NCBI GenBank assembly: GCA_050613775.1 | Contig: JBODTK010000156.1 | Coordinates: 62,001 to 126,000 of the forward strand | Direction of reading: 5' to 3' | Length of the DNA: 64,000 nucleotides | Source: Neocallimastix sp. 'constans' | Taxonomy: Eukaryota | In this document: positions 1-64,000 of the stretch, piece after piece | Numbering within the stretch: position 1 is the stretch's first letter | How the letters are laid out: each line of letters starts with the position of its first letter | Notes under the pieces: model-generated | The model's database searches: none | What the model was told of the DNA's origin: nothing | The model's input: only the letters and a program-made list of their open reading frames with translations | Program-made: the position numbers and the translations under genes

Positions 1-409
1 AAGCTTTTTATTCAATTTGTTTTGACTCAAATTGAATAAGTTCTTATTTATTATTTATTTATTATTCTTTTATTATTAATACTATTAATTATATATTACT
101 ATTTAATTTTTATGATTATTAAACTAAACTAAAATTAAACTAAACTAAAATTAAACTAAACTAAAATTATTAATATATTTTATTACTAAATTTTAGGTTA
201 TTTAAAAATTAATTTTATATTTTTAAATTTATATATTATATGAAATATAAATTTATTATTAATTTTCATAAATCAATTAATTTCATAAATTAATATATTT
301 TACATAATTTAATGCATTAGCATTATTTTGTAAACGTGAATTACATTAAATAATTTAATGTACAAAATAAATTAATTAATGTACTAAAGATATTGATCAT
401 ATCTTTACA
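1..409 (-). mobile_element. Partial LTR of the TGTAAAGAT family, running off the window edge
   Basis: Ends ...AAAGATATTGATCATATCTTTACA, the reverse complement of a TGTAAAGAT start like those at 32412, 43708 and 46814. Confidence 0.6.
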
Positions 410-500
410 TATATTATTTATAATTAAATAAATAATATTTGTTAACTATTGAAATGTAAATAACTGAAATTGAGATTTCAATTCAGTTATAATTTCAACA
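410..500 (-). mobile_element. 5' end of an LTR related to the G4 3' LTR, inserted in LTR W1
   Basis: Reverse complement TGTTGAAATTATAACTGAATTGAAATCTCAATTTCAGTTATT matches the LTR start at 48277. Confidence 0.7.
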
Positions 501-1363
501 TTTACTAAATTGTACTTTCCTATATTCTTCATAACCTAAACCTCATTGTAAATTTAATTTATTTTGATATAAATTAATTTACACTTGTAAATAATGTAAA
601 TAAATTTTAATTAATTACTTTATTGTTATATTATTAAATATATGTATATATTAAAATACAATTGTAAATATTAAAATTATACTTTTAAGATACTAAATTA
701 TTAAAACTATTAATTAAATATTATTATAAAAATTTATTTATTATAACTATTAAATATTATTATAAAATTATTAAGATTATTAATTAAATTTATTATTAAA
801 AATTATTATTAAAAATTTTTACTTATTATAAAAATTATTATTTAAATATTATCAAATTTATTAATTAAATATTATAAAAATTTTATTTTATTTTGAAAAT
901 AATTACAAGTATTATTTAAAATAATTAAAGATTATTAAATTTATTATATTAATCTTTAAAAACAATTTATTTAACTTAAAAATATCAAAGAAAATAGTAA
1001 AAACTATTTTTTATATATTTATTTTATAATTATTTTTAATTAAATTATATTTGAATATTATATTATTATATTTATAAAAATTAAAACAAAAATGAATTAT
1101 TGATATAAAATTAATTCAATAATTCTCTAAAATTACTTAAATTATAAACAATTAATTATACTTTAAATTTATAAAAAAATATAAATATTGTAACAATTTC
1201 TTAAAAATTAAATGTGTGTACTTTAAATAATAAACTTTTATATTAATAAAAAAAATAAGTAACTTTTAATAAAGAATTATTTTTTTTTTAAAATCAAAGC
1301 AGGGTAATACCCGTCCCCCCCTGCTTGATTTTAAATATCTAAGTGTCAACCCCGAGTCTACCA
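501..1363. mobile_element. LTR-like repeat W1 (interrupted)
   Basis: Close copy of 39617-40594 and inverted copy of 5898-6924; ends CCCCGAGTCTACCA. Confidence 0.85.
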
Positions 1364-1367
1364 GAAA

Positions 1368-1951
1368 TGATAAATAACCAAATTATAAATTAAGAAAAAT
1401 CAATAAAATGGAATAATAACCCTCTTAATTAGTTATTGATAATTATAAAATAATATTTTAATAAAAATAAATTAAAAGATTTAAAATTATTAAATAAATA
1501 TTATTTTAATTTAAAGAACAATGTATTATATATTAAATTATTCTTTTATTTTACTTTAACGATTTTAAATTAAATCTCAGTTTAAATTGATATTAATATT
1601 AATTAAAAAGAAACTTATTAATAATAACAAAATTGTTTATTTTATCTTAAAAGTGTTTACTTAAAATAATTATATAGTTTTATTTTAAATAATTTAAACT
1701 TAAAAGAAAAATATAAAAACATGTAAATATTTCTTTAAAAATAAAGAATCTGAATTCAAGAATTAAAAATTTAAAATTTAAGTTTTAATAAATTATTTTC
1801 TTTTATTCTCATTTATTTTAAATACTTTTTATTAAGAATATAAATATTCAAAATAATAAAAAGTACAATTTTATATTGATAAATAAAGTTTTATTATAAA
1901 AAAAAAACAAATATTCTTTTCTTATTTTAAACTGTAGTGTTTTAATTAACA
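1368..1951 (+). mobile_element. Putative LTR (TGATAAA...TTAACA), with termini like the G2 LTR
   Basis: TG..CA termini resemble the G2 LTR in sense orientation (TGATAAAG...TTAACA); no second copy in the window. Confidence 0.4.
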
Positions 1952-2047
1952 TTTTTGTGTTGATAACTACCCTTTTAATTGACAAATTATTATCACTTTT
2001 AGAAGTAAATTCTAAATTAAGATAATAATCAACATTTGTCAGAAAAA

Positions 2048-2910
2048 TGTAATAATTCTATTAAGAACTAACTCAAAATAGAATTATTAACTACAACTTA
2101 ACGACTAATTCATTAAGTTGAGAAAATAAAATAAAATAAATTTTTTTACCTTTAATGTAGAGTTTATTATAAAATTAATTATAATAATAACACAAAATGT
2201 AAGAGAAGAATTGTTTGTATAAATTGATCTTAAAAATATGTTTTTGAATAAAATATTTTTATTAATTTATTAAAGTTAAAAATATAAAAATGTTACTATT
2301 ATAACTATGTTTTTTATAATAATAACTCTTGATTTCTCAAAGAGAACTCAAGAGCCTTATTTATATTTTTTTATGAAAATAAGGTTAAATAAGAAAGGGT
2401 TTTCTAATCTTAACAAATCTCTTATCTAGGAAAAGATTAGATAGAAAAACCTAGATAAGTTTCCGATCGATATTCTATCCATATCGATCATCGCATTAAT
2501 TAAGTAAAACCGATTACTTCTAAAAAGTAATTGGAAAAAATCTTAATTAACCGATTTTCCAATCTAATCTAATGATCGAAAATAAAAGAATAAAATAATA
2601 AAAGATATTTCGATCATATAATTTATCCTTATATTAAAAATATAAAATTAAATAGTTAATAAAATACAGAATACATTATAAAATACAGAATAGAATACAA
2701 TACAAAATACATTAGTTACAGTAGAGAATTTAACATATTGTAAATATATTATTTAAAATTAATTAAATAAATTTTGTTAAATTAATGAATATTTAAAATT
2801 AAATTAAATAAATTTAATAAATATTATATGTAATTAAATAAAGTTATAGTTATAATAACTTAACTAAGAAAATATAATTATTTGTTAGCAAATAATTATA
2901 GATTCTTACA
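2048..2910 (-). mobile_element. Solo LTR, S family subtype 1
   Basis: TGTAA...TTACA termini flanked by AAAAA; second copy at 38276-38963. Confidence 0.85.
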
Positions 2911-4844
2911 AAAAAACGCCTTCTAAAGTGATAATTATTAATAAAAGAAAAGTTTTGAAAGAAAAATTAAAAAGGATTAGAATTCAAAAATCAAAAATCT
3001 CAAAAATTTTAGAGAAAAGAAAAGCACTAAATAATGAAACATCAAAAACAACTCCAAAATACATTGCAATTGTTAATTCTAATTATTTATTAAATAAAAG
3101 GAAGAGAGAGAATGACTCTAGTACAGATCATAACATTTATAAAAAACAAAGAATTAAACATTTAATTAATTTAGGAAAACAAACATTAAACGATAATCAT
3201 ATTCCTATAAAACAAAATGATAATTTTAACAAATCAAATGAAAATGTTAATACTGAAAATGAAACGAATAAAACAAGCAATGATACAAATAAACAAATAA
3301 ATAGTATTGATTTAGATACTCCGCAAACATTCCTAGAAGCAGTAACTAGTGTTGATAAGGATAAATGGATAGAAGCAATATCAAGCGAGCTTGAAAATCT
3401 CTACAACAACAAAACAATGTCCTTAGTAAAGAAGCTACCTGAAGGAAGAAAACCTATTGAATACAAATGGGTATTCACAAAAAAATATAACGATAAAGGA
3501 GAACTTGAAAAATACAAGGCTAGACTAGTAATCAAAGGATTTAAACAAATTGAAGGTATTGATTATGACAAAACATACTCTCCCACGTTATCTGTTGAAA
3601 GCATGCGCTTAGTCATCGCAATAGCTTCACTACATAAATGGAATATACAACAATTAGACATCAAAGCCGCATACCTAAATGCTCCTCTGAATGAAGAAAT
3701 TTATATGACAATTCCAGAAGGAGATCCAAACTATAAACACGGTTTTTGGAAATTGAACAAAGCCTTATATGGATTGAAACAAGCAGGAAGAATGTGGAAT
3801 ATAACAATCTCTAATTTCCTGAAGAGTATAGGTTTTACTCAACTTAAAAGTGAACAATGCTTATTTTTAAAATCAAATTCCCAAAAAGAAACTACATGCA
3901 TTGTTGCATTATATGTAGATGATATGCTTATTACAGGCTTAGATAATGAAATAAACTCCACTGTTGAGCTAATTAAAAATAAATTTAAAATATCAAAATG
4001 TAGTCCAGTAAATCATATACTTGGAATAACTGTTGAACCTACTGAATATGGATATAATATTTCACAAAAGAAATATATTAACGATATCTTAAAAAGATTC
4101 AAAATAAATGAAAATCAAAAATCCTCTACTCCTTGTGTAGGTGAAAACATTAAAGAAATTAATAACGAACCATTCGATAATAGTATCTATCAAAGCGCAG
4201 TAGGCTCTCTCATACATCTAGCAAAATGTACAAGACCTGATATTGCTTGTGCAGTAAACAAAGCATCAAGAAAAAATAAAAATCCAAATATGACTGATTG
4301 GAAAAAGGTACTACAAATATTTAAATATATTAACCAAACCAAAGACTATTACCTACAATACAAAAGAGATGGAAATCTTAATGGCTATACTGACTCCGAC
4401 TTCGCTGGAGATTTAACCAATAGCAAATCTACATCTGGAAATATCTACTTCCTAGCTTCAGGACCAGTTTTATGGATGTCAAGACAACAATAATGTGTCT
4501 CAAGATCCACTGCCGAAGCAGAATATGTTGCATTATCGGAAGCCGTCGCAAATGGTTTATGGTTAAAAAATATTCTTGAAGAACTATTTAACAAAAAATT
4601 CAAAATAAATCTCTATGGTGACAATAAAGCCAGTCTATATTCCGCCGAAAATTTCGCTATTGGAAAAAGACTAAGACACATACGTGTAAGTTACCATTTC
4701 TTCAAGGAACATGTTGAAAATAACAATGTTATTTTACAACATATTAAATCAGAAGACAATCTTGCAGATGTACTCACAAAAGATGTCAACGGAAATAAAA
4801 TGTTATTCTTCGCAAACAAAATTTTCAAGAAAAATCTTGTTTAG
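2911..4844 (+). pseudogene. Ty1/Copia pol 3' part (RT-RNase H), element A1, with a premature stop at 4491-4493
   Basis: RT motifs YKARLV, QLDIKAAYLNA, LYGLKQAGR, LYVDDML; RNase H GYTDSDFA. TAA replaces a Gln seen in copy A2, and the frame continues to TAG at 4844. Confidence 0.95.
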
Positions 4845-4851
4845 GGGGGAA

Positions 4852-5159
4852 TGTTAAAATAATCACATTTTATTTTATATTTTTATATTATTAATATTAT
4901 TCTTTTATATTCTTATATTATTATTAATATTATATTCTTATATTAATATTTTATTCTTATATTTTTATGTTGTGTAACATTTATCTATGTGTATTAATTC
5001 ATAGAATTATCACATGATTAAATATGTAATTTTTACTATAAAAAATAATTATTTTTATTATTTTAAAAAAATGAGTTCTTTACATTAATAAAATTTATGT
5101 ATTAACTAAATACAAAAATTAAATAAAGTTTATTATAAAAAACACACATACTTTTCTCA
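4852..5159 (+). mobile_element. 3' LTR of Copia A1, preceded by polypurine tract AGGGGGGAA
   Basis: TGTT...TCTCA; homologous to the A2 LTRs at 55772 and 62674. Confidence 0.9.
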
Positions 5160-5499
5160 AATTCTTTTATTTAAATGCTATTAATAAAAAAATTATATAA
5201 AAAAAAATATTATTAAAAATATTAATATTATTAATAATAATTCTTTTATTTAAATGTTATTAAAAAAAATTATAATAATAATGATAAAATTATTAATTAT
5301 AGAGACGTATTTGAATATTTATTTAAACTGTATAAATTTAATAAGCTTTATAAATTAAATTATTGAATGAAAGAATTTTGATTATTTCGTTTGGTTATTC
5401 CTCATTTCTTAATTATTTATTATAAAATAATATTTATGTTATATTATTTAAATCAGTTAAACAATCAAACCACATATTAATAGTATTATTTCTATCACA

Positions 5500-5881
5500 T
5501 TTAGCATCAATTAACTTGGTTTAAATATTTTTGTAGCGTTCAATTAAGACACTGATTTCATTAGCTTTATTTATTTGTCTTTTTTTTATTTTCCAAATTC
5601 CTCTTATTTTTCTTTGATAATCATAATATGGTAAATGTTCATGTTCATTTAATTTATCTATTAATTCATAATAAGATGATTTTGTTGGAAATAATTTATT
5701 TAAATAACTATTGAGTAATTCTGCAATAATAATATTATTGTTACATGTATTAGCAATTTTTTTTAATTTTTCAAATAATATTTTATATGTTTCTTGTTCA
5801 TTATTTTTTAATATTGCAAAAGAAGTAGTGTAAAAACTATCTAATTCTTTAGCGTAAGTTCTTGTAATAAATACTTGATAA
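5500..5881 (-). pseudogene. Mutator-like (MULE) transposase relic, 3' part
   Basis: Minus strand reads YQVFITRTYAKELDSFYTTSFAILKNNEQETYKILFEKLK, continuing the 30734 segment across the GATAA TSD; left boundary approximate. Confidence 0.7.
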
Positions 5882-5897
5882 TGTAACGAAACTCATA

Positions 5898-6924
5898 TGG
5901 TAGACTCGGGGTTGACACTTAGATATTTAAAATCAAGCAGGGGGGGACGGGTATTACCCTGCTTTGATTTTAAATAAAAAAAATAATTCTTTATTAAAAG
6001 TTATTTATTTTTTTTTTTTAATATAAAATTTTATTATTTTAAAGTACACACATTTAATTTTTAAGAAATTGTTACAATATTTATATTTTTTTATAAATTT
6101 AAAGTATAATTAATTGTTTATAATTTAAGTAATTTTAGAGAATTATTGAATTAATTTTATATCAATAATTCATTTATGTTTTAATTTTTATAAATATAAT
6201 AATATAATATTCAAATATAATTTAATTAAAAATAATTATAAAATAAATATATAAAAAATAGTTTTTACTATTTTCTTTGATATTTTTAAGTTAAATAAAT
6301 TGTTTTTAAAGATTAATATAATAAATTTAATAATCTTTAATTATTTTAAATAATACTTGTAATTATTTTCAAAATAAAATAAAATTTTTATAATATTTAA
6401 TTAATAAATTTGATAATATTTAAATAATAATTTTTACAATAAGTAAAAATTTTTAATAATAATTTTTAATAATAAATTTAATTAATAATCTTAATAATTT
6501 TATAATAATATTTAATAGTTATAATATATAAATTTTTATAATAATATTTAATAATTTTAATAATTTTATAATATTAATAAATATTAATAATTTATAATAA
6601 TTTTTAGAATAATATTTAATTAATAATTTTAATAATTTTATAATAATTTTTATAATAATATTTAATTAATAGTTTTAATAATTTAGTATCTTAAAAGTAT
6701 AATTTTAATATTTACAATTGTATTTTAATATATACATATATTTAATAATATAACAATAAAGTAATTAATTAAAATTTATTTACATTATTTACAAGTTAAA
6801 ATTAATTTATATCAAAATAAATTAAATTTTATTATTAAGTTTAGGTTATCAAGAATATAGGAAAGTACAATTTAGTAAAGAATTATTAATAATAAAATAA
6901 AGGTTATTAATTCATTCTTTACCA
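5898..6924. mobile_element. Solo LTR W2
   Basis: TGGTA...TACCA termini; three copies in the window; GC-rich hairpin AAAATCAAGCAGGG...CCCTGCTTTGATTTT near one end. Confidence 0.85.
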
Positions 6925-6927
6925 TAA

Positions 6928-7816
6928 TGTAAAGAATTAATTAAAAATATTTAATTATATTAATAATTAATTCTTTCTTATTGTAAAGAATTAATTAAAA
7001 ATATTTAATTATATTAATAATTAATTCTTTCTACAATTAATAATAAAAAATATTATTAATTGAGATAAAATTAAAAAATATAATATAAAAATTGAAAACG
7101 AAAATTTAAAAACTTAGAGTTTATTATAAGATTATAATAAACAACACTAAAAGTAGGTTAAGAGAATTTTAGAAATTATTTTATTATAAAAATTTTTTAT
7201 TTAAAAGTGATTTTAAAATATTTGTGTTAATTATTATAATTTCTTATAATAATAACTCTTGATTATTTTTAGAAGAATCAAGAGTCCTATTTATATTAAT
7301 TTGATTTCTAATCTTGGAAAATTATCTCTATCTAGAAAAAGATTAGAAGAAAAAACTAGATAGATCTCGATTGGTGTTTAATTACATCAATCTTTAGTTA
7401 ATAAGAAAACCCGAATAAGGGAGAAAACTTATTAACTAATTATATATTAATTTTATTAATATTTAATCACAAGTATAATTAAATAATTAATTCTTTTAAT
7501 TATCTTAATTAAAAGTCCAAGAAATAATATAATTTAATTATTTCTTGATTAAATAAAATTATCATTTTAATACAATTTAATTTTTCTTAATTAAATAAAA
7601 TTTAACATTATTTTAATACAATAATACATTATTATAATTTAATATATTAATTATTGATAATTTAATTTAATTTTAAAACAATAACATTAATTAATAATTA
7701 CTATGTGACATAATTAATAAAATTATTCATAAAATTTTATAAAATAATAAACTTTAAATATTAATTTTTTAATAAAGAATAATAATTATTTTGAATAATA
7801 ATTATAATTCTTTACA
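6928..7816 (-). mobile_element. Solo LTR L3 (distant S-family relative)
   Basis: TGTAAAGAATT...AATTCTTTACA inverted termini, CATAA on both sides, S-like palindromic core at 7250-7440, ~54-bp terminal duplication. Confidence 0.8.
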
Positions 7817-7821
7817 CATAA

Positions 7822-8820
7822 TGTAAGAATCTATAATTATTTTTAACAAAATAATTATATTTTCTTAGTTAGGTTATAATTAATATAACTTTTATTTAAC
7901 TCATATTTCATTTATACAATTAATTATAATTAATAATTTATTTAATTATATATTAAAATTTTATTTAGTTTAATATTAAAAATTTATTTAATCAAATAAT
8001 TTTTATACATTTAAAATAATATTAAATTTATTTAATTATTCACTTAATTATTAAATTTATTAGTTTTAGTTTTCTCTCACTTATTAAATCATAAACTAAA
8101 ACACTATTCTGTATTTTATCATGTATTCTGTATTCTATCATGTATTCTGTATTGTATTAATCATGTATTTTATTATTAATGTATTGTTTTATATTTTTTA
8201 TGTAAAGTTCTATAAAATAGAACTAAATAGATTAAATTTTAAATTTTATGATCGAAATAATTTTCATTATTTTATTCTTTTATTTTCGATCATTATATTA
8301 GATTAAGTAATCGGTTAATTAAGGTTTTTCCAATTACTTCTTAAAAGTAATCGGTTTTACTTAATTAACACGATGATCGATATGGATAGAATATCGATCA
8401 AAAAACTTATCTAGGTTTTTCTTCTAGTCTTTTCCTAGATAAGAGATTTGTTAAGATTAGAACCCCTTTTGATTTTAACCTTATTTTGACAAAAAAGTAT
8501 AAATAAGGCTCTTGAGTTCTCTTTGAGAAATCAAGAGTTATTATTATAACAATTATTATATAATAATAATAACAATAAGTTTTAACATTTAAAATTTTTA
8601 ATAAATAATAAAACAAATTATTTTAATAAATCAAATTTTATAATTAAAACTTTTCCTTATCAATTTTAGTGTTTCGTCTATTATAATTCGTTATAATAAA
8701 CTCGATAATTAGAAAGAACCATAGGTAAGTATGATTCTTTTCTAAACCTTTAATATTAGCAGTTAGAGCTAATATTAATGATTAATAATTTAATTATAAT
8801 TTTTTAATTAAATTATTACA
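7822..8820 (+). mobile_element. Solo LTR, S family subtype 2
   Basis: TGTAA...TTACA with TSD CATAA; near-identical to 40602-41580 and 58008-58827; TATAAATA at ~8498. Confidence 0.9.
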
Positions 8821-9817
8821 CATAATGTTAAGGTTCGGAGAGAGGGAAAAATAAAAAATAAGTATTAATATAAACAACAAAAAAAATAAACAAACAAGAA
8901 AATTAATAAACAAAATAAATTTTTGTTTTATAAATCCTTTATTAAAATTTTATTTAAAAATTACAATATTAAATTACAATATAAAAAATACAATTTTTTT
9001 ACTGTTATTTATATTTTTTTTTCTTAAAATAATAGAAATGGTAAAGCCATTTCTTTGTATAATAAAAATTAATTATTAAATATTTTATATTAAATTTTTA
9101 TTATTAATATAATTATTCTTTAACTTATAATAAATAATACTTATATATTAATCTATTACTAATTATTTATTACTAATCTACTTAATTATATATTTTAAAA
9201 GACAAATTTTTTATTTTACAGAAATTAATTCTGTGGTTTAGTAATATTTATTTAATCCTAAAGTTTAATTTTACTAAGTTTAGAAAAATAATATTATTTA
9301 AATTATTAATATAAAATTTATAATCATTTCATCAAATTTATAATATAATATTTATAATAAAACATATAATAATAATATAATTATTTCCTTTTATGTTTAA
9401 TCTTTTATTAGTAATCATTAATACAATTTTTTTTTAATTTGGAATTTTCCAAAGAAATAATTGATATTGATAAGTTTAATATTAATAAAAGAAATATTGA
9501 TAAGATTTTGATAAACTATAAAGAAAATTGATAAAATAAACTATATAATATTGATAAGGATTTTAATAATAATAAAATATAGATAAGAATAATAAAGGTA
9601 GCATAGATAAGGAATTAATATTAAATATACTTTTTTAAATAGTATAATTTAATTTGTACTAATTAGGAATATAGATTAATTTATTAGAATATAGAAAGTT
9701 CCAAAAGAATAAAGAATCAAATAATTTGTTTAAGGGTTAAATGAATCATTTAAGATGCATAACCAAAAGAACATTATTTGGGCATTCTTTATCAAGATGC
9801 CCCCACTAAGACTCAAG

Positions 9818-12800
9818 CTATACAGAAGCTGAGTTAAACTTTACTATATTCTTTAAATGGACATTGCGGTTCATTTGGATTCCAGATTTAGGGTCCACAA
9901 GAGTTACCGTATTGAATTGTTTCTTTAATACTTGAAGGGGTCCAACAAAATATGGTTCAAGTTTGGTTCTAGAAAAATTTCGGACTAAGACTAAGTCTCC
10001 AGGCCTAATATTTTTAGCTTGATTCATGCTGTTCTTGCTTTCTCTTCTATTGGCCCAATATTTATTCGCATTTTTCACATTTGCAGCGGCTTCTGTTGTC
10101 CATAAGTAGTGGTTAACAAACTTTTCGAGTAAGATCTCATCAGATGACTTGTTTATTCCTATAGTAGGTCTTGCAGCGATATCGAAAGGTTGCTGGTCTT
10201 CTCTTCCATATACCAGCTCGAAACTTGAATGATTAGTGACAGAATTCTTGGTAGTACGAAGGGCCCATAAAGCAGAAGGTAGTACTTCATCCCATTCCTT
10301 GTGCTTTTCACTTAGAAGTCGAAGTAATTTTCCTATCTCTTTGTTTCTATTCTCTGTGAGTCCATTAGTTTCAGGGTGATAAGTGGTACTAAATTTCACG
10401 TATACATCATAGAGATCGAGGAATATCTTGGTCATATCGGAAGTAAATTGGACACCATTGTCCGTAGTAATCACTTGAGGTACTCCATGGCGTGCAAAAA
10501 CATTGATAAGGAATTTTATAACTTCTTTAGAGGTTACGTTTTCTGTAGGTTCGGCTTCAACCCACTTGGTGAAATAATCGACTACCACCATAATATATTG
10601 ATTGTTGTTGGAAGTTTTCTCTAAAGGTCCAATTATATCAAGACCAAGGTGAGTAAAGGGTCCTTCCACTTCAGTTGGAATATCTTCTGTTGGTTTTGGA
10701 TATGGTTGAGGTTTATTCAATTGGCACTTTTCACATTTAGCTATAATCCTCTTAATGTCGTTTACCATACCATTCCAGTAATAGCTTTTCCTAAGTCGTT
10801 GATAAGTCTTGTGATAACCTTCATGACCGATTTGGTGGGCTTCTAGAATTAGCTTTAATTTTTCGTTAAGATCAGTAACTAATTTTCGGTAGATATTTCC
10901 ATCTATGAAATATTCAACACCATCGATTATAGTAAACTTTTCTTCAATAAATTCTTTTACTACTTTAGATAAAAGAGATTCGTCGACTTCTTTTGTAATT
11001 TTGGTAACTAATACCTTCTTGTCAGTGTCATTCTTCATTCTTGATAGGGCATCTGCAATAACATTCTTTTTACCTGATTCATAGCAGATTTCAACCCCCA
11101 AAAGGTTAGCAGCCATGCACCATCTAGTTTGTCTAGCATTTGTTGGTTCTTTCTTGTTGAACAGTCCGACTAAGGGTTTATGGTCTGTATATATAATAGT
11201 TTTATGAGGATTTCCCATTATATATGATTTGAATTTAGTTAAGCAGTAGAATAAGGCTGTTCCTTCTAAATCAGTTATTCCGTAATTTTTCTCACTTTTG
11301 GTTAGTGTTCGACTCGTATAATGAATTGGGTGTTCTTTGTTAGTTTCTTCATTCTTTTGTAGTAGTACACCACCTACTCCATCATAGGACGCATCAGTTC
11401 TTATAATAAACTCTTTATTGAAAGAAGGGAATTTTAGAATTGGGGCATTCATTAATTTTTCCTTAAGCATTTTAAAGCTTTTCTCTTGTTCATCTTTCCA
11501 TTGGTACTTAACACCTTTTCGCAATAACTTACAAAGAGGAGCTGTGATCTGTGCATATTTATCGATAAAAGTTCTGTAGTATCCAATTGCTCCTAAGAAG
11601 GATCGTAATTCATGGAGATCAGTAGGTGCTATCCATTTTTTAATAGCTTCTATTTTGCTATCCAGAGGACTTAAGCCTTTGTCAGATACCTTGTGACCTA
11701 GAACTTCTACTTCAGATTGCATGAAAGAACATTTTTCAATGTTGATCTTGAGTTTATGTTCCTTGAATACGTCTAATACTTACTTAATGTGATCGAGATG
11801 TTCTTCAACTGTTTTTGAATAGATCAAAATATCGTCAATGAAGTTAAAAACAAATTCACCAATGTAAGGAAAGAGAATCTTATTCATTTCTCTTTGGAAG
11901 GTAGCAGGAGCTCCAGTTAATCCGAAAGGCATTACCTTGAATTGGTAATTACCAAACTTAGTAGTAAAACTGGTTACTTCAACGCTTTCTTCATCCATTA
12001 GTATTTGATGGTAACCAGAATAGAGATCCATTGTAGTAAAAATTTTGGCTCCATCTAAGCTATCGAAAATTTCATCAATATTTGACAAAGAGTAAGAGTC
12101 TTTAATGGTAACATCATTTACTTTTCGGTAGTCGATACACATTCTCCACTTTCCATTATGTTTAGGAACTAAAACTACTGGGGAGGATCACTCTGAATAC
12201 GACGGTTCAATTAGTTTCTTATTGATCAATTTGGTAAGTTCTTCTTTTAGAATATCAGATTTATATTTGGTTACTCTATAATATTTCTGTTTAATTGGTT
12301 TTACACCAGGTTTTAATCTAATTTTATGTGGTGATAAGTCAGAAGGAGTTAATTCTTCAGATGAGGTGGCTATAATTACTAAATAATCCTCAAGCAGTTG
12401 TATAATTTGTTCTCTGAACATTTTATTAAGGGTGTCAGTGAACTTTTTGTTATGAATATATTCTTTAGGAGGTAAACCTTCTATTTTCTTAAGATCGTTG
12501 TTGTTTTCATCAGGTATTGCTTTTAATACACACATTAATTTTTCTTCTTCATCATAAGTGTTGTTAATTGGAGCTATCACATCAATAAGTCCATTATTAT
12601 TCATATAACAGAGACTATACAATGTTGGATGGATAAATAATTTATAATCTACTAAAGTTTTTAAATTAATAAGAATATCATAGAACGGGTCTTCTTTATC
12701 AACTACTCTGCATTTAGCTATCATTTCAAAGTTATTAATTTTTAAGGGAATTTGGACAATGTAATCTTCTGAGTATTCTTCATTTTGGGTAGCTAATCGA

Positions 12801-13815
12801 ATTCTACCGCAACTAACATCGATAGGTTCATAAGTTGTAGGAAGTTTATCCAAAAATTGCTGTGTTACAATATTAAGGTTACTACAGGAGTCCATTAAAG
12901 CTTTTCCTTTTACTCCATCTACCTCAACGTCTACCATTGCGATATCATCTTCATTAGGTTCTATATTCTTACTCTTATATGTATGATCAATATTATTTAC
13001 TAAGATAGTCGTAGCACAAACATTGTTTACAGCACCAGAAATTTTTGTTTGGTCTTTTTCAAATTTTAAGCCTTGTATGACTTTGGTCTTTACTTTTGGA
13101 GACACATCTAGTAGTTGGGCTAAGATAATATTACATTTGATGTTATTCAGATCTTCAATAACATCATAAGGTTTTTGATTCGCAATCATTTGAAGAATTC
13201 TTGGTACTCTTGCAGTTTTGGTTATAGAAGATTTATTATTAATTTTATCATTCACCAATTTTGTTAAAGTTTGTTCTGTTGTATTATCAGGAGTATTATT
13301 TGAATATCAATAATATTATTAGTTTCTGATTTGTCAATTTCAATAGTTTTAACTTGTCTTTTTGAAGTATTAGCTCGTTCTTTATCACGTAGCTCTTTTT
13401 CTTTTTCTTTTTCCTTATTAATTAAAGGTTGAGTAAGTATTGATGGGTGAATCTGACTCCGAGTTGATTTTTGCTTTGGGTTTTCCATTAGTTCATTTTC
13501 TTTTTTCTTTCTTAATGCAGGTGTTGCAATTGGTCTAGGGTTATCTTTAAGACTTCGATGTATTTTCTTTCCTGGACTAGATTCTAGTTTGTCATCTTTT
13601 TTTCGTTTAATTGCAGCGCATAAATAACTTTCATTTTCTTCTAAGTCAGATTTACTTACTTTTTCAGTATGAAATTCTTCTTCATTTTCTGATTCTGATT
13701 CCATACTTATTACTTCTTGAAGGTGATTTTGTTGTGGTTCTTCTAAGGTTGATTGAAATTTGACTGAAGCAATTTTATTGACGATGGGAGTGCTTCTTCT
13801 CCCTTTTAGTGATTT
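9818..13815 (-). pseudogene. G2 pol (PR-RT-RNase H-integrase), broken by a frameshift near 13260 and stops at 12188 and 11780
   Basis: PR MDSCS; RT YQFKVMPFGL and FIDD; RNase H TDAS; integrase HHCC, GLDIIGP, TDNGVQF and YFVGPL. Confidence 0.95.
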
Positions 13816-13821
13816 AAATTT
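13766..13821 (-). promoter_or_regulatory. -1 ribosomal frameshift signal (slippery heptamers plus H-type pseudoknot)
   Basis: A_AAU_UUA and U_UUA_AAU in the gag frame, 8-nt spacer, stems GGGAG/CUCCC and GAAGCA/UGCUUC; the -1 frame is open into pol. Confidence 0.8.
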
Positions 13822-14792
13822 TTATTTTCGAAATATTCTTGGCGATTTTTATCAACAATCGCTTTAAGCTTAGGACAGTTATTCTGATAATGACCTTTTT
13901 CCGTACAGAAGAAACATGTACTAATAGTTAAGTTTTTCATTCGTTTTGTTAGATCTTCAACATCTGAATCTTTTACTGGCTTCCTTGGTTCTGAGAAAGA
14001 TTTCTGTTTAAATTTCTTTTTATTAAAATTGGAGGGCTTATTATAGTGAGGATAAGTATTTTCGTCTGAATCATAAGCAATTTTAGGAATAAGTCTATCT
14101 ACTTTTTCCGCTATTTCAAAGGCTTTATTGAGAGAAATATTATCCTTAAGGGAAACTCTTTTCCATGCCTCTTTATTATTTTGTAATGAGTCGGCATAGT
14201 CTAATACACTAATTCGTTTTCTTCTTTTAATATCCAACTTGTGGTAAAGAGTTCGGTAGCGTATATTAAAATCTTTCACTTTTTCGTTCCTTTTAATTTT
14301 AAGTGCACGAAGTTCTCTGAGTAGAACATTTTGATCTTCTTTTAGGCCATAGAATTTTTCTAATTCGTCCACAATTTTGTCTAAACTTGGGAAATTATGA
14401 ATATTGTCATCACCGATGTTATTATCTTCGTCATTATCATCATCACTAAAGATATTATCATTTTCCATATCTTGGATGATTTCTCTTATTTCACCGGTAG
14501 AAGTCAAAATACAAGCTATAAATATTGTTTCTGGATCAACCACTTGCTGATATCTGATCCATAATTTTAGTTCAGAGGCCCAGGATTTTATATCTAAGTT
14601 GTCTTTACTAAGTTTTTCTATTCCCTTAAGTTCCTTCTTTAAGTCTTTAAAATTAATTCGACTATTATTTATAGCTACTGGACTGGGAATAGAGGGTGAT
14701 GCACTAGACGAGCCACCACTATCAGAAGAAGAGTTTTCCGACATGTTTGAATTTATTGAAAGAAGTAGTAATGAATCAAGTAGAGTATACAA
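13806..14792 (-). CDS. G2 Gag with CCHC zinc knuckle (likely start MSENSS at 14744)
   Basis: CFFCTEKGHYQNNC; lies upstream of pol. Confidence 0.9.
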   Translation of the reverse strand: MYTLLDSLLLLSINSNMSENSSSDSGGSSSASPSIPSPVAINNSRINFKDLKKELKGIEKLSKDNLDIKSWASELKLWIRYQQVVDPETIFIACILTSTGEIREIIQDMENDNIFSDDDNDEDNNIGDDNIHNFPSLDKIVDELEKFYGLKEDQNVLLRELRALKIKRNEKVKDFNIRYRTLYHKLDIKRRKRISVLDYADSLQNNKEAWKRVSLKDNISLNKAFEIAEKVDRLIPKIAYDSDENTYPHYNKPSNFNKKKFKQKSFSEPRKPVKDSDVEDLTKRMKNLTISTCFFCTEKGHYQNNCPKLKAIVDKNRQEYFENKNLNH

Positions 14793-15121
14793 GGTTAATA
14801 GTTATATTAAAAAAAATATTTTTGTGTTACCAGGTAATAAAGATTTGATTAATAACCTCAATGTATTTTTCTTGAGTAGTAGAGTTTTATTTTTTTATAA
14901 TAAATTAGCCAAAAGTTATCAATTTAATTATTTTGAATAAGTAGTAAACAATGGATTCAACAACCAAATAAATTTAAGATATAAACTAGCGTCAACTTGA
15001 CCACCAAATATATCAATTCGTAGAATAGTTAAGCTCGAATTCCCCTTCGACCCACTTAACGATGAAAATATATTAATAATTTACTAGTTGAGCTCGAATT
15101 CCTCTTCGACCCACTCAACAG

Positions 15122-15164
<43 letters not shown>

Positions 15165-15579
15165 TTGAATTTACTTAAATTTATTTTTTTTTATTTAGAA
15201 GCTTATTTTTATAAAAAAAAAAATTAATTTAATATTGTTATTATCAAGTTGAATTACCGACCAAGTTATATTATAAACTACTAGCTTATGGGTCTTTCGT
15301 CCGATAATATTCATTCCGTCACCTTATTCACGTGATCTATGTTCCGTCACACGCTTCAGGATCTTAATATTACCCCTACTATCCCCCTCTTGACAGCTAG
15401 TAAGGCTTGTTTATGCTGAATATAACTTGTTTAATTCAATCTTGATAAGAAAAGAATATTTCAATTATCAATATTAAATTAAACAAAGTAGCTTCCTCAA
15501 ATGTTCTTTTTCAATTCTATTTAAAATTTTTGGATATTTATTAGAATAAAAATATTATTAATATTATTATTTGTATTAT

Positions 15580-16179
15580 TGTAACGAATCTTAAAAAATT
15601 AGAAATTAGAATGCTGGCATAGTGGTTAGTCACTATGACCTCAGCCTGAACCACTAGGGTTCGACTCACACCTTTACTAAAATTTTATATCATTTAAATT
15701 TTAAAGAATTTTTATACTTCATTTCTGTATTTGTTTCTGTATTTGTTTCTGTATAAATTTCTGAAAAAATTAACAAAAGAAATTCTTAGAAATTAATAGA
15801 AACAAATCAGATAGAAATTCTATTTTAATTTATCTTTTATCATTATTTCTTTTAGATTCTTTTTAACCGAAAATAATCAATTTTTACGAAACTTTTTAAT
15901 GATTTTATGGTTTTAAATTTTTATGGATTTAAATTTTGAAAAACTATAAATAGGAGTGAATTTCGCAGCCAAAAGATTCTAAAAATTGTGTTTTTATTAA
16001 TTATTAAATTAATTAATAAGTAATTCGAAATATTACAATAATTAATCTTTATAATTAATATTTTTAAATTTCTTAATTAATAAAACTATATTTTAAAAAA
16101 CCAAATTACTTATTAATCAAAAAGTGCTTACCTATTGTGTTACACTCTTTAAAACACGGATATTCCAATATTCGTTACA
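15580..16179 (+). mobile_element. Solo LTR T2 (T family, with Pol III A/B boxes), in the G2 leader
   Basis: TGTAACGAA...TTCGTTACA, TSD ATTAT, A box TGGCATAGTGG at 15615, B box GGTTCGACTC at 15658, CTATAAATAGG at ~15945. Confidence 0.9.
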
Positions 16180-16709
16180 ATTATAAAAAAAAATTTTTTT
16201 TTTTTTTTTATTTATTACTCTAAAAAAAAGTTAAAATTTAAATTATAAAATACTTAAAAAAAAATTAAATTTTATCATTAATTAATTATTTCTTGAACAA
16301 CGGCATTTCCGGAAATTTTCCGTACTTAAAACAGAACGTAGAGTGGTAGTATGTAAGTCAACCCAGCTCGCCTATTACGGCTTCATGTGGTGCTTACACC
16401 AGGCGCTTCTGCTTACTATTAAACAGAACGACCAGAGCTTAAGAATAATTGTCACTACAATTAATTCTTAAGAGTAATTAACCCGAAAACCCTCTACTTC
16501 TTGAGTTCTGAGATAAGTACGCTTCTAAATCGTACTAACTCCAATGCCCAAGAAAAATAAAAAAAAAAGATAAAATTTAAAATTTATTCGAAGCTTCACG
16601 GATAATATAAATTATCTAACACTTCGAAATATAAAAAAAAAAATTGTTTTTTTAAGAAAATTATATTTATTTTAATATTATTTATATTATCTTATTTTTA
16701 ATTTTATTC

Positions 16710-16727
16710 TCCCCGATATCTCCACCA
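16710..16727 (-). promoter_or_regulatory. G2 primer-binding site, complementary to a tRNA-Ala-like 3' end
   Basis: TGGTGGAGATATCGGGGA, 7 nt inside the 5' LTR; eukaryotic tRNA-Ala typically ends ...UCUCCACCA. Confidence 0.8.
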
Positions 16728-17661
16728 AATTTTATGTTAAGGTTCGGAGAGAGGGAAAAATAAAAAATAAGTATTAATATAAACAACAAAAAAAATAAAC
16801 AAACAAGAAAATTAATAAACAAAATAAATTTTTGTTTTATAAATCCTTTATTAAAATTTTATTTAAAAATTACAATATTAAATTACAATATAAAAAATAC
16901 AATTTTTTTACTGTTATTTATATTTTTTTTTTTCTTAAAATAATAGAAATGGTAAAGCCATTTCTTTGTATAATAAAAATTAATTATTAAATATTTTATA
17001 TTAAATTTTTATTATTAATATAATTATTCTTTAACTTATAATAAATAATACTTATATATTAATCTATTACTAATTATTTATTACTAATCTACTTAATTAT
17101 ATATTTTAAAAGACAAATTTTTTTATTTTACAGAAGTTAATTCTGTGGTTTAGTAATATTTATTTAATCCTAAAGTTTAATTTTACTAAGTTTAGAAAAA
17201 TAATATTATTTAAATTATTAATATAAAATTTATAATCATTTCATCAAATTTATAATATAATATTTATAATAAAACATATAATAATAATATAATTATTTCC
17301 TTTTATGTTTAATCTTTTATTAGTAATCATTAATACAATTTTTTTTTAATTTGGAATTTTCCAAAGAAATAATTGATATTGATAAGTTTAATATTAATAA
17401 AAGAAATATTGATAAGATTTTGATAAACTATAAAGAAAATTGATAAAATAAACTATATAATATTGATAAGGATTTTAATAATAATAAAATATAGATAAGA
17501 ATAATAAAGGTAGCATAGATAAGGAATTAATATTAAATATACTTTTTTAAATAGTATAATTTAATTTGTACTAATTAGGAATATAGATTAATTTATTAGA
17601 ATATAGAAAGTTCCAAAAGAATAAAGAATCAAATAATTTGTTTAAGGGTTAAATGAATCAT

Positions 17662-18227
17662 TGTTAAGATAATAACTGAATTTCAATTCAATTTCAATTT
17701 CGATAATTCAGTTATTTGAATTTCAATATTAATAAATAATAATAATATAATAATTATTATTAAATTAACTTTATTAAAATATTTAGGAATTAGTCTAGGC
17801 CAACTAATTACTAAATATTATTAACATATTGAATTTAATATATATTAAATAATGTAAACACGTGATTGTCATTAAATTAATTTCTACATATTATATTTTA
17901 ATTATAAAATATAATATTTAGCAATATTTGATTCTTATATTTTATTTATATTAAATATTTATATTATTATCTAACTTTATATTATCAATATCAAACTTAT
18001 ATTAATATTATTTACATATTCATATTAATAATTAATATTTTAATAATTAATTATTTTATATAAATACATGTTTAAATTCTTTGATTAATCCTTTGTAGGA
18101 TTATTGTAATTTAAATTATAGTAATAATTATATAAAATAATAATAATAAAATTTAATTATTAATAAATTACTATAATTTGGCATCTTGACCTAATCGTTA
18201 AGACCAAATTATCTAAAAACTTTGACA
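17662..18227. mobile_element. Solo LTR Z1 inside the G2 5' LTR
   Basis: TGTT...GACA, TSD ATCAT; absent from the other G2 LTR; homolog at 50304-50953. Confidence 0.9.
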
Positions 18228-18837
18228 ATCATTTAAGATGCATAACCAAAAGAACATTATTTAGGCATTCTTTATCGATAATTAGTAAATTAGTAACTAC
18301 GGTTCAATTGTAAGTTACCATAACCATCGGGTTGAACCCTTAGGGTTCGACACCCACTCTTTCCAAATTTTAATAACTTTTTATTTATTATAACTAGAAT
18401 ATTAAAGAAATTACTAGTGTTTATCGGTTAAACAATTGAACCGATAAAACTAGAAAAATCTATTTTATTAATATTTTTTATCATTTTTTATCTAAGATTC
18501 ATTTTCTAGAAAGAAAACTTGTTTTCTTTAATTTTCTTTAATTTTCTTTTATTTCTAATAATTACTAATAACAACTGATAACTTAAAATAATTAATTTTC
18601 CTGAAAAACTATAAATAGGTGTAAAATTTCATAATAAAATATTTTTACTTGTGCTTTTATTAATTACTTTTAAAGTAATTTAAAATATTACAATGATTAA
18701 TTAATAAAATAATAATTTATATTTTTACTAATAAAAAAACTTATTTTAATAAAACATATTTTGAATTACTTTAGTGTCGAGAACCTTTTGTGTAAAAAAC
18801 CTTATAACAATCTTAAGTAACATTAAGATTTGTTACA

Positions 18838-18847
18838 ATAAAAGCAC
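18838..18847 (+). promoter_or_regulatory. Self-priming PBS of T1
   Basis: ATAAAAGCAC directly after the LTR is the reverse complement of GTGCTTTTAT (18651-18660), about 40 bp downstream of TATAAATA. Confidence 0.8.
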
Positions 18848-18882
18848 CCTTTGACAAAAAACACGAAACCTTCTCGAGACAA

Positions 18883-18985
18883 ATCTACTCTTTTGGAATC
18901 TACTCTTTTAAGAATCTACTTTTTTGGAATCTACTTTTTTGGAATCTACTTTTTTGGAATCTACTCTTTTGGAATCTACTCTTTT
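18883..18985 (+). repeat. 15-bp tandem repeat, about 7 units
   Basis: (ATCTACTYTTTTGGA)n. Confidence 0.85.
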
Positions 18986-19646
18986 AAAACTTTAAGCAAC
19001 TCTTGGGCTACCGCTAATAATTATATTATCACCAAAACAATATTTTTTCTGTGGAATACTTCCTTAAAAAATTCTATTCTTGAATCTAGTATCTTTTGGA
19101 TTATTTCTTTTTATAGGTTATCTACCTTTCTTTTGCATTCCTTCTTTACTCAAATTCTTGCCCAATTTTTCCTTAGATTCTTCGCTTACTCTTTATTATA
19201 AACATACTTTCAAATTAAATTCTATCTACCTTTGGATTCCTCTTTGAAACTCTACCTATACCTTTTGGATTTTAATAAAAAAAAAAAAAATTTTATTATT
19301 AAATGAATATATAACCCTAACCCTATATTCTATAATATATTTAGGTGAATGAATATATAGTATCTTAGATAAATATTATAATAAAATTAATTGAACTAAT
19401 ATACTATTTATTAGATAAATTTATAGTAAAATTAATTGAACAAATATACGATTTACTAGATAAATTTTATAGTAAAATTAATTGAACAAATATACTATTT
19501 ATTAGATAAATTCTGAAAGAAAATTAAGTGGACATATACATAATTTTAGATAAAATTTAACTATAATCTAAGTGAAAGAATATAATATATTTTAAGATAA
19601 ATTAATACTTAAAACTAAATACATATATTAATAATTAGCTAAATAA

Positions 19647-19694
<48 letters not shown>

Positions 19695-20373
19695 TAATAA
19701 AATTTACTAATAAGGAGAATCTGTATAGACAATCCTTATTCTCTTTTATTCTTTTTATTTAATTCCTTAATTTTGTGTTGGCCCTCGCTGGTAGGCTCAG
19801 ACGTAAGCCCTACATCTCAGCTCTTTCAGTTAAAATTCACTGAAAGAACAGCAACACAAAAAAAGAAAAAGAATTTTTAATTTTTAACTAAGTTTTCGTG
19901 TCCATATTTTTAAGGTAATACGATAAATATACTAGGAGCGGTTAGAGCTCATAAACAGAGTTTCGGCGGATATTAACTAGTTTCAGTAGGTTAGAAACTA
20001 TAGTCGTTAATTATTTGAATATAAACGGGCTTCAAAACCCTAGAGTGTAAAGAGAGTGTGGATTAAAAGAGAACCACATCCTACCAACCAACTTCAACAG
20101 TTCGGTGGTTGCTCTATTCGAATAAGCTCTGGCGAATAAGGAACTATAGTCACCGAAGGCTATAGGTTGGTCGTGAAGGTAAAGCGACATTAAAATATAT
20201 AGTTTTTAATTTTATTTTGAGGTCTAGTATATACCTCTAGTTAGTAGCTTTTGCCGGTTTTTTTTTTTTTTAGTTGTAAGGCATTAAAAGCGAAATTTAA
20301 ATTGTATTTACCTTAAATAAAAGTTCTTCAATAATTAAATTATCAAATAAATCTATTTTGAAAAAGCAAGAAA

Positions 20374-23240
20374 ATGGAAGAAGATACCTTTTTAAATGCC
20401 AGTGCTACCAATAAAGATGGATTCGCTGGAGATCGTCGTTACTTGATCCCGAACGATTTAATAATGACCCAATAAAGGTTGTGTATATCATTTCTAGACT
20501 CTACGGCTCTGCAATGAACTGGGCTGCTACTTTAATTGAAAATAACGATCCATGTTTAAATAACTATCAACAATTCACCTCAAGATTTAAAGATACTTTT
20601 GGGAGCTACGATTCGACTTTCATTGCTAACCAGAAATTGAAGACAATTAAACAAAGACGCATCGGTGAAATAACAAACTATATTCTCGAATTCAATAGAT
20701 ATTCTGACGAATCTTCATGGAATGAAGAAGCTAAAATGGATGCTTTCCTCAATGGACTTAATGACCAAATTGCTACCAAAATATATGAAATGTTTCCAGG
20801 ACCAAGATCTCTTTTCGCATTACAAACTATTGCCTCTAGACTAGATAGTCGTATTCGTATTGCTGCGCATAGACAATTTTCTAATCCACAAAACAGATCA
20901 AATAATAATAATAATAATGATAACAGAAATAATAACAGAAACAATAATAATAGAAGACAAAATAAAGGGGAAAAGCCTTTCAAATTCAATACCCGAGGTC
21001 CTTTGTCTAATGAAGAAAAGGAAAGAAGAAGAAAAGAACATCTTTGTGCCTATTGTGGATCAGCTAACCATTCCCTTGACCATTGCCCACTAGTAAACAG
21101 AAATAAAGCCTCTTCAAGCAGTTCTCATATCACTAATCTTGAACCTAAAACCATTCCAAGAATAAGAATTTCTGATCAACCCGATGTAAAGCTACCAATT
21201 TTTGAATTCTCTCTTAATGTTTCCAATATTTCTACAAAAACTAAAATTCTTCTGGACTGCGGCTCTCAACTTAATTTAATGGATGTATACTTCGCAAAAG
21301 AAAACAATATTCCTTACTCTAGTGAATGTAATCTCCCTAATGTATCTGGAATCGGCGGTATTCAGTCAATCATAGGTAAAACTGCACCAATATCCTTAAA
21401 ATATAAAAACCACATATGTAAAACAAGTTTCTATGTTGTTGACCTTCCTTCGTATTGTGCTATTTTAGGCATTGACTGGCTAGAAACTCATAATCCCACT
21501 ATAGACTTTGCCTCAAAAGAACTCTCTTTCAAATCCAACTATTGTATTTCCAATTGTCTTGTACTTCCCAGCGCCTTCACTACTTATGTTCCTTTAAATA
21601 CTATTAAAAAGAATGATAAAGAAGAAGAAGATAAAGAAAGTAATAAAGTAAATAAATCATTACCAAAGAAATTACTTCCATTTAAGGATATTTTTAGCGA
21701 AATATATGCGAATGCACTTTCTCCAAGACCTGATTATACATCAAATGAAGAAGAACTGTCCTCTGACATTCCTTTCAACGTCTTAAAACCTGAAAATTTT
21801 TGCGCTACCACTTCCATTGCCTCTTTAAATGATCAAATACTCCATGAATATAAGAATGATAAATATTATAATGAAATCTGCAAAAAACTCAACTCTAAAC
21901 AAGACTTCCCAGAATCTAATAAATTTTCTTTAAGTAACAACTTCTTACTCTTTGATGGAAAAATTTATGTTCCCCTTAACTGTCGTTCTTCCGTATTAAA
22001 TATCTGTCATGACTCCCCATCTGCTGGTCATTTTGGTTTCAAGAAAACTTTCTCCTTAATCAATCATGACTTTTGGTGGTCATCTATGCAAAAAGATATT
22101 AAAGACTATATTAAATCTTGTGAAATCTGTTGTCGTTCAAAGGATTCTAGACACAAACCTTATGGATTTCTGAACCCCCTAGAAATTCCTGACCGACCTT
22201 GGACTTCGCTTTCCATGGATTTCATCACTGATCTCCCTTCATCTAATGGATATACTTGTATTTTTGTTGTTCTCGATAGATTCACAAAAATGGGTCACTT
22301 CATCCCATTTCCTAACGTTCCTTCTTCTGAAGATACTGCTAAGGCATTCATGACTCATATTTTCAGACTTCATGGATTACCAAATGAAATTCTTTCCGAT
22401 AGAGGTACTCAATTCACTTCTAAATTCTGGACTTCTATTTGCAAAACTCTCAATATCTCAATGAAACTTTCTTCTCCCTTTCACCATCAAACTAACGGTT
22501 TAACGGAGAGGGTGAACTCCGTTGTAGAACAATTTCTCAGATGTTACTCTAATTTTAAAGGTTCAAATTGGCATAATTATCTATTCCTTGCTGAATTCTG
22601 CTACAACAATTCTATTCAAGAATCATTAAATAAATCACCTTTCTACGCAAATTATGGTTACAACCTTCGCTTCTCACCAGCTGTGCCAAGTTCTATTGAT
22701 GTTCCGGGTGCTGAAGAATTTACAACAAACTTAGCGAAACTTTTCAAACAATTAAAAGAAAATTTAAAACAAGCAAGAAATAAACAAGAAAAATTCGCCA
22801 ACCAACACAGAATTAAAGCACCTGAATTCAAAGTAAACGACAAAGTTTGGATAAACAGTTCACTCATATTAAGAAATAAAAATAAAAAATTAAAACCAAG
22901 AAAGTTAGGACCTTATAAAATAATTGAAAAAGTCTCTCCAGTAACATACAAAATTGATTTTCCAAAAAATATAAGAATACACCCAATTATTCATGTATCA
23001 GAACTTGAGCCATACTATAAAGACAATTTTAAAAGAAAAAAGGAACCTCCACCTCCAATTATAGTTAATGATGAAGAAGAATATGATGTAGAAGAAATAC
23101 TTGATAAAAGAAAACATTATGGAAAGATTCAATATCTTATTAAGTGGAAAGGATATCCTTTATCTGAAGCATCTTGGGAACCGGAAGAAAACCTCAACTG
23201 TCCAGAAATACTCAAAAAATTTTATAAATCAAACAAATAA
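20374..23240 (+). pseudogene. T1 gag-PR-integrase-chromodomain with an in-frame deletion of RT/RNase H and a frameshift near the gag start
   Basis: [39 protein letters not shown], chromodomain YDVEEILD...YLIKWKGY...SWEP; no YxDD. ATG 20374 (MEEDTF..FAGDRRY) is out of frame with the 20481 ORF. Confidence 0.9.
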
Positions 23241-24476
23241 ACTTATATTTAGAAAATGAATCTATAATATTAATTATACAAAAATTTATATTTATTAATA
23301 TCAAATTTATTTCTATTAATATCAATATCAATAATCTTTATTATTTTTACTTATTAATATAAATATTATTTAAATTCATGTAACCTTATTATTAATAATG
23401 TATTTTTATGTTTATCATGTATTGAAATTTTACACCAAATAACTATCAAAATAATTTATATATTAAAATAATTAAATAAAATTTTCTTAGTATAGTTTAG
23501 CCTAGCTTTGAGATTCGTCTGGTATCCGAATCCTAGAGGAGGACCATGTTGTAAAATATTTAATAATTTGAATACGTATTTAAATGTAATGTAATGTAAA
23601 TTATTGTGGATAAAAATGTTTTCCAAATTTTTAATATAAATTTAAATGTATTCCAAATTATTAATTTAATTAATTTTCTCAAAAATGTATGACTAAATTA
23701 TTTGGAGAATTTACATCATTATTACTCACTTTGAATCATGAAACTTGTAAATTAAAAATAATTAGTCATGAAACTTGTAAATTAAAAATAATTAGTCATA
23801 AATTAGTTAAATTAAAGTAATCAAAGAAAAATTGCCTTTTCCGTTTGTTTACAAAAACTTGCCGTTTTGTTTATTTGTTTTTAGAAATATTAGATAGTTT
23901 TAAATAGTTTTTATATTAAAATAACTCATAAAAATTCATGTAATTTATTATTAAATGTAATTACAAATATATAATAATATTTTAGTTAGTTTATTACAAT
24001 CTATTCAATTTAAATTTTAATTTTCAAAAAGTATAAAAAGAGTTAATTTTCAACTATTGAACGATAGTTGGAAAATAGTATAGAAAATAGTATAGTTTAG
24101 AATAGTATAGTTTAGTATAGATAATATAGATAGTATAAATTTTATATTTTATTAATTAGTATTATAACTATTATTAGAATAGTTATCTTTTATAAAACAA
24201 ATTTTATTTTAAATTTTATTTTAAAATCTTAACTGCTAGTAGGCTTTCCGGTAAAGGACCCTACGGTACCCAGTTAAGTGATTGTTGATTTTAGAATAGT
24301 TAAATTCAACAAATAAGAAATATTAATAAAAGGATTTTTTTATAAAACAAAAAATTAAATTAGTTTTTTAGTTTTAGTGTTTTAGTTAATAATTAATTAT
24401 AGTGTTGATATAATAAAATAGTGTAAAATAAATTATAGTCTGTCCTCGCCGACCTAAGCTATTATTTTATTTTACA

Positions 24477-24487
24477 ATTTTCCAACT
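24477..24487 (+). promoter_or_regulatory. Self-priming PBS of G3
   Basis: ATTTTCCAACT is complementary to AGTTGGAAAAT (24066-24076), about 34 bp after TATAAAA. Confidence 0.85.
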
Positions 24488-24629
24488 CGTTAGATTAGTA
24501 TAGTTTACCTTTGTGTAGGATAGACTAGTAATAGTATAAAAATTTTTTTTTTTTTGAAATAATAATTAAAAAGTGGATTTAGTAATACTTTATAGTTTAA
24601 TTTATAGTTTAATAAATAATAATAATAAG

Positions 24630-27600
24630 ATGAATTACATAAATATCAACAATCAACATCCAGGAGCTAGGGGAGACTTTGACGCAGCCTCTGAAGCCAG
24701 CTCCATGGAAATAGAAAATGAGGTTGGTAATAACGTCAATACCAGGGCACGCCTCATTCCGAAACCAAAAGCATTCTCCGGAAGAAGAAACGAACTACCA
24801 GCCTTCCTTGGTCAAATCAACCGATATTTTAAGTACAATTTAGACGAAGAAGCTGCTGCTGATGACGAATTCAAGATTGATATTATAAGTAGTTATTTGG
24901 AGGGAAACGCTGCTGAATGGTTTGCTGATCTAGTTAAAGAAGAAAGTCCACTATTGGAAAATTACGAGAATTTTATTGACGCTTTGCAACAACGTTACAA
25001 ATCCTGTGCAAGTTCAGATGTCGCGAACAGTCGACTTACCAAGATACGTAGCCAACAATTTAGAACAATAGCCGAATACTGCAATCAGTTCGAGAAAATA
25101 GCCAGAGATTCATCATTTAATGACGAAGCTAAAATCCATTTTTTCATTGAGGGTTTACCAACAAGAGAAAAAGAAAGAACCAAACTAATTTATCCTAGAA
25201 TTAGAAGAATTAATGAACTAATTAATGTTGTAGCTGCTAATGCTGAAGAAGATCGTCGTGTTAACGGAAATGACCCAATGGATATAGATCAAAGAAGAAT
25301 TAGACCTTTTCGTAGGGATTTAGGATCAAGTCGTTACCAAAATAATTACCGAAGTAGCCAAAATTACAGGGATTCTTCACCAAAGAGGTCAACCAAACCG
25401 AAGAAGTGTTTTATATGTAAGAGCACAAGCAACTTAAAGGAAAACTGTCCCAAGCAACAGGACAAAATTAGAAAAAGAGAAAAGATCTTACAGATTAAAT
25501 TGAGCAAGAAAAGTTTAGCTCACACTTACAATGTTGTTTTTAAGTACAAAAATGGTTTTATTATGTCCGCAATTCTAGATACTGGCTCAGATCTTAATAT
25601 TATGGATAGAGCTACCGCCGATAAATACCAGATCCCAATACAACGAATCCGCCATGAGAAAAACGTTATCGGATTTAACGGAAATGGAACAATTCGTTAT
25701 GAAACCATTCCATTAACTATGGTCATGGGTCAACATATCGAAACCATTCAATTTTACATTTATAGTTTACCAAAAGGAATTTCGGTTATTTTAGGAAATC
25801 CATGGTTGAAGAAGCATTGCCCAACAATTGAATTTGATAAAGGTAATATCAGATTCAGTTCCCAATACTGCAAGAGGAATTGTTGTGCCACCGCTGAAGA
25901 TATTATGAGAAGAACAACTGAAGAAAAGAAGAAAAAAGATGAAATCCGCCGAAGTAAGATACAATTAGCTAGAGAAATTATTAATAATTATAATAATGTA
26001 TTAGATAGTTTAGATAATAATGATGTTAAAAAATTAGTCGATAATAAAAATAAATTATGTAGTAAAAAATCACGTAATATAAAGGCTATTATGAAAAAAG
26101 CCTTAGTTAAAAAAGAAAAATGTATTAAAAGAAAAGAATTAAATAAAGGAAAATTTGAAAATTATGCTTTCTGTTATGTTTTAAAAAATGAAAATAAAGA
26201 TAAAAGTGTTATTAAATGTGATTATAATAATGAAAGTGTTAAAGAAAATAAAAGTTTGGAAAGAATACCAAAACAATATGAGAAATTTAAAAATGTGTTT
26301 GATGAACAAGAGTGTAACGAATTACCACCACATCGTCCATACGACTGTAAAATTAGATTAAAGGATGATGTTGACTTATTTTATGGTCCTTTATATCCAT
26401 TAACGGAGGAAGAACGTGAAGCTTTAAAAGAATATATCAAAGAAAATTTAGAAAAAGGCTTCATTAGACCTTCAACATCTCCTGCTGGTGCTCCAATTTT
26501 ATTCGTTAGAAAAAAGGATGGAAGTTTAAGACTTTGTGTCGATTATCGAAGACTTAATGAAAATACTATAAGGGACTCCTATCCACTCCCTTTAATCACC
26601 GAGCTTTTTGACAGATTGAGAGAAGCTAAGTATTTTACTAAGTTAGATTTAAAATCAGCTTATAACCTGGTAAGAATACGTGAAGGTGATGAATATAAAA
26701 CAGCATTTCGAACAAGATATGGTCATTTCGAATATCTTGTTATGCCATTTGGTTTGAAGAATGCTCCAGCAACTTTCCAACACTTTATTAATGACGTTTT
26801 AGGAGAATACTTAGATGAATTTGCTTTTGCCTATATCGATGATATACTTATTTATTCTGAGACATTAGAAGAACACCGTACACATGTTAAGAAAATACTT
26901 AAGAAATTACAAGAAAGTGGTCTTTATGCAAAATTAAGTAAGTGTGAATTTGAAGTCCAGAAAACAACATTCTTGGGGCACGTAATATCCAATCAAGGAA
27001 TTTCCATGGATCCGGATAAAGTTAAGTCTATCTTAGAATGGCCAATACCAACTACAGTCAAAGAAGTACAATCATTTATAGGTTTATGCAACTACTACCG
27101 AAGATTCATCCCAAACTTTGCTAAAATTGCTAAGCCGTTACACAACTTAACAAGAAAAGATATTAAATATGAATGGACTGAAGAATGCTCCGTTGCATTC
27201 GAAACTTTGAAGAAACTTTTTACCATAGAACCTATTCTTGCCCATGCAGATCCAGAATTACCGTTTATAGTAGAGACAGATGCAAGTAATTTTGCAATTG
27301 GTGCCGTATTATCTCAAAGAAATAAGGATACAAATGAGTTACATCCAATTTGTTATTATTCAAGAGGTTTAACAAAATCTGAAAAGAATTATCCAATATA
27401 TGACAAGGAATTATTAGCTGTCAAGTGTGCGTTACAAGAATGGAGACATTACTTAGAAGGGGCTAAGCATCAATTTACAATTTATACCGATCATAAAAAT
27501 TTAACTTTTCCACGTAAACCTGAGTTGTTATCTCAACGTCAAATAAGATGGAACTTATTCTTATCTCGATTTGATTACAAAATACAATATAGACCAGGAA

Positions 27601-29198
27601 AAGAAGGTGGAAAACCAGATGCTTTTTCGAGAAGACCAGATTATGAAAATCAAGAAATAGATGATGAAAAAGAAACTTCAGCTTGTCTTACAATACAAGA
27701 AGCTACAGAAGATTTATGTTTAGTTGCAATTCAAGGGAACTTAAAAGATGAATTGATAAAAGAAATTAAAGATGATGAAGTCATACAAGAATTAATCAAG
27801 ATCAAAAAAGGAGAATCTACTTCTAATAATAAATATAAAAATAAAATGAAAGACTTTACTATTGACGAAGAAGGTTTATTATTATATAAGGGTTTAATTT
27901 TCGTTCCAAAGAAGATGAGAAATATTATCATTGCTATTCATCATGATAATCCAGTTCAAGGTCATTTTGGTATTCTCAAAACCAAAGAAATTATAAGTAG
28001 AAATTTTGTTTGGTTTAAGATGACTTCCGATATTGTTAAGTATATCGCATCATGCAAAACATGTGCTCAAGTAAAAGATGATCGCCACCGTCCTTATGGA
28101 TTACTTCAACCTCTTCCCACTCCAAAAAGACCATGGTCCTCAGTCTCAATGGATTTTATAACTGATTTACCTAAGTCAAGAGACAAAACAGTTATAATGG
28201 TCGTAGTTGATAGATTAACAAAGATGGCTCACTTTATTCCATTTAGGAGTATACCTACCACTCAAATCGCTGCTGATGTATTTTTTAGAGAAGTTTTTCG
28301 TTTACACGGATTACCAGAAGATATTACTTCCGATAGAGGATCTCAATTCACCTCCGAATTCTGGCAAAGACTTTGTAGTTTATTAGATATTCGTCAAAAT
28401 TTGTCAACAGCACATCACCCTCAAACAGATGGTCAAACTGAACGAGTTAATGGTATATTAGAACAATTTTTAAGGTGCTATATTAACAAAAGAAAAAATA
28501 ACTGGATGGACATTCTTCCTTATGCTGAATTCGCATATAATAACACATTACAACAATCGACTAATCAGACACCATTCTTCTCAAATTATGGTTTTAATCC
28601 AAAATTCAATCCAGTTATACCTGCTGATAGCAGAAGAACAAGTACCATTGACCATGTTGAACAAATAAGAAAAAACATGCAATTCCTCAAGAAAAATTTA
28701 GAAAAAGCTAAGGAAAGATATAAGAGATATGCAGATCACTTAAGAATTGTAGGACCAAAATTAAAAGTAGGTGATAAAGTTTGGTTAAAGCGTCCAGACT
28801 TACTTCCAAAAGGTCCTTCTAAATTGACTAACAGAAAACTCGGTCCTTTTAAAATTATTGAAAAAACAGGCCCTGTTTCTTATAAATTAGAATTGCCTGA
28901 TACTATTAAATGTCATAATGTTTTCCATATTTCAAACCTAGAACCTTACAATGAAAGAGAATTTGATGAATCAAGTACAAGTACTATTACTCGAATTACT
29001 TCGATCGCTACTGATACTGAAGGAAAGGAACCTTTGAAGATTGTTGCCGCTAAAGTTGTTAACAATAAACCTTTTTACTTTATGTTATGGAAAGGACTTC
29101 CAGCTACTGAATGTACTTGGTTGTCTGAAGATGAAATCACTGATCCTCAATTAGTTCAAGAGTTCAATAAAACAAATAGAGTTCCTTCTAGATTATAA
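24630..29198 (+). CDS. G3 Gag-Pol polyprotein (Gag, PR, RT, RNase H, integrase, chromodomain-like)
   Basis: Uninterrupted [55 protein letters not shown]. Confidence 0.97.
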   Translation: MNYININNQHPGARGDFDAASEASSMEIENEVGNNVNTRARLIPKPKAFSGRRNELPAFLGQINRYFKYNLDEEAAADDEFKIDIISSYLEGNAAEWFADLVKEESPLLENYENFIDALQQRYKSCASSDVANSRLTKIRSQQFRTIAEYCNQFEKIARDSSFNDEAKIHFFIEGLPTREKERTKLIYPRIRRINELINVVAANAEEDRRVNGNDPMDIDQRRIRPFRRDLGSSRYQNNYRSSQNYRDSSPKRSTKPKKCFICKSTSNLKENCPKQQDKIRKREKILQIKLSKKSLAHTYNVVFKYKNGFIMSAILDTGSDLNIMDRATADKYQIPIQRIRHEKNVIGFNGNGTIRYETIPLTMVMGQHIETIQFYIYSLPKGISVILGNPWLKKHCPTIEFDKGNIRFSSQYCKRNCCATAEDIMRRTTEEKKKKDEIRRSKIQLAREIINNYNNVLDSLDNNDVKKLVDNKNKLCSKKSRNIKAIMKKALVKKEKCIKRKELNKGKFENYAFCYVLKNENKDKSVIKCDYNNESVKENKSLERIPKQYEKFKNVFDEQECNELPPHRPYDCKIRLKDDVDLFYGPLYPLTEEEREALKEYIKENLEKGFIRPSTSPAGAPILFVRKKDGSLRLCVDYRRLNENTIRDSYPLPLITELFDRLREAKYFTKLDLKSAYNLVRIREGDEYKTAFRTRYGHFEYLVMPFGLKNAPATFQHFINDVLGEYLDEFAFAYIDDILIYSETLEEHRTHVKKILKKLQESGLYAKLSKCEFEVQKTTFLGHVISNQGISMDPDKVKSILEWPIPTTVKEVQSFIGLCNYYRRFIPNFAKIAKPLHNLTRKDIKYEWTEECSVAFETLKKLFTIEPILAHADPELPFIVETDASNFAIGAVLSQRNKDTNELHPICYYSRGLTKSEKNYPIYDKELLAVKCALQEWRHYLEGAKHQFTIYTDHKNLTFPRKPELLSQRQIRWNLFLSRFDYKIQYRPGKEGGKPDAFSRRPDYENQEIDDEKETSACLTIQEATEDLCLVAIQGNLKDELIKEIKDDEVIQELIKIKKGESTSNNKYKNKMKDFTIDEEGLLLYKGLIFVPKKMRNIIIAIHHDNPVQGHFGILKTKEIISRNFVWFKMTSDIVKYIASCKTCAQVKDDRHRPYGLLQPLPTPKRPWSSVSMDFITDLPKSRDKTVIMVVVDRLTKMAHFIPFRSIPTTQIAADVFFREVFRLHGLPEDITSDRGSQFTSEFWQRLCSLLDIRQNLSTAHHPQTDGQTERVNGILEQFLRCYINKRKNNWMDILPYAEFAYNNTLQQSTNQTPFFSNYGFNPKFNPVIPADSRRTSTIDHVEQIRKNMQFLKKNLEKAKERYKRYADHLRIVGPKLKVGDKVWLKRPDLLPKGPSKLTNRKLGPFKIIEKTGPVSYKLELPDTIKCHNVFHISNLEPYNEREFDESSTSTITRITSIATDTEGKEPLKIVAAKVVNNKPFYFMLWKGLPATECTWLSEDEITDPQLVQEFNKTNRVPSRL

Positions 29199-30160
29199 GT
29201 CGCTCAGGGGCTCGACTTAAACAGAGGGGCATGTAAAATATTTAATAATTTGAATACGTATTTAAATGTAATGTAATGTAAATTATTGTGGATAAAAATG
29301 TTTTCCAAATTTTTAATATAAATTTAAATGTATTCCAAATTATTAATTTAATTAATTTTCTCAAAAATGTATGACTAAATTATTTGGAGAATTTACATCA
29401 TTATTACTCACTTTGAATCATGAAACTTGTAAATTAAAAATAATTAGTCATGAAACTTGTAAATTAAAAATAATTAGTCATAAATTAGTTAAATTAAAGT
29501 AATCAAAGAAAAATTGCCTTTTCCGTTTGTTTACAAAAACTTGCCGTTTTGTTTATTTGTTTTTAGAAATATTAGATAGTTTTAAATAGTTTTTATATTA
29601 AAATAACTCATAAAAATTCATGTAATTTATTATTAAATGTAATTACAAATATATAATAATATTTTAGTTAGTTTATTACAATCTATTCAATTTAAATTTT
29701 AATTTTCAAAAAGTATAAAAAGAGTTAATTTTCAACTATTGAACGATAGTTGGAAAATAGTATAGAAAATAGTATAGTTTAGAATAGTATAGTTTAGTAT
29801 AGATAATATAGATAGTATAAATTTTATATTTTATTAATTAGTATTATAACTATTATTAGAATAGTTATCTTTTATAAAACAAATTTTATTTTAAATTTTA
29901 TTTTAAAATCTTAACTGCTAGTAGGCTTTCCGGTAAAGGACCCTACGGTACCCAGTTAAGTGATTGTTGATTTTAGAATAGTTAAATTCAACAAATAAGA
30001 AATATTAATAAAAGGATTTTTTTATAAAACAAAAAATTAAATTAGTTTTTTAGTTTTAGTGTTTTAGTTAATAATTAATTATAGTGTTGATATAATAAAA
30101 TAGTGTAAAATAAATTATAGTCTGTCCTCGCCGACCTAAGCTATTATTTTATTTTACACA

Positions 30161-30733
30161 TGTAACGAAACTCATAACTAGTAAATTAGTAACTATGGTT
30201 CAATGGTAAGTTACCATAACCATCGGGCTGAACCCTTAGGGTTCGACACCCACTCTTTCCAAATTTTAATAACTTTTTATTTATTATAACTAGAATATTA
30301 AAGAAATTACTAGTGTTTATCGGTTAAACAATTGAACCGATAAAACTAGAAAAATCTATTTTATTAATATTTTTTATCATTTTTTATCTAAGATTCATTT
30401 TCTAGAAAGAAAACTTGTTTTCTTTAATTTTCTTTAATTTTCTTTTATTTCTAATAATTACTAATAACAACTGATAACTTAAAATAATTAATTTTCCTGA
30501 AAAACTATAAATAGGTGTAAAATTTCATAATAAAATATTTTTACTTGTGCTTTTATTAATTAATTTTAAAGTAATTTAAAATATTACAATGATTAATTAA
30601 TAAAATAATAATTTATATTTTTACTAATAAAAAAACTTATTTTAATAAAACATATTTTGAATTACTTTAGTGTCGAGAACCTTTTGTGTAAAAAACCTTA
30701 TAACAATCTTAAGTAACATTAAGATTTGTTACA
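30161..30733 (+). mobile_element. T1 3' LTR with Pol III-type A box (30196-30206) and B box (30240-30250)
   Basis: TGGTTCAATGG...GGTTCGACACC; direct repeat of 5882-5897 plus 18282-18837. Confidence 0.92.
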
Positions 30734-31320
30734 GATAACTAAATTTAGGAGCAATAAATAATGTACCATCAACAAATATATCATCATTATATTCTCTAAA
30801 TAATTTTACTTGAAAAGGGGATTGAAAAATTATTAAATTAGTATTTTTTGAATATCATAAAATTTTCACCTCGCTTTGTTCTATAATATTTAGATTCATT
30901 AGGAATTTCAGTAAATGTTGTTACATTGGATGGTAGTTTTTTATTTAAATTTCTTGATATTTGGGATTTAATTGAATTATATTCTGGACATATAAATCTC
31001 ATTTCTTTAGAAATTTTATTATATAGGAGTTTTATTTTTATACCAAAAGGAATTGAATTTTTTTCAATTCCATCTTTAATTTTATTATTCATTAAAGATA
31101 GAGATACATCGTATTCTTTTTCAGGATGATTATGTGAATTTTCATATTTCAGTATTTTTTTCTTATTATTTAAAATAATAAAAGATTTACATTTATTTCG
31201 GTATATAAACTTTGGAATTATATTTTCTTATATATAAAAAATTAAATTTATATTTTTTATTAATAATAATTTATTTTTTTCCTTTGTTAGACTCACATCA
31301 ATAATTAGATTTTCTTCCAT
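30734..31320 (-). pseudogene. MULE transposase relic, 5' part
   Basis: HNHPEKEY (FLYWCH-like end) and NDDIFVDGTLFIAPKFS (first catalytic Asp region); frameshifted. Confidence 0.7.
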
Positions 31321-31954
31321 TTCTATCAAGAACTGACGATACTTGTACTGTGATTAAATTAATCCATTATTGGATTAATTAAATTTATAAAATTTAATGA
31401 AAAATTAATTAATAGTTTTAACTTAATATTTAATTATATAAGTGAATCAATAGTAATTGTTTAAATAAATTTAGTTTAGTTAATGAATAGTTGAATAAAC
31501 AAATTAAAAAATTATTTAGCAGAATTGAAAAATAATAATCTACTATATGCAATAAACTTTTAAATTTAATTTAAATTTTAATAACTTCTAAATTTAGTGA
31601 AATTGTTATTTTTTCGCCTAGACTATTTTTGTTTACACTTTTATCAATTTCATTTCCTGGATTATCGTAATTAACATTTAAAATATTATTATATTGATTA
31701 ATTATTTTCATATATTTTTGATGATTTTCATAATAAGTATTATCAAAATTCACAATTTGTAAATATTCTTTAATAATTTTCTGGATGTTATTGTTCTTTT
31801 TGTCGATTTCATTCAAACATTTCAATAATTTGTTCAATTTACAATTTGTTTTGTTTATTTTATCTTGAAATGATTCAATTATATATTTATCTATCGTAAC
31901 AGGATTTTCATTTTCATTATTTTGGTAATTATTCGAAATATTATTTTTATTCAT

Positions 31955-32262
31955 ATTTGCTATTTCATTATTATGTATATTATTATTTATACTTGCTATT
32001 TCATTATTATGTATATTATTATTTATACTTGCTATTTCATTATTATGTATATTATTATTTATACTTGCTATTTCATTATTATGTATATTATTATTTATAC
32101 TTGCTATTTCATTATTATGTATATTATTATTTATACTTGCTATTTCATTATTATGTATATTATTATTTATACTTGCTATTTCATTATTATGTATATTATT
32201 ATTTATACTTGCTATTTCATTATTATGTATATTATTATTTATACTTGCTATTTCATTATTGC
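31955..32262 (-). repeat. 33-bp coding tandem repeat, about 9 units (HNNEIASINNNI overlap, 11-aa period)
   Basis: (TTGCTATTTCATTATTATGTATATTATTATTTATAC)-like perfect units. Confidence 0.9.
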
Positions 32263-32411
32263 GTATGTTACTATTCATACCTAAATTCTTATAGTTATTG
32301 TTATTATATTCATTGCTATCATAAATACCATTAATAAAATAATTATTTAAATCATAATTAATATTATTTTCTTTTTGAAAAATATTTGTGTTTTCTGTTT
32401 TATTCGGTGTG

Positions 32412-33163
32412 TGTAAAGATTTAATAAAATTTTTAATAATTAATTATTACATAATTAATTAATATAATAAAATTACATAAATTTATGATTTATGTATATG
32501 GAAATTAATTATAAATTTATGTAAACTTTTCATAAAGGAAAAATTATTATTTAAATAATTTTAGATAATAAATTTAATTTAAATAATTTATTTAAGTTAG
32601 TTGATTTAGTTTAGTTTATTTAAAATAGTTATTCTATTTAACTTAGTTAATTTAGTTTAGTTAGTTTAAAATACTTTAAAATTAATTTCGGAATAGTTTT
32701 AAATAGTTAAAATTAGTTTAAATAGTTTTAAATTGTAAATATATAAACATTAGTATTAATAATATTTATATAATAAATAGATAATAAATGAGCTCTTATT
32801 GAATTTGATTATTATTAGAAATAAATTGAAAGTTTATTGAATTAATTATTGTATCGTTTTATTTAATTTTTATTTAACAAAATTACTGAAAATTATTTTG
32901 TTTATAAATAAATAGTAATATATGTAAATTAGATAGAAATAATATATTATAATATAATCATAAAAAATTATAAATACATGTAAATTTCTATAATTAAATC
33001 GATGTATTAGTTATTGACTATCAAATAATTAATAACAATAAGAGATTTATTTTTAAAATTAATAAAAGATTATTTAATAAAAAAAAAAGAATTTTTTATT
33101 ACGTGTTTTAAACTGTTTTGTGTATTTTGTTATTTGTAATCTGTTTCTTCTAAACTCTTTACA
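32412..33163 (+). mobile_element. Solo LTR (TGTAAAGATTT family)
   Basis: TG..CA, TSD GTGTG; homolog at 46814-47593. Confidence 0.9.
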
Positions 33164-33619
33164 GTGTGTTATTATTTTTAAATTTGCTTCTTCATATCTT
33201 CTAATATTTCATCGACTTCTTCTGAGATACTGTATCTTATTTCCAAGAAGTTTAATTGTTTCTCTGGTAGTCCTTTAAACAAGTAGTTTAATTTTTCCCT
33301 ATTGCTAAGTTTATTATTTAATTTTCCTAACTTTTGCGTGATTTCTGAAAATTCTTCGATGTATTCTAAAGTTTCTTTATCACTTTCGGCCCTCATATTT
33401 TCTAATCTTCTGTAGAGTTTTTCATTGAATTCTTCTTCGTGATATTTCTTCTTGAGTACCTTTAATATTAAGTATGCTGAATTTTTCTCTTCTTCTTTAC
33501 TTCTAATAAAGGATTTTATTTTTGTATCAGCAGATTTTCTTAAAAAACTCAAAACTTTGAAGTTGTTCATTTTATGTTCCTTAATTTTGTTTTCACCTTC
33601 TTCAGATAAGATATCATTT

Positions 33620-34240
33620 TGTAATGAATCCGTCAATAAAAAACAGATTATAACAATAAAAAAACACTACAATTTAAACAAATAAAATTAAAATAATTTC
33701 TTTTATTAATAAATTCTTTTATTAATTATGAACTTCTCTTATGTTATTAACTGTAAAATAGTTAATAACTAATACATCGATTTAATTAAGAAAAATTACA
33801 TGTATTTATATTTTTTCTTATTACACTATTAATATATGATGTTATTTAATAATATATATAAAACTATTTATTTATAAACAAAAGATTTTTTAATTAATAA
33901 TTTTTATTATTTATTAATTTACTAAAACTAAAATTAATTTTTTAAACTCTTTATTTTATTTATTATTTTAATACTTATAATAATTTTAATTATATATTTA
34001 ATATTGAAAAACTATTTTTATAAATATTAACTATTTAAGATTATTCCTAAATTAATATTTGACTATTTAAAACTAAACTAAATTAACTAAACTAATTAAA
34101 AAATATTTTCAATTTAAAAAAATAATTAAATTTTATTTCAATAAATTTTATATTAAAAAAATAATTCATATACATTAAATAAATTAATTGTACGAAAAAT
34201 TAAGCTATTTAATGTATTAAAGATTTATTAAATCTTTACA
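33620..34240 (-). mobile_element. Solo LTR
   Basis: TG..CA, TSD CATTT; near-identical to 35568-36187. Confidence 0.9.
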
Positions 34241-35567
34241 CATTTCCTCTCTTATCTTTGGTTGTATATTTCTTCTCTACTTCTTTTACTATATCATCCA
34301 TGTTTATGTTAACGTATTCATTTAATCAAGCGCCTTGGAGTTCGAGGATAATGACTTCATACCATTCATCGTAGTTGTCTTCAGTTAGGACATATTCCAT
34401 CCTATTAAGAGCTATTCTAGTTGTTCCGGTCATTTTATAAATGTATTAATATATTACTAATATTATTTAATGAGTTTGTTTATTAATTACAAATTGTCAA
34501 TTACTATTTTTAAATACTAATTACTAAATTATATAAGAAACATTCAAATACTAATTTCCTAATTCTAATGTGTTTCTTATTTACTTATGTGTATATTCAA
34601 GTGTTCTTAATCTTAAATATCCTAATTATAATAAGTTGCTAAATTACTAAATTACTAATTGCTAAATTGCTAAATTACTAAATTACTAAATTACTATGTT
34701 AATAAATTATTAATTGCTAAATTGTCAAATTATAGAGTTAATAAGTTACTAAGTTACTAAATTACTAAATTACTAAATTATTAAATTTCCTAATTAACTA
34801 AGTATTCTAAATTTCTACACAAACTTATCGAGTCAAATGAGACTCTTAATCTGTTAAAAATCTCAATATTTGTTTATTTATTAACCTTATTTATTTGAAG
34901 GAAAAGGATTATTTTTTAAGAATACATAATTTAATGTTATTTATACATACAAAATACATTTGATGGATAATACATATTTTAATACATTAAATACATGTTT
35001 TAATATTAACTATGTAAAAGAGGCTTATAAAAATAAAAATTTTTTAAAACTATATTTATAAACTACATAAACTATATATTCATATAATATATCTTATTTA
35101 TTTATAATAGACTATTTAATATTTAAAATTATAATAAAAGTTGTAATAAAATAAAAATATTAATTAAAATGGTAATTAAATTTATAAACTAAAAATACTA
35201 ATTTTCTAGCAAATTTAGACAATTCAAATGATCAAAACCCTTTTCCAATTTTTAATACTCAAAATAAAAATAATCAAAATGATAATTATAATTCAAACGT
35301 AAATATTTCACAGAACAAAAGTAATGAGGAGAATATAAGTGACCAAAGGGTAAACAAAGAAATAATAAATTAAATGATAATGAAACTTCAAATGAAGTGT
35401 TGAAATTAAGTGAAAAATCAAAGGATACTAAAAATATTTTTTAAAGAAAAGAAATCTAAAATACAATTTAAATAATAAAAATAATGATAATAACGAAAAA
35501 ATTATAAATGAACATAATTTAAGTACTCTTAATAATATTGACAATGATGATGACACTAAAATATTTC

Positions 35568-36187
35568 TGTAATGAATCCGTCAATAAAAAACAGATTATA
35601 ACAATAAAAAACACTACAATTTAAACAAATAAAATTAAAATAATTTCTTTTATTAATAAATTCTTTTATTAATTATGAACTTCTCTTATGTTATTAACTG
35701 TAAAATAGTTAATAACTAATACATCGATTTAATTAAGAAAAATTACATGTATTTATATTTTTTCTTATTACACTATTAATATATGATGTTATTTAATAAT
35801 ATATATAAAACTATTTATTTATAAACAAAAGATTTTTTAATTAATAATTTTTATTATTTATTAATTTACTAAAACTAAAATTAATTTTTTAAACTCTTTA
35901 TTTTATTTATTATTTTAATACTTATAATAATTTTAATTATATATTTAATATTGAAAAACTATTTTTATAAATATTAACTATTTAAGATTATTCCTAAATT
36001 AATATTTGACTATTTAAAACTAAACTAAATTAACTAAACTAATTAAAAAATATTTTCAATTTAAAAAAATAATTAAATTTTATTTCAATAAATTTTATAT
36101 TAAAAAAATAATTCATATACATTAAATAAATTAATTGTACGAAAAATTAAGCTATTTAATGTATTAAAGATTTATTAAATCTTTACA
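35568..36187 (-). mobile_element. Solo LTR
   Basis: TG..CA, TSD ATTTC. Confidence 0.9.
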
Positions 36188-37287
36188 ATTTCAAATAAAT
36201 TAAATTTAAATGAAAGTAATCAATTAGAAAATTTAATTTTAAATGAGAATTATTAAAACAATAATATAAATAAGTCACAATATTCAAAGAAAAGAAGGTC
36301 TACATGTATAAATGAAAATATAACTAAAAAGTCAAAATATTTAAATTCAGCTGAAATAATAAAAAGGTAACATACTATTCAAAATTAGAATTAAGAGAAC
36401 CACAACAATTTAATGATTTTTATAACAAAAGGGACAAATTAGAGTGGTTAAAAGCAGTTAATAATGAATTGGTGAATATGAGAAGCCTAAAAGTGTACAA
36501 ATTAGTAGATAAAGTTCCTTCCAATGCAAATATAACTACACAGTGGGCATTTACTTATAAACGAGATTCTCAAGGAAACATAATGAAAAGAAAATCTAGA
36601 CTTGTTGCTCGCGGGTTTACTTAAATAGAAGGTACGGACTATACATATACCTTCTCTCCAACACTTGGACAAGATTCCCTAAGAATATTATCAGCTTATG
36701 CCGCGCAAATTAATTACGAAATACATCAATTAGATGTGAAAGCAGCATATTTAAATGCTGACTTGGAAGAAGAAATATACACGGAAGCACCGGAAGGGAA
36801 TGATAATTATAAGAAAAAATATTGGAAACTAAATAAAGCTCTCTATGGACTGAAGTAAGCTGGACGTGCCTGGAATAATACATTTAATGAAGTGATGACA
36901 GAATTCAACTTCATTAGATTAAAAAGTGAATCATGCGTTTATGTGAAAAAGAATAGAAAAGGTAATGTAACTTGCTTATTGGCTATTTATGTAGATGATA
37001 TTCTCATAACCGGTGTTAAAGATGAAATATTAAAAGCTAGAAAATGCATAAAAAGTAAATTAATATTACTGATGTAGGTAAGGCAGATTATATGATAGGT
37101 TTTAAATTTGAAAAACAAAATGATGGTTACTTAATCCATCAAGAAAAATATCTTAAAGATATTTTAAAAGGATTTAATATTGAAAATTATACACCATGTT
37201 CAAATATGGTGCCAATAATAACCAAAGAATTACGAAAAAGAAGGTTTGATGAAAACCTATATAGGCAAGCTATAGGATATTTGTTAT
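36188..37287 (+). pseudogene. Copia B reverse transcriptase, decayed
   Basis: KSRLVARGF, QLDVKAAYLNA, LYGLK*AGR, IYVDDIL; the Asn-rich linker continues upstream at ~35170-35567. Confidence 0.9.
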
Positions 37288-38269
37288 TGTAAAGATGTGA
37301 TTATCCCGATCACATTTTAAATTAAAAAATTTTTCTTGTGTAATTCAAAAATGTAAATTATTCTTTGATTTATAAAATAATAAGCAAAGTAAATAAATCA
37401 TATGAACTAAATTTTTGAATTATATTCTTTAAGCCACAAGATAAATTTTTAATGTAATAATTTTTATAAAATTTAATTCTGAGAAAATTATTGTTGTAAA
37501 ATAATTTAAAAGAATTAATTAAAGTATAAAACAAAATAAATTAATAATTTATTTTGTGAAAATTAAGTTTTAAAATTTAATCATGACTCCTTTAACATTG
37601 TTTTTAAATCGAAAATAAATAAAGACTTTACTTATAATATTAAAATAATAAATAGTGTAACGTGCTTCTATTGTAACGGCGGGACGTGGTATAGAAACAC
37701 AGAAAGGAGAAAACTCAATAGGTTTACACTATCTGTATAAATAATTCGTTTTATTAAAAAAGATTTTTTATTAATTATAAAATTTAAAGTAATTATTAAT
37801 ATTAATCAACAAGGTAATATTTCGAATTACTTATACGTTAATTATTATTAATAAAAGCACGAAGAAAAATATTTTCATTCGTGAAGTTCGCACTATTTAT
37901 ACTTTTAACGGAAAAACAGTTTTAACATGTAAAAATAATTTTAAAGAAATATTTAGAAATATGTTTGTAATAATTAATAATGTAAAGTTTCTAGAATATA
38001 GATTTTAATTGATGAAAATGAATCTTATCGAAAAAAGAATAAAATAATTTATATAATAAGAATTTCTAAATTCATTTCGGTTGAATTACGAACCGAAGTA
38101 TTCTTTAACTTTCTATAATTTATACAGAAAGAATATTCAAGAAGATATTATTAATAATTAATAAAATAATTATTTATGCAAAATGGGTTGAGGTGCGAGT
38201 CAAACCCATGAAGTATTGGTCATGGTCAATGTAACTAACCATTGAACCAAAGTTCTAATTTTACTAACT

Positions 38270-39615
38270 TGGTAATGTAATAATTCTATTAAGAACTAAC
38301 TCAAAATAGAATTATTAACTACAACTTAACGACTAATTCATTAAGTTGAGAAAATAAAATAAAATAAATTTTTTTACCTTTAGAGTAGAGTTTATTATAA
38401 AATTAATTATAATAATAACACAAAAATGAAAATAAGGTTAAATAAGAAAGGGTTTTCTAATCTTAACAAATCTCTTATCTAGGAAAAGATTAAATAGAAA
38501 AACCTAGATAAGTTTTCGATCGATATTCTATCCATATCGATCATCGCATTAATTAAGTAAAACCGATTACTTCTAAAAAGTAATTGGAAAAAATCTTAAT
38601 TAACCGATTTTCCAATCTAATCTAATGATCGAAAATAAAAGAATAAAATAATAAAAGATATTTCGATCATATAATTTATCCTTATATTAAAAATATAAAA
38701 TTAAATAGTTAATAAAATACAGAATACATTATAAAATACAGAATAAAATACAATACAAAATACATTAGTTACAGTAGAGAATTTAACATATTGTAAATAT
38801 ATTATTTAAAATTAATTAAATAAATTTTGTTAAATTAATGAATATTTAAAATTAAATTAAATAAATTTAATAAATATTATATGTAATTAAATAAAGTTAT
38901 AGTTATAATAACTTAACTAAGAAAATATAATTATTTGTTAGCAAATAATTATAGATTCTTACAGGTAATAAGTTTAAGGTATTATTTATTTTATTTTCTT
39001 AAACTTATTTTATATCGTTTTACCTTGTTTTATTTTAACAAGTTTTACCGATATTTAATATTTAAATTTACTTAATTATTTAAAAAAAAATGTTTTATTG
39101 AAAATTTATATAATATTTAATCTATATATTAAATATTATAATTTTTTTATAAATAATTAAAAATAGTTAAATACTATAATATAAATAATATAGTTTATAA
39201 CTTTATATATATTTGTTATAATAATAATTTTTATTTAATATTTTTTTATAGTTGATTATACAACGTTGAGAAATATTTTTAATTGTTATAATTCATTATT
39301 TTTCTAAATAAATTCACTTAATAAATTTCATAATTATTTCTCAAAAATTTTATAAGTTAATTTATATGGAACTAATTATTCCATATAAAAAATTTTTATA
39401 TTTATATTATTATTATAGTTGGTGTAACTATATTTTCCAATCAAATGTATATAAATATTATTATTAAATAATATTATTATAATAATAAAAATTATTATAA
39501 TTATTTAATATTATGAATAAGATTATTATTAAGTTATTACTATTTAATTATTTTAATATTTAAAATATTAAAAAATCTTTTACTATTTCTTAATATATAT
39601 TATTATTATTTATCA
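38270..39615. mobile_element. Putative solo LTR X (TGGTAA...TTATCA)
   Basis: TG..CA termini like W and G2; interrupted after 6 bp by an S1 LTR; single copy. Confidence 0.55.
38276..38963 (-). mobile_element. Solo LTR, S subtype 1 (internally deleted)
   Basis: Copy of 2048-2910; TSD GGTAA. Confidence 0.9.
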
Positions 39616-39616
39616 T

Positions 39617-40594
39617 TGGTAAAGAATGAATTAATAACCTTTATTTTATTATTAATAATTTTTTACTAAATTGTACTTTCCTATATTCTTGATAACCTAA
39701 ACTTAATAATAAAATTTAATTTATTTTGATATAAATTAATTTTAACTTGTAAATAATGTAAATCAATTTTAATTAATTACTTTATTGTTATATTATTAAA
39801 TATATGTATATATTAAAATACAATTGTAAATATTAAAATTATACTTTTAAGATACTAAATTATTAAAATTATTAATTAAATATTATTATAAAAATTATTA
39901 TAAACTATTAATATTATAAAATTATTAAAATTATTAAATATTATTATAAAAATTTATATATTATAACTATTAAATATTATTATAAAATTATTAAGATTAT
40001 TAATTAAATTTATTATTAAAAATTATTATTAAAAATTATTACTTATTATAAAAATTATTATTAAATATTATCAAATTTATTAATTAAATATTATAAAAAT
40101 TTTATTTTATTTTGAAAATAATTACAAGTATTATTTAAAATAATTAAAGATTATTAAATTTATTATATTAATCTTTAAAAACAATTTCTTTAACTTAAAA
40201 ATATCAAAGAAAATAGTAAAACTATTTTCTATATATATTTATTTTATAATTATTTTTAATTAAATTATATTTGAATATTATATTATTATATTTATAAAAA
40301 TTAAAACAAAAATGAATTATTGATATAAAATTAATTCAATAATTCTATAAAATTACTTAAATTATAAACAACTAATTATACTTTAAATTTATAAAAAAAT
40401 ATAAATATTGTAACAATTTCTTAAAAATTAAATATGTGTACTTTAAATAATAAAATTTTATATTAATAAATAATAAATAATTTTTAATAAAAAGAAATTT
40501 TTTTTTTTTTTTTTTTTATTTAAAATCAAAGCAGGGTAATACCCGTCCCCCCTGCTTGATTTTAAATCCATACGAATCAACCCCGAGTCTACCA
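39617..40594. mobile_element. Solo LTR W3
   Basis: TGGTA...TACCA; inverted copy of W2. Confidence 0.85.
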
Positions 40595-40601
40595 AACTGA
40601 A

Positions 40602-41580
40602 TGTAAGAATCTATAATTATTTTTAACAAAATAATTATATTTTCTTAGTTAGGTTATAATTAATATAACTTTTATTTAACTCATATTTCATTTATACACC
40701 TAATTATAATTAATAATTTATTTAATTATATATTAAAATTTTATTTAGTTTAATATTAAAAATTTATTTAATTAAATAATTTTTATACATTTAAAATAAT
40801 ATTAAATTTATTTAATTATTCACTTAATTATTAAATTTATTAGTTTTAGTTTTCTTTCACTTATTAAATCATAAACTAAAACACTATTCTGTATTCTATC
40901 ATGTATTCCGTATTGTATTAATCATGTATTTTATTATTAATGTATTGTTTTATATTTTTTATGTAAAGTTCTATAAAATAGAACTAAATAGATTAAATTT
41001 TAAATTTTATGATCTAAATAATTTTCATTATTTTATTCTTTTATTTTCGATCATTATATTAGATTAAGTAATCGGTTAATTAAGGTTTTTCCAATTACTT
41101 CTTAAAAGTAATCGGTTTTACTTAATTAACGCGATGATCGATATGGATAGAATATCGATCAAAAAACTTATCTAGGTTTTTCTTCTAGTCTTTTCCTAGA
41201 TAAGAGATTTGTTAAGATTAGAACCCCTTTTGACTTTAACCTTATTTTGACAAAAAAGTATAAATAAGGCTCTTGAGTTCTCTTTGAGAAATCAAGAGTT
41301 ATTATTATAACAATTATAATATAATAATAATAATAATAGTTTTAACATTTAAAATTTCTAATAAATAATAAAACAAATTATTTTAATAAAACAGATTTTA
41401 TAATTAAAACTTTTCTTTATCAATTTTAGTGTTTCGTCTATTATAATTCGTTATAATAAACTCGATAATTAGAAAGAACCATAGATAAGTATGATTCTTT
41501 TCTAACCCTTTAATATTAGCAGTTAGAGCTAATATTAATGATTAATAATTTAATTATAATTTTTTAATTAAATTATTACA
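40602..41580 (+). mobile_element. Solo LTR, S subtype 2
   Basis: TSD CTGAA; copy of 7822-8820. Confidence 0.9.
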
Positions 41581-41587
41581 CTGAATG

Positions 41588-42531
41588 TGTAAGAATCTAT
41601 TATTATTTTTAAATAATTATATTTTCATAGTTAAAGTTATAATTATAACTTTATTTAATTATATAATATTTATTCATTTAAATATTATTAATAATTTATT
41701 TAACTCCATATTAAATATTCATTGATTTAATACAACAAAATTTATTTAATTAATTATTATTCATACATTTATAAATAATTATAGTTTATTTAATTATACA
41801 TTTAATTATTAAATTTATTAATTTTAGTTTATTTATTTAATTAAATTGTAAACAAATATATTATGTATTCTAATATGTATTTTAATAATGTATTCTGTAT
41901 TTTGTTTATTAATATCATTATGTTATTTTCCTTATTTGTAAATTTATAATTTTATGATCGAAATATCTTTTATTATTTTATTCTTTTATTTTCGATCAAT
42001 TACATTGGATTAACGAATCTGTTAATTAGGGTTTTTCCCAATTACTTCTTAAAAGTAATTGGTTTTACCTAATTGATACGATGATCGATATGGATAGAAT
42101 ATCGATCAAAAATCTTATCTAGGTTTTTCTCTCTAATCTTTTCCTAGATAAGAGATTTGTTAAGATTAGAAAACATTTTTTAATTTAACCTTATTTTTCA
42201 AAAAAGTAAAAATAAGGCTCTTGAATTCTCTTTGAGAAATCAAGAGTTATTATTATAACAATTATAATATAGTAATAACATTAATAAATATTTTATATTT
42301 CCATTTTAATAAAGCAAGTTTTAATAAAACAAATTTAAAAATAAAACAAAATAAAATAATCCTTTCTCTTGACAATTCTGTGTTATTATAATTAGTTATA
42401 ATAAACTCTTTCTTATAAAAGATAAGTATATTTATCTTTTTTGCTTTCTCAATTTAATAATAATTATTATTTAATTATTAAGTTGTAGTTAATAATTTAA
42501 TTATAATTAATTTTATAATTAAATTATTACA
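41588..42531 (+). mobile_element. Solo LTR, S subtype 3
   Basis: TGTAAGAATC...TTACA, TSD GAATG. Confidence 0.88.
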
Positions 42532-43707
42532 GAATGTTAAAGAAGAAGCAAATATTGTTAATTTGGTCTCAAATCTAACAAATAATGTTGAAATTACAAC
42601 TGAATTAAATTATTAAAAACAAAATAATTAATAAAAATTTATAATTCATTAATTATTCTTTAAATTTTATTTATTTTATAATATTATAAGTTATTTGATC
42701 ATCTTAGGACCAGCTTAGGCCTACTGATTCTAATGATATCATATTTAACTTAAATATTATTAATAAATAAAATATTTATTCAACATGAATCATTTGGTCA
42801 TGTCATCCTTGATTCATAAATTAATGTTTATGTATTAATTTATGTTATATTGATTTAATTAATTATTAATTATTAATTACTATATTAAATATTTAAATTT
42901 AATATTATATTATATATATTAGCTAATATATTAGATTAAAAAATATAATTTATTTATATTAAACATATTCTTATACTAAATATTATTATTATCAATTTAT
43001 ATTATTATTATCAATATTCTCAAACCTACAAAGTATAAAAAGAAAATTCAAATTTATCTTTTTGTTCTTTGTAAGGTTATAGTTAACCTATTATAATATA
43101 ACTATATATTTTTATTAATAAATAAAAATTTTTTATCATATCAACCCAATTATTAGTTTTAATTAAGTGTTAAATTAACAAATTTAACTTTATAACTCTT
43201 TTATTTTAGTAATTTATATATATCTATATAGTTATATTATATAGATATATCAACCTGATTCAGTCGTTAAATTCGTTCTGTCTACTTTTTAACAATAACC
43301 TTACCCAAGAAAAGAGAATCACCTTGATATGTCCCTTTATAATCACCTATCTACCCATTATCTGAAGAAGAAAATAAAGTTTTAAAAGAATATATAGAAG
43401 AAAATTTAAAGAAGGGATTTATTAGACCTTCTGAATCTCCAGCTGGTGATCCTGTCTTATTTCAAAAAAAGAAAGATGGTTCTTTAAGATTGTGTGTGGA
43501 TTACAAAAAGTTAAACGCTGTTACCATTAGAAATTCATATCCTCTTCCACTTATTAATGATATTATTGAAAAGGTTAAAGGTGCAAAATATTTCGCAAAA
43601 TTAGATCTAAGATCTGCCTATAACCTAATTCGTATAAAAGAGGGGGATGAATATAAAACAGCTTTTCGAACTAAATATGGTCATTACGAATATCTCGTAA
43701 TGCCTTT

Positions 43708-44481
43708 TGTAAAGATATTATTAATATCTTTATAAATTTTAATTAAATTTAATCATAAATTTAAGTAAAATTGAAATAAATCTATTAAAAATCACGTGTA
43801 TAAAATTATTGCAAATAATTTTAAACAAAACTTCGACTTCTTCCCAATCATATTAATAAATTAAAAATTTCTCTTGTGAAACTAGTAATTGAAAATCATT
43901 TCTTTTTATGTAATTTAATTTAAATAATAAGAGTTAAGGTTTTTTACAAGATAAATTAACAACATGAAACTATGCAATTAGTCATGTTGAAACTTGCGGC
44001 ATTTTATGCTAAAATCATATTAAATAATTATGACAACTTTTATATTAATTTTAAATAGAAAATATAATAAGAATTTATTAATAATATTTAAATAATAAAT
44101 AAATAATAAATGAGCTCGATTGAAATTGTTTATATTTATTTTAGTTATTAATTATAATTCTCTTTATTTAGTAATAGTTAATTATTTATTATTAGTTTAG
44201 GTTAGTATTGTTTTTAAATAAATAGTTAGATAATATAATTCAATAGGAATTATATATTCTAAATGTAATAAGATAAAAATATAAATAGTTAACCAAATTT
44301 CATGTATTTTAATCGATGTAATTGTTATTAACGATTTATTGTTAATAACACTAATAATTAATAAAGATTATTTTAAAATCTAAATATAATAAAACTTATT
44401 TGTTTATAAAACATTTTTGTGTTATTTAGTGTTATTATAATTTTTGACTTATAATCTATTTTTTAAAATCAAAACTTTATA
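43708..44481 (+). mobile_element. Solo LTR (TGTAAAGAT family) in the G4 RT
   Basis: TSD CCTTT; TG...TA end. Confidence 0.88.
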
Positions 44482-46813
44482 CCTTTTGAGTTGAAAAATG
44501 CCCCAGCCACTTTTCAATCATTTATTAATTCTGTACTCAGACCTTATTTGGAAAAAAGTGTTATTTTATATTTGGATGATATTTTAATTTATTCTGAGGA
44601 TTTGGAAGAACATCACAAACAAGTAAGAAGTGTATTACAAACTTTAATTAATAATAATTTATACGCAAAATTAGAAAAATGTGAATTCGATAAAGAAAAA
44701 GTTGAATTCCTAGGTTACATTTTATCTGGTGATGGTGTATCTACTGACCCAAAGAAAATTAAATCTATAGAAGAGTGGCCAACTCCGAAAAATATTAAAG
44801 AAGTACAACGATTTTTAGGCTTATGTAATTACTATAGGAGATTTGTAAAAAATTTTGCAAAAATAGCTAAGCCTCTCCATAATTTAACAAGAAAAAATAC
44901 AAAATTTATTTGGGATACAAATTGTGGAAATTCATTTAAATTATTAAAAAGTAAATTAACTACTTCTCCAGTACTGCATCACCCAGATGTAACTAAACCA
45001 TTCATAGTAGAATGTGATGCAAGTAACTATGCTATAGGTGCTGTTTTATCTCAGAAAGATGAAAATAATAAATTACATCCTGTTGCTTACTTTTCAAGAA
45101 GTTTACAAGGCTCCGAAATAAATTATACCATTACAGAAAAAGAGTTATTAGCTATTAGAGATTCTTTCTTAACTTGGCGACATCTTTTACTTGGTGCAAA
45201 ACATAATTACTGTCTATACTGACCATAGAAATTTAATCTATACTTTAGGAGGAAAAGTTGGTAATCAAAGACAGCATAGATGGCACTTATTCTTTCAGGA
45301 ATATGATTTCCAACTTATATATAGACAAGGAACTAAAAATGGGAAACCAGATAGTCTTTCAAGAAGACCTGACTATATGAAGAATAACGAAGATATTAAA
45401 CCAGAAAATATATTAGATATTAAAAATGTAAAAGAAGTTCCCTGTTTTATAGGAATTATGAGTAATTTACTAGAAAAAATTATTGATGCTATTAAAGAAG
45501 ATGCTACTGCTGAAGATATTAAATTATACTTTAGTGAAAACAATGTTAAAAATAATTATGCTTATAAACCATTTAGGAAAATGGAAAGATTTAAAATAAA
45601 AGATAATATTATATTATATAACAATTTAATTTATATTCCTGAATCACTTAGATTAGAAATTTTAGAAAAATATCATGAAAAACCCACTTCTGGACATTTT
45701 GGTATAAGAAGAACTTTAGAACTAATTACAAGAAACTTTTGGTGGCCAAAAATACATGAAGATGTTACAAGTTATGTTAATTCTTGTGAATGTTGTGCAA
45801 GAAACAAGGTTAATAGACATAAGAAATATGGTCTTTTACAACCTTTAGATACTCCCGATAGACCTTGGAAGTCTATAGAAATTGATTTCCTATGTGGTCT
45901 TCCTTATTCTAAAGGATACACCGTTATTATGGTAGTTGTTGATCGTTTCTCTAAGATGATTCATTTAATTCCATTTAAACAAATACCTGATGCCAAACAA
46001 ACTGCCAAAGCTTTCATTACAAATATATTTAAACTACACGGATTGCCTTGTGATATGTATACAGATAGAGGATCTCAATTTACAAGTGCTCTTTGGAAAG
46101 AAGTAATGGAATATTTAAACATTAAATCAAAAATCGCTACAACTGACCATCATGAAACAGTTGGTCAAGTTGAAAGATGTAATTCTTTTATTGAAAAATA
46201 TTTAAGAGCTTACTCAAGATCATATTATCATGATGATTGGATTGAATGGATTCACCTTGCTGAATTTGTTTATAATAACTCCATTAATGAATCTACAAAA
46301 GAAACACCCTTCTTTATTAATTATGGGTTTCATCCATCTATAGATGAATTTTTCTTATTACCTGATATTGATACTAATAATAAAATTATTAAGGACTTAA
46401 GTATGAACTTTAATCATATTAAAGCTGTTTTATTAAGGTCAAAAGAACTATATAAAATACACGCAGATAAAAAGAGAATGCCACCTCCAATATTTAAAGA
46501 AAATGATTTAGTTTGGATACAAGCTCCTCCATCACTAAATATCGAAGATAGTTCAAAGTTAGCTCCTTGTAAATATGGACCATATAAAGTAATAGATGTT
46601 CTGAATAATCATAATTATAAAATAGATATTAAAAGGTCACCTTTTCCAAAACATCATCCTATATTCCATGTTTCGGAGTTAGAACCTTTTATTCCAACAC
46701 CTCAAAAGTTTTTAAAAAGAAGAACTCATGATGAATCTGTTAATGATATAATCGAAATCTCAGGATTTAGAACTAATTATAAAAAGAATCAATATGAATA
46801 CAGAATCAGGTAT

Positions 46814-47593
46814 TGTAAAGATTTAATAAAATCTTTAATAATTAATTATTACATAATTAATTAATGTAATAAAATTACATAAATTTATGATTTACGTATA
46901 TGAAAATTAATTATAAATTTATGTAAACTTTTCATAAAGGAAAAATTATTATTTAAATAATTTTGGATAATAACTTAAATCTAAATAATTTATTTAAGTT
47001 AGTTAATTTAGTTTAGTTTATTTAAAATAGTTATTCTATTTAATTTAGTTAATTTAGTTAATTTAGTTTAGTTAGTTTAAAATACTTTAAAATTAATTTC
47101 GGAATAGTTTTAAATAGTTAAAATTAGTTTAAATAGTTTATAAAAATAGTTTTAAATTGTAAATATATAAACATTAGTATTAATAATATTTATATAATGA
47201 ATATATAATAAATGAGTTGTTATTGAATTTAATTATTATTGTAAATAAGTTGAAAGTTTATTGAATTAATTATTGTTTAGTTTAGTTAATTATTATTTAA
47301 TAAAATTATTAATAAATATTTTGTTTATAAATAAACAGTAATATATGTAAATTAGATAGAAATAATATATTATAATGTAATAATGAAAAAATATAAATAC
47401 ATGTAAATTTCTATAATTAAATCGATGTATTAGTTATTGACTATATGATAGTTAATAACAAAAAAGAGATTTAATTTTTTTTAATTAATAAAGATTATTT
47501 TATTTAAAAAAAAACGAATTTTTATTACGTGTTTTTTTTATTTTGGTGTTAAAATTTGTTATTTGTAATCTGTTTCTGATAGAACTCTTTACA
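46814..47593 (+). mobile_element. Solo LTR in the G4 chromodomain region
   Basis: TSD GGTAT; homolog of 32412-33163. Confidence 0.9.
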
Positions 47594-47734
47594 GGTATAA
47601 ATATAGAACTGCTTACAATTGGGTTCCTTCAGACGAAGTTGAAAATAACCCCCGAAATCAAAATATTTATTTACAATATTTACAAAATGATTTCAATAGC
47701 TTATAACTAAAATGATAATAATAATAATAATATT

Positions 47735-47773
<39 letters not shown>

Positions 47774-50303
47774 GAAATTTTGTTTTTTATTATTTGCTTT
47801 TAAATTTTATTTTATTATTATCAATTTTTCAGTCAAATTTCAATTTCAAAATTTCGAAATTTTCAAAATTTTCAAAATTCAAAAACATAGCTATGTTACA
47901 CTTACATCTATCTATCAATTTATAATCCAATTTTATTCATAAATTCATTAATTATTATAATTTTCAATTTTTTTAAAGTTAATGCATAAAATTAAAAATT
48001 GAAATTAAAATTTCAAAATTTCAATTTCAAAAATTTTTAATCAAAAACATTTAAAAATGGTACCATCATATTCTTAAACATCAATTTTTATAGCAAAATT
48101 TTAATTTTATTAAATTTTAGAAATTTCAAAATTTCAATGAAATGGTCACTTATAAAGGGTTTCCTTTTAAAATTTAAAAGGACTCAAGTGGCCTTCCTCC
48201 TTTATAAATTAAAAAATTTAGTCCTCCTTATCGTTACACAAAAATCGTCTTGAATCCGATTTTTATAGGAGGGCATTGTTGAAATTATAACTGAATTGAA
48301 ATCTCAATTTCAGTTATTCACATTTCAATATACATTTAATTAATAATTAATATAAATTCTTATTTAATATTTAAAGAATTATCTTAGGCCTAATAATTCT
48401 GAAAATATTAATAAATAAGATTTATATTAATAATTTCAATTATTTACATATGATATAAAACAAATATGTGTAGTAACATATTTGTATATTTAATAATAAT
48501 TATTAAATATTAAATTTATATCTTTTTGATAATAATTATTTTATTTTATTTTATTTCAATATGTATTATAATTATAATAATTATAATACTTTATTTCATA
48601 TAAAATTTATATAGTTCTATATATTAGAATATATAATTAATATATTACCTATTTCTTATAAATAGATTAAATTATTTATATTTGAAATAGAGAACTCTCT
48701 TGTAAAATTTTAGGAATTAGAATTATTATTTTAATTGTACGAATATTATAATATTATTAATAAAATTTACTAAACTACCATAATTTTAAAAACCCACTGC
48801 TTATAAATTATTGCACATAAAAGTCCCGCATATCACATATGACGTCACATGTATTTATTTATATTATGTTTATATATATGTTTATATCATATATATTAAT
48901 TACTATTTTTAATTATTCAAATTAATTATACAAATTAAATTTATTTAATTATATTAAATATTTTAAACATATCGATATTGTTATTATTTTAATATTTTAT
49001 TAATATTCATTTTACTATATTATTATTATCTTATAATTAAATACTATTATTATGTAACTTACAAAGTATAAAAGAAAGATGTAAAAATCTATCTTTTATG
49101 TTCTTTGTAAGGTTATTGTATTTACAATAATTATATACTAATAATTCAATAAATAAATATTTTCATAAATCCTTCAAAGAAATTATTATTTAAAATATTC
49201 TTAGATATTAAGTGTTTAAATGACTTAACTATTTATCTTATATTATTTTAATTATATTATTATTAATTAATTATTGTTGGATTATTAATATATAATTCAA
49301 CATATTAACCTAGTAACGTTATTAATCATAAAACTATTTTATATCTTAATTTTAACAAATAACTTATCCACAAATTAAACTATTTGCCTTCCTTATTGTA
49401 TGGAACTTTCCTATATTCTACTATAAATTAAAATTGAATTATTTCTTAATAAATAATATATTACTTATATTAAATAATTTTTATTTATATATTTCTTATT
49501 TAAAATTATTATATTATTATTGAAATGTTAACAAATTATCAATATATTTTTTTTTATTAATATTTTTATTTTATCAATTTATTATTGTCAAGTTAATTAA
49601 AAATCTAGATAGTTTTTCTTTAACCAATAGTTATTCATTGTATTAATAATAAAAATTAATTTCTAAATAATATTACTAATACATAATAATACAAAAAAAA
49701 AAAAAAAATAAAATAAAATAAAATTATATATTATTAATATATGTTTATTATAATCCATAATGTTATATTTTTAAGAATTAATTATAACAATTATATTGAA
49801 TAATTTAAAATTAATAATATTTTACACATAAATGAAGGATTTAGTAAGTTATAATTACTAAACCACATTAGTAAATTCTGCAAAATTGATAAAATTATGT
49901 TTAAAATATATTAATAATACATTAATAATTAATTAGGATAAATTTTTATATATAATAGAAATACTTAAATTAAAATAAATTTATTAGATATAATTTAAAA
50001 ATTTGAATTATTATTAAAAGAAATTAAAAATAAGAAATGGCTTTCCCATTTCTAATTAATTGTAAAAGTATAAAAAGAGATAGTTTAGAAAAAAAAAATA
50101 ATAATAATAATAATCATGTAATAAATTATAATAAATAAATTTTAATAAATATTTTTTAATAAAACAAAAATTTTCTTTTATTTTTATTATTGTTTTAATT
50201 TTATTTATAATTTTTGAATAATTTTTATAAAAACCCCGAACCAAACCATGAAGATTTCGTTACAAATAGATAATAAATGTACTTAATTTTAATTATTTAG
50301 TAT

Positions 50304-50953
50304 TGTTAAGATAATAACTGAATTTCAATTCAATTTCAATTTCAATAATTCAGTTATTGGAATTTCAATAAAAATAATAATATAATAATTATTATTAAAT
50401 TAACTTTATTAAAATATTTAGGAATTAGTCTAGGCCAACTAATTACTAAATATTATTAACATATTGAAATTAATATATATTAAATAATGTAAACACGTGA
50501 TTGTCATATTAAATTAATTTCTACATATTATATTTTAATTATAAAATATAATATTTAGCTAATATTATATTCTTATATTTTATTTATATTAAATATTTAT
50601 ATTATTATCTTAGTTTATATTATCAATATCAAACTTATATTAATACTATTACATATTCATATTAATAATTAATATTTTAATAATTAATTATTTTATATAA
50701 ATACATGTTTAAATCTTTTGATTAATCCTTTGTAGGATTATTGTAATTTAAATTATAGTAATAATTATATAAAATAATAATGTAATAAAATATTATTAAG
50801 ATTAAATAAAATTTATATTTTAAATAAAAACTTAATTATAAAATTTACTAATAACAATATGTAAATAAAAAGTAAAATTAAATTATTAATTAATTACTAT
50901 AATTTGGCATCTTGACCTAATCGTTAAGACCAAATTATCTAAAAACTTTAACA
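50304..50953. mobile_element. Solo LTR Z2
   Basis: TGTTAA...TTAACA, TSD AGTAT. Confidence 0.9.
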
Positions 50954-51285
50954 AGTATTTAGTTTAATTAATAATTATATTTTTCTAAATTTAGCTATAG
51001 TTTATAAATTTATTATTTAATAAAATTCATTAGGATAGTTTTATATTAAAATATATGTAATTTAAATAAAATAATATATTATCAATGTATTTAGGAAAAG
51101 TACAAATAGAAGATACTTTTCACTTTTTTTCTCGATGTAATTGTTATTGAATAAATAACTATGAACAAATAACTATTAATAAATATTAAATATTAATAAA
51201 ATATATTTTTAATAAAAATTTTTTTTAATAAAATAAAATTTATTGTGTCTTATTATTGTAATCTATTTTAGTATTTTCTTTTACA

Positions 51286-51910
51286 GTTATACTTAGCTGG
51301 ATATACTATTTGCTGTTAATAAAGCTTCTAGCCGCACAAGTAATCCGAATTTAGACGATTGGATTAATGTTATAAAATTTTTCAGGTATTTAAAAGGTAA
51401 TTCTAGATATGGTTTAAATTTTAAAAATAGTAATACATTGACGCAGATTATGGTGGAGACACAGAAACTAGGAAGTCAACAACAGGGTATATATAATCAT
51501 AATGAATGGAGCATCAACAAGTTGGTATTCAAAACTACAAAATTGTGTATCAACTTCTACTATGGAAAGCGAATATTATCCTAAAGATGAATGTGCAAAA
51601 CATTGTTTATGATATAAAAATATTTTTAAAGAACTTAATATGAACATAAAATATGCAGAAATAAAAAAAGATAATATGGCTGCTATTCAGAATTGTATCA
51701 ATCAAACAATAAACCCTAAATCAAAACATATTGACATTAAATATCACCATATTAGGGACTTAATTATAAAGGGTGATATAAGACTGAAACATATTAGGAC
51801 AAATGTGAACTTAGTCGATGGTTTTACTAAATATCTTAATAATACATTAATGACTAAATTCAGATAATTCATACTTACCAAGTTTTAACCATATTAAACT
51901 TCAGGGGGAA
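51286..51910 (+). pseudogene. Copia B RT end and RNase H, followed by PPT AGGGGGAA; the 3' LTR starts at 51911
   Basis: DADYGGDTETRKSTTGY, SKHIDIKYHHIRD, NLVDGFTK. Confidence 0.88.
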
Positions 51911-52252
51911 TGTTAAAATAATATGAATTATTTATTAAAGTTTAATATTAATTATAGCTATTAATGATATATTTTATGTATAAGTATTAGATTAAATATA
52001 TGTATAATATATGTATTGTATTTTGTATATCTAATCTATTATGGCTAGATCATATAAATATATGATTGATTGTTAATGTGATACAGATATGGTTCAATCG
52101 CTTATTAGTATATGTATTACCATGTAAAAGTATATATAAAAGAATACATCATTAATATTATTAATAATAAAAAGTGTTCTAAAATATAGTAAAATAAAAT
52201 AAAAGTTTCATTAAATTTACTTATTTATTTATTTATTTAATAGATCATTCGA

Positions 52253-52310
<58 letters not shown>

Positions 52311-52534
52311 ATCTTATAAATATTTAATATCTAATTGTTAAATTTATTATATATGTTTTAATTCATTAATTCTTTCTTTTCTTTATTTTTTTTTTTTTTT
52401 AAATACATATAATATTTAAAAACTAATGGTATCCTCTTTAGATAATATAATAGTCATTTCATATATAAATTCTTATATTTATTTATTTAGCATACTTATT
52501 ATTTATTAATTATCAATTGATTAAAAAATTTTTC

Positions 52535-53676
52535 CTAATAAATTAATTTCTTTGGCTTTTCCCATGGAAATGAATCTCTACCAAAATGACCATAGCAAGC
52601 AGTTTTCTCATAAATTGGTTTCATTAAATCCAACTTTTTAACAATTACTCCTGGTCTTAAATCGAAATTGGATTTAATAATATTTAACAAATCTGCTTCT
52701 GTTTTTCCCTTTGTACAAGTACCATAAGTATCAATATATATAGATAATGGTTCTGATACACCAATAGCATATGATAATTGAACAAGAACTCGTTTACATA
52801 AATCAGCACTAACCAATGATTTTGCTATCCAACGAGCAGCATATGCACCGGAACGATCAACTTTTGACCAATCTTTACCAGAAAATGCTCCACCACCATG
52901 TGCACCCCAACCACCATATCTTTTTATAATAAAAAAAAAATTAAATATAAAAATTTTTATAAAAACAAATATATTTAAGTATTATAAAAGATAACTATAT
53001 ATATTTAAATTATTTTAATAATTATTTAATAAGATTTATATTTACAATTACTTACGAATCAACAATAATCTTTCTTCCGGTTAAACCAGCATCACCTTGA
53101 GGACCACCAATAATGAATTTTCCTGATGGTTGTAAATGATAAATAGTATCATTATCTATGTATTGTTCCGGTATAACAGGCTATATAATATTTAAAATTA
53201 ATAGAGTGTATTACTTGAATAGGCAATAAAAGTAAATTCATATGTAATACTTACTTTTATTACTTTTTCATATAATTGTTTTTTAATTTCTTCTAATTTT
53301 ATATTTTCAGAATGTTGAGCTGAAATAACAATAGTATGTACACGTCTTGGAATAGTAACTCCATTTTCTATTTTATATTCTATAGTGACCTTTTTATTAA
53401 AACAGTTGTTATATATATTAAATAATGTTTGCAAAAAAATAAAAAAAAATAAATATATATATATATTATTCTCCTATTAATATTAATCTTCTAATTATTA
53501 TCCATTATACTAACTTGAGTTTTAGTATCCGGTCTTAACCAAGGTAATTTACCATTTCTTCTTAATGCACTCATTCTGAAATTTAATTTATGGGCTAAAA
53601 GAATTGTTAACGGCATACATTGTGGAGTTTCATTAGTAGCATAACCAAACATAATGCCCTGTATTATTATTATATA

Positions 53677-53744
<68 letters not shown>

Positions 53745-53759
53745 TGTTGTTATTGTTAA

Positions 53760-53790
<31 letters not shown>

Positions 53791-54960
53791 TAATATGGAT
53801 AATACATACTTGGTCACCTGCACCAATACTTTCAATATCATACCCATTTTGAATTAAACCTTGAGAAATATCTGAAGATTGTTCTTCGATTGCAACTAAA
53901 ACATTACAAGTCTTATAATCAAAACCTATTAGCAAAAACAATATTATTAATATGATTATTAAAAGTTACAATATTTCTAAATATAATTATAAAGTTAATA
54001 TATATACCTTTTGAAGAATCATCATAGCCAATTCTTTTAATAGTATTACGAACTATTGTTTGATAATCAAGACGAGCTTTGGTTGAAATTTCTCCAAAAA
54101 CAAAAATCATACCAGTTTTAGTTACAGTTTCACATGCTACTTTTGAATATGGATCTTGTCGTAGACATTCATCAAGAATAGCATCTGAAATTTGATCAGC
54201 AATTTTATCTAAATAATTATAAAAAAAATTATATATATTTAAATATTTTTTCTTTTTAATTGAATTATTATTGATGTTGTTTTTCAATATATATTTTTAA
54301 TTTAAAATAATATAAAATAAAGAGTGAAATAATAAAAAAGAATAAAGTATTAATAAAAATAAAATAAAATAAATAGTAAAGAAATTCAAAAGGTCAAAGA
54401 ATTAATAAAATAAAATAAAATAAAAATGGATTATAAAATATCAAAGTATTAATAAAAATAAAATATAAATAGAATAAAAAAAAAATAAAATAAAATAAAA
54501 TAGAATAAAAACGAAAAAAGATATGAAACATTGAAAATATATTACCTGGATGTCCTTCGCCAACTGATTCAGAAGTAAATAAAATTGAATCTGGAAATTT
54601 ACATTTTACATTATTTTTTTTATTACTTTTATTGCTATAATGTCTTTTTGATAAAATTACCGAGGAACATTTTGTTGATATTGGAAAAGGAGAATTCATT
54701 GGAAATAAATATTCATCATTACTGGTATATTTAGGTATTCTTAATAAATTTAATGTATGATATAATGAAATTTCTTTATTAAAATTTTTAGTTCTTAATG
54801 ATAATTCATTTAGGAATTTTGAATAAGTTCTTATATTTTTATGAAATTTATTATGACCTCGCAAATGTATATCAATATTACTTTTGATAGTTAAAGCATT
54901 GGGTAATATTTTATTTGAAATATTATTTCGACTTAAAAATGATTTTAAAACCAAAGACAT
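52535..54960 (-). CDS. SAM1: S-adenosylmethionine synthetase, 7 exons (54960-54546, 54208-54008, 53925-53810, 53658-53515, 53389-53255, 53180-53056, 52919-52535), 506 aa
   Basis: [67 protein letters not shown]; all six introns GT-AG; exon lengths sum to 1521 nt in frame. Confidence 0.95.
53662..53745. repeat. (TTA)n microsatellite in intron 3
   Basis: Run of ATT triplets. Confidence 0.9.
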
Positions 54961-57900
54961 ATTGATATTTTGATATTTTAATATTTTAATATTTTAATGT
55001 ATAGTATAAACTATATATATGTGTATATTTCAACATTAAATTTACAATATTTAAAACAATTTAATTAATAATATTATAATTATTTCTAATTCAACTAATT
55101 TATAATTTTATTTTTTTTTCTTTTTAATATTACTTTAAATATATATTTCCAAAAAAATATACATAAATATATTATATTAAATAAATTTAACTTTTACTTG
55201 CTACTTGCTATTACTTCTATTACTATATATTATTTTAAAAATAAAAAATAAGAATATATTATATCCAAGAACATAAACCAAAAATTTTATAAATTTTATA
55301 AATATGGATGGTATTATTTAAAAGCAAAATGTTTTACAGAAAAAAAACTAAATCTTTTAGGGTTATGGTTTTTATATAAAAATTTAATAACTTTAATTTT
55401 TTTTTTTTTTTATTGATTATAATAAGCATTTTATAATTATTTTAATATATTATATTAATATATTATATTTATATATTAATATATTTCGTATTTTTATTTT
55501 CGTTACTAATGGATAAATTATTATATGAAATTTTACCATTTATATAAAATTTTTACATTAAGATCAGTACTAAGAATAAAATAATAACAAATATTAAATA
55601 ATATTATAATAAGAGTTTTAGAAGGTAAAAATGGGTATTATAATAAATGTTTATTATTATGTGTTAATAACTAACCTCAGATTTACAATTAAAGTAAAAC
55701 CATTTCTATTTATACAAGAACTGTGGCTAAATTTAGATACATGTTAATTTATTTAATTAATGTATTACATATGAGAAAAGTATGTGTGTTTTTTATAATA
55801 AACTTTATTTAATTTTTGTATTTATTTAATACATAAATTTTATTTATTTTAAGAACTCTTTTTTTTAAGATAATAAATATAATTATATTTTATAGTAAAA
55901 ATTACATATTTAATCATGTGATAATTCTATGAATTAATACACATAGATAAATGTTACACAACATAAAAATATAAGAATAAAATATTAATATAAGATAAAA
56001 ATATAATATTGATAATAATATAAGAATATAAAAATATAATATTAATAATATAAAAATATAAAATAAAATGTGAATATTTTAACATTCTCCCCTAAACAAG
56101 ATTTTTCTTGAAAATTTTGTTTGCGAAGAATAACATTTTATTTCCATTGACATCTTTTGTGAGTACATCAGCAAGATTGTCTTCGGATTTAATATGTTGT
56201 AAAATAACATTATTATTTTCAACATGTTCCTTGAAGAAATGGTAATTTACGCGTATGTGTCTCAGTCTTTTTCCAATAGCGAAATTTTCAGCGGAATATA
56301 GACTGGCTTTATTGTCACCATAGAGATTTATTTTAAATTTTTTGTTAAATAGTTCTTCAAGAATATTTTTCAACCATAGGCCATTTGCAACGGCTTCCGA
56401 TAATGCAATATATTCTGCTTCGGCAGTGGATCTTGAGACACATTGTTGTTGTCTTGACATCCATAAGACTGGTCCTGAAGCTAGGAAGTAGATATTTCCA
56501 GATGTAGATTTGCTATTGGTTAAATCTCCAGTGAAGTCGGAGTCAGTATAGCCTTTAAGATTTCCATCTCTTTTATATTGTAGGTAATAATCTTTGGTTT
56601 GGTTAATATATTTAAATATTTGTAGTACTTTTTTCCAATCAGTCATATTTGGATTTTTATTTTTTCTTAATGCTTTGTTTACTGCACAAGCATTTTGATA
56701 GATGTATGAGAGAGCCTACTGCGCTTTGATAGATACTATTATCGAATGGTTCGTTGTTAATTTCTTTAATGTTTTCACCTACACAAGGAGTAGAGGATTT
56801 TTGATTTTCATTTATTTTGAATCTTTTTAAAATATCGTTAATATATTTCTTTTGTAAAATATTATACCCATATTCAGTAGGTTCAACAGTTATTCCAAGT
56901 ATATGATTTACTGGACTACATTTTGATATTTTAAATTTGTTTTTAATTAGTTCAACAGTGGAGTTTATTTCATTATCTGAGCCTGTAATAAGCATATCAT
57001 CTACATATAATGCGACAATGCAAGTAGTTTCCTTTTGGAGTTTGATTTTGAAAATAAGCATTGTTCACTTTTAAGTTGAGTAAAACCTATACTCTTCAGG
57101 AAATTAGAGATTGTTATATTCCACATTCTTCCTGCTTGTTTCAATCCATATAAAGCTTTGTTCAATTTCCAAAAACCGTTTTTATAGTTTGGATCTCCTT
57201 CTGGAATTGTCATATAGATTTCTTCATTAAGAGGAGCATTTAGGTATGCAGCTTTAATGTCTAATTGTTGTATATTCCACTTATGTAGTGAAGCTATTGC
57301 GATGACTAAGCGCATGCTTTCAACAGATAACGTGGGAGAGTATGTTTTGTCATAATCAATACCTTCAATTTGTTTAAATCCTTTGATTACTAGTCTAGCC
57401 TTGTATTTTTCAAGTTCTCCTTTATCGTTATATTTTTTTGTGAATACCCATTTGTATTCAATAGGCTTTCTTCCTTCAGGTAGCTTTTTTACTAAGGACA
57501 TGGTTTCGTTGTTGTAGAGATTTTCAAGCTCGTTTGATATTGCTTCTATCCATTTATCTTTATCATCACTAGTTACTGCTTCTAGGAATGTTTGTGGAGT
57601 ATCTAAATCAATACTATTTATTTGTTTATTTGTTTCATTGCTTGTTTTATTCGTTTCATTTTCAGTATTAACATTTTCATTTGATTTGTTAAAATTATCA
57701 TTTTGTTTTATAGGAATGTGATTATTGTTTAAAGTTTGTCTTCCTAAATTAATTAATTGTTTAATTCTTTGTTTCTTATAAATATTATGATCTGTACTAG
57801 AGTCATTCTCTCTCTTCCTTTTGTTTAATAAATAATTAGAATTAACAATTGCAATGTATTTTGGAGTAGTTTTTGATGTTTCATTATTTTGTGATTTTCT

Positions 57901-58007
57901 TTTCTCTAAAATTTTTGAGATTTTTGATTTTTGAATTCTAATCCTTTTTAATTTTTCTTTCAAAACTTTTCTTTTGTTAATGATTATCACTTTAGAAGGC
58001 GTTTTTT

Positions 58008-58827
58008 TGTAAGAATCTATAATTATTTTTAACAAAATAATTATATTTTCTTAGGTTATAATTAATATAACTTTTATTTAACTCATATTTCATTTATACA
58101 ATTAATTATAATTAATAATTTATTTAATTATATATTAAAATTTTATTTAGTTTAATATTAAAAATTTATTTAATTAAATAATTTTTATACATTTAAAATA
58201 ATATTAAATTTATTTAATTATTCACTTAATTATTAAATTTATTAGTTTTAGTTTTCTTTCACTTATTAAATCATAAACTAAAACACTATTCTGTATTCTA
58301 TCATGTATTCCGTATTGTATTAATCATGTATTTTATTATTAATGTATTGTTTTATATTTTTTATGTAAAGTTCTATAAAATAGAACTAAATAGATTAAAT
58401 TTTAAATTTTATGATCTAAATAATTTTCATTATTTTATTCTTTTATTTTCGATCATTATATTAGATTAAGTAATCGGTTAATTAAGGTTTTTCCAATTAC
58501 TTCTTAAAAGTAATCGGTTTTACTTAATTAACGCGATGATCGATATGGATAGAATATCGATCAAAAAACTTATCTAGGTTTTTCTTCTAGTCTTTTCCTA
58601 GATAAGAGATTTGTTAAGATTAGAACCCCTTTTGATTTTAACCTTATTTTGACAAAAAAGTATAAATAAGGCTCTTGAGTTCTCTTTGAGAAATCAAGAG
58701 TTATTATTATAACAATTATAATATAATAATAATAACAATAGTTTTAACATTTAAAATTTCTAATAAATAATAAAACAAATTATTTTAATAAAACAAATTT
58801 TATAATTAAAACTTTTCTTTATCAATT
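58008..58827 (+). mobile_element. Truncated LTR, S subtype 2, in the A2 IN-RT linker
   Basis: Matches 40602 onward; about 150 bp of the 3' end is missing. Confidence 0.9.
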
Positions 58828-60848
58828 ATAATAAAATCTTTTAAATTTTTTGTTGCTTGTTTTAAACAATTAAAACAAGCAACAAAAAATTTAATGATAA
58901 TAAAATTGTTAATAAACAATTATTAACAATTTTATTATCATTAAATTTATTATTTTATAATCACTAATAATACCATTATGCTTTAAATTATATTGCTTAA
59001 TATCTGATTTCATTTTATTGACAATATTTGAGTCATTGTTAAATATATATTTTATTTTATTTAAATTATTCGTTAAATTGTTATTTGAGATATTTGATTT
59101 AATTGTTGAGTTATTTGAATTCTTATATGAAATGTTGTTTGAGTTACTATTTGAAATAAAATACTATTTGAGTTATTATTTGAATTATTATTTGAGATAT
59201 TGTTTGAATTATTATTTGAAATACTATTTGAGTTATTACTTGGAATATTATTTGAAATATTATTTGAATTATTGGTAGAAATATTTGATTCATAATTGTC
59301 GTTGTAAATTTTATTATTATTTAATGAGTTATTATTATTATTGTTTTGAGAATACTCATGAGAATCTTCACTTGAATAGTTACTGTCGTTGAAATTTGAA
59401 GTATTATTATTATTGAAATTTTGTTGAATTAAGAGTACATTTTGATTGTTGTTACTTTGGTGATGAACATTTGAATTATTTTCATTTAATTCATTTTCTA
59501 AATCTTCGTCTTCATCTTCTTCTGTGTTAAGTTCTTCAGGTGTGTAATTTTCTTTATAATTTGTTTTGTTATTAAAATTAAAATTTCCAGGGATATCTTC
59601 TTCGAATACGGCGTCACGAACAATATGAGTTTTGCAATCATTAGTTCCAAAAATAACATATCCTGGAGAATGTTCATCATATCCTAAGAAAATTCCGGGT
59701 AATGTGTTATTATCAAATTTTGAGTTTTTAAGGGAAGCGTCTACATAGTAGTATGCTCTGCATCCAAAAACACGAAGATTGTCAATATTCACTTCTTTAT
59801 GGTAGTATAATTCATCAGGAATTTTAAATTTTATTGCTGTTCTTGGAGTCATGTTATATATTTTCACTGCGGTTTTAACAGCGTCTTCCCAGAAATGGTA
59901 GCTTAACTTTGCTTGGTTTAATAATGCTTTTGTAGCATTTATTATTGTTCCATTTAACCTTTCAGCTCTTCCATTGCTTTGTGGGTTTCTTGGAACGATA
60001 AGATTTCTTTGTATACCTGCTTTGTTGCAGATATCTATGAATTTTCTTGATGTATATTCTTTTCCATTGTCACTTTGTATTTTTGTTATTGTTAAATTTG
60101 ATTCATTTGTCACCATTCGTATGAAATTTTCAAAGATTTCTGGAACTTCCGATTTTCTTTTCAGTAGATATATCCAACTTTTTCTTGCGAAGTCATCAAG
60201 GAAAGTTAAAATATATTTGAAATTATTCCTTGATTCTTTAAGAGGTCCAATAATGTCCGAGTGGATTAGTTCCAATGGCCTTGTACTTCTTGCATTTAAA
60301 GTTTTTCTGAAAGGTTCTTTTTTCAGCTTTGATATTTTGCTGCCAATACAGAGAGTTTTGTTAATGGTGTGACCATTTAAGTATTTAATAAGATTATTAT
60401 TATAGAAATGGCACAGTCTTTTATGCCATATACTTAAGGAGTATTGGTCTAGATTGTTACTTTGTAAACTGTATATTGTTTTATAATTTCCTTGTTTATT
60501 ATTAACGTAAATATTACAAATTTTAATTGAGTTTTCCTTTTCTATACATAGAAGTTGACCATTTAGTTTTGCTAATCTAAAATATGCATTGTTATCAATA
60601 ATGATAACATCAGCTAAGTATTGTCTTTTAAGATCGTTAAATGATATTAATGTTTTATTTTCATTAATATCTTCTGAATATAATACATTTTTTATTATGA
60701 AGTAAATATTATTGATGTATCCCGTAAGATCTCCAATTTTTGAAACTTGTACTATTTCTTTTTCCTTTGTTGGTAGTATCATATTTGTATGATAATCTCT
60801 AACATTACATAGATTTTTAAGTGATCCCGTGATATTTGAAGATGCTCC

Positions 60849-61141
60849 GGGAGTATTGGATTTCGACATAATTTATGTATAATCATTTATTCATGTATTA
60901 CAATGTGGCTTATAAAAATAAATGAATAGGATAGGGTTAAATAAAAACAAAATAAAATTCTTAACAGAAAACCTATTTATTCTTTTATTTATTCTTTTTT
61001 TAGTTTTTATTTTATTTTTTAATGTTAAAATACAATAAATAAAAATATACGTTGAAAATAGTGGCGTATTACATATATTATACACATTGTACAAAAATTT
61101 ATGATGATTATACATAAATTATGTCGAAATGCCTCACATTC
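60849..61141. mobile_element. MITE (293 bp, possibly Mutator- or hAT-type) in the A2 protease motif
   Basis: Flanking GATGCTCC duplication; 27-bp perfect subterminal inverted repeat at 60860-60886 and 61104-61130; removal restores IDSGASSNITG. Confidence 0.85.
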
Positions 61142-61557
61142 GATGCTCCAGAATCTATGGATATTACATAACCATTATTATAATCTGGATGACATTTATG
61201 ATTGTTAATGAATTTATATATAGTTTTTCTATTTAGGTTGTTTGTAATTATGTTTGGAATCATAGGTGGGAGTGGACTATCATGAGTTTTTACTAATTTA
61301 TTGTTACCAATAAGGTTTAATTCTAGATTATTATTATTTTCTATGTTATTGATTATTATATCACGTGATTCCATAAAATTATTTGATATATTTGATTTAT
61401 GTTCATCATGAATTGATTCATTTGAAATATTATAGTTGATTGGATTTGTTTTAGGTTTATTATAGTCCCCTAAATAATTGATTATTAAATCATTTGATTC
61501 ATAAGAGTTATTCATTGGTGGTTCAGGAGACATGTTATATGGATTTTCTCCATCTAG

Positions 61558-62600
61558 TCAGATATTCTTTTCATGGGTTTCTTGAGATTCATCATAGTCA
61601 CTGAGGGCATCAATGATTTCTAGGTTGTTGATTGTATCTTTGGCTAGGTTAATGTTGCTGAACTTTCTTGCTATTTCTTTAATTTTATTGTTACGATTCC
61701 TTGCGTTAAAGTAGTAATTTCTAGTGAAATGGTCATGTTTGTCACATATTGAACAGTACTTTTCGTTATTTCTTTTAGTTTTGTTTCTGTTATTTTTATT
61801 GTTTTTCTGGTTTCTTCTTCTCCGGTTATTATTGTTATAGTTATTATTATAGTTATTATTATAATTATTATTATTGTTATTATAATTATTGTGATTATTA
61901 TTCCTAGAATTATTTTGGGAATGATTATGATTGGCATTTTTTATAAAAGAAACTTCTTCCACTGGCTTTGGATCTTCCGCGTTTAAAGTTCTTTTGGCTA
62001 TGGTTCTGATTTCGTTTGCAATCTCTTGAAGATTGTCTTTATAATTGAATTTGACATAATTTTTATATTCCCCTGGGAGTCCCTTCAGGAGTAATTTGAA
62101 TTTTTCATCTTCGTCTATTGTTTTTCCTAATTCTTGGAGTAGATTACAAAGATGTTCGAATTCTGTAGTAAATTTGATTACTTCTTTGTCCGTTTTGGCT
62201 CTTAGATTTTTTAAACGGTCGTATAAATCTGGAACTTTATTGATATTTATGATATTATATTCGCTTTCCAGATATTTATACATTTCGTAGGCCGATTTTA
62301 ATCGAAGGCCTATCAACGTGGCTTTGGTTTCTTTGGAAACCGAGCATAAGATTTGTTGGCGAGCTCTACCGTCCTTTTCTTTAATTAGAGAAATTGAATT
62401 TTCAATATTCTTCTTATCTTCTTTTTTATATGAGTTTATCATAACTCATTTAGTTCTTCGTTGGCTTCGAATTGGATGTATTTGTCTATGTGATTTATTT
62501 CGAGATTTGTTCTCAATTCGTACGCCCAAATATCAAAGTTTTCCTCGTTTAATATCTCTCTTGGAGTTGAGGAGGAATCTGTATTATTAGAAGTATTCAT
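61558..62600 (-). pseudogene. A2 gag (frameshift near 62445)
   Basis: MNTS..ILNEENFDIW start, LLLKGLP, knuckle CSICDKHDHFTRNY. Confidence 0.85.
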
Positions 62601-64000
62601 TATTTAGATAAGAAAGGCGGTTTTAAATAACGGATATATTTTTATAAATAAGAGCTAATTGAGACTCTTAATCTGAGAAAAGTATGTGTGTTCTTTATAA
62701 TAAACTTTATTTAATTTTTGTATTTATTTAATACATAAATTTTATTTATTTTAAGAACTCTTTTTTTTAAGATAATAAATATAATTATATTTTATAGTAA
62801 AAATTACATATTTAATCATGTGATAATTCTATGAATTAATACACATAGATAAATGTTACACAACATAAAAATATAAGAATAAAATATTAATATAAGATAA
62901 AAATATAATATTGATAATAATATAAGAATATAAAAATATAATATTAATAATATAAAAATATAAAATAAAATGTGAATATTTTAACAATTTTTATATCATA
63001 AATTTCTACTTCTAACCCCTCAAACTTGATTTTCTGTTTATACAAAAATCTAGTTTGCTTCAAAGAAGTTTAAATTTATTTAGTTTTAAATTATATATGT
63101 CGACTACGATGAATTTTTCATACAAGTTTATTTTGTCCCTTCATTGGTAATTTATATTTGCTTTTTGGTTTAGCAATAACCATAATTTATATGTTTTGTG
63201 GATTAACATTAACCATATTATTTTAGAGGTGACATTACATTCTTGTTCGGTCTTACTAATTTCACATTTATTTTATGTGGGGGTAATGTCCTTTCCTTTT
63301 TGTAAACATTGAGCTAGTTATGAAGGCTAGTAGTTCTTCTATAGTTCCAGCTATTATAGCTATTGTAATATAGATTTCATTTCTTCATATTTTTGATTAA
63401 GAGTCTTTTGAAATTACCATTTTGAAATCTTCTATTACTTGTCAGCTTCTTTCGCTCAGTCGATTAGAGTCTTGAGACTCTTAATCTTTTAGAAGGTAAA
63501 AATGGGTTTTATAATAAATGTTTATTATTATGTGTTAATAACTAACCTCAGATTTACAATTAAAGTAAAACCAGTTCTATTTATACAAGAACTGTGGCTA
63601 AATTTAGATACATGTTAATTTATTTAATTAATGTATTACATATCATATTAATTTAATTTAATTTAATATTTATTATTATATCATAAATTTCTACTTCTAA
63701 CAAAGAGTACTTAATATATTAGATTATTAAATCTAGAATTTGTTTTTGCTTTTTGAATTTTTGTATTTTTGTATGTTTGTATATTTTTATAAATCATCAT
63801 TTGCGTATGTTCTTCCAGAAATAATAATTAATTTTAATAAAAAACTATTTATTAAAATTAAACTAATAACAATAATAAAATGATTCATAATTATAAAAAA
63901 AATACATAATGAAAAATTATACAAAAAAAAAAAAATTTCAAAAAATATATATTTTTTGCAATTGTAAAAAAAACAATTCCATAAATATTCCCATAAAATA

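Follow-up and report, generated by a model that had tools for sequence, protein, structure and literature searches.

The 64-kb window (the whole stretch of DNA analysed) contains a retrotransposon, T1 (5882-30733), whose 5' LTR start and far end share the target-site duplication (TSD) GATAA. The host is probably an anaerobic gut fungus. The T1 5' LTR is interrupted after 16 bp and picks up again at 18278. The initial annotation described a stack of four elements in this gap, and this stack is real, with coordinates that hold. Positions with a minus sign below are counted from the start of box A, one of two promoter boxes in the LTR:

5882..5897, plus strand: opening 16 bp of the T1 5' LTR, identical to 30161-30176
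5898..6924, minus strand: W2, solo LTR placed in the G group by its termini, 97.7% identical to a copy ending at 40594
6928..7816: L3, solo LTR, distant member of the S group, exact TSD CATAA
7822..8820: S2, solo LTR of the S group, exact TSD CATAA, 98.4% identical to a copy at 40602
8826..18277, minus strand: G2, full-length Ty3/gypsy element without a chromodomain, with reverse transcriptase (RT), RNase H and integrase (Pfam), 4-bp TSD ATAA
15580..16179, plus strand: Tb, uninterrupted solo T-type LTR inside G2, with box A (15615) and box B, TSD ATTAT
17662..18227: Z1, solo LTR of the Y/Z family in the G2 5' LTR, TSD ATCAT at 18228-18232 (-72..-68)
18278..18837, plus strand: remainder of the T1 5' LTR, box A at 18300, box B at 18344
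20415..23240, plus strand: T1 open reading frame, with gag, protease, integrase and chromodomain (Pfam)
23550..30158, plus strand: U, intact chromovirus with identical LTRs, at -37..-33 from box A of the T1 3' LTR
30161..30733, plus strand: intact T1 3' LTR, CATAA at 30173-30177, box A at 30196, box B at 30240

T is a chromovirus, with gypsy domain order and Pfam matches to Chromo (E 1e-15) and SH3_Tf2-1 (E 1e-17). The T1 open reading frame encodes 941 aa and has lost RT and RNase H by an in-frame deletion corresponding to residues 458-881 of P0002; its RT-bearing relatives reach 88% identity. The LTR is 574 bp long, and further inside the 5' LTR remainder lie a TATA-like motif and a self-priming complement. 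The bases after the 5' LTR match the element's own LTR rather than a tRNA primer-binding site: the first ten complement LTR position 387, 41 bp after TATAAATA, which we take to be Tf1-type self-priming.

Near its start, the T LTR carries boxes A and B spaced as in tRNA genes (43-44 bp apart in 5/5 measured heads), with box A 35 bp from the LTR start and a run of T 23-33 bp beyond box B in T-type heads. Identity among heads is 68-73% in the box region vs 52-56% across the next 150 bp, although for the metagenome loci the search pattern included box B and the later half of box A, so that conservation there is by construction. The two-box pattern at tRNA spacing matched three times in the window, vs a mean of 0.0 in 200 block shuffles, with a pattern selected after the motifs had been seen. 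ARAGORN and Rfam found no tRNA genes in the 64-kb window and none in four metagenome loci; the T-type unit is not a tRNA gene. Six of the eight substitutions between paired LTRs fall in 70 of 1,544 columns around this promoter and are not mostly C>T. Transcription-linked mutation is described at tRNA genes in the available text of PMC6130373, and would give such a cluster. The two substitutions previously noted in box A of the stacked copy were confirmed, at 18300 and 18309, as was the CATAA 19-23 bp ahead of box A (-23..-19) in the intact 3' LTR.

The junctions of the first stack needed some revision. W2 (sense start TGGTAAAGAATG, vs TGATAAAGAATG in G) had been given the flanks CATA and (CA)TAA; the exact match on both sides is TA only, and we infer a 4-bp target, CATA, from which one CA has since been lost. 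W was also considered as a DNA transposon that duplicates TA, a reading rejected since its ends resemble the G LTR and the copy in a second stack has a 4-bp TSD. L3 is 66-67% identical to S2 and to another S-group copy, S', over 300-440 bp and lies in the opposite orientation to S2. G2 is broken by three stops in the pol frame and a frameshift, is 99.4% identical to the intact P0076, and has two LTRs differing by three substitutions. Its junction had been read as GATAA; a 4-bp ATAA with an A>G change at the last base of the LTR is better, because two further G-group inserts carry exact 4-bp TSDs and the G end is followed by A in contigs from three runs. The four inserts thus share a common zone at -23..-19 rather than one single 5-bp duplication.

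Misassembly of this stack is unlikely. At the G2/T junction, the one of the stack's four that the read-derived check covered, an 84-bp contig of run X1 aligns to 18249-18330 without a single difference, with just 29 letters on the G side (below the 31-letter bridging threshold) and X1 possibly being the source sample. Among the loose contig ends listed there, T heads run on with an intact start and G ends are a mixed consensus.

A second stack, overlooked in the initial annotation, lies in another T-type LTR of the same window:

37656-50264, minus strand: Tc, T-type LTR cut after 16 bp, box A starting at 38249, TSD AATAG
38270..40594, plus strand: X/W, G-group LTR sequence, either a single compound insert or two, 4-bp TSD at -20..-17
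38276..38963: V2, S-group solo LTR within the opening 6 bp of X, TSD at -26..-22
40602..41580: S3, S-group solo LTR, TSD at -23..-19 of the Tc head
41586..50248, plus strand: X', G-group solo LTR with S' and Y nested inside, 4-bp TSD TGAA at -23..-20
41588..42531: S', S-group solo LTR 2 bp inside X', TSD at -25..-21
42586..49357, plus strand: Y, gypsy element 47-51 bp into X'
50304..50953: Z2, Y/Z solo LTR 35-39 bp outside the Tc start, TSD AGTAT

Emptied of inserts, the Tc head rebuilds to 35 bp, the same as in T3, Tb and the metagenome heads L007 and L038, the last of which is 99% identical to Tb. Five inserts lie at -26..-17, in target letters unlike those of the first stack. The "one 5-bp site" of the initial annotation is better described as a 10-bp window, in which some elements make 4-bp and others 5-bp cuts. 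Two S copies that had been described as lying at unrelated sites, at 40602 and 41588, are both within this second stack. X' is 67.6% identical to the G LTR over 888 bp. The Y/Z family sits farther out, near -70: Y would lie at -74..-70 if it inserted while X' abutted the Tc head, and Z2 at the same position if it inserted before the Tc stack formed. The integrase tail of Y is of SH3 type; a chromodomain in Y is unsupported (3-5 bits across all frames).

Across the window, 9/13 inserts of the G and S groups fall in T-head zones, compared with 0/12 inserts of other families (Fisher p 5e-4, with inserts that are not independent and a window picked post hoc). The nine TSDs all lie inside -26..-17 and comprise seven distinct sequences. 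Both stacks are cut after 16 bp, with first-type inserts at -23..-20 in each (the W2 span being inferred). The TSDs of V2 and S' are built partly from the end of the preceding insert, which fixes the order of insertion and shows that distance was kept rather than sequence. The same arrangement occurs in another sample: in the metagenome contig L016, a G-type 5' LTR bearing G's primer site abuts a T-type head 24 bp ahead of box A. The 5' end faces box A in 5/5 G-group inserts at T heads (W2, G2, X/W, X' and L016). The S group is represented by solo or truncated LTRs in 7/7 copies. Reuse of the T-type head at a specific position is therefore well supported, and more strongly than originally claimed, as later inserts hold their distance to box A though the target letters have changed. 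Two of four heads in the window and three of four in the metagenome have no insert at this position.

The other four G/S inserts (W501, G'', V1 and an S copy at 58008) share one site in a copia linker; a copia homologue search found no relative above 54%. Three of them form a third stack:

501..2910: W, G'' and V1 at the copia linker, TSDs GAAA and AAAAA

No A/B pair is in view at this stack within the window; the side on which a box A would be expected runs past the window edge.

Of the metagenome matches to the box pattern, 42/46 were unrelated. The heads in L007, L027 and L038 come after integrase-coding DNA. None of the matches in viral (3) and prokaryotic (14) contigs was similar to the window, and the viral contigs yielded no G relatives and 0 matches to the S end motif. 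Descent of G from Ty3 was considered and rejected: G scores lower to Ty3 (368 bits) than a T relative does (528 bits), and forms its own clade in a tree from which Ty3 itself is absent. This leaves no argument from descent for the targeting by G, which lies no nearer to Ty3 than T does.

We think that the G and S inserts probably reach their site 17-26 bp upstream of box A through the boxes themselves. Boxes A and B of the T head would recruit TFIIIC and TFIIIB, and incoming G and S integrases would be tethered to this complex at the predicted transcription start; polymerase III, TFIIIB and TFIIIC are proposed as the tether from geometry only. Each fresh insert would spare the internal promoter, leaving the site reusable and extending the stack away from box A. 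For its own transcription T would rely on a polymerase II promoter located ~310 bp past box A, and it would prime itself, so the boxes would serve T in some other way, perhaps as a chromatin barrier.

Sap1 guides Tf1 in fission yeast, and a different DNA-binding protein could similarly anchor on the conserved T head, for example on its TAGTAAA-TTAG motif, with the boxes as bystanders. This motif sits between every insertion site and box A, and in its strict form occurs in only three T/Tc heads, those with an insert within 40 bp; the copia-site stack, which lacks visible boxes, also favours such a protein. However, the motif is missing at the copia site in the window too, the insert distance fits the geometry of a polymerase III start, and the box region is the best-conserved part of the head, and we consider this anchor unlikely. 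We are more doubtful still that the integrases simply favour LTR ends or bendable AT-rich junctions, with inserts attracting inserts and the promoter uninvolved. All inserts do lie 0-16 bp from the end of one LTR or another, and no box is visible at the third stack, but over this 0-16 bp spread the distance to box A is constant within 10 bp. V2 and S', whose order is fixed by nesting, inserted on the box-A side, and the ends of the R, Q and U LTRs and the T 3' ends in the window carry no G or S insert. Sequence-specific cutting at CATAA, chance or misassembly is hardly credible: CATAA is reused in the first stack, but it is present 107 times on the plus strand, L016 has other letters, and the second stack, also with other letters, already largely refutes this explanation. 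TSDs are also exact at nearly all junctions, one of them spanned without difference by the read-derived contig.

Beyond the tethering to the polymerase III machinery that we favour, a broader scenario can be offered tentatively. Gut-fungal chromoviruses may have taken a tRNA promoter as a portable chromatin barrier suited to life in heterochromatin. This promoter then would have become a self-amplifying target on which three or more unrelated LTR groups converged, two of them at the start site and one near -70. As part of the same scenario, transposons rather than tRNA genes would supply most polymerase III landing sites in gut-fungal genomes, and the pad would shut once transcription-driven mutation destroys box A. 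The usual explanation for polymerase III targeting is that it keeps elements away from genes in compact genomes (PMC5006619). In the present case the target would be mobile and the surroundings rich in repeats, in the genome of an early-diverging fungus, which would alter the argument for why such targeting evolves. If true, this would also reveal new, apparently independent integrase targeting modules, account for the growth of nested transposon clusters in gut-fungal genomes and provide a case of a coding LTR element with a tRNA-type promoter. A fixed, reused integration window may also aid genetic tools for gut fungi.

Both halves of this arrangement, tRNA-like LTRs and polymerase III targeting, are already known separately; our literature search found no paper combining them. 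The available text of PMC10886601 describes a tRNA-like (or 5S) promoter in the LTRs of Helenus/TRIMp3 and Cassandra, with conserved boxes and no functional tRNA, and reports no other elements targeting these LTRs. T shares the tRNA-like box A and box B within the LTR. However, Helenus/TRIMp3 elements are non-coding and under about 1.3 kb; Helenus as described there measures 311-1263 bp and has tRNA primer sites, with fungal cases from rusts and some agarics. The LTR of T is 574 bp long, with a TATA-like motif and a site for self-priming, and belongs to a coding chromovirus with a 941-aa open reading frame.

On the targeting side, the dictyostelid elements TRE5-A and NLTR-B hit a single tRNA gene repeatedly, which leaves tandems of elements there, and they also target A/B boxes that lie outside any tRNA context (PMC5391098). 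The second site near -70 is reminiscent of their insertion windows, 40-64 bp upstream, but these are non-LTR elements, and their targets other than tRNA genes are located on the rDNA palindrome rather than on a mobile element. Skipper-2, a chromovirus with a diverged chromodomain, has shifted to tRNA-gene targets (PMC5006619); Y resembles it in its SH3-type integrase tail and position near -70, although Skipper-2 inserts downstream of tRNA genes. Ty3 TSDs end within 20 bp of the mature tRNA start, with a preferred start near -13 (PMC6673722), which would convert to about -20 from box A. The narrow, fixed-distance window of Ty3-like targeting was found here for G and S (9/13, plus L016 at -24), and in Ty3, DGLT-A and TRE5 targeting, too, the distance is constant while the target sequence varies. 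Compared with Ty3 (S. cerevisiae), Tj1 (S. japonicus) and DGLT-A (Dictyostelium), G has 4-bp TSDs, a single orientation and its own clade, the host region is repeat-rich rather than gene-dense, and the target is a motif within the LTR of another retrotransposon.

The stretch (21.6% G+C) consists almost entirely of LTR elements with gypsy and copia ORFs (Pfam), and both the T and the copia ORFs have relatives that include Orpsp1 gene models. A host gene with introns at 52550-54560 (minus strand) resembles S-adenosylmethionine synthetase, as judged by eye; at 31942-32319, units of ~36 bp form a tandem array within a minus-strand ORF of 290 aa.

T is a chromovirus with tRNA-type boxes A and B in its LTR, which was present in 20 sequencing runs (14 of them feces metagenomes). 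Together with the Orpsp1 relatives, this makes an anaerobic gut fungus the likely host. In all five heads measured (LTR start up to the boxes), box A lies 43-44 bp from box B, and a run of at least four Ts follows 23-33 bp past box B. Three matches to the box pattern lie in the window, where 200 shuffles gave 0.0 on average; the fourth T-type head, which does not match, is the mutated one. The motif is not a tRNA gene in the window or at the four metagenome loci checked. T shares 68-73% identity with the other T-type LTRs, Tb and Tc, in the box region, vs 52-56% in the following 150 bp. Metagenomes gave 46 pattern matches, four of them similar to the window; L007, L027 and L038 are uninterrupted 3' LTRs downstream of T-type integrase DNA, with box A 34-35 bp from the LTR start.

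RT and RNase H are missing in frame from the T copy T1, whose 941-aa ORF (20415-23240) is open despite this loss. Relatives up to 88% identical carry both domains, so the T family is probably autonomous; no RT was seen on one contig with a box-bearing LTR. The RT-less domain set is shared by P0012 (995 aa, 63%), and such derivatives may recur. The bases following the T 5' LTR are complementary to the T LTR, 41 bp past TATAAATA. We take this to be self-priming of the Tf1 type from a polymerase II promoter, and hence T's main promoter is probably not formed by the boxes.

Insertions upstream of box A (negative positions) form two stacks, involving LTR elements of a G group (G2, W, X and related copies) and an S group (S2, S3, S', L3, V):

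5882-30733: T1, TSD GATAA
Within the T1 5' LTR, minus strand: G2, full-length gypsy element, 99.4% identity to an intact protein
37656-50264, minus strand: Tc, T-related LTR, TSD AATAG
In Tc, -23 to -20: X'
In Tc, -25 to -21: S'
In Tc, -23 to -19: S3
In Tc, -20 to -17: X/W
In Tc, -26 to -22: V2

The initial annotation described four elements stacked on one 5-bp site in the T1 5' LTR. The stack is real: this LTR, in an element with its own TSD, is interrupted after 16 bp, its remainder starting at 18278, and exact CATAA duplications flank L3 and S2 (both at -23 to -19). A single shared 5-bp site holds for these two but not throughout. The G2 duplication is an exact ATAA (-22 to -19) provided that the last base of G2 changed from A to G, a reading we adopt because A follows the G end in contigs of runs X1, X8 and X13 and because the TSDs of X' and X/W are exact and 4 bp long. 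Only TA matches on both flanks of W2, where we infer a CATA duplication (-23 to -20) that has since lost one CA. The G2/T junction is spanned without differences by one 84-bp X1 contig that misses the bridging rule by two letters and may derive from the source sample of the window.

Tc, whose stack is absent from that annotation, is likewise interrupted after 16 bp (reconstructed head 35 bp). S' lies 2 bp inside X' and V2 within the initial 6 bp of X, which makes S' and V2 the later arrivals. Both took the box-A side, cutting letters donated by the prior insert, and position is therefore separable from sequence. The internal region of Tc appears to be deleted; its terminus (37656-37687) comprises an LTR end, 10 primer-site bases and a second short LTR end. 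At metagenome locus L016, a G-type 5' LTR with the G primer site abuts a T-type head at -24 from box A, the far junction lying beyond the contig and the TSD unseen. This primer site, also found at 16710-16734, starts TGGTGGAG, which presumably fits the tRNA-Ala 3' end. A G+C-rich hairpin lies near the 3' end of the W LTRs (5931-5970 and the remaining copies).

Within the window, 9/13 G- and S-group inserts but 0/12 from other families fall at -26 to -17 of a visible box A (Fisher p 5e-4), with X/W entered once, G'' placed weakly in G, inserts within a stack not independent, and N1, M1 and copia elements omitted for lack of clean TSDs or ends. More cautiously, two non-discovery LTRs were both struck in a 10-bp interval of 575 bp (~3e-4); L016 was found through its boxes, so its insert had to lie near them. 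The position specificity first proposed for T1 recurs in Tc and L016. Neither Tb nor the T 3' LTR carries an insert at -26 to -17, though another element, U, lies at -37 to -33 of the latter's box A. The remaining four G/S inserts count against box-A targeting: they share one copia-linker position, which exists in two copies, and no A/B pair is visible there (one copy's expected side is off the window, the other's S LTR truncated). At 2910 and 58008, distinct S-group LTRs (V, S) adjoin two copia copies (96.5% identical to each other) at the very same nucleotide. Beside the truncated S LTR, two near-perfect hairpins stand side by side (58845-58960), with an Rfam mir-3910 match far under threshold.

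A second distance, near -70, has one direct case, the element Z1 (-72 to -68 in the present arrangement); the related Y and Z2 would lie at -74 to -70, given an assumed insertion order. A Z copy at the left edge of the window sits 46-50 bp inside W, and three of the four Y/Z cases could instead reflect a preferred spot within G-group LTRs.

Inserts at T heads keep a fixed distance to box A while the target letters change and the site is reused. Insertion at T heads is likely to proceed through TFIIIC and TFIIIB: TFIIIC would bind the boxes and load TFIIIB upstream, whatever sequence lies there, and integrases would be tethered at the start site. The internal promoter would outlive every insertion, so that tandems accumulate. 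Indirect support for past transcription comes from a cluster of substitutions around the promoter: of the eight that distinguish paired LTRs of T and G, six fall at 18263-18332 (70 of 1,544 columns; p ~2e-7, for an interval picked post hoc). Two of the six lie within box A, and the matching X1 contig covers five; X8 and X13 contigs have intact letters at 18309 and 18332. At tRNA loci, mutation runs 7-10 times faster with transcription (PMC6130373). Local repair at the junction is an alternative.

LTR elements in anaerobic fungi are reportedly covered by a 2024 survey. In literature searches judged mostly from listings and reaching few subscription journals, no paper turned up that deals with chromovirus LTRs carrying A/B boxes, with box-bearing LTRs as insertion targets or with integration targeting in gut fungi. 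Helenus genomes, listed in the supplements of PMC10886601, could bear on distribution. The stacked landing pad on T LTRs is real and replicated; its parts are known and the combination is new.

Box A is taken here as tRNA position 8. Among our comparison papers (PMC5911963, PMC6673722, PMC5006619, PMC5391098), PMC6673722 has Ty3 TSDs ending at most 20 bp from the mature tRNA start, with a preferred start near -13, which with that offset gives ~-20 from box A. G forms a separate clade (support 100/100; 15 of 43 tree rows) and scores below a T relative against Ty3, so targeting of the Ty3 kind by G, if any, would be convergent. Tandems build up likewise in TRE5-A (PMC5391098).

What the first reader, a model, noticed from the sequence alone, without database searches (positions are those of the whole stretch)
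15601..15690. tRNA-type A/B-box promoter conserved in three diverged chromovirus LTRs
Seen: the A box starts at LTR position 36-38 and the B box 43-44 nt later in T2 (TGGCATAGTGG/GGTTCGACTC), T1 (TGGTTCAATGG/GGTTCGACACC, 30196/30240) and T3 (TGGTTCAATGG/GGTTTGACTC). A T4 run follows within about 20 nt. The spacing is tRNA-like and the flanks diverge, but I cannot fold a cloverleaf. A separate TATA box lies about 300 bp downstream. Known precedent from memory: 5S sequence in Cassandra LTRs and tRNA-like sequence in LTRs of non-coding Helenus elements. Here it is in a protein-coding, self-priming chromovirus. Inference: it makes a ~85-nt Pol III RNA or acts as a TFIIIC chromatin barrier protecting the Pol II promoter.
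Basis: partly seen in the sequence, partly recalled or inferred. Interest (0 to 1): 0.8.

Follow-up and report, generated by a model that had tools for sequence, protein, structure and literature searches.

The report
Retrotransposon carrying a tRNA-gene decoy
A jumping-gene family in a rumen fungus carries a tRNA-gene-like promoter in its end repeats, and 14 other jumping-gene insertions sit at fixed distances just in front of it, which likely means the cell's tRNA transcription machinery binds there and other elements use it as a landing pad.

Summary
Confirmed. All four LTR copies of one self-priming chromovirus family (T) in a Neocallimastix window carry tRNA-type A and B boxes 43-44 nt apart; no tRNA folds. 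Target-site duplications show that T1's 5' LTR and T3 are split by about 12 kb stacks of other retroelements. Fourteen insertions from at least four families lie at fixed offsets from the A box: ten at -26..-17 (Ty3/DGLT-A window), three at -74..-68, one at -37..-33. Nine K and T insertions lie elsewhere. These insertions make up 49% of the window. Six of 8 substitutions in two LTR pairs fall within 71 nt of one A box. Best reading: a TFIIIC/TFIIIB assembly site in U3, separate from the TATA/self-priming Pol II promoter, used by Pol III-targeting elements as if it were a tRNA gene. Its benefit to T (chromatin barrier) is inferred only. No genome, reads or further T LTRs were available; two boxes are now mutated. 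Closest: Helenus/Cassandra (non-coding TRIMs). The scan had no note of this element, only stacks at real tRNA genes in other genomes.

The parts
15580..16179 (+). T2 solo LTR (5-bp TSD), inserted in the 5' UTR of element E; no insertion upstream of its boxes
15615..15625 (+). T2 A box (LTR position 36)
15658..15667 (+). T2 B box
15683..15686 (+). first T4 run after the T2 B box (A+68), candidate weak Pol III terminator
15945..15953 (+). T2 TATA box (Pol II promoter), 9 of 10 columns invariant in T1/T2/T3
5882..5897 (+). true 5' start of the T1 5' LTR (16-nt stub), preceded by the T1 TSD that recurs after 30733
5898..6924 (-). D1 solo LTR (D/E family), TSD at -23..-20 from the A box; right junction imperfect
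6928..7816 (.). X solo LTR (65-67% similar to C), 5-bp TSD at -23..-19
7822..8820 (.). C1 solo LTR, same 5-bp TSD at -23..-19
8826..18277 (-). element E, gypsy-type without chromodomain, 4-bp TSD at -22..-19 (directly measured)
17662..18227 (+). F1 solo LTR inside E's A-box-proximal LTR, TSD at -72..-68 (directly measured)
18278..18837 (+). remainder of the T1 5' LTR: A box 18300-18310 (two derived substitutions), B box 18344-18353, TATA 18610, predicted R start near 18651
18838..18847 (+). T1 PBS, 10 of 10 complementary to the LTR sequence 41 nt after the TATA start (self-priming)
20415..23240 (+). T1 ORF: Gag - protease - integrase - SH3 - chromodomain; RT/RNase H deleted in frame in this copy
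23535..23543 (+). T1 polypurine tract
23550..30158 (+). element N, intact chromovirus with 100% identical LTRs, inserted at the T1 PPT/3' LTR junction, TSD at -37..-33
30161..30733 (+). T1 3' LTR: A box 30196-30206, B box 30240-30249
37656..38269 (-). T3: main part of the 5' LTR (A box 38249-38239, B box 38206-38197 with C56T) followed by an 11-nt PBS and a terminal remnant
38270..39615 (.). Y LTR (D/E-like termini), TSD at -20..-17, containing C3
38276..38963 (.). C3 solo LTR inserted in Y's proximal terminus, TSD at -26..-22 (directly measured)
39617..40594 (+). D3 solo LTR, sharing one 4-bp TSD pair with Y
40602..41580 (.). C2 solo LTR, TSD at T3 positions 13-17 (-23..-19)
41588..42531 (.). 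C' solo LTR, TSD overlapping the proximal end of E' (-25..-21 reconstructed)
42535..50248 (+). E' solo LTR (68% to the E LTR), 4-bp TSD at T3 positions 13-16, interrupted by G
42586..49357 (+). G block, chromovirus-type, inserted 46 nt from the proximal end of E' (-74..-70 reconstructed); its two LTRs differ (66-72%), so possibly two insertions at one site
50249..50264 (-). true 5' start of the T3 LTR (16-nt stub), flanked by the T3 TSD
50304..50953 (+). F2 solo LTR in the K3 LTR that flanks T3, TSD at -74..-70 from the T3 A box before the stack formed

Best explanation
The U3 region of this chromovirus LTR begins with a tRNA-gene-derived A box and B box that likely assemble TFIIIC and TFIIIB in the fungus, and other retrotransposon families have inserted at fixed distances upstream of it, likely because their integrases dock on that complex as they would at a tRNA gene. 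Shown: boxes at tRNA spacing in 4 of 4 T LTRs; 14 insertions in three narrow bands; a separate TATA box and a PBS complementary to the predicted R start, so the genomic RNA is a Pol II transcript and the boxes are not its promoter. Inferred: TFIIIC binds the boxes and places TFIIIB upstream, with the Pol III start near -19. D/E and C/X elements insert at that start (Ty3/DGLT-A-like) and F/G elements about 50 bp further up. Each new insertion lands between the previous one and the A box, so stacks grow outward. In a 5' LTR this costs T little (U3 is copied from the 3' LTR, established retroviral/LTR replication); in a 3' LTR it kills the copy (N in T1). Least supported step (about 0.45 given binding): T keeps the boxes because the bound complex insulates its downstream Pol II promoter from the heterochromatin that its chromodomain integrase is expected to target.
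For: TSD-resolved map and offsets: 10 insertions at -26..-17, 3 at -74..-68, 1 at -37..-33. Five offsets (E, F1, N, Y, C3) need no reconstruction. Converted to the virtual mature 5' end (7 nt upstream of the A box, PMC5391098 section 14) these are 10-19 and 61-67 bp, against 10-19/13-16/13-33 bp and 55-65/63-64 bp for dictyostelid DGLT-A families (PMC5006619 Table 1) and 1-4 bp upstream of a TSS about 10 bp before the mature tRNA for Ty3 (PMC5911963 Table 1). The three -70 targets are unrelated sequences (E LTR, E' LTR, K3 LTR). F1, G, C' and C3 went into the A-box-proximal end of earlier elements, kb away from the LTR's own terminus, so the landmark lies downstream of LTR position 17. Control: 6 of 6 K and 3 of 3 T insertions lie elsewhere (13:1 against 0:9, Fisher 1e-5, grouping chosen after seeing the data); of 44 60-nt segments at the termini of 11 elements only N's showed an adjoining LTR start, T1's own. 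6 of 8 substitutions in the T1 and E LTR pairs (1529 nt) lie in 71 nt around the T1 5' A box (p=3e-7, post hoc), as reported for active tRNA loci (PMC6130373). A/B-box loci without tRNA context are targeted by TRE5-A in Dictyostelium (PMC5391098). E, G, N and T1 integrases are only 28-47% identical.
Against: No direct binding or transcript data. I could not check that D/E, C and F/G sit at the same offsets before real tRNA genes (no genome; no tRNA gene in the window). The two stacked copies are those with damaged boxes today: T1 5' A box (derived changes) and T3 B box C56T, timing unknown. T2, with perfect boxes, has no insertion (1 of 4 copies). One C-family site (C0/C4, in copia pol) has no A/B box nearby. 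Nine of the 14 offsets assume the element was next to the A box when it inserted; identical TSDs do not fix the order of D1/X/C1/E. Insertions in one stack are not independent; only three loci carry them. No T LTR outside the window was found, so conservation rests on three sequences. T4 is a weak terminator signal in AT-rich DNA.
Confidence: 0.72

Rival explanations
1. Another host factor bound in the T LTR U3 (a Sap1- or CENP-B-like protein, as recalled for Tf1/Tf2 LTRs in fission yeast) or the nucleosome-free region of the Pol II promoter guides the insertions; the A/B match is a tRNA relic.
For: The A box is always at LTR position 36, so any landmark between position 18 and the TATA box would fit the offsets equally. 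Stacks sit at copies whose boxes are now mutated. Both large stacks are in 5' LTRs.
Against: The offsets coincide with published Pol III-targeting windows. The boxes are the best conserved G/C columns of U3. Insertions are 330-400 bp from the TATA box yet confined to bands 7-10 nt wide.
Confidence: 0.12
2. The boxes do bind the Pol III machinery, but T keeps them for a short Pol III RNA (about 85 nt, two hairpins) or has simply not lost a captured tRNA/SINE head; there is no barrier function. This differs from the best explanation only in why the boxes persist.
For: Each copy folds better than shuffles (z -1.6 to -2.9); a hairpin ending in the B box is 92% paired across 4 rows with one compensated pair; T4 falls just after virtual tRNA position 73; local hypermutation suggests real transcription.
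Against: The A-box hairpin uses a different register in each copy (64% paired) and covariation does not beat shuffles clearly (39-54 of 500). Neutral retention fits poorly with box conservation while the segment between them is no more conserved than the rest of the LTR.
Confidence: 0.3
3. The stacks arise because elements insert next to LTR ends or at a preferred short sequence; the boxes are irrelevant.
For: X, C1 and E share one TSD; N sits at an LTR start; F1, G and G0 all lie 45-46 nt inside a D/E-type LTR end.
Against: TSD sequences differ between loci; F2 has the same -70 offset in an unrelated K LTR; K, copia, C0 and T2 termini carry no neighbours.
Confidence: 0.08
4. The boxes are the promoter of the genomic RNA, as in Cassandra and as proposed for Helenus.
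For: Same motif type inside an LTR (PMC10886601).
Against: T4-T6 runs follow within 15-160 nt; the element is about 5.8 kb without nested DNA even after losing RT/RNase H; self-priming needs a 5' end 41 nt after the TATA box, about 350 nt downstream of the A box.
Confidence: 0.03

Closest known systems
Helenus / TRIMp3 (Kojima 2024, PMC10886601; read: parts 1-4 of 6, abstract to Discussion)
   Same: tRNA-derived A and B boxes inside the LTR, not a functional tRNA, 5-bp TSD, fungal members.
   Different: Helenus are 311-1263 bp, non-coding, tRNA-primed, and the boxes are proposed to drive their own RNA; fungal ones are from Pucciniales and Agaricomycetes. The paper expects autonomous partners to use Pol II and not to share such LTRs. 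Here the boxes sit in U3 of a Gag-Pol chromovirus lineage with its own TATA box and self-priming PBS.
Cassandra (5S-derived promoter in LTRs; as described in PMC10886601 and the search listing of 10.1101/2023.07.14.548913)
   Same: Captured Pol III internal promoter maintained in an LTR.
   Different: 5S type, non-autonomous plant TRIM, promoter of the genomic RNA.
Ty3, Tj1 and DGLT-A targeting of Pol III genes (PMC5911963, PMC4600332, PMC5006619; passages read)
   Same: The invading D/E and C/X elements occupy the same window (10-19 bp before the virtual mature 5' end); F/G matches D. lacteum DGLT-A (55-65 bp).
   Different: The target is a mobile LTR, not a tRNA or 5S gene; host is Neocallimastigomycota; G and N are chromovirus-type integrases inserting upstream.
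A/B-box loci on Dictyostelium extrachromosomal rDNA targeted by TRE5-A (PMC5391098; abstract and section 14 part 1 read)
   Same: A/B boxes without tRNA context inferred to assemble Pol III complexes because a tRNA-targeting element inserts at its usual distance.
   Different: Those loci are fixed parts of rDNA; here the site moves with a retrotransposon.
tDNA/TFIIIC heterochromatin barriers of fission yeast (PMC2040200, abstract read; PMC4502379, search listing)
   Same: Offers the mechanism for the proposed benefit to T.
   Different: Barrier activity is not shown here.
Tf1/sushi-type self-priming chromoviruses (self-priming as described in PMC4600332)
   Same: PBS complementary to the predicted transcript start; integrase with SH3 and chromodomain; 5-bp TSD.
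   Different: A/B boxes in U3; none in the LTRs of N, G, K or E in this window, nor in a comparable position in 93 fetched loci.

Membership tests
Type 2 (tRNA-type) Pol III promoter | A box consensus TRGYNNARNNG | tested here: met
   0 mismatches in T2, T1 3', T3; 1 in T1 5'; consensus wording recalled, similar to TRRYNNARYNG in PMC5391098
Type 2 (tRNA-type) Pol III promoter | B box GTTCRANNC | tested here: met
   3 of 4 copies; T3 has T for the invariant C
Type 2 (tRNA-type) Pol III promoter | A-B distance 30-60 bp | tested here: met
   43-44 nt start to start
Type 2 (tRNA-type) Pol III promoter | oligo-T terminator downstream | tested here: inconclusive
   T4 at A+66..68 in 3 of 3, T5 at +78, +94, +213; high background
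Type 2 (tRNA-type) Pol III promoter | TFIIIC/TFIIIB/Pol III occupancy or transcript | not testable with these tools
   no read or ChIP data; only indirect evidence from insertion offsets and local substitutions
tRNA gene | cloverleaf / covariance-model match | tested here: not met
   ARAGORN 0; Rfam no tRNA hit at E<=10 on the three boxes; acceptor and T stems only partly paired
Helenus / TRIMp3 | short (<1.3 kb), non-coding TRIM | tested here: not met
   T1 encodes a 941-aa Gag-PR-IN ORF; relatives 1313-1432 aa with RT
Helenus / TRIMp3 | tRNA-derived A/B boxes in the LTR | tested here: met
   YGG in 3 of 3, GGTTC in 2 of 3; TRGCY fully in none
Helenus / TRIMp3 | PBS complementary to a host tRNA | tested here: not met
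   PBS is complementary to the element's own LTR; host tRNAs were not available to compare
Self-priming chromovirus (Tf1/sushi type) | chromodomain at the integrase C terminus | tested here: met
   PF00385 E=1e-15 in T1
Self-priming chromovirus (Tf1/sushi type) | PBS complementary to the transcript 5' end | tested here: met
   T1 10 of 10; T3 11 nt with one G-U; the transcript start itself is predicted
Self-priming chromovirus (Tf1/sushi type) | RT and RNase H | tested here: not met
   absent from the T1 copy (about 430-aa in-frame gap against P0005); present in P0004-P0006, P0033
Pol III-targeting retrotransposons (Ty3/DGLT-A type), for the invading D/E, C/X, F/G families | insertion in a narrow window upstream of an A box | tested here: met
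   13 of 14 resolved sites
Pol III-targeting retrotransposons (Ty3/DGLT-A type), for the invading D/E, C/X, F/G families | same window at genuine tRNA genes; integrase-TFIIIB contact | not testable with these tools
   no genome held, no tRNA gene in the window
SINE2 inserted in an LTR | tRNA head plus body/tail and own TSD | tested here: inconclusive
   no tail or TSD visible in the alignment; origin too old to tell

The most novel reading that the evidence does not exclude
An autonomous chromovirus lineage carries a mobile, working tRNA-type promoter that is not its own promoter. It insulates the element and also seeds retrotransposon islands: every new T LTR is a landing pad for several lineages that independently evolved Pol III targeting in anaerobic gut fungi, in three distance classes, so half of this window was built by one 75-bp motif.
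Probability: 0.45. Interest if true: 0.88.

Novelty: new variant of a known kind. Interest (0 to 1): 0.78.

Why it matters
Pol III targeting is usually explained as a safe-harbour strategy of compact genomes (PMC5006619, PMC5911963). Here it appears in a large repeat-rich genome, and the target itself transposes, which gives a concrete mechanism for nested retrotransposon clusters. It breaks the expectation in PMC10886601 that Pol III boxes belong to short non-coding TRIMs and suggests how such LTRs could arise from coding elements. It makes testable whether a heterochromatin-seeking element carries its own barrier. Anaerobic gut fungi lack good genetic tools (recalled); site-specific elements such as E and a portable 75-bp target could be useful.

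Tried and rejected
More T LTRs: none found. No genome is held. A profile of the three LTRs found only the 4 window copies in the window plus 93 loci. Box and LTR-end patterns gave 0 hits in viral contigs and 1 chance hit in a bacterial coding region. The fetched loci are not held as genomes. Sequencing reads could not be obtained, so expression and other junctions are untested. tRNA or other Rfam family: rejected. A single conserved RNA fold: not shown; my first structure string was out of register, the corrected one gave 75% paired with 39-54 of 500 shuffles as high, and RNAalifold chose a different first helix. First reading of the T1 5' LTR as truncated by a deletion was wrong; its start lies at 5882. 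Left out of the insertion counts: D2, G0 and the sequence at 1368-2047 (context runs off the window), the copia elements and two short repeats (TSDs not resolved); C0 and C4 counted as one site; G counted once. Navaratna et al. 2024 on LTR elements of anaerobic fungi (doi 10.1016/j.fgb.2024.103897) is not held (only its reference line seen) and may bear on novelty. Literature searches that found no report of this arrangement; Repbase and Dfam were not available. Supplements of the papers were not read.

Full report
Setting. The window is mostly 7-36% GC per kb and is a nest of LTR elements. Its one recognised host gene, a SAM synthetase, matches Neocallimastix at 100% over its last exon, and the T1 integrase groups with an Orpinomyces protein at 100/100 support. 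No genome is held.

Observation. The boxes are real and at the stated places. Three strict A+B pairs occur against 0.003 expected (300 shuffles); a fourth copy has a mutated A box. A profile search finds exactly four T LTRs, all with the boxes. Box columns are more conserved than the downstream LTR (15 of 21 against 178 of 402; G/C columns 9 of 13 against 16 of 150), while the segment between them is not (14 of 32). With three sequences this is modest evidence. The geometry is that of an intronless tRNA gene, with the first T4 just after virtual position 73, but ARAGORN and Rfam see no tRNA and no single fold is conserved.

The element. T1 spans 5882-30733 with a 5-bp TSD. Its ORF has Gag, protease, integrase, SH3 and chromodomain but no RT/RNase H; relatives at 81-89% identity in the integrase region are complete. 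The PBS pairs with the LTR 41 nt after the TATA box (10 of 10 in T1; 11 nt with one G-U in T3). By the Tf1 mechanism (PMC4600332) that marks the transcript start, so the genomic RNA starts about 350 nt downstream of the A box. The boxes are in U3 and are not the genomic promoter.

The first 16 nt of T1's 5' LTR lie at 5882, 12.4 kb from the rest; the first 16 nt of T3 lie at 50264, 12.0 kb from the rest. With the inserts subtracted, each LTR has 35 nt before the A box. The inserts are stacks, each member bounded by its own TSD (D1's right junction and the D3/Y junction are imperfect). Relative to the first base of the A box: D1 -23..-20, X and C1 -23..-19, E -22..-19, E' -23..-20, C' -25..-21, C2 -23..-19, D3 and Y -20..-17, C3 -26..-22; F1 -72..-68, G -74..-70, F2 -74..-70; N -37..-33. 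E, F1, N, Y and C3 are measured directly; the other nine assume adjacency to the A box at insertion. Together they fill 31.6 kb, 49% of the window.

Controls. Six K-family and three T-family insertions are not near any box; one C-family site is not either. LTR ends in general do not attract neighbours: of 44 segments at the termini of 11 elements only N's showed one, T1's own LTR. F1, G, C' and C3 entered the A-box-proximal end of earlier elements after the LTR's own terminus had been pushed away, so the landmark is downstream of LTR position 17. F2 has the -70 offset in an unrelated K LTR, which a rule based on D/E sequence does not explain. Rough chance values for three F/G insertions in one 7-nt band within 100 bp of a box are 1e-5 to 1e-9; for two independent first hits in the -26..-17 band 0.02 to 1e-4, by assumed target size (post hoc).

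Comparison of offsets. With the mature 5' end 7 nt before the A box (PMC5391098) the bands are 10-19, 26-30 and 61-67 bp. DGLT-A families insert at 10-19, 13-16, 13-33, 16-34, 55-65 and 63-64 bp (PMC5006619); Ty3 1-4 bp before a start about 10 bp upstream (PMC5911963). TRE5-A targets A/B-box loci with no tRNA context, read there as Pol III assembly sites. The same logic applies here, with at least four families whose integrases, where present, are 28-47% identical.

Second, independent hint. Four of 5 substitutions between the T1 LTRs and 2 of 3 between the E LTRs lie in 71 nt around the T1 5' A box (6 of 8 in 1529 nt, p=3e-7 post hoc); where polarity can be read the derived states are at this locus. 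Active tRNA loci mutate 7-10 times faster (PMC6130373). Repair at repeated integrations could also cause this.

Against. No occupancy or RNA data; no real tRNA gene to calibrate on; stacks at only three loci; T2 with perfect boxes is empty (it is nested in E, so young); the two stacked copies now have damaged boxes, and the T3 change cannot be dated.

Mechanism. Most likely (0.72) the boxes assemble TFIIIC and TFIIIB and are read as a tRNA gene by Pol III-targeting elements. Why T keeps them is open. A barrier for its Pol II promoter is my preferred reading, since chromodomains steer integration to heterochromatin (PMC4600332) and tDNAs block its spread (PMC2040200), but nothing here tests it; a short RNA or mere persistence remain possible.

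Novelty. tRNA-derived boxes in LTRs are known from Helenus and 5S boxes from Cassandra, both non-coding TRIMs; T fails the TRIM and tRNA-primer tests. Pol III targeting is known from yeasts and dictyostelids. I found no report of boxes in a coding, self-priming chromovirus LTR, of an LTR serving as the Pol III target of other elements, or of such targeting in anaerobic fungi; Navaratna 2024, Repbase and Dfam were not available. Earlier scan notes describe stacks at real tRNA genes in other genomes and nothing on this element. Verdict: real; new variant of known kinds; interest 0.78.

Noticed in passing
window 15225-15415 (minus strand) and L014 195-400: A ~190-nt G/C-rich stretch in the 5' UTR of element E aligns with the 5' UTR of L014, a T-clade chromovirus (159 invariant columns of about 195 shared), although their integrase lineages are only about 28% identical. 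RNAalifold finds 4 compensated pairs in 2 sequences; no Rfam match. Candidate IRES, ribozyme or packaging RNA shared across lineages; worth its own follow-up.
   Followed up: partly
window 1-1363: G-family LTR (G0) inserted 45 nt inside the end of D2, the same geometry as F1 and G; a further D/E-like terminus follows at 1368. Looks like a third stack pointing to an A box left of the window.
   Followed up: partly
window 20415-23240: T1 has a clean in-frame loss of RT and RNase H at a short look-alike motif; P0012 and P0036 also lack RT/RNase H domains, so RT-less Gag-PR-IN derivatives may recur.
   Followed up: partly
window 2048-2910 and 58008-58830: Two different C subfamilies (77% identical) sit at the same site in two copia copies that are 96% identical; independent hits at a boxless hotspot or gene conversion.
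   Followed up: partly
window 52535-54560 (minus): Intron-containing S-adenosylmethionine synthetase gene; last exon 100% identical to a Neocallimastix protein, 91% to Anaeromyces.
   Followed up: yes
window 5935-5965, 1297-1327, 40525-40555: D-family LTRs carry a G/C-rich hairpin near one end in otherwise ~10% GC sequence.
   Followed up: no
window 19770-20230 and 18880-18985: T1 5' UTR holds a G/C-rich 460-nt block and a short tandem repeat after the PBS; no Rfam match in the window scan.
   Followed up: no
window 15030-15115: Two ~60-nt direct repeats with a G/C-rich core in E's 5' UTR.
   Followed up: no
window 37656-37671: T3 ends in PBS plus a second LTR terminus, likely a microhomology deletion of the whole internal part.
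   Followed up: no

Follow-up and report, generated by a model that had tools for sequence, protein, structure and literature searches.

How did six retrotransposon LTRs come to lie end to end inside another LTR, that of the T3 copy of retrotransposon T, with their cuts gathered 16-21 nt ahead of its A box? The stack occupies about 37.6-50.3 kb of the window, by which we mean the whole 64-kb stretch of DNA analysed; T copies from outside it were taken from metagenomes. Judging from the sequence, we regard it as quite probable that the inserts reflect Ty3-like targeting of a putative Pol III promoter carried by T. Six LTRs would thus be piled at one spot most likely because a mobile motif was mistaken for a real tRNA gene, and it is likely that one retrotransposon here seeds landing pads for others.

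The history of the locus can be read by removing the inserts from the A-box side, which yields an exact 4- or 5-bp target duplication at each of the seven steps and restores T3 as a 629-bp solo LTR with TG...CA ends, its own exact 5-bp duplication outside, and collinearity with five other T LTR heads (Table 1). This confirms the proposal of the first-pass annotation that the two T3 pieces are one LTR, with bounds now at 37656-38268 and 50249-50264; the 5' piece of about 21 bp that it described is rejected in favour of 16 bp, since 50244-50248 belong to the end of the V LTR and match the V1 LTR end. The elements and their spacers (T, AACTGAA, CTGAATG and GAA) lie at the positions claimed. The duplications of X, W3 and V, previously called imperfect, are exact 4-mers (CCAA, AGTT and TTCA, read on the minus strand), two of which take in terminal bases of the adjoining element, and S1 does not sit 6 bp inside X; its cut spans the X end and the X duplication. 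The duplications of S1, S2 and S3 are exact 5-mers (TTACC, TTCAG and CATTC), and the S3, X and S1 cuts all span the end of the preceding element. Two random local sequences would agree by chance in 1.8% of cases for 4-mers and 0.7% for 5-mers. T3 itself lies in a Y-lineage solo LTR, which in turn sits within a Copia RT region with Copia RT remnants on both sides.

Table 1. Positions of the T3 stack, its host, the putative Pol III cassette and other T copies within the window
Feature	Position	Strand	Details
Host Y-lineage solo LTR, holding T3 and G2out	37288..51285	+	TGTAAAG...TTTACA ends; exact 5-bp duplication GTTAT
T3 solo LTR, nt 17-629	37656..38268	-	joins 16-bp head; 62-65% identical to T1, T2b, L001 and L002
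Pol II TATA-like box and 10-mer complementary to T primer-binding site	37851..37901	-	TATA at LTR nt 384; 10-mer 41 nt further
T4 run, candidate Pol III terminator	38180..38183	-	LTR nt 102; putative function
B box (GGTTTGACTCG)	38196..38206	-	T3
A box (TGGTTCAATGG)	38239..38249	-	T3 LTR nt 36-46
S1 solo LTR, last insert	38276..38963	.	5-bp duplication TTACC; edge 21 nt from A box; 99.4% to S0 over 538 bp
X solo LTR, V-like ends, terminal CA changed	38966..39615	-	4-bp duplication CCAA; edge 19 nt from A box
W3 solo LTR, V-like ends	39617..40594	+	4-bp duplication AGTT; edge 16 nt from A box
S2 solo LTR	40602..41580	.	5-bp duplication TTCAG; 98.8% to S4; edge 18 nt from A box if earlier than W3
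S3 solo LTR	41588..42531	.	5-bp duplication CATTC, including V terminal CA; edge 20 nt from A box if earlier than S2 and W3
V solo LTR, first 51 bp	42535..42585	+	duplication TTCA; 19 nt from A box under the full order given in the text
G block, composite G-lineage chromovirus	42586-49357	+	nested 51 bp inside V solo LTR; 5-bp duplication
G5 LTR with self-priming site	42586-43294		within G block
Y solo LTRs splitting G-block pol remnants	43708-44481 and 46814-47593
G3 LTR	48277-49357		G block; preceded by polypurine tract
V solo LTR, remainder	49363..50248	+	continues V past G block
T3 solo LTR, nt 1-16	50249..50264	-	first 9 nt invariant across five T LTRs; outer duplication exact
G2out solo LTR in Y flank	50304..50953	+	duplication AGTAT; edge 69 nt from A box of empty T3
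T2 whole element	5882..30733	+	duplication GATAA
T1 solo LTR	15580..16179	+	intact boxes; head free of inserts
T2 gag-PR-IN-chromodomain ORF, without RT-RNase H	20415-23240		941 aa; internal region 4.7 kb
K element in T2	23550-30158		32 nt from A box of 3' LTR, in neither tier

Of 720 removal orders, 60 are valid, and all lead to one and the same empty site. V is forced to precede S3, and W3 to precede X, which precedes S1, each later insert lying on the A-box side, so that the order of events, earlier described as uncertain, is fixed for these steps; the full order V, G, S3, S2, W3, X, S1 is the one we infer. All three forced steps run toward the A box, which places the anchor on that side and not at the T 5' end, displaced by kilobases. 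The distance from cut to A box is independent of order for W3 (16 nt), X (19), S1 (21), V1 (18) and G2 (67), and under the full order comes to 19 nt for V, 20 for S3, 18 for S2, 19 for W2, 18 each for Z and S, and 69 each for G and G2out.

Ten of these inserts make up a first tier: spread over two T LTRs, they entered unrelated sequences at 16-21 nt upstream of the A box. The second stacked copy, the T2 5' LTR, was entered by W2, Z, S and V1 at 18-19 nt, and in both stacked LTRs, which are 62% identical, the first cut falls after LTR nt 16. The duplicated sequences (TTCA, CATTC, TTCAG, AGTT, CCAA and TTACC in T3; CATAA, CATAA, ATAA and TA in T2) have no common motif. That they vary within and between stacks at a constant A-box distance bears out the earlier argument for positional, not sequence, targeting. 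As a rough bound, six uniform inserts would fall in any 6-nt window of a 629-bp LTR with a probability of 5e-10, and the control inserts, five of the Y lineage and three of T, all lie at other distances. The tier-1 stack is found in two of seven T LTRs, with inserts in none of the three metagenome copies.

Three G-lineage inserts form a second tier, cut 67-69 nt before the A box in the unrelated sequences of a V, a V1 and a Y LTR; the value for the G block holds if V was the nearest insert at that time. The same geometry recurs in a fourth G cut, 45 bp from the W1 end. G, an LTR element, has SH3 and a tail that resembles a diverged chromodomain; its block in V retains pol remnants (RT, RNase H, integrase and SH3) and lacks gag; a single intact element was rejected here, since the G5 and G3 LTRs are only 61% identical and the block is thus composite. 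The V LTR is collinear with the V1 LTR across it (67% over 955 columns). Neither this second tier nor the coding nature of T figured in the first-pass annotation.

The sequences facing the inserts are conserved in the T lineage. The A box lies at the same LTR position in five of six T LTRs and at nt 35 in the sixth, the A-to-B spacing is 43-44 nt, and the first T4 falls at LTR nt 102-113 in all six LTRs examined; these three elements are kept among T copies only 62-65% identical. Invariant columns across five T LTRs number 7/11 in the A box, 8/11 in the B box and 59/260 downstream. A pattern search of the window finds A and B boxes only in its four T LTRs. The stacked copies carry changes, two in the A box of the T2 5' LTR and one in the B box of T3, which has T where six other T LTRs have C (GGTTCGA). 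The cassette was also considered as a tRNA and rejected: none of six T LTRs gives a cloverleaf at ARAGORN thresholds of at least 85%, there is no Rfam tRNA match, and the consensus fold is two hairpins. ARAGORN at 85-90% makes many calls on the window, most needing long introns and treated as noise; no tRNA gene was found in the 64 kb, Rfam gives only chance matches on the window and L001-L003, and a bacterial promoter scan gave nothing informative.

The carrier, by the standard of its coding sequence, is a chromovirus lineage of Ty3/gypsy, with an anaerobic gut fungus as its likely host. Its intact relative L001 has a single 1396-aa gag-pol ORF with Pfam matches to Retrotrans_gag, RVT_1, RT_RNaseH, rve, SH3_Tf2-1 and Chromo (the protease is unscored), and the T2 integrase is 91% identical to that of L001. 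The first 10 nt downstream of the T2 5' LTR match the complement of an LTR motif 41 nt past the TATA, a self-priming and not a tRNA-primed layout. T as a TRIM was therefore rejected, given self-priming, the 4.7-kb internal region with its 941-aa ORF in T2 and the 1396-aa gag-pol of L001. The TGG starts of W, V and X, considered as tRNA primer sites, are LTR termini. With a TATA box, a self-priming site and many internal T runs, the genomic RNA of T is likely to be made by Pol II, so the cassette likely serves T otherwise, the likely roles being a short two-hairpin RNA or a chromatin barrier.

A plausible mechanism is as follows. TFIIIC would bind the T boxes and place TFIIIB upstream; the V/W/X lineage (4-bp duplications; non-chromodomain Ty3/gypsy) and likewise the S/Z LTRs (5-bp duplications) would integrate at about the transcription start. 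As the promoter is internal it would survive each insertion, so that a newcomer would land in the gap left between the A box and the preceding insert, duplicating 4-5 bp afresh, and later LTR-LTR recombination would reduce the elements to adjoining solo LTRs. For the G lineage the anchor is likely the same one, with the cut just past the predicted TFIIIB. V1 is a full Ty3/gypsy element without a chromodomain, S, Z, W and X are known here from LTRs alone, and X appears V-like from its ends and duplication length; W3 is 88-90% identical to W1 and W2 by BLAST.

The A box starts at tRNA position 8. Taking this value, 16-21 nt from the A box equals 9-14 nt before the mature tRNA 5' end. Ty3 cuts 1-4 bp before the start site, itself about 10 bp before the mature end, with corresponding values of 1-10 bp for Tj1 and 13-33 bp for DGLT-A; Ty3 also uses the tRNA relic ZOD1 and is blocked by box mutations (PMC5911963). 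As both stacked T copies have box changes, these would either post-date the inserts or be tolerated.

These box changes are also among the observations that favour a different anchor, some other property of the T head such as hairpins or a cruciform, a nucleosome-free patch or another protein, with the box likeness a relic of a captured SINE or tRNA. Two hairpins are predicted in five of five copies (z-scores of -1.7 to -2.9), no tRNA is called in the cassette by ARAGORN or Rfam, and plant LTR elements have a weak palindrome preference (PMC6911290). However, hairpin covariation is weak (2/18 pairs compensatory, with an unfavourable covariation term), and T3 lacks the second hairpin as formed in the others, yet took six hits. 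The box position, the spacing and the T run are consistent with a type 2 promoter, and Ty3, Tj1 and DGLT-A have the same offset as tier 1; we consider this alternative unlikely. Counted against the Pol III reading, besides the box mutations and the possibility that the hairpins are the anchor, are the occurrence of the tier-1 stack in only two of seven T LTRs, the insert-free outside copies, S0 and S4, two S inserts near which no A box is seen, the 2-bp duplication (TA) of W2, and K at its 32 nt.

If instead LTR ends or short duplicated spacers were preferred, the first hit would be chance and later ones would nest at junctions. The S3, X and S1 cuts at preceding ends would fit, S2, S3 and V hold unforced places in the order, so that some could have entered at the distal junction, and S0 and S4 share one site in two Copia copies where no A box is visible (the S0 stack leaves the window and S4 is shortened on that side). 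Such a preference does not account for a first cut after nt 16 in two diverged T LTRs, for duplications with no shared motif or for forced steps that are all A-box-proximal; moreover, no G cut falls at an element end, those in V, V1 and W being 45-51 bp inside and that next to T3 being 39 bp outside it, and the ends of Y and other solo LTRs in the window bear no stacks. We hold it improbable. It is very improbable that misassembly or recombination between repeats, and not serial integration, produced the array. While the region is nearly all repeat and the G block, with its missing gag and unlike LTRs, shows that some rearrangement happened, misjoins do not make a nested set of seven exact duplications, nor those that flank T3 and the host Y LTR, and the T2 stack follows the same logic.

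Targeting of a Pol III promoter in T, the reading we prefer, has known counterparts for each of its halves. Ty3 (S. cerevisiae), Tj1 (S. japonicus) and DGLT-A (Dictyostelium) are Ty3/gypsy elements that insert at Pol III start sites (PMC5911963; PMC4600332; PMC5006619; bioRxiv 10.1101/2021.07.27.453949). As proposed here, their insertions fall within a narrow stretch immediately upstream of a promoter with internal A/B boxes, independently of sequence and sparing the promoter, and V1 is like them in being Ty3/gypsy without a chromodomain, which does not imply membership of the Ty3 clade. In contrast, the proposed target here is a cassette within another retrotransposon's LTR and not a host gene, and several lineages, with 4- and 5-bp duplications, use one site in stacks of up to six. 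For the second tier, G cuts about 60-62 bp before the mature end on the tRNA scale, resembling the fixed larger distances upstream of Pol III genes of the dictyostelid TRE5 (40-54 bp from the mature end) and NLTR-B (39-64 bp; PMC5911963 Table 1); those are non-LTR elements, whereas G is an LTR element. In the same table the only tRNA-linked chromovirus, Skipper-2, inserts downstream.

The cassette in turn recalls Helenus, Cassandra and Ajax (TRIMp3), which have tRNA-like A/B boxes in the LTR without a normal tRNA, 5-bp duplications and solo LTRs (PMC10886601). TRIMp3 are non-coding, at most 1263 bp long and tRNA-primed, and their Pol III promoter is thought to make template RNA, whereas T has gag-pol with a chromodomain, a Pol II TATA box and a self-priming site. 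The excerpted text of that paper mentions no Neocallimastix, Piromyces or Anaeromyces and no nesting, and notes tRNA-like sequence in 'not a few' Repbase LTRs, describing TRIMs only. Foamy viruses are coding retroelements with a Pol II LTR whose U3 also holds a short Pol III unit of two hairpins, with A/B boxes in some; these cassettes of mammalian retroviruses are 111-128 nt with long stems and yield miRNAs via a dumbbell pri-miRNA, unlike the putative T unit of about 85 nt with short stems, and the passages available from that source do not describe them as insertion targets (PMC6950176). The combination, Pol III targeting of an LTR-borne cassette, was not found in the literature searched.

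Targeting of tRNA genes is viewed as a safe-harbour strategy at fixed host genes. Here the target is likely itself mobile, so that the T family would make new hotspots wherever it inserted while competitors would break its own 5' LTR; the transposons would be interacting by way of a host transcription complex. LTR-borne Pol III cassettes would no longer be confined to non-coding TRIMs and retroviruses of mammals but would include a fungal chromovirus with coding capacity. The locus further suggests Pol III targeting in a group of fungi that diverged early, and it points to an LTR element whose offset is like that of TRE5. At base resolution, the stacks preserve the sequence in which the families were active, and the three integrases, each with its own offset at a single promoter, would allow targeting mechanisms to be compared directly. 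A more far-reaching account, which we offer tentatively and think rather more doubtful than not, is that an autonomous chromovirus of a fungus maintains a functional Pol III gene in its U3, for a short two-hairpin RNA or a TFIIIC barrier against silencing; that other retrotransposon lineages, three or more in number and among them an LTR chromovirus at about -60, take it for a tRNA gene, each at its own offset; that such mobile promoters seed retrotransposon pile-ups in the genomes of anaerobic gut fungi; and that hit copies escape by box loss.

The T pattern has no matches in viral contigs or GTDB genomes, and T was not found in three MAGs, which gave only weak AT-rich DNA matches and protein matches of 26-30%; the V1 and G protein patterns have two and seven matches in viral contigs, none confirmed. 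Outside gut-fungal-type sequences, V1 integrase relatives are about 30-35% identical. Alignment of V1 against GTDB genomes gave 10 loci, with no tRNA in 9/10 scanned, no A/B box in the five examined and uninformative flanks; five are close relatives (47-55%), lying on short contigs within prokaryotic MAGs.

Seven inserts were taken out singly from the A-box side of T3, the solo LTR of the T chromovirus lineage at about 37.6-50.3 kb, and at each step, reading in the direction of T3 (minus strand), an exact duplication was found. What remains is a 629-bp T3 LTR with its own exact 5-bp duplication, sitting inside a Y solo LTR that also has one of 5 bp. The first-pass annotation had placed the elements and spacers correctly and rightly joined the two outer pieces as one LTR; its 5' piece of about 21 bp is in fact 16 bp, the next five bases being the end of V, and the duplications of X, W3 and V that it called imperfect are all exact after stepwise peeling, their seeming imperfection arising because S3, X and S1 each interrupted the terminal bases of the preceding element. 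The uncertainty it attached to the order of events holds in part: 60 of 720 removal orders are valid, all giving one identical empty site. In each of them V entered ahead of S3, and X after W3 but ahead of S1; the place of S2 is free, as are those of V and S3 with respect to W3. The order G2out (a G LTR in the Y flank), V, G, S3, S2, W3, X, S1 is favoured because the order-dependent distances then fall in the same two windows.

Features of the window; duplications of individual T3-stack inserts are exact and read in T3 direction
Feature	Position	Strand	Duplication	Remark
S1			TTACC	
X			CCAA	
W3			AGTT	
S2			TTCAG	
S3	boundary 41588		CATTC	
G block			TTATT	
V			TTCA	
Third stack	1-2910			S0, U, W1 and a G LTR cut 45 bp from W1 end; in Copia linker, runs off left edge
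T2 LTR pair	5882-5897 + 18281-18837; 30161-30733			
T2 ORF	20415-23240			
Motif before T2 polypurine tract	23512-23546			
Element K	23550-30158			LTRs identical; one 1542-aa gag-pol with chromodomain; self-priming site
36-bp tandem repeat	31942-32319	minus		in frame, inside 290-aa open frame
W LTR inverted repeats	40525-40565; 1289-1335; 5928-5972			GC-rich
S-adenosylmethionine synthetase gene	52535-54993	minus		intron-containing; last exon matched by Pfam; 1.3 kb from nest
Copia copies	58008-58830; 2048-2910			
Perfect inverted repeats	58845-58890			after cut-short S4

All distances run from the A box of the tRNA-gene-like cassette (A box, B box, T run) near the T LTR 5' end to the closer edge of each duplication. 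Irrespective of order, W3, X and S1 lie at 16, 19 and 21 nt, and V1, the full V element in the 5' LTR stack of the whole element T2, at 18 nt; provided that no other insert stood closer when each arrived, V falls at 19, S3 at 20, S2 at 18, W2 at 19, Z at 18 and S at 18 nt. A second tier is formed by G inserts, namely G2 in V1 (67 nt, independent of order), the G block in V (69 nt, provided that nothing stood closer than V at that point) and G2out (69 nt if T3 was then empty). 'Lineage' is used loosely for G, as its LTRs have a common 5' head yet are only ~60% identical to each other. Because G5 carries a self-priming site of its own and is unlike G3, the G block may combine two insertions at a shared site, fused by a deletion. 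Thirteen of the 18 S, Z, V, W, X, U and G inserts in the window stand at tier distances from a T A box, four belong to the third stack, which leaves the window, and the last, S4, is truncated on the side expected to hold an anchor; neither distance applies to any of the five Y or three T inserts. Element K, inserted across the polypurine tract/LTR border of the T2 3' LTR at 32 nt from the A box, represents a possible third offset (n=1). V, W and X have similar LTR ends and 4-bp duplications, in common with V1, a Ty3/gypsy element without chromodomain; S and Z are present as LTRs only. The inverted repeats near one end of W LTRs are unusual in an LTR of 10% GC. Retrotransposon contigs 47-55% identical to V1 (L004-L008) were assigned to prokaryotic MAGs (Bacilli, Methanosphaera) and likely represent eukaryotic contamination.

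A degenerate cassette pattern matches three of the four window T LTRs, none in 100 shuffles, and three metagenome contigs (L001-L003), where every match is a 3' LTR, empty of inserts, preceded by a chromovirus pol and by one shared polypurine tract. L001 encodes gag, RT, RNase H, integrase, SH3 and chromodomain in a single 1396-aa ORF, its integrase 91% identical to that of T2; about 30 further clusters (64-90% identity) are among the matches listed. The A box starts at LTR nt 36 in five of six T copies (nt 35 in one), and in six T LTRs the B box follows 43-44 nt after it and a T4 run lies at nt 102-113; the five copies that extend far enough have a TATA box at nt 346-384. Among five T LTRs, most pairs of which are 62-65% identical, invariant columns number 7/11 in the A box, 8/11 in the B box, 5/26 just upstream and 59/260 downstream. 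That the cassette is a tRNA was ruled out by ARAGORN and Rfam; its predicted fold is two short hairpins, with weak covariation. The 10 nt after the T2 5' LTR are complementary to an LTR stretch 41 nt past the TATA box, the self-priming layout that part of PMC4600332 describes for Tj1 and Tf1; because of this layout and the 21 runs of at least five T in the 4.7-kb T2 interior, Pol II likely transcribes the T genomic RNA. The T2 ORF is without RT and RNase H, an in-frame loss of ~425 residues against L001. A short hairpin-like motif directly before the polypurine tract (same place in L001-L003) is nearly unchanged in 4/4 T elements despite a diverged surrounding 3' UTR. At L003 1-146, a T1-type LTR is 99% identical to the unstacked window copy T1 over 119 nt, then switches to unrelated sequence.

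In the stacks, insert after insert entered unrelated sequences at a single offset from some feature on the A-box side, which upholds and extends the earlier reading of positional rather than sequence targeting. This targeting is quite probably Pol III-directed: the anchor would be TFIIIC/TFIIIB on the T cassette, and because insertion upstream would leave the internal promoter untouched, the site could be used repeatedly and the stack would grow one way. The A box of a tRNA starts at position 8, and on this scale a mature 5' end would lie 9-14 nt downstream of tier 1 and 60-62 nt downstream of tier 2. Pol III start-site targeting is already known; passages of PMC5911963 give 1-4 bp for Ty3 and 1-10 bp for Tj1 before a start site ~10 bp upstream of the end of mature tRNA, and 13-33, 40-54 and 39-64 bp for DGLT-A, TRE5 and NLTR-B. 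According to part of bioRxiv 10.1101/2021.07.27.453949, TFIIIB occupies roughly -15 to -32 relative to the start site, so tier 2 would lie beyond it. Boxes resembling those of tRNAs are described, in the sections consulted, in LTRs of non-coding TRIMs (PMC10886601) and in U3 small-RNA cassettes of foamy viruses (PMC6950176); the Helenus paper (PMC10886601) also mentions further Repbase LTRs with tRNA-like parts. T differs from Helenus in size, coding capacity and primer, as that portion of PMC10886601 gives them. A literature search covering article listings and some main texts, with few subscription journals, found neither a coding chromovirus with such a cassette nor such an LTR cassette as a landing pad.

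Against Pol III targeting stands the state of the boxes, damaged in 2/2 stacked T copies and 0/5 unstacked: the T3 B box has T where C is otherwise invariant, and the stacked T2 LTR has two A-box changes. The T2 LTRs differ at 5/573 positions; four of these fall in the first 68 nt, and two alter the stacked copy's A box. Either the promoters of stacked copies lost function once the final insert was in place, or box changes are tolerated there; Ty3 requires intact boxes and TFIIIB, and a tRNA relic is also usable by it (PMC5911963, in part). Stacks occur in 2/7 T LTRs overall and 0/3 outside the window, where contigs are short, may be collapsed repeats and were found by an intact-box pattern, which would bias toward empty copies. 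For S0 and S4 no A box is visible within the window, and the W2 duplication is only 2 bp. S0 and U have exact duplications, and since no T head stands in front of the third stack within the window, a different Pol III unit may serve as its anchor. At one shared site, the two Copia copies (96.6% identical to each other) each hold an S LTR, and these two LTRs belong to separate subfamilies with 73% BLAST identity.

The window has 16-30% GC per 4-kb block and is nearly all retrotransposon. The host is probably an anaerobic gut fungus, since the closest named relatives of two of its integrases bear the JGI label Orpsp1_1, which belongs to such a fungus.
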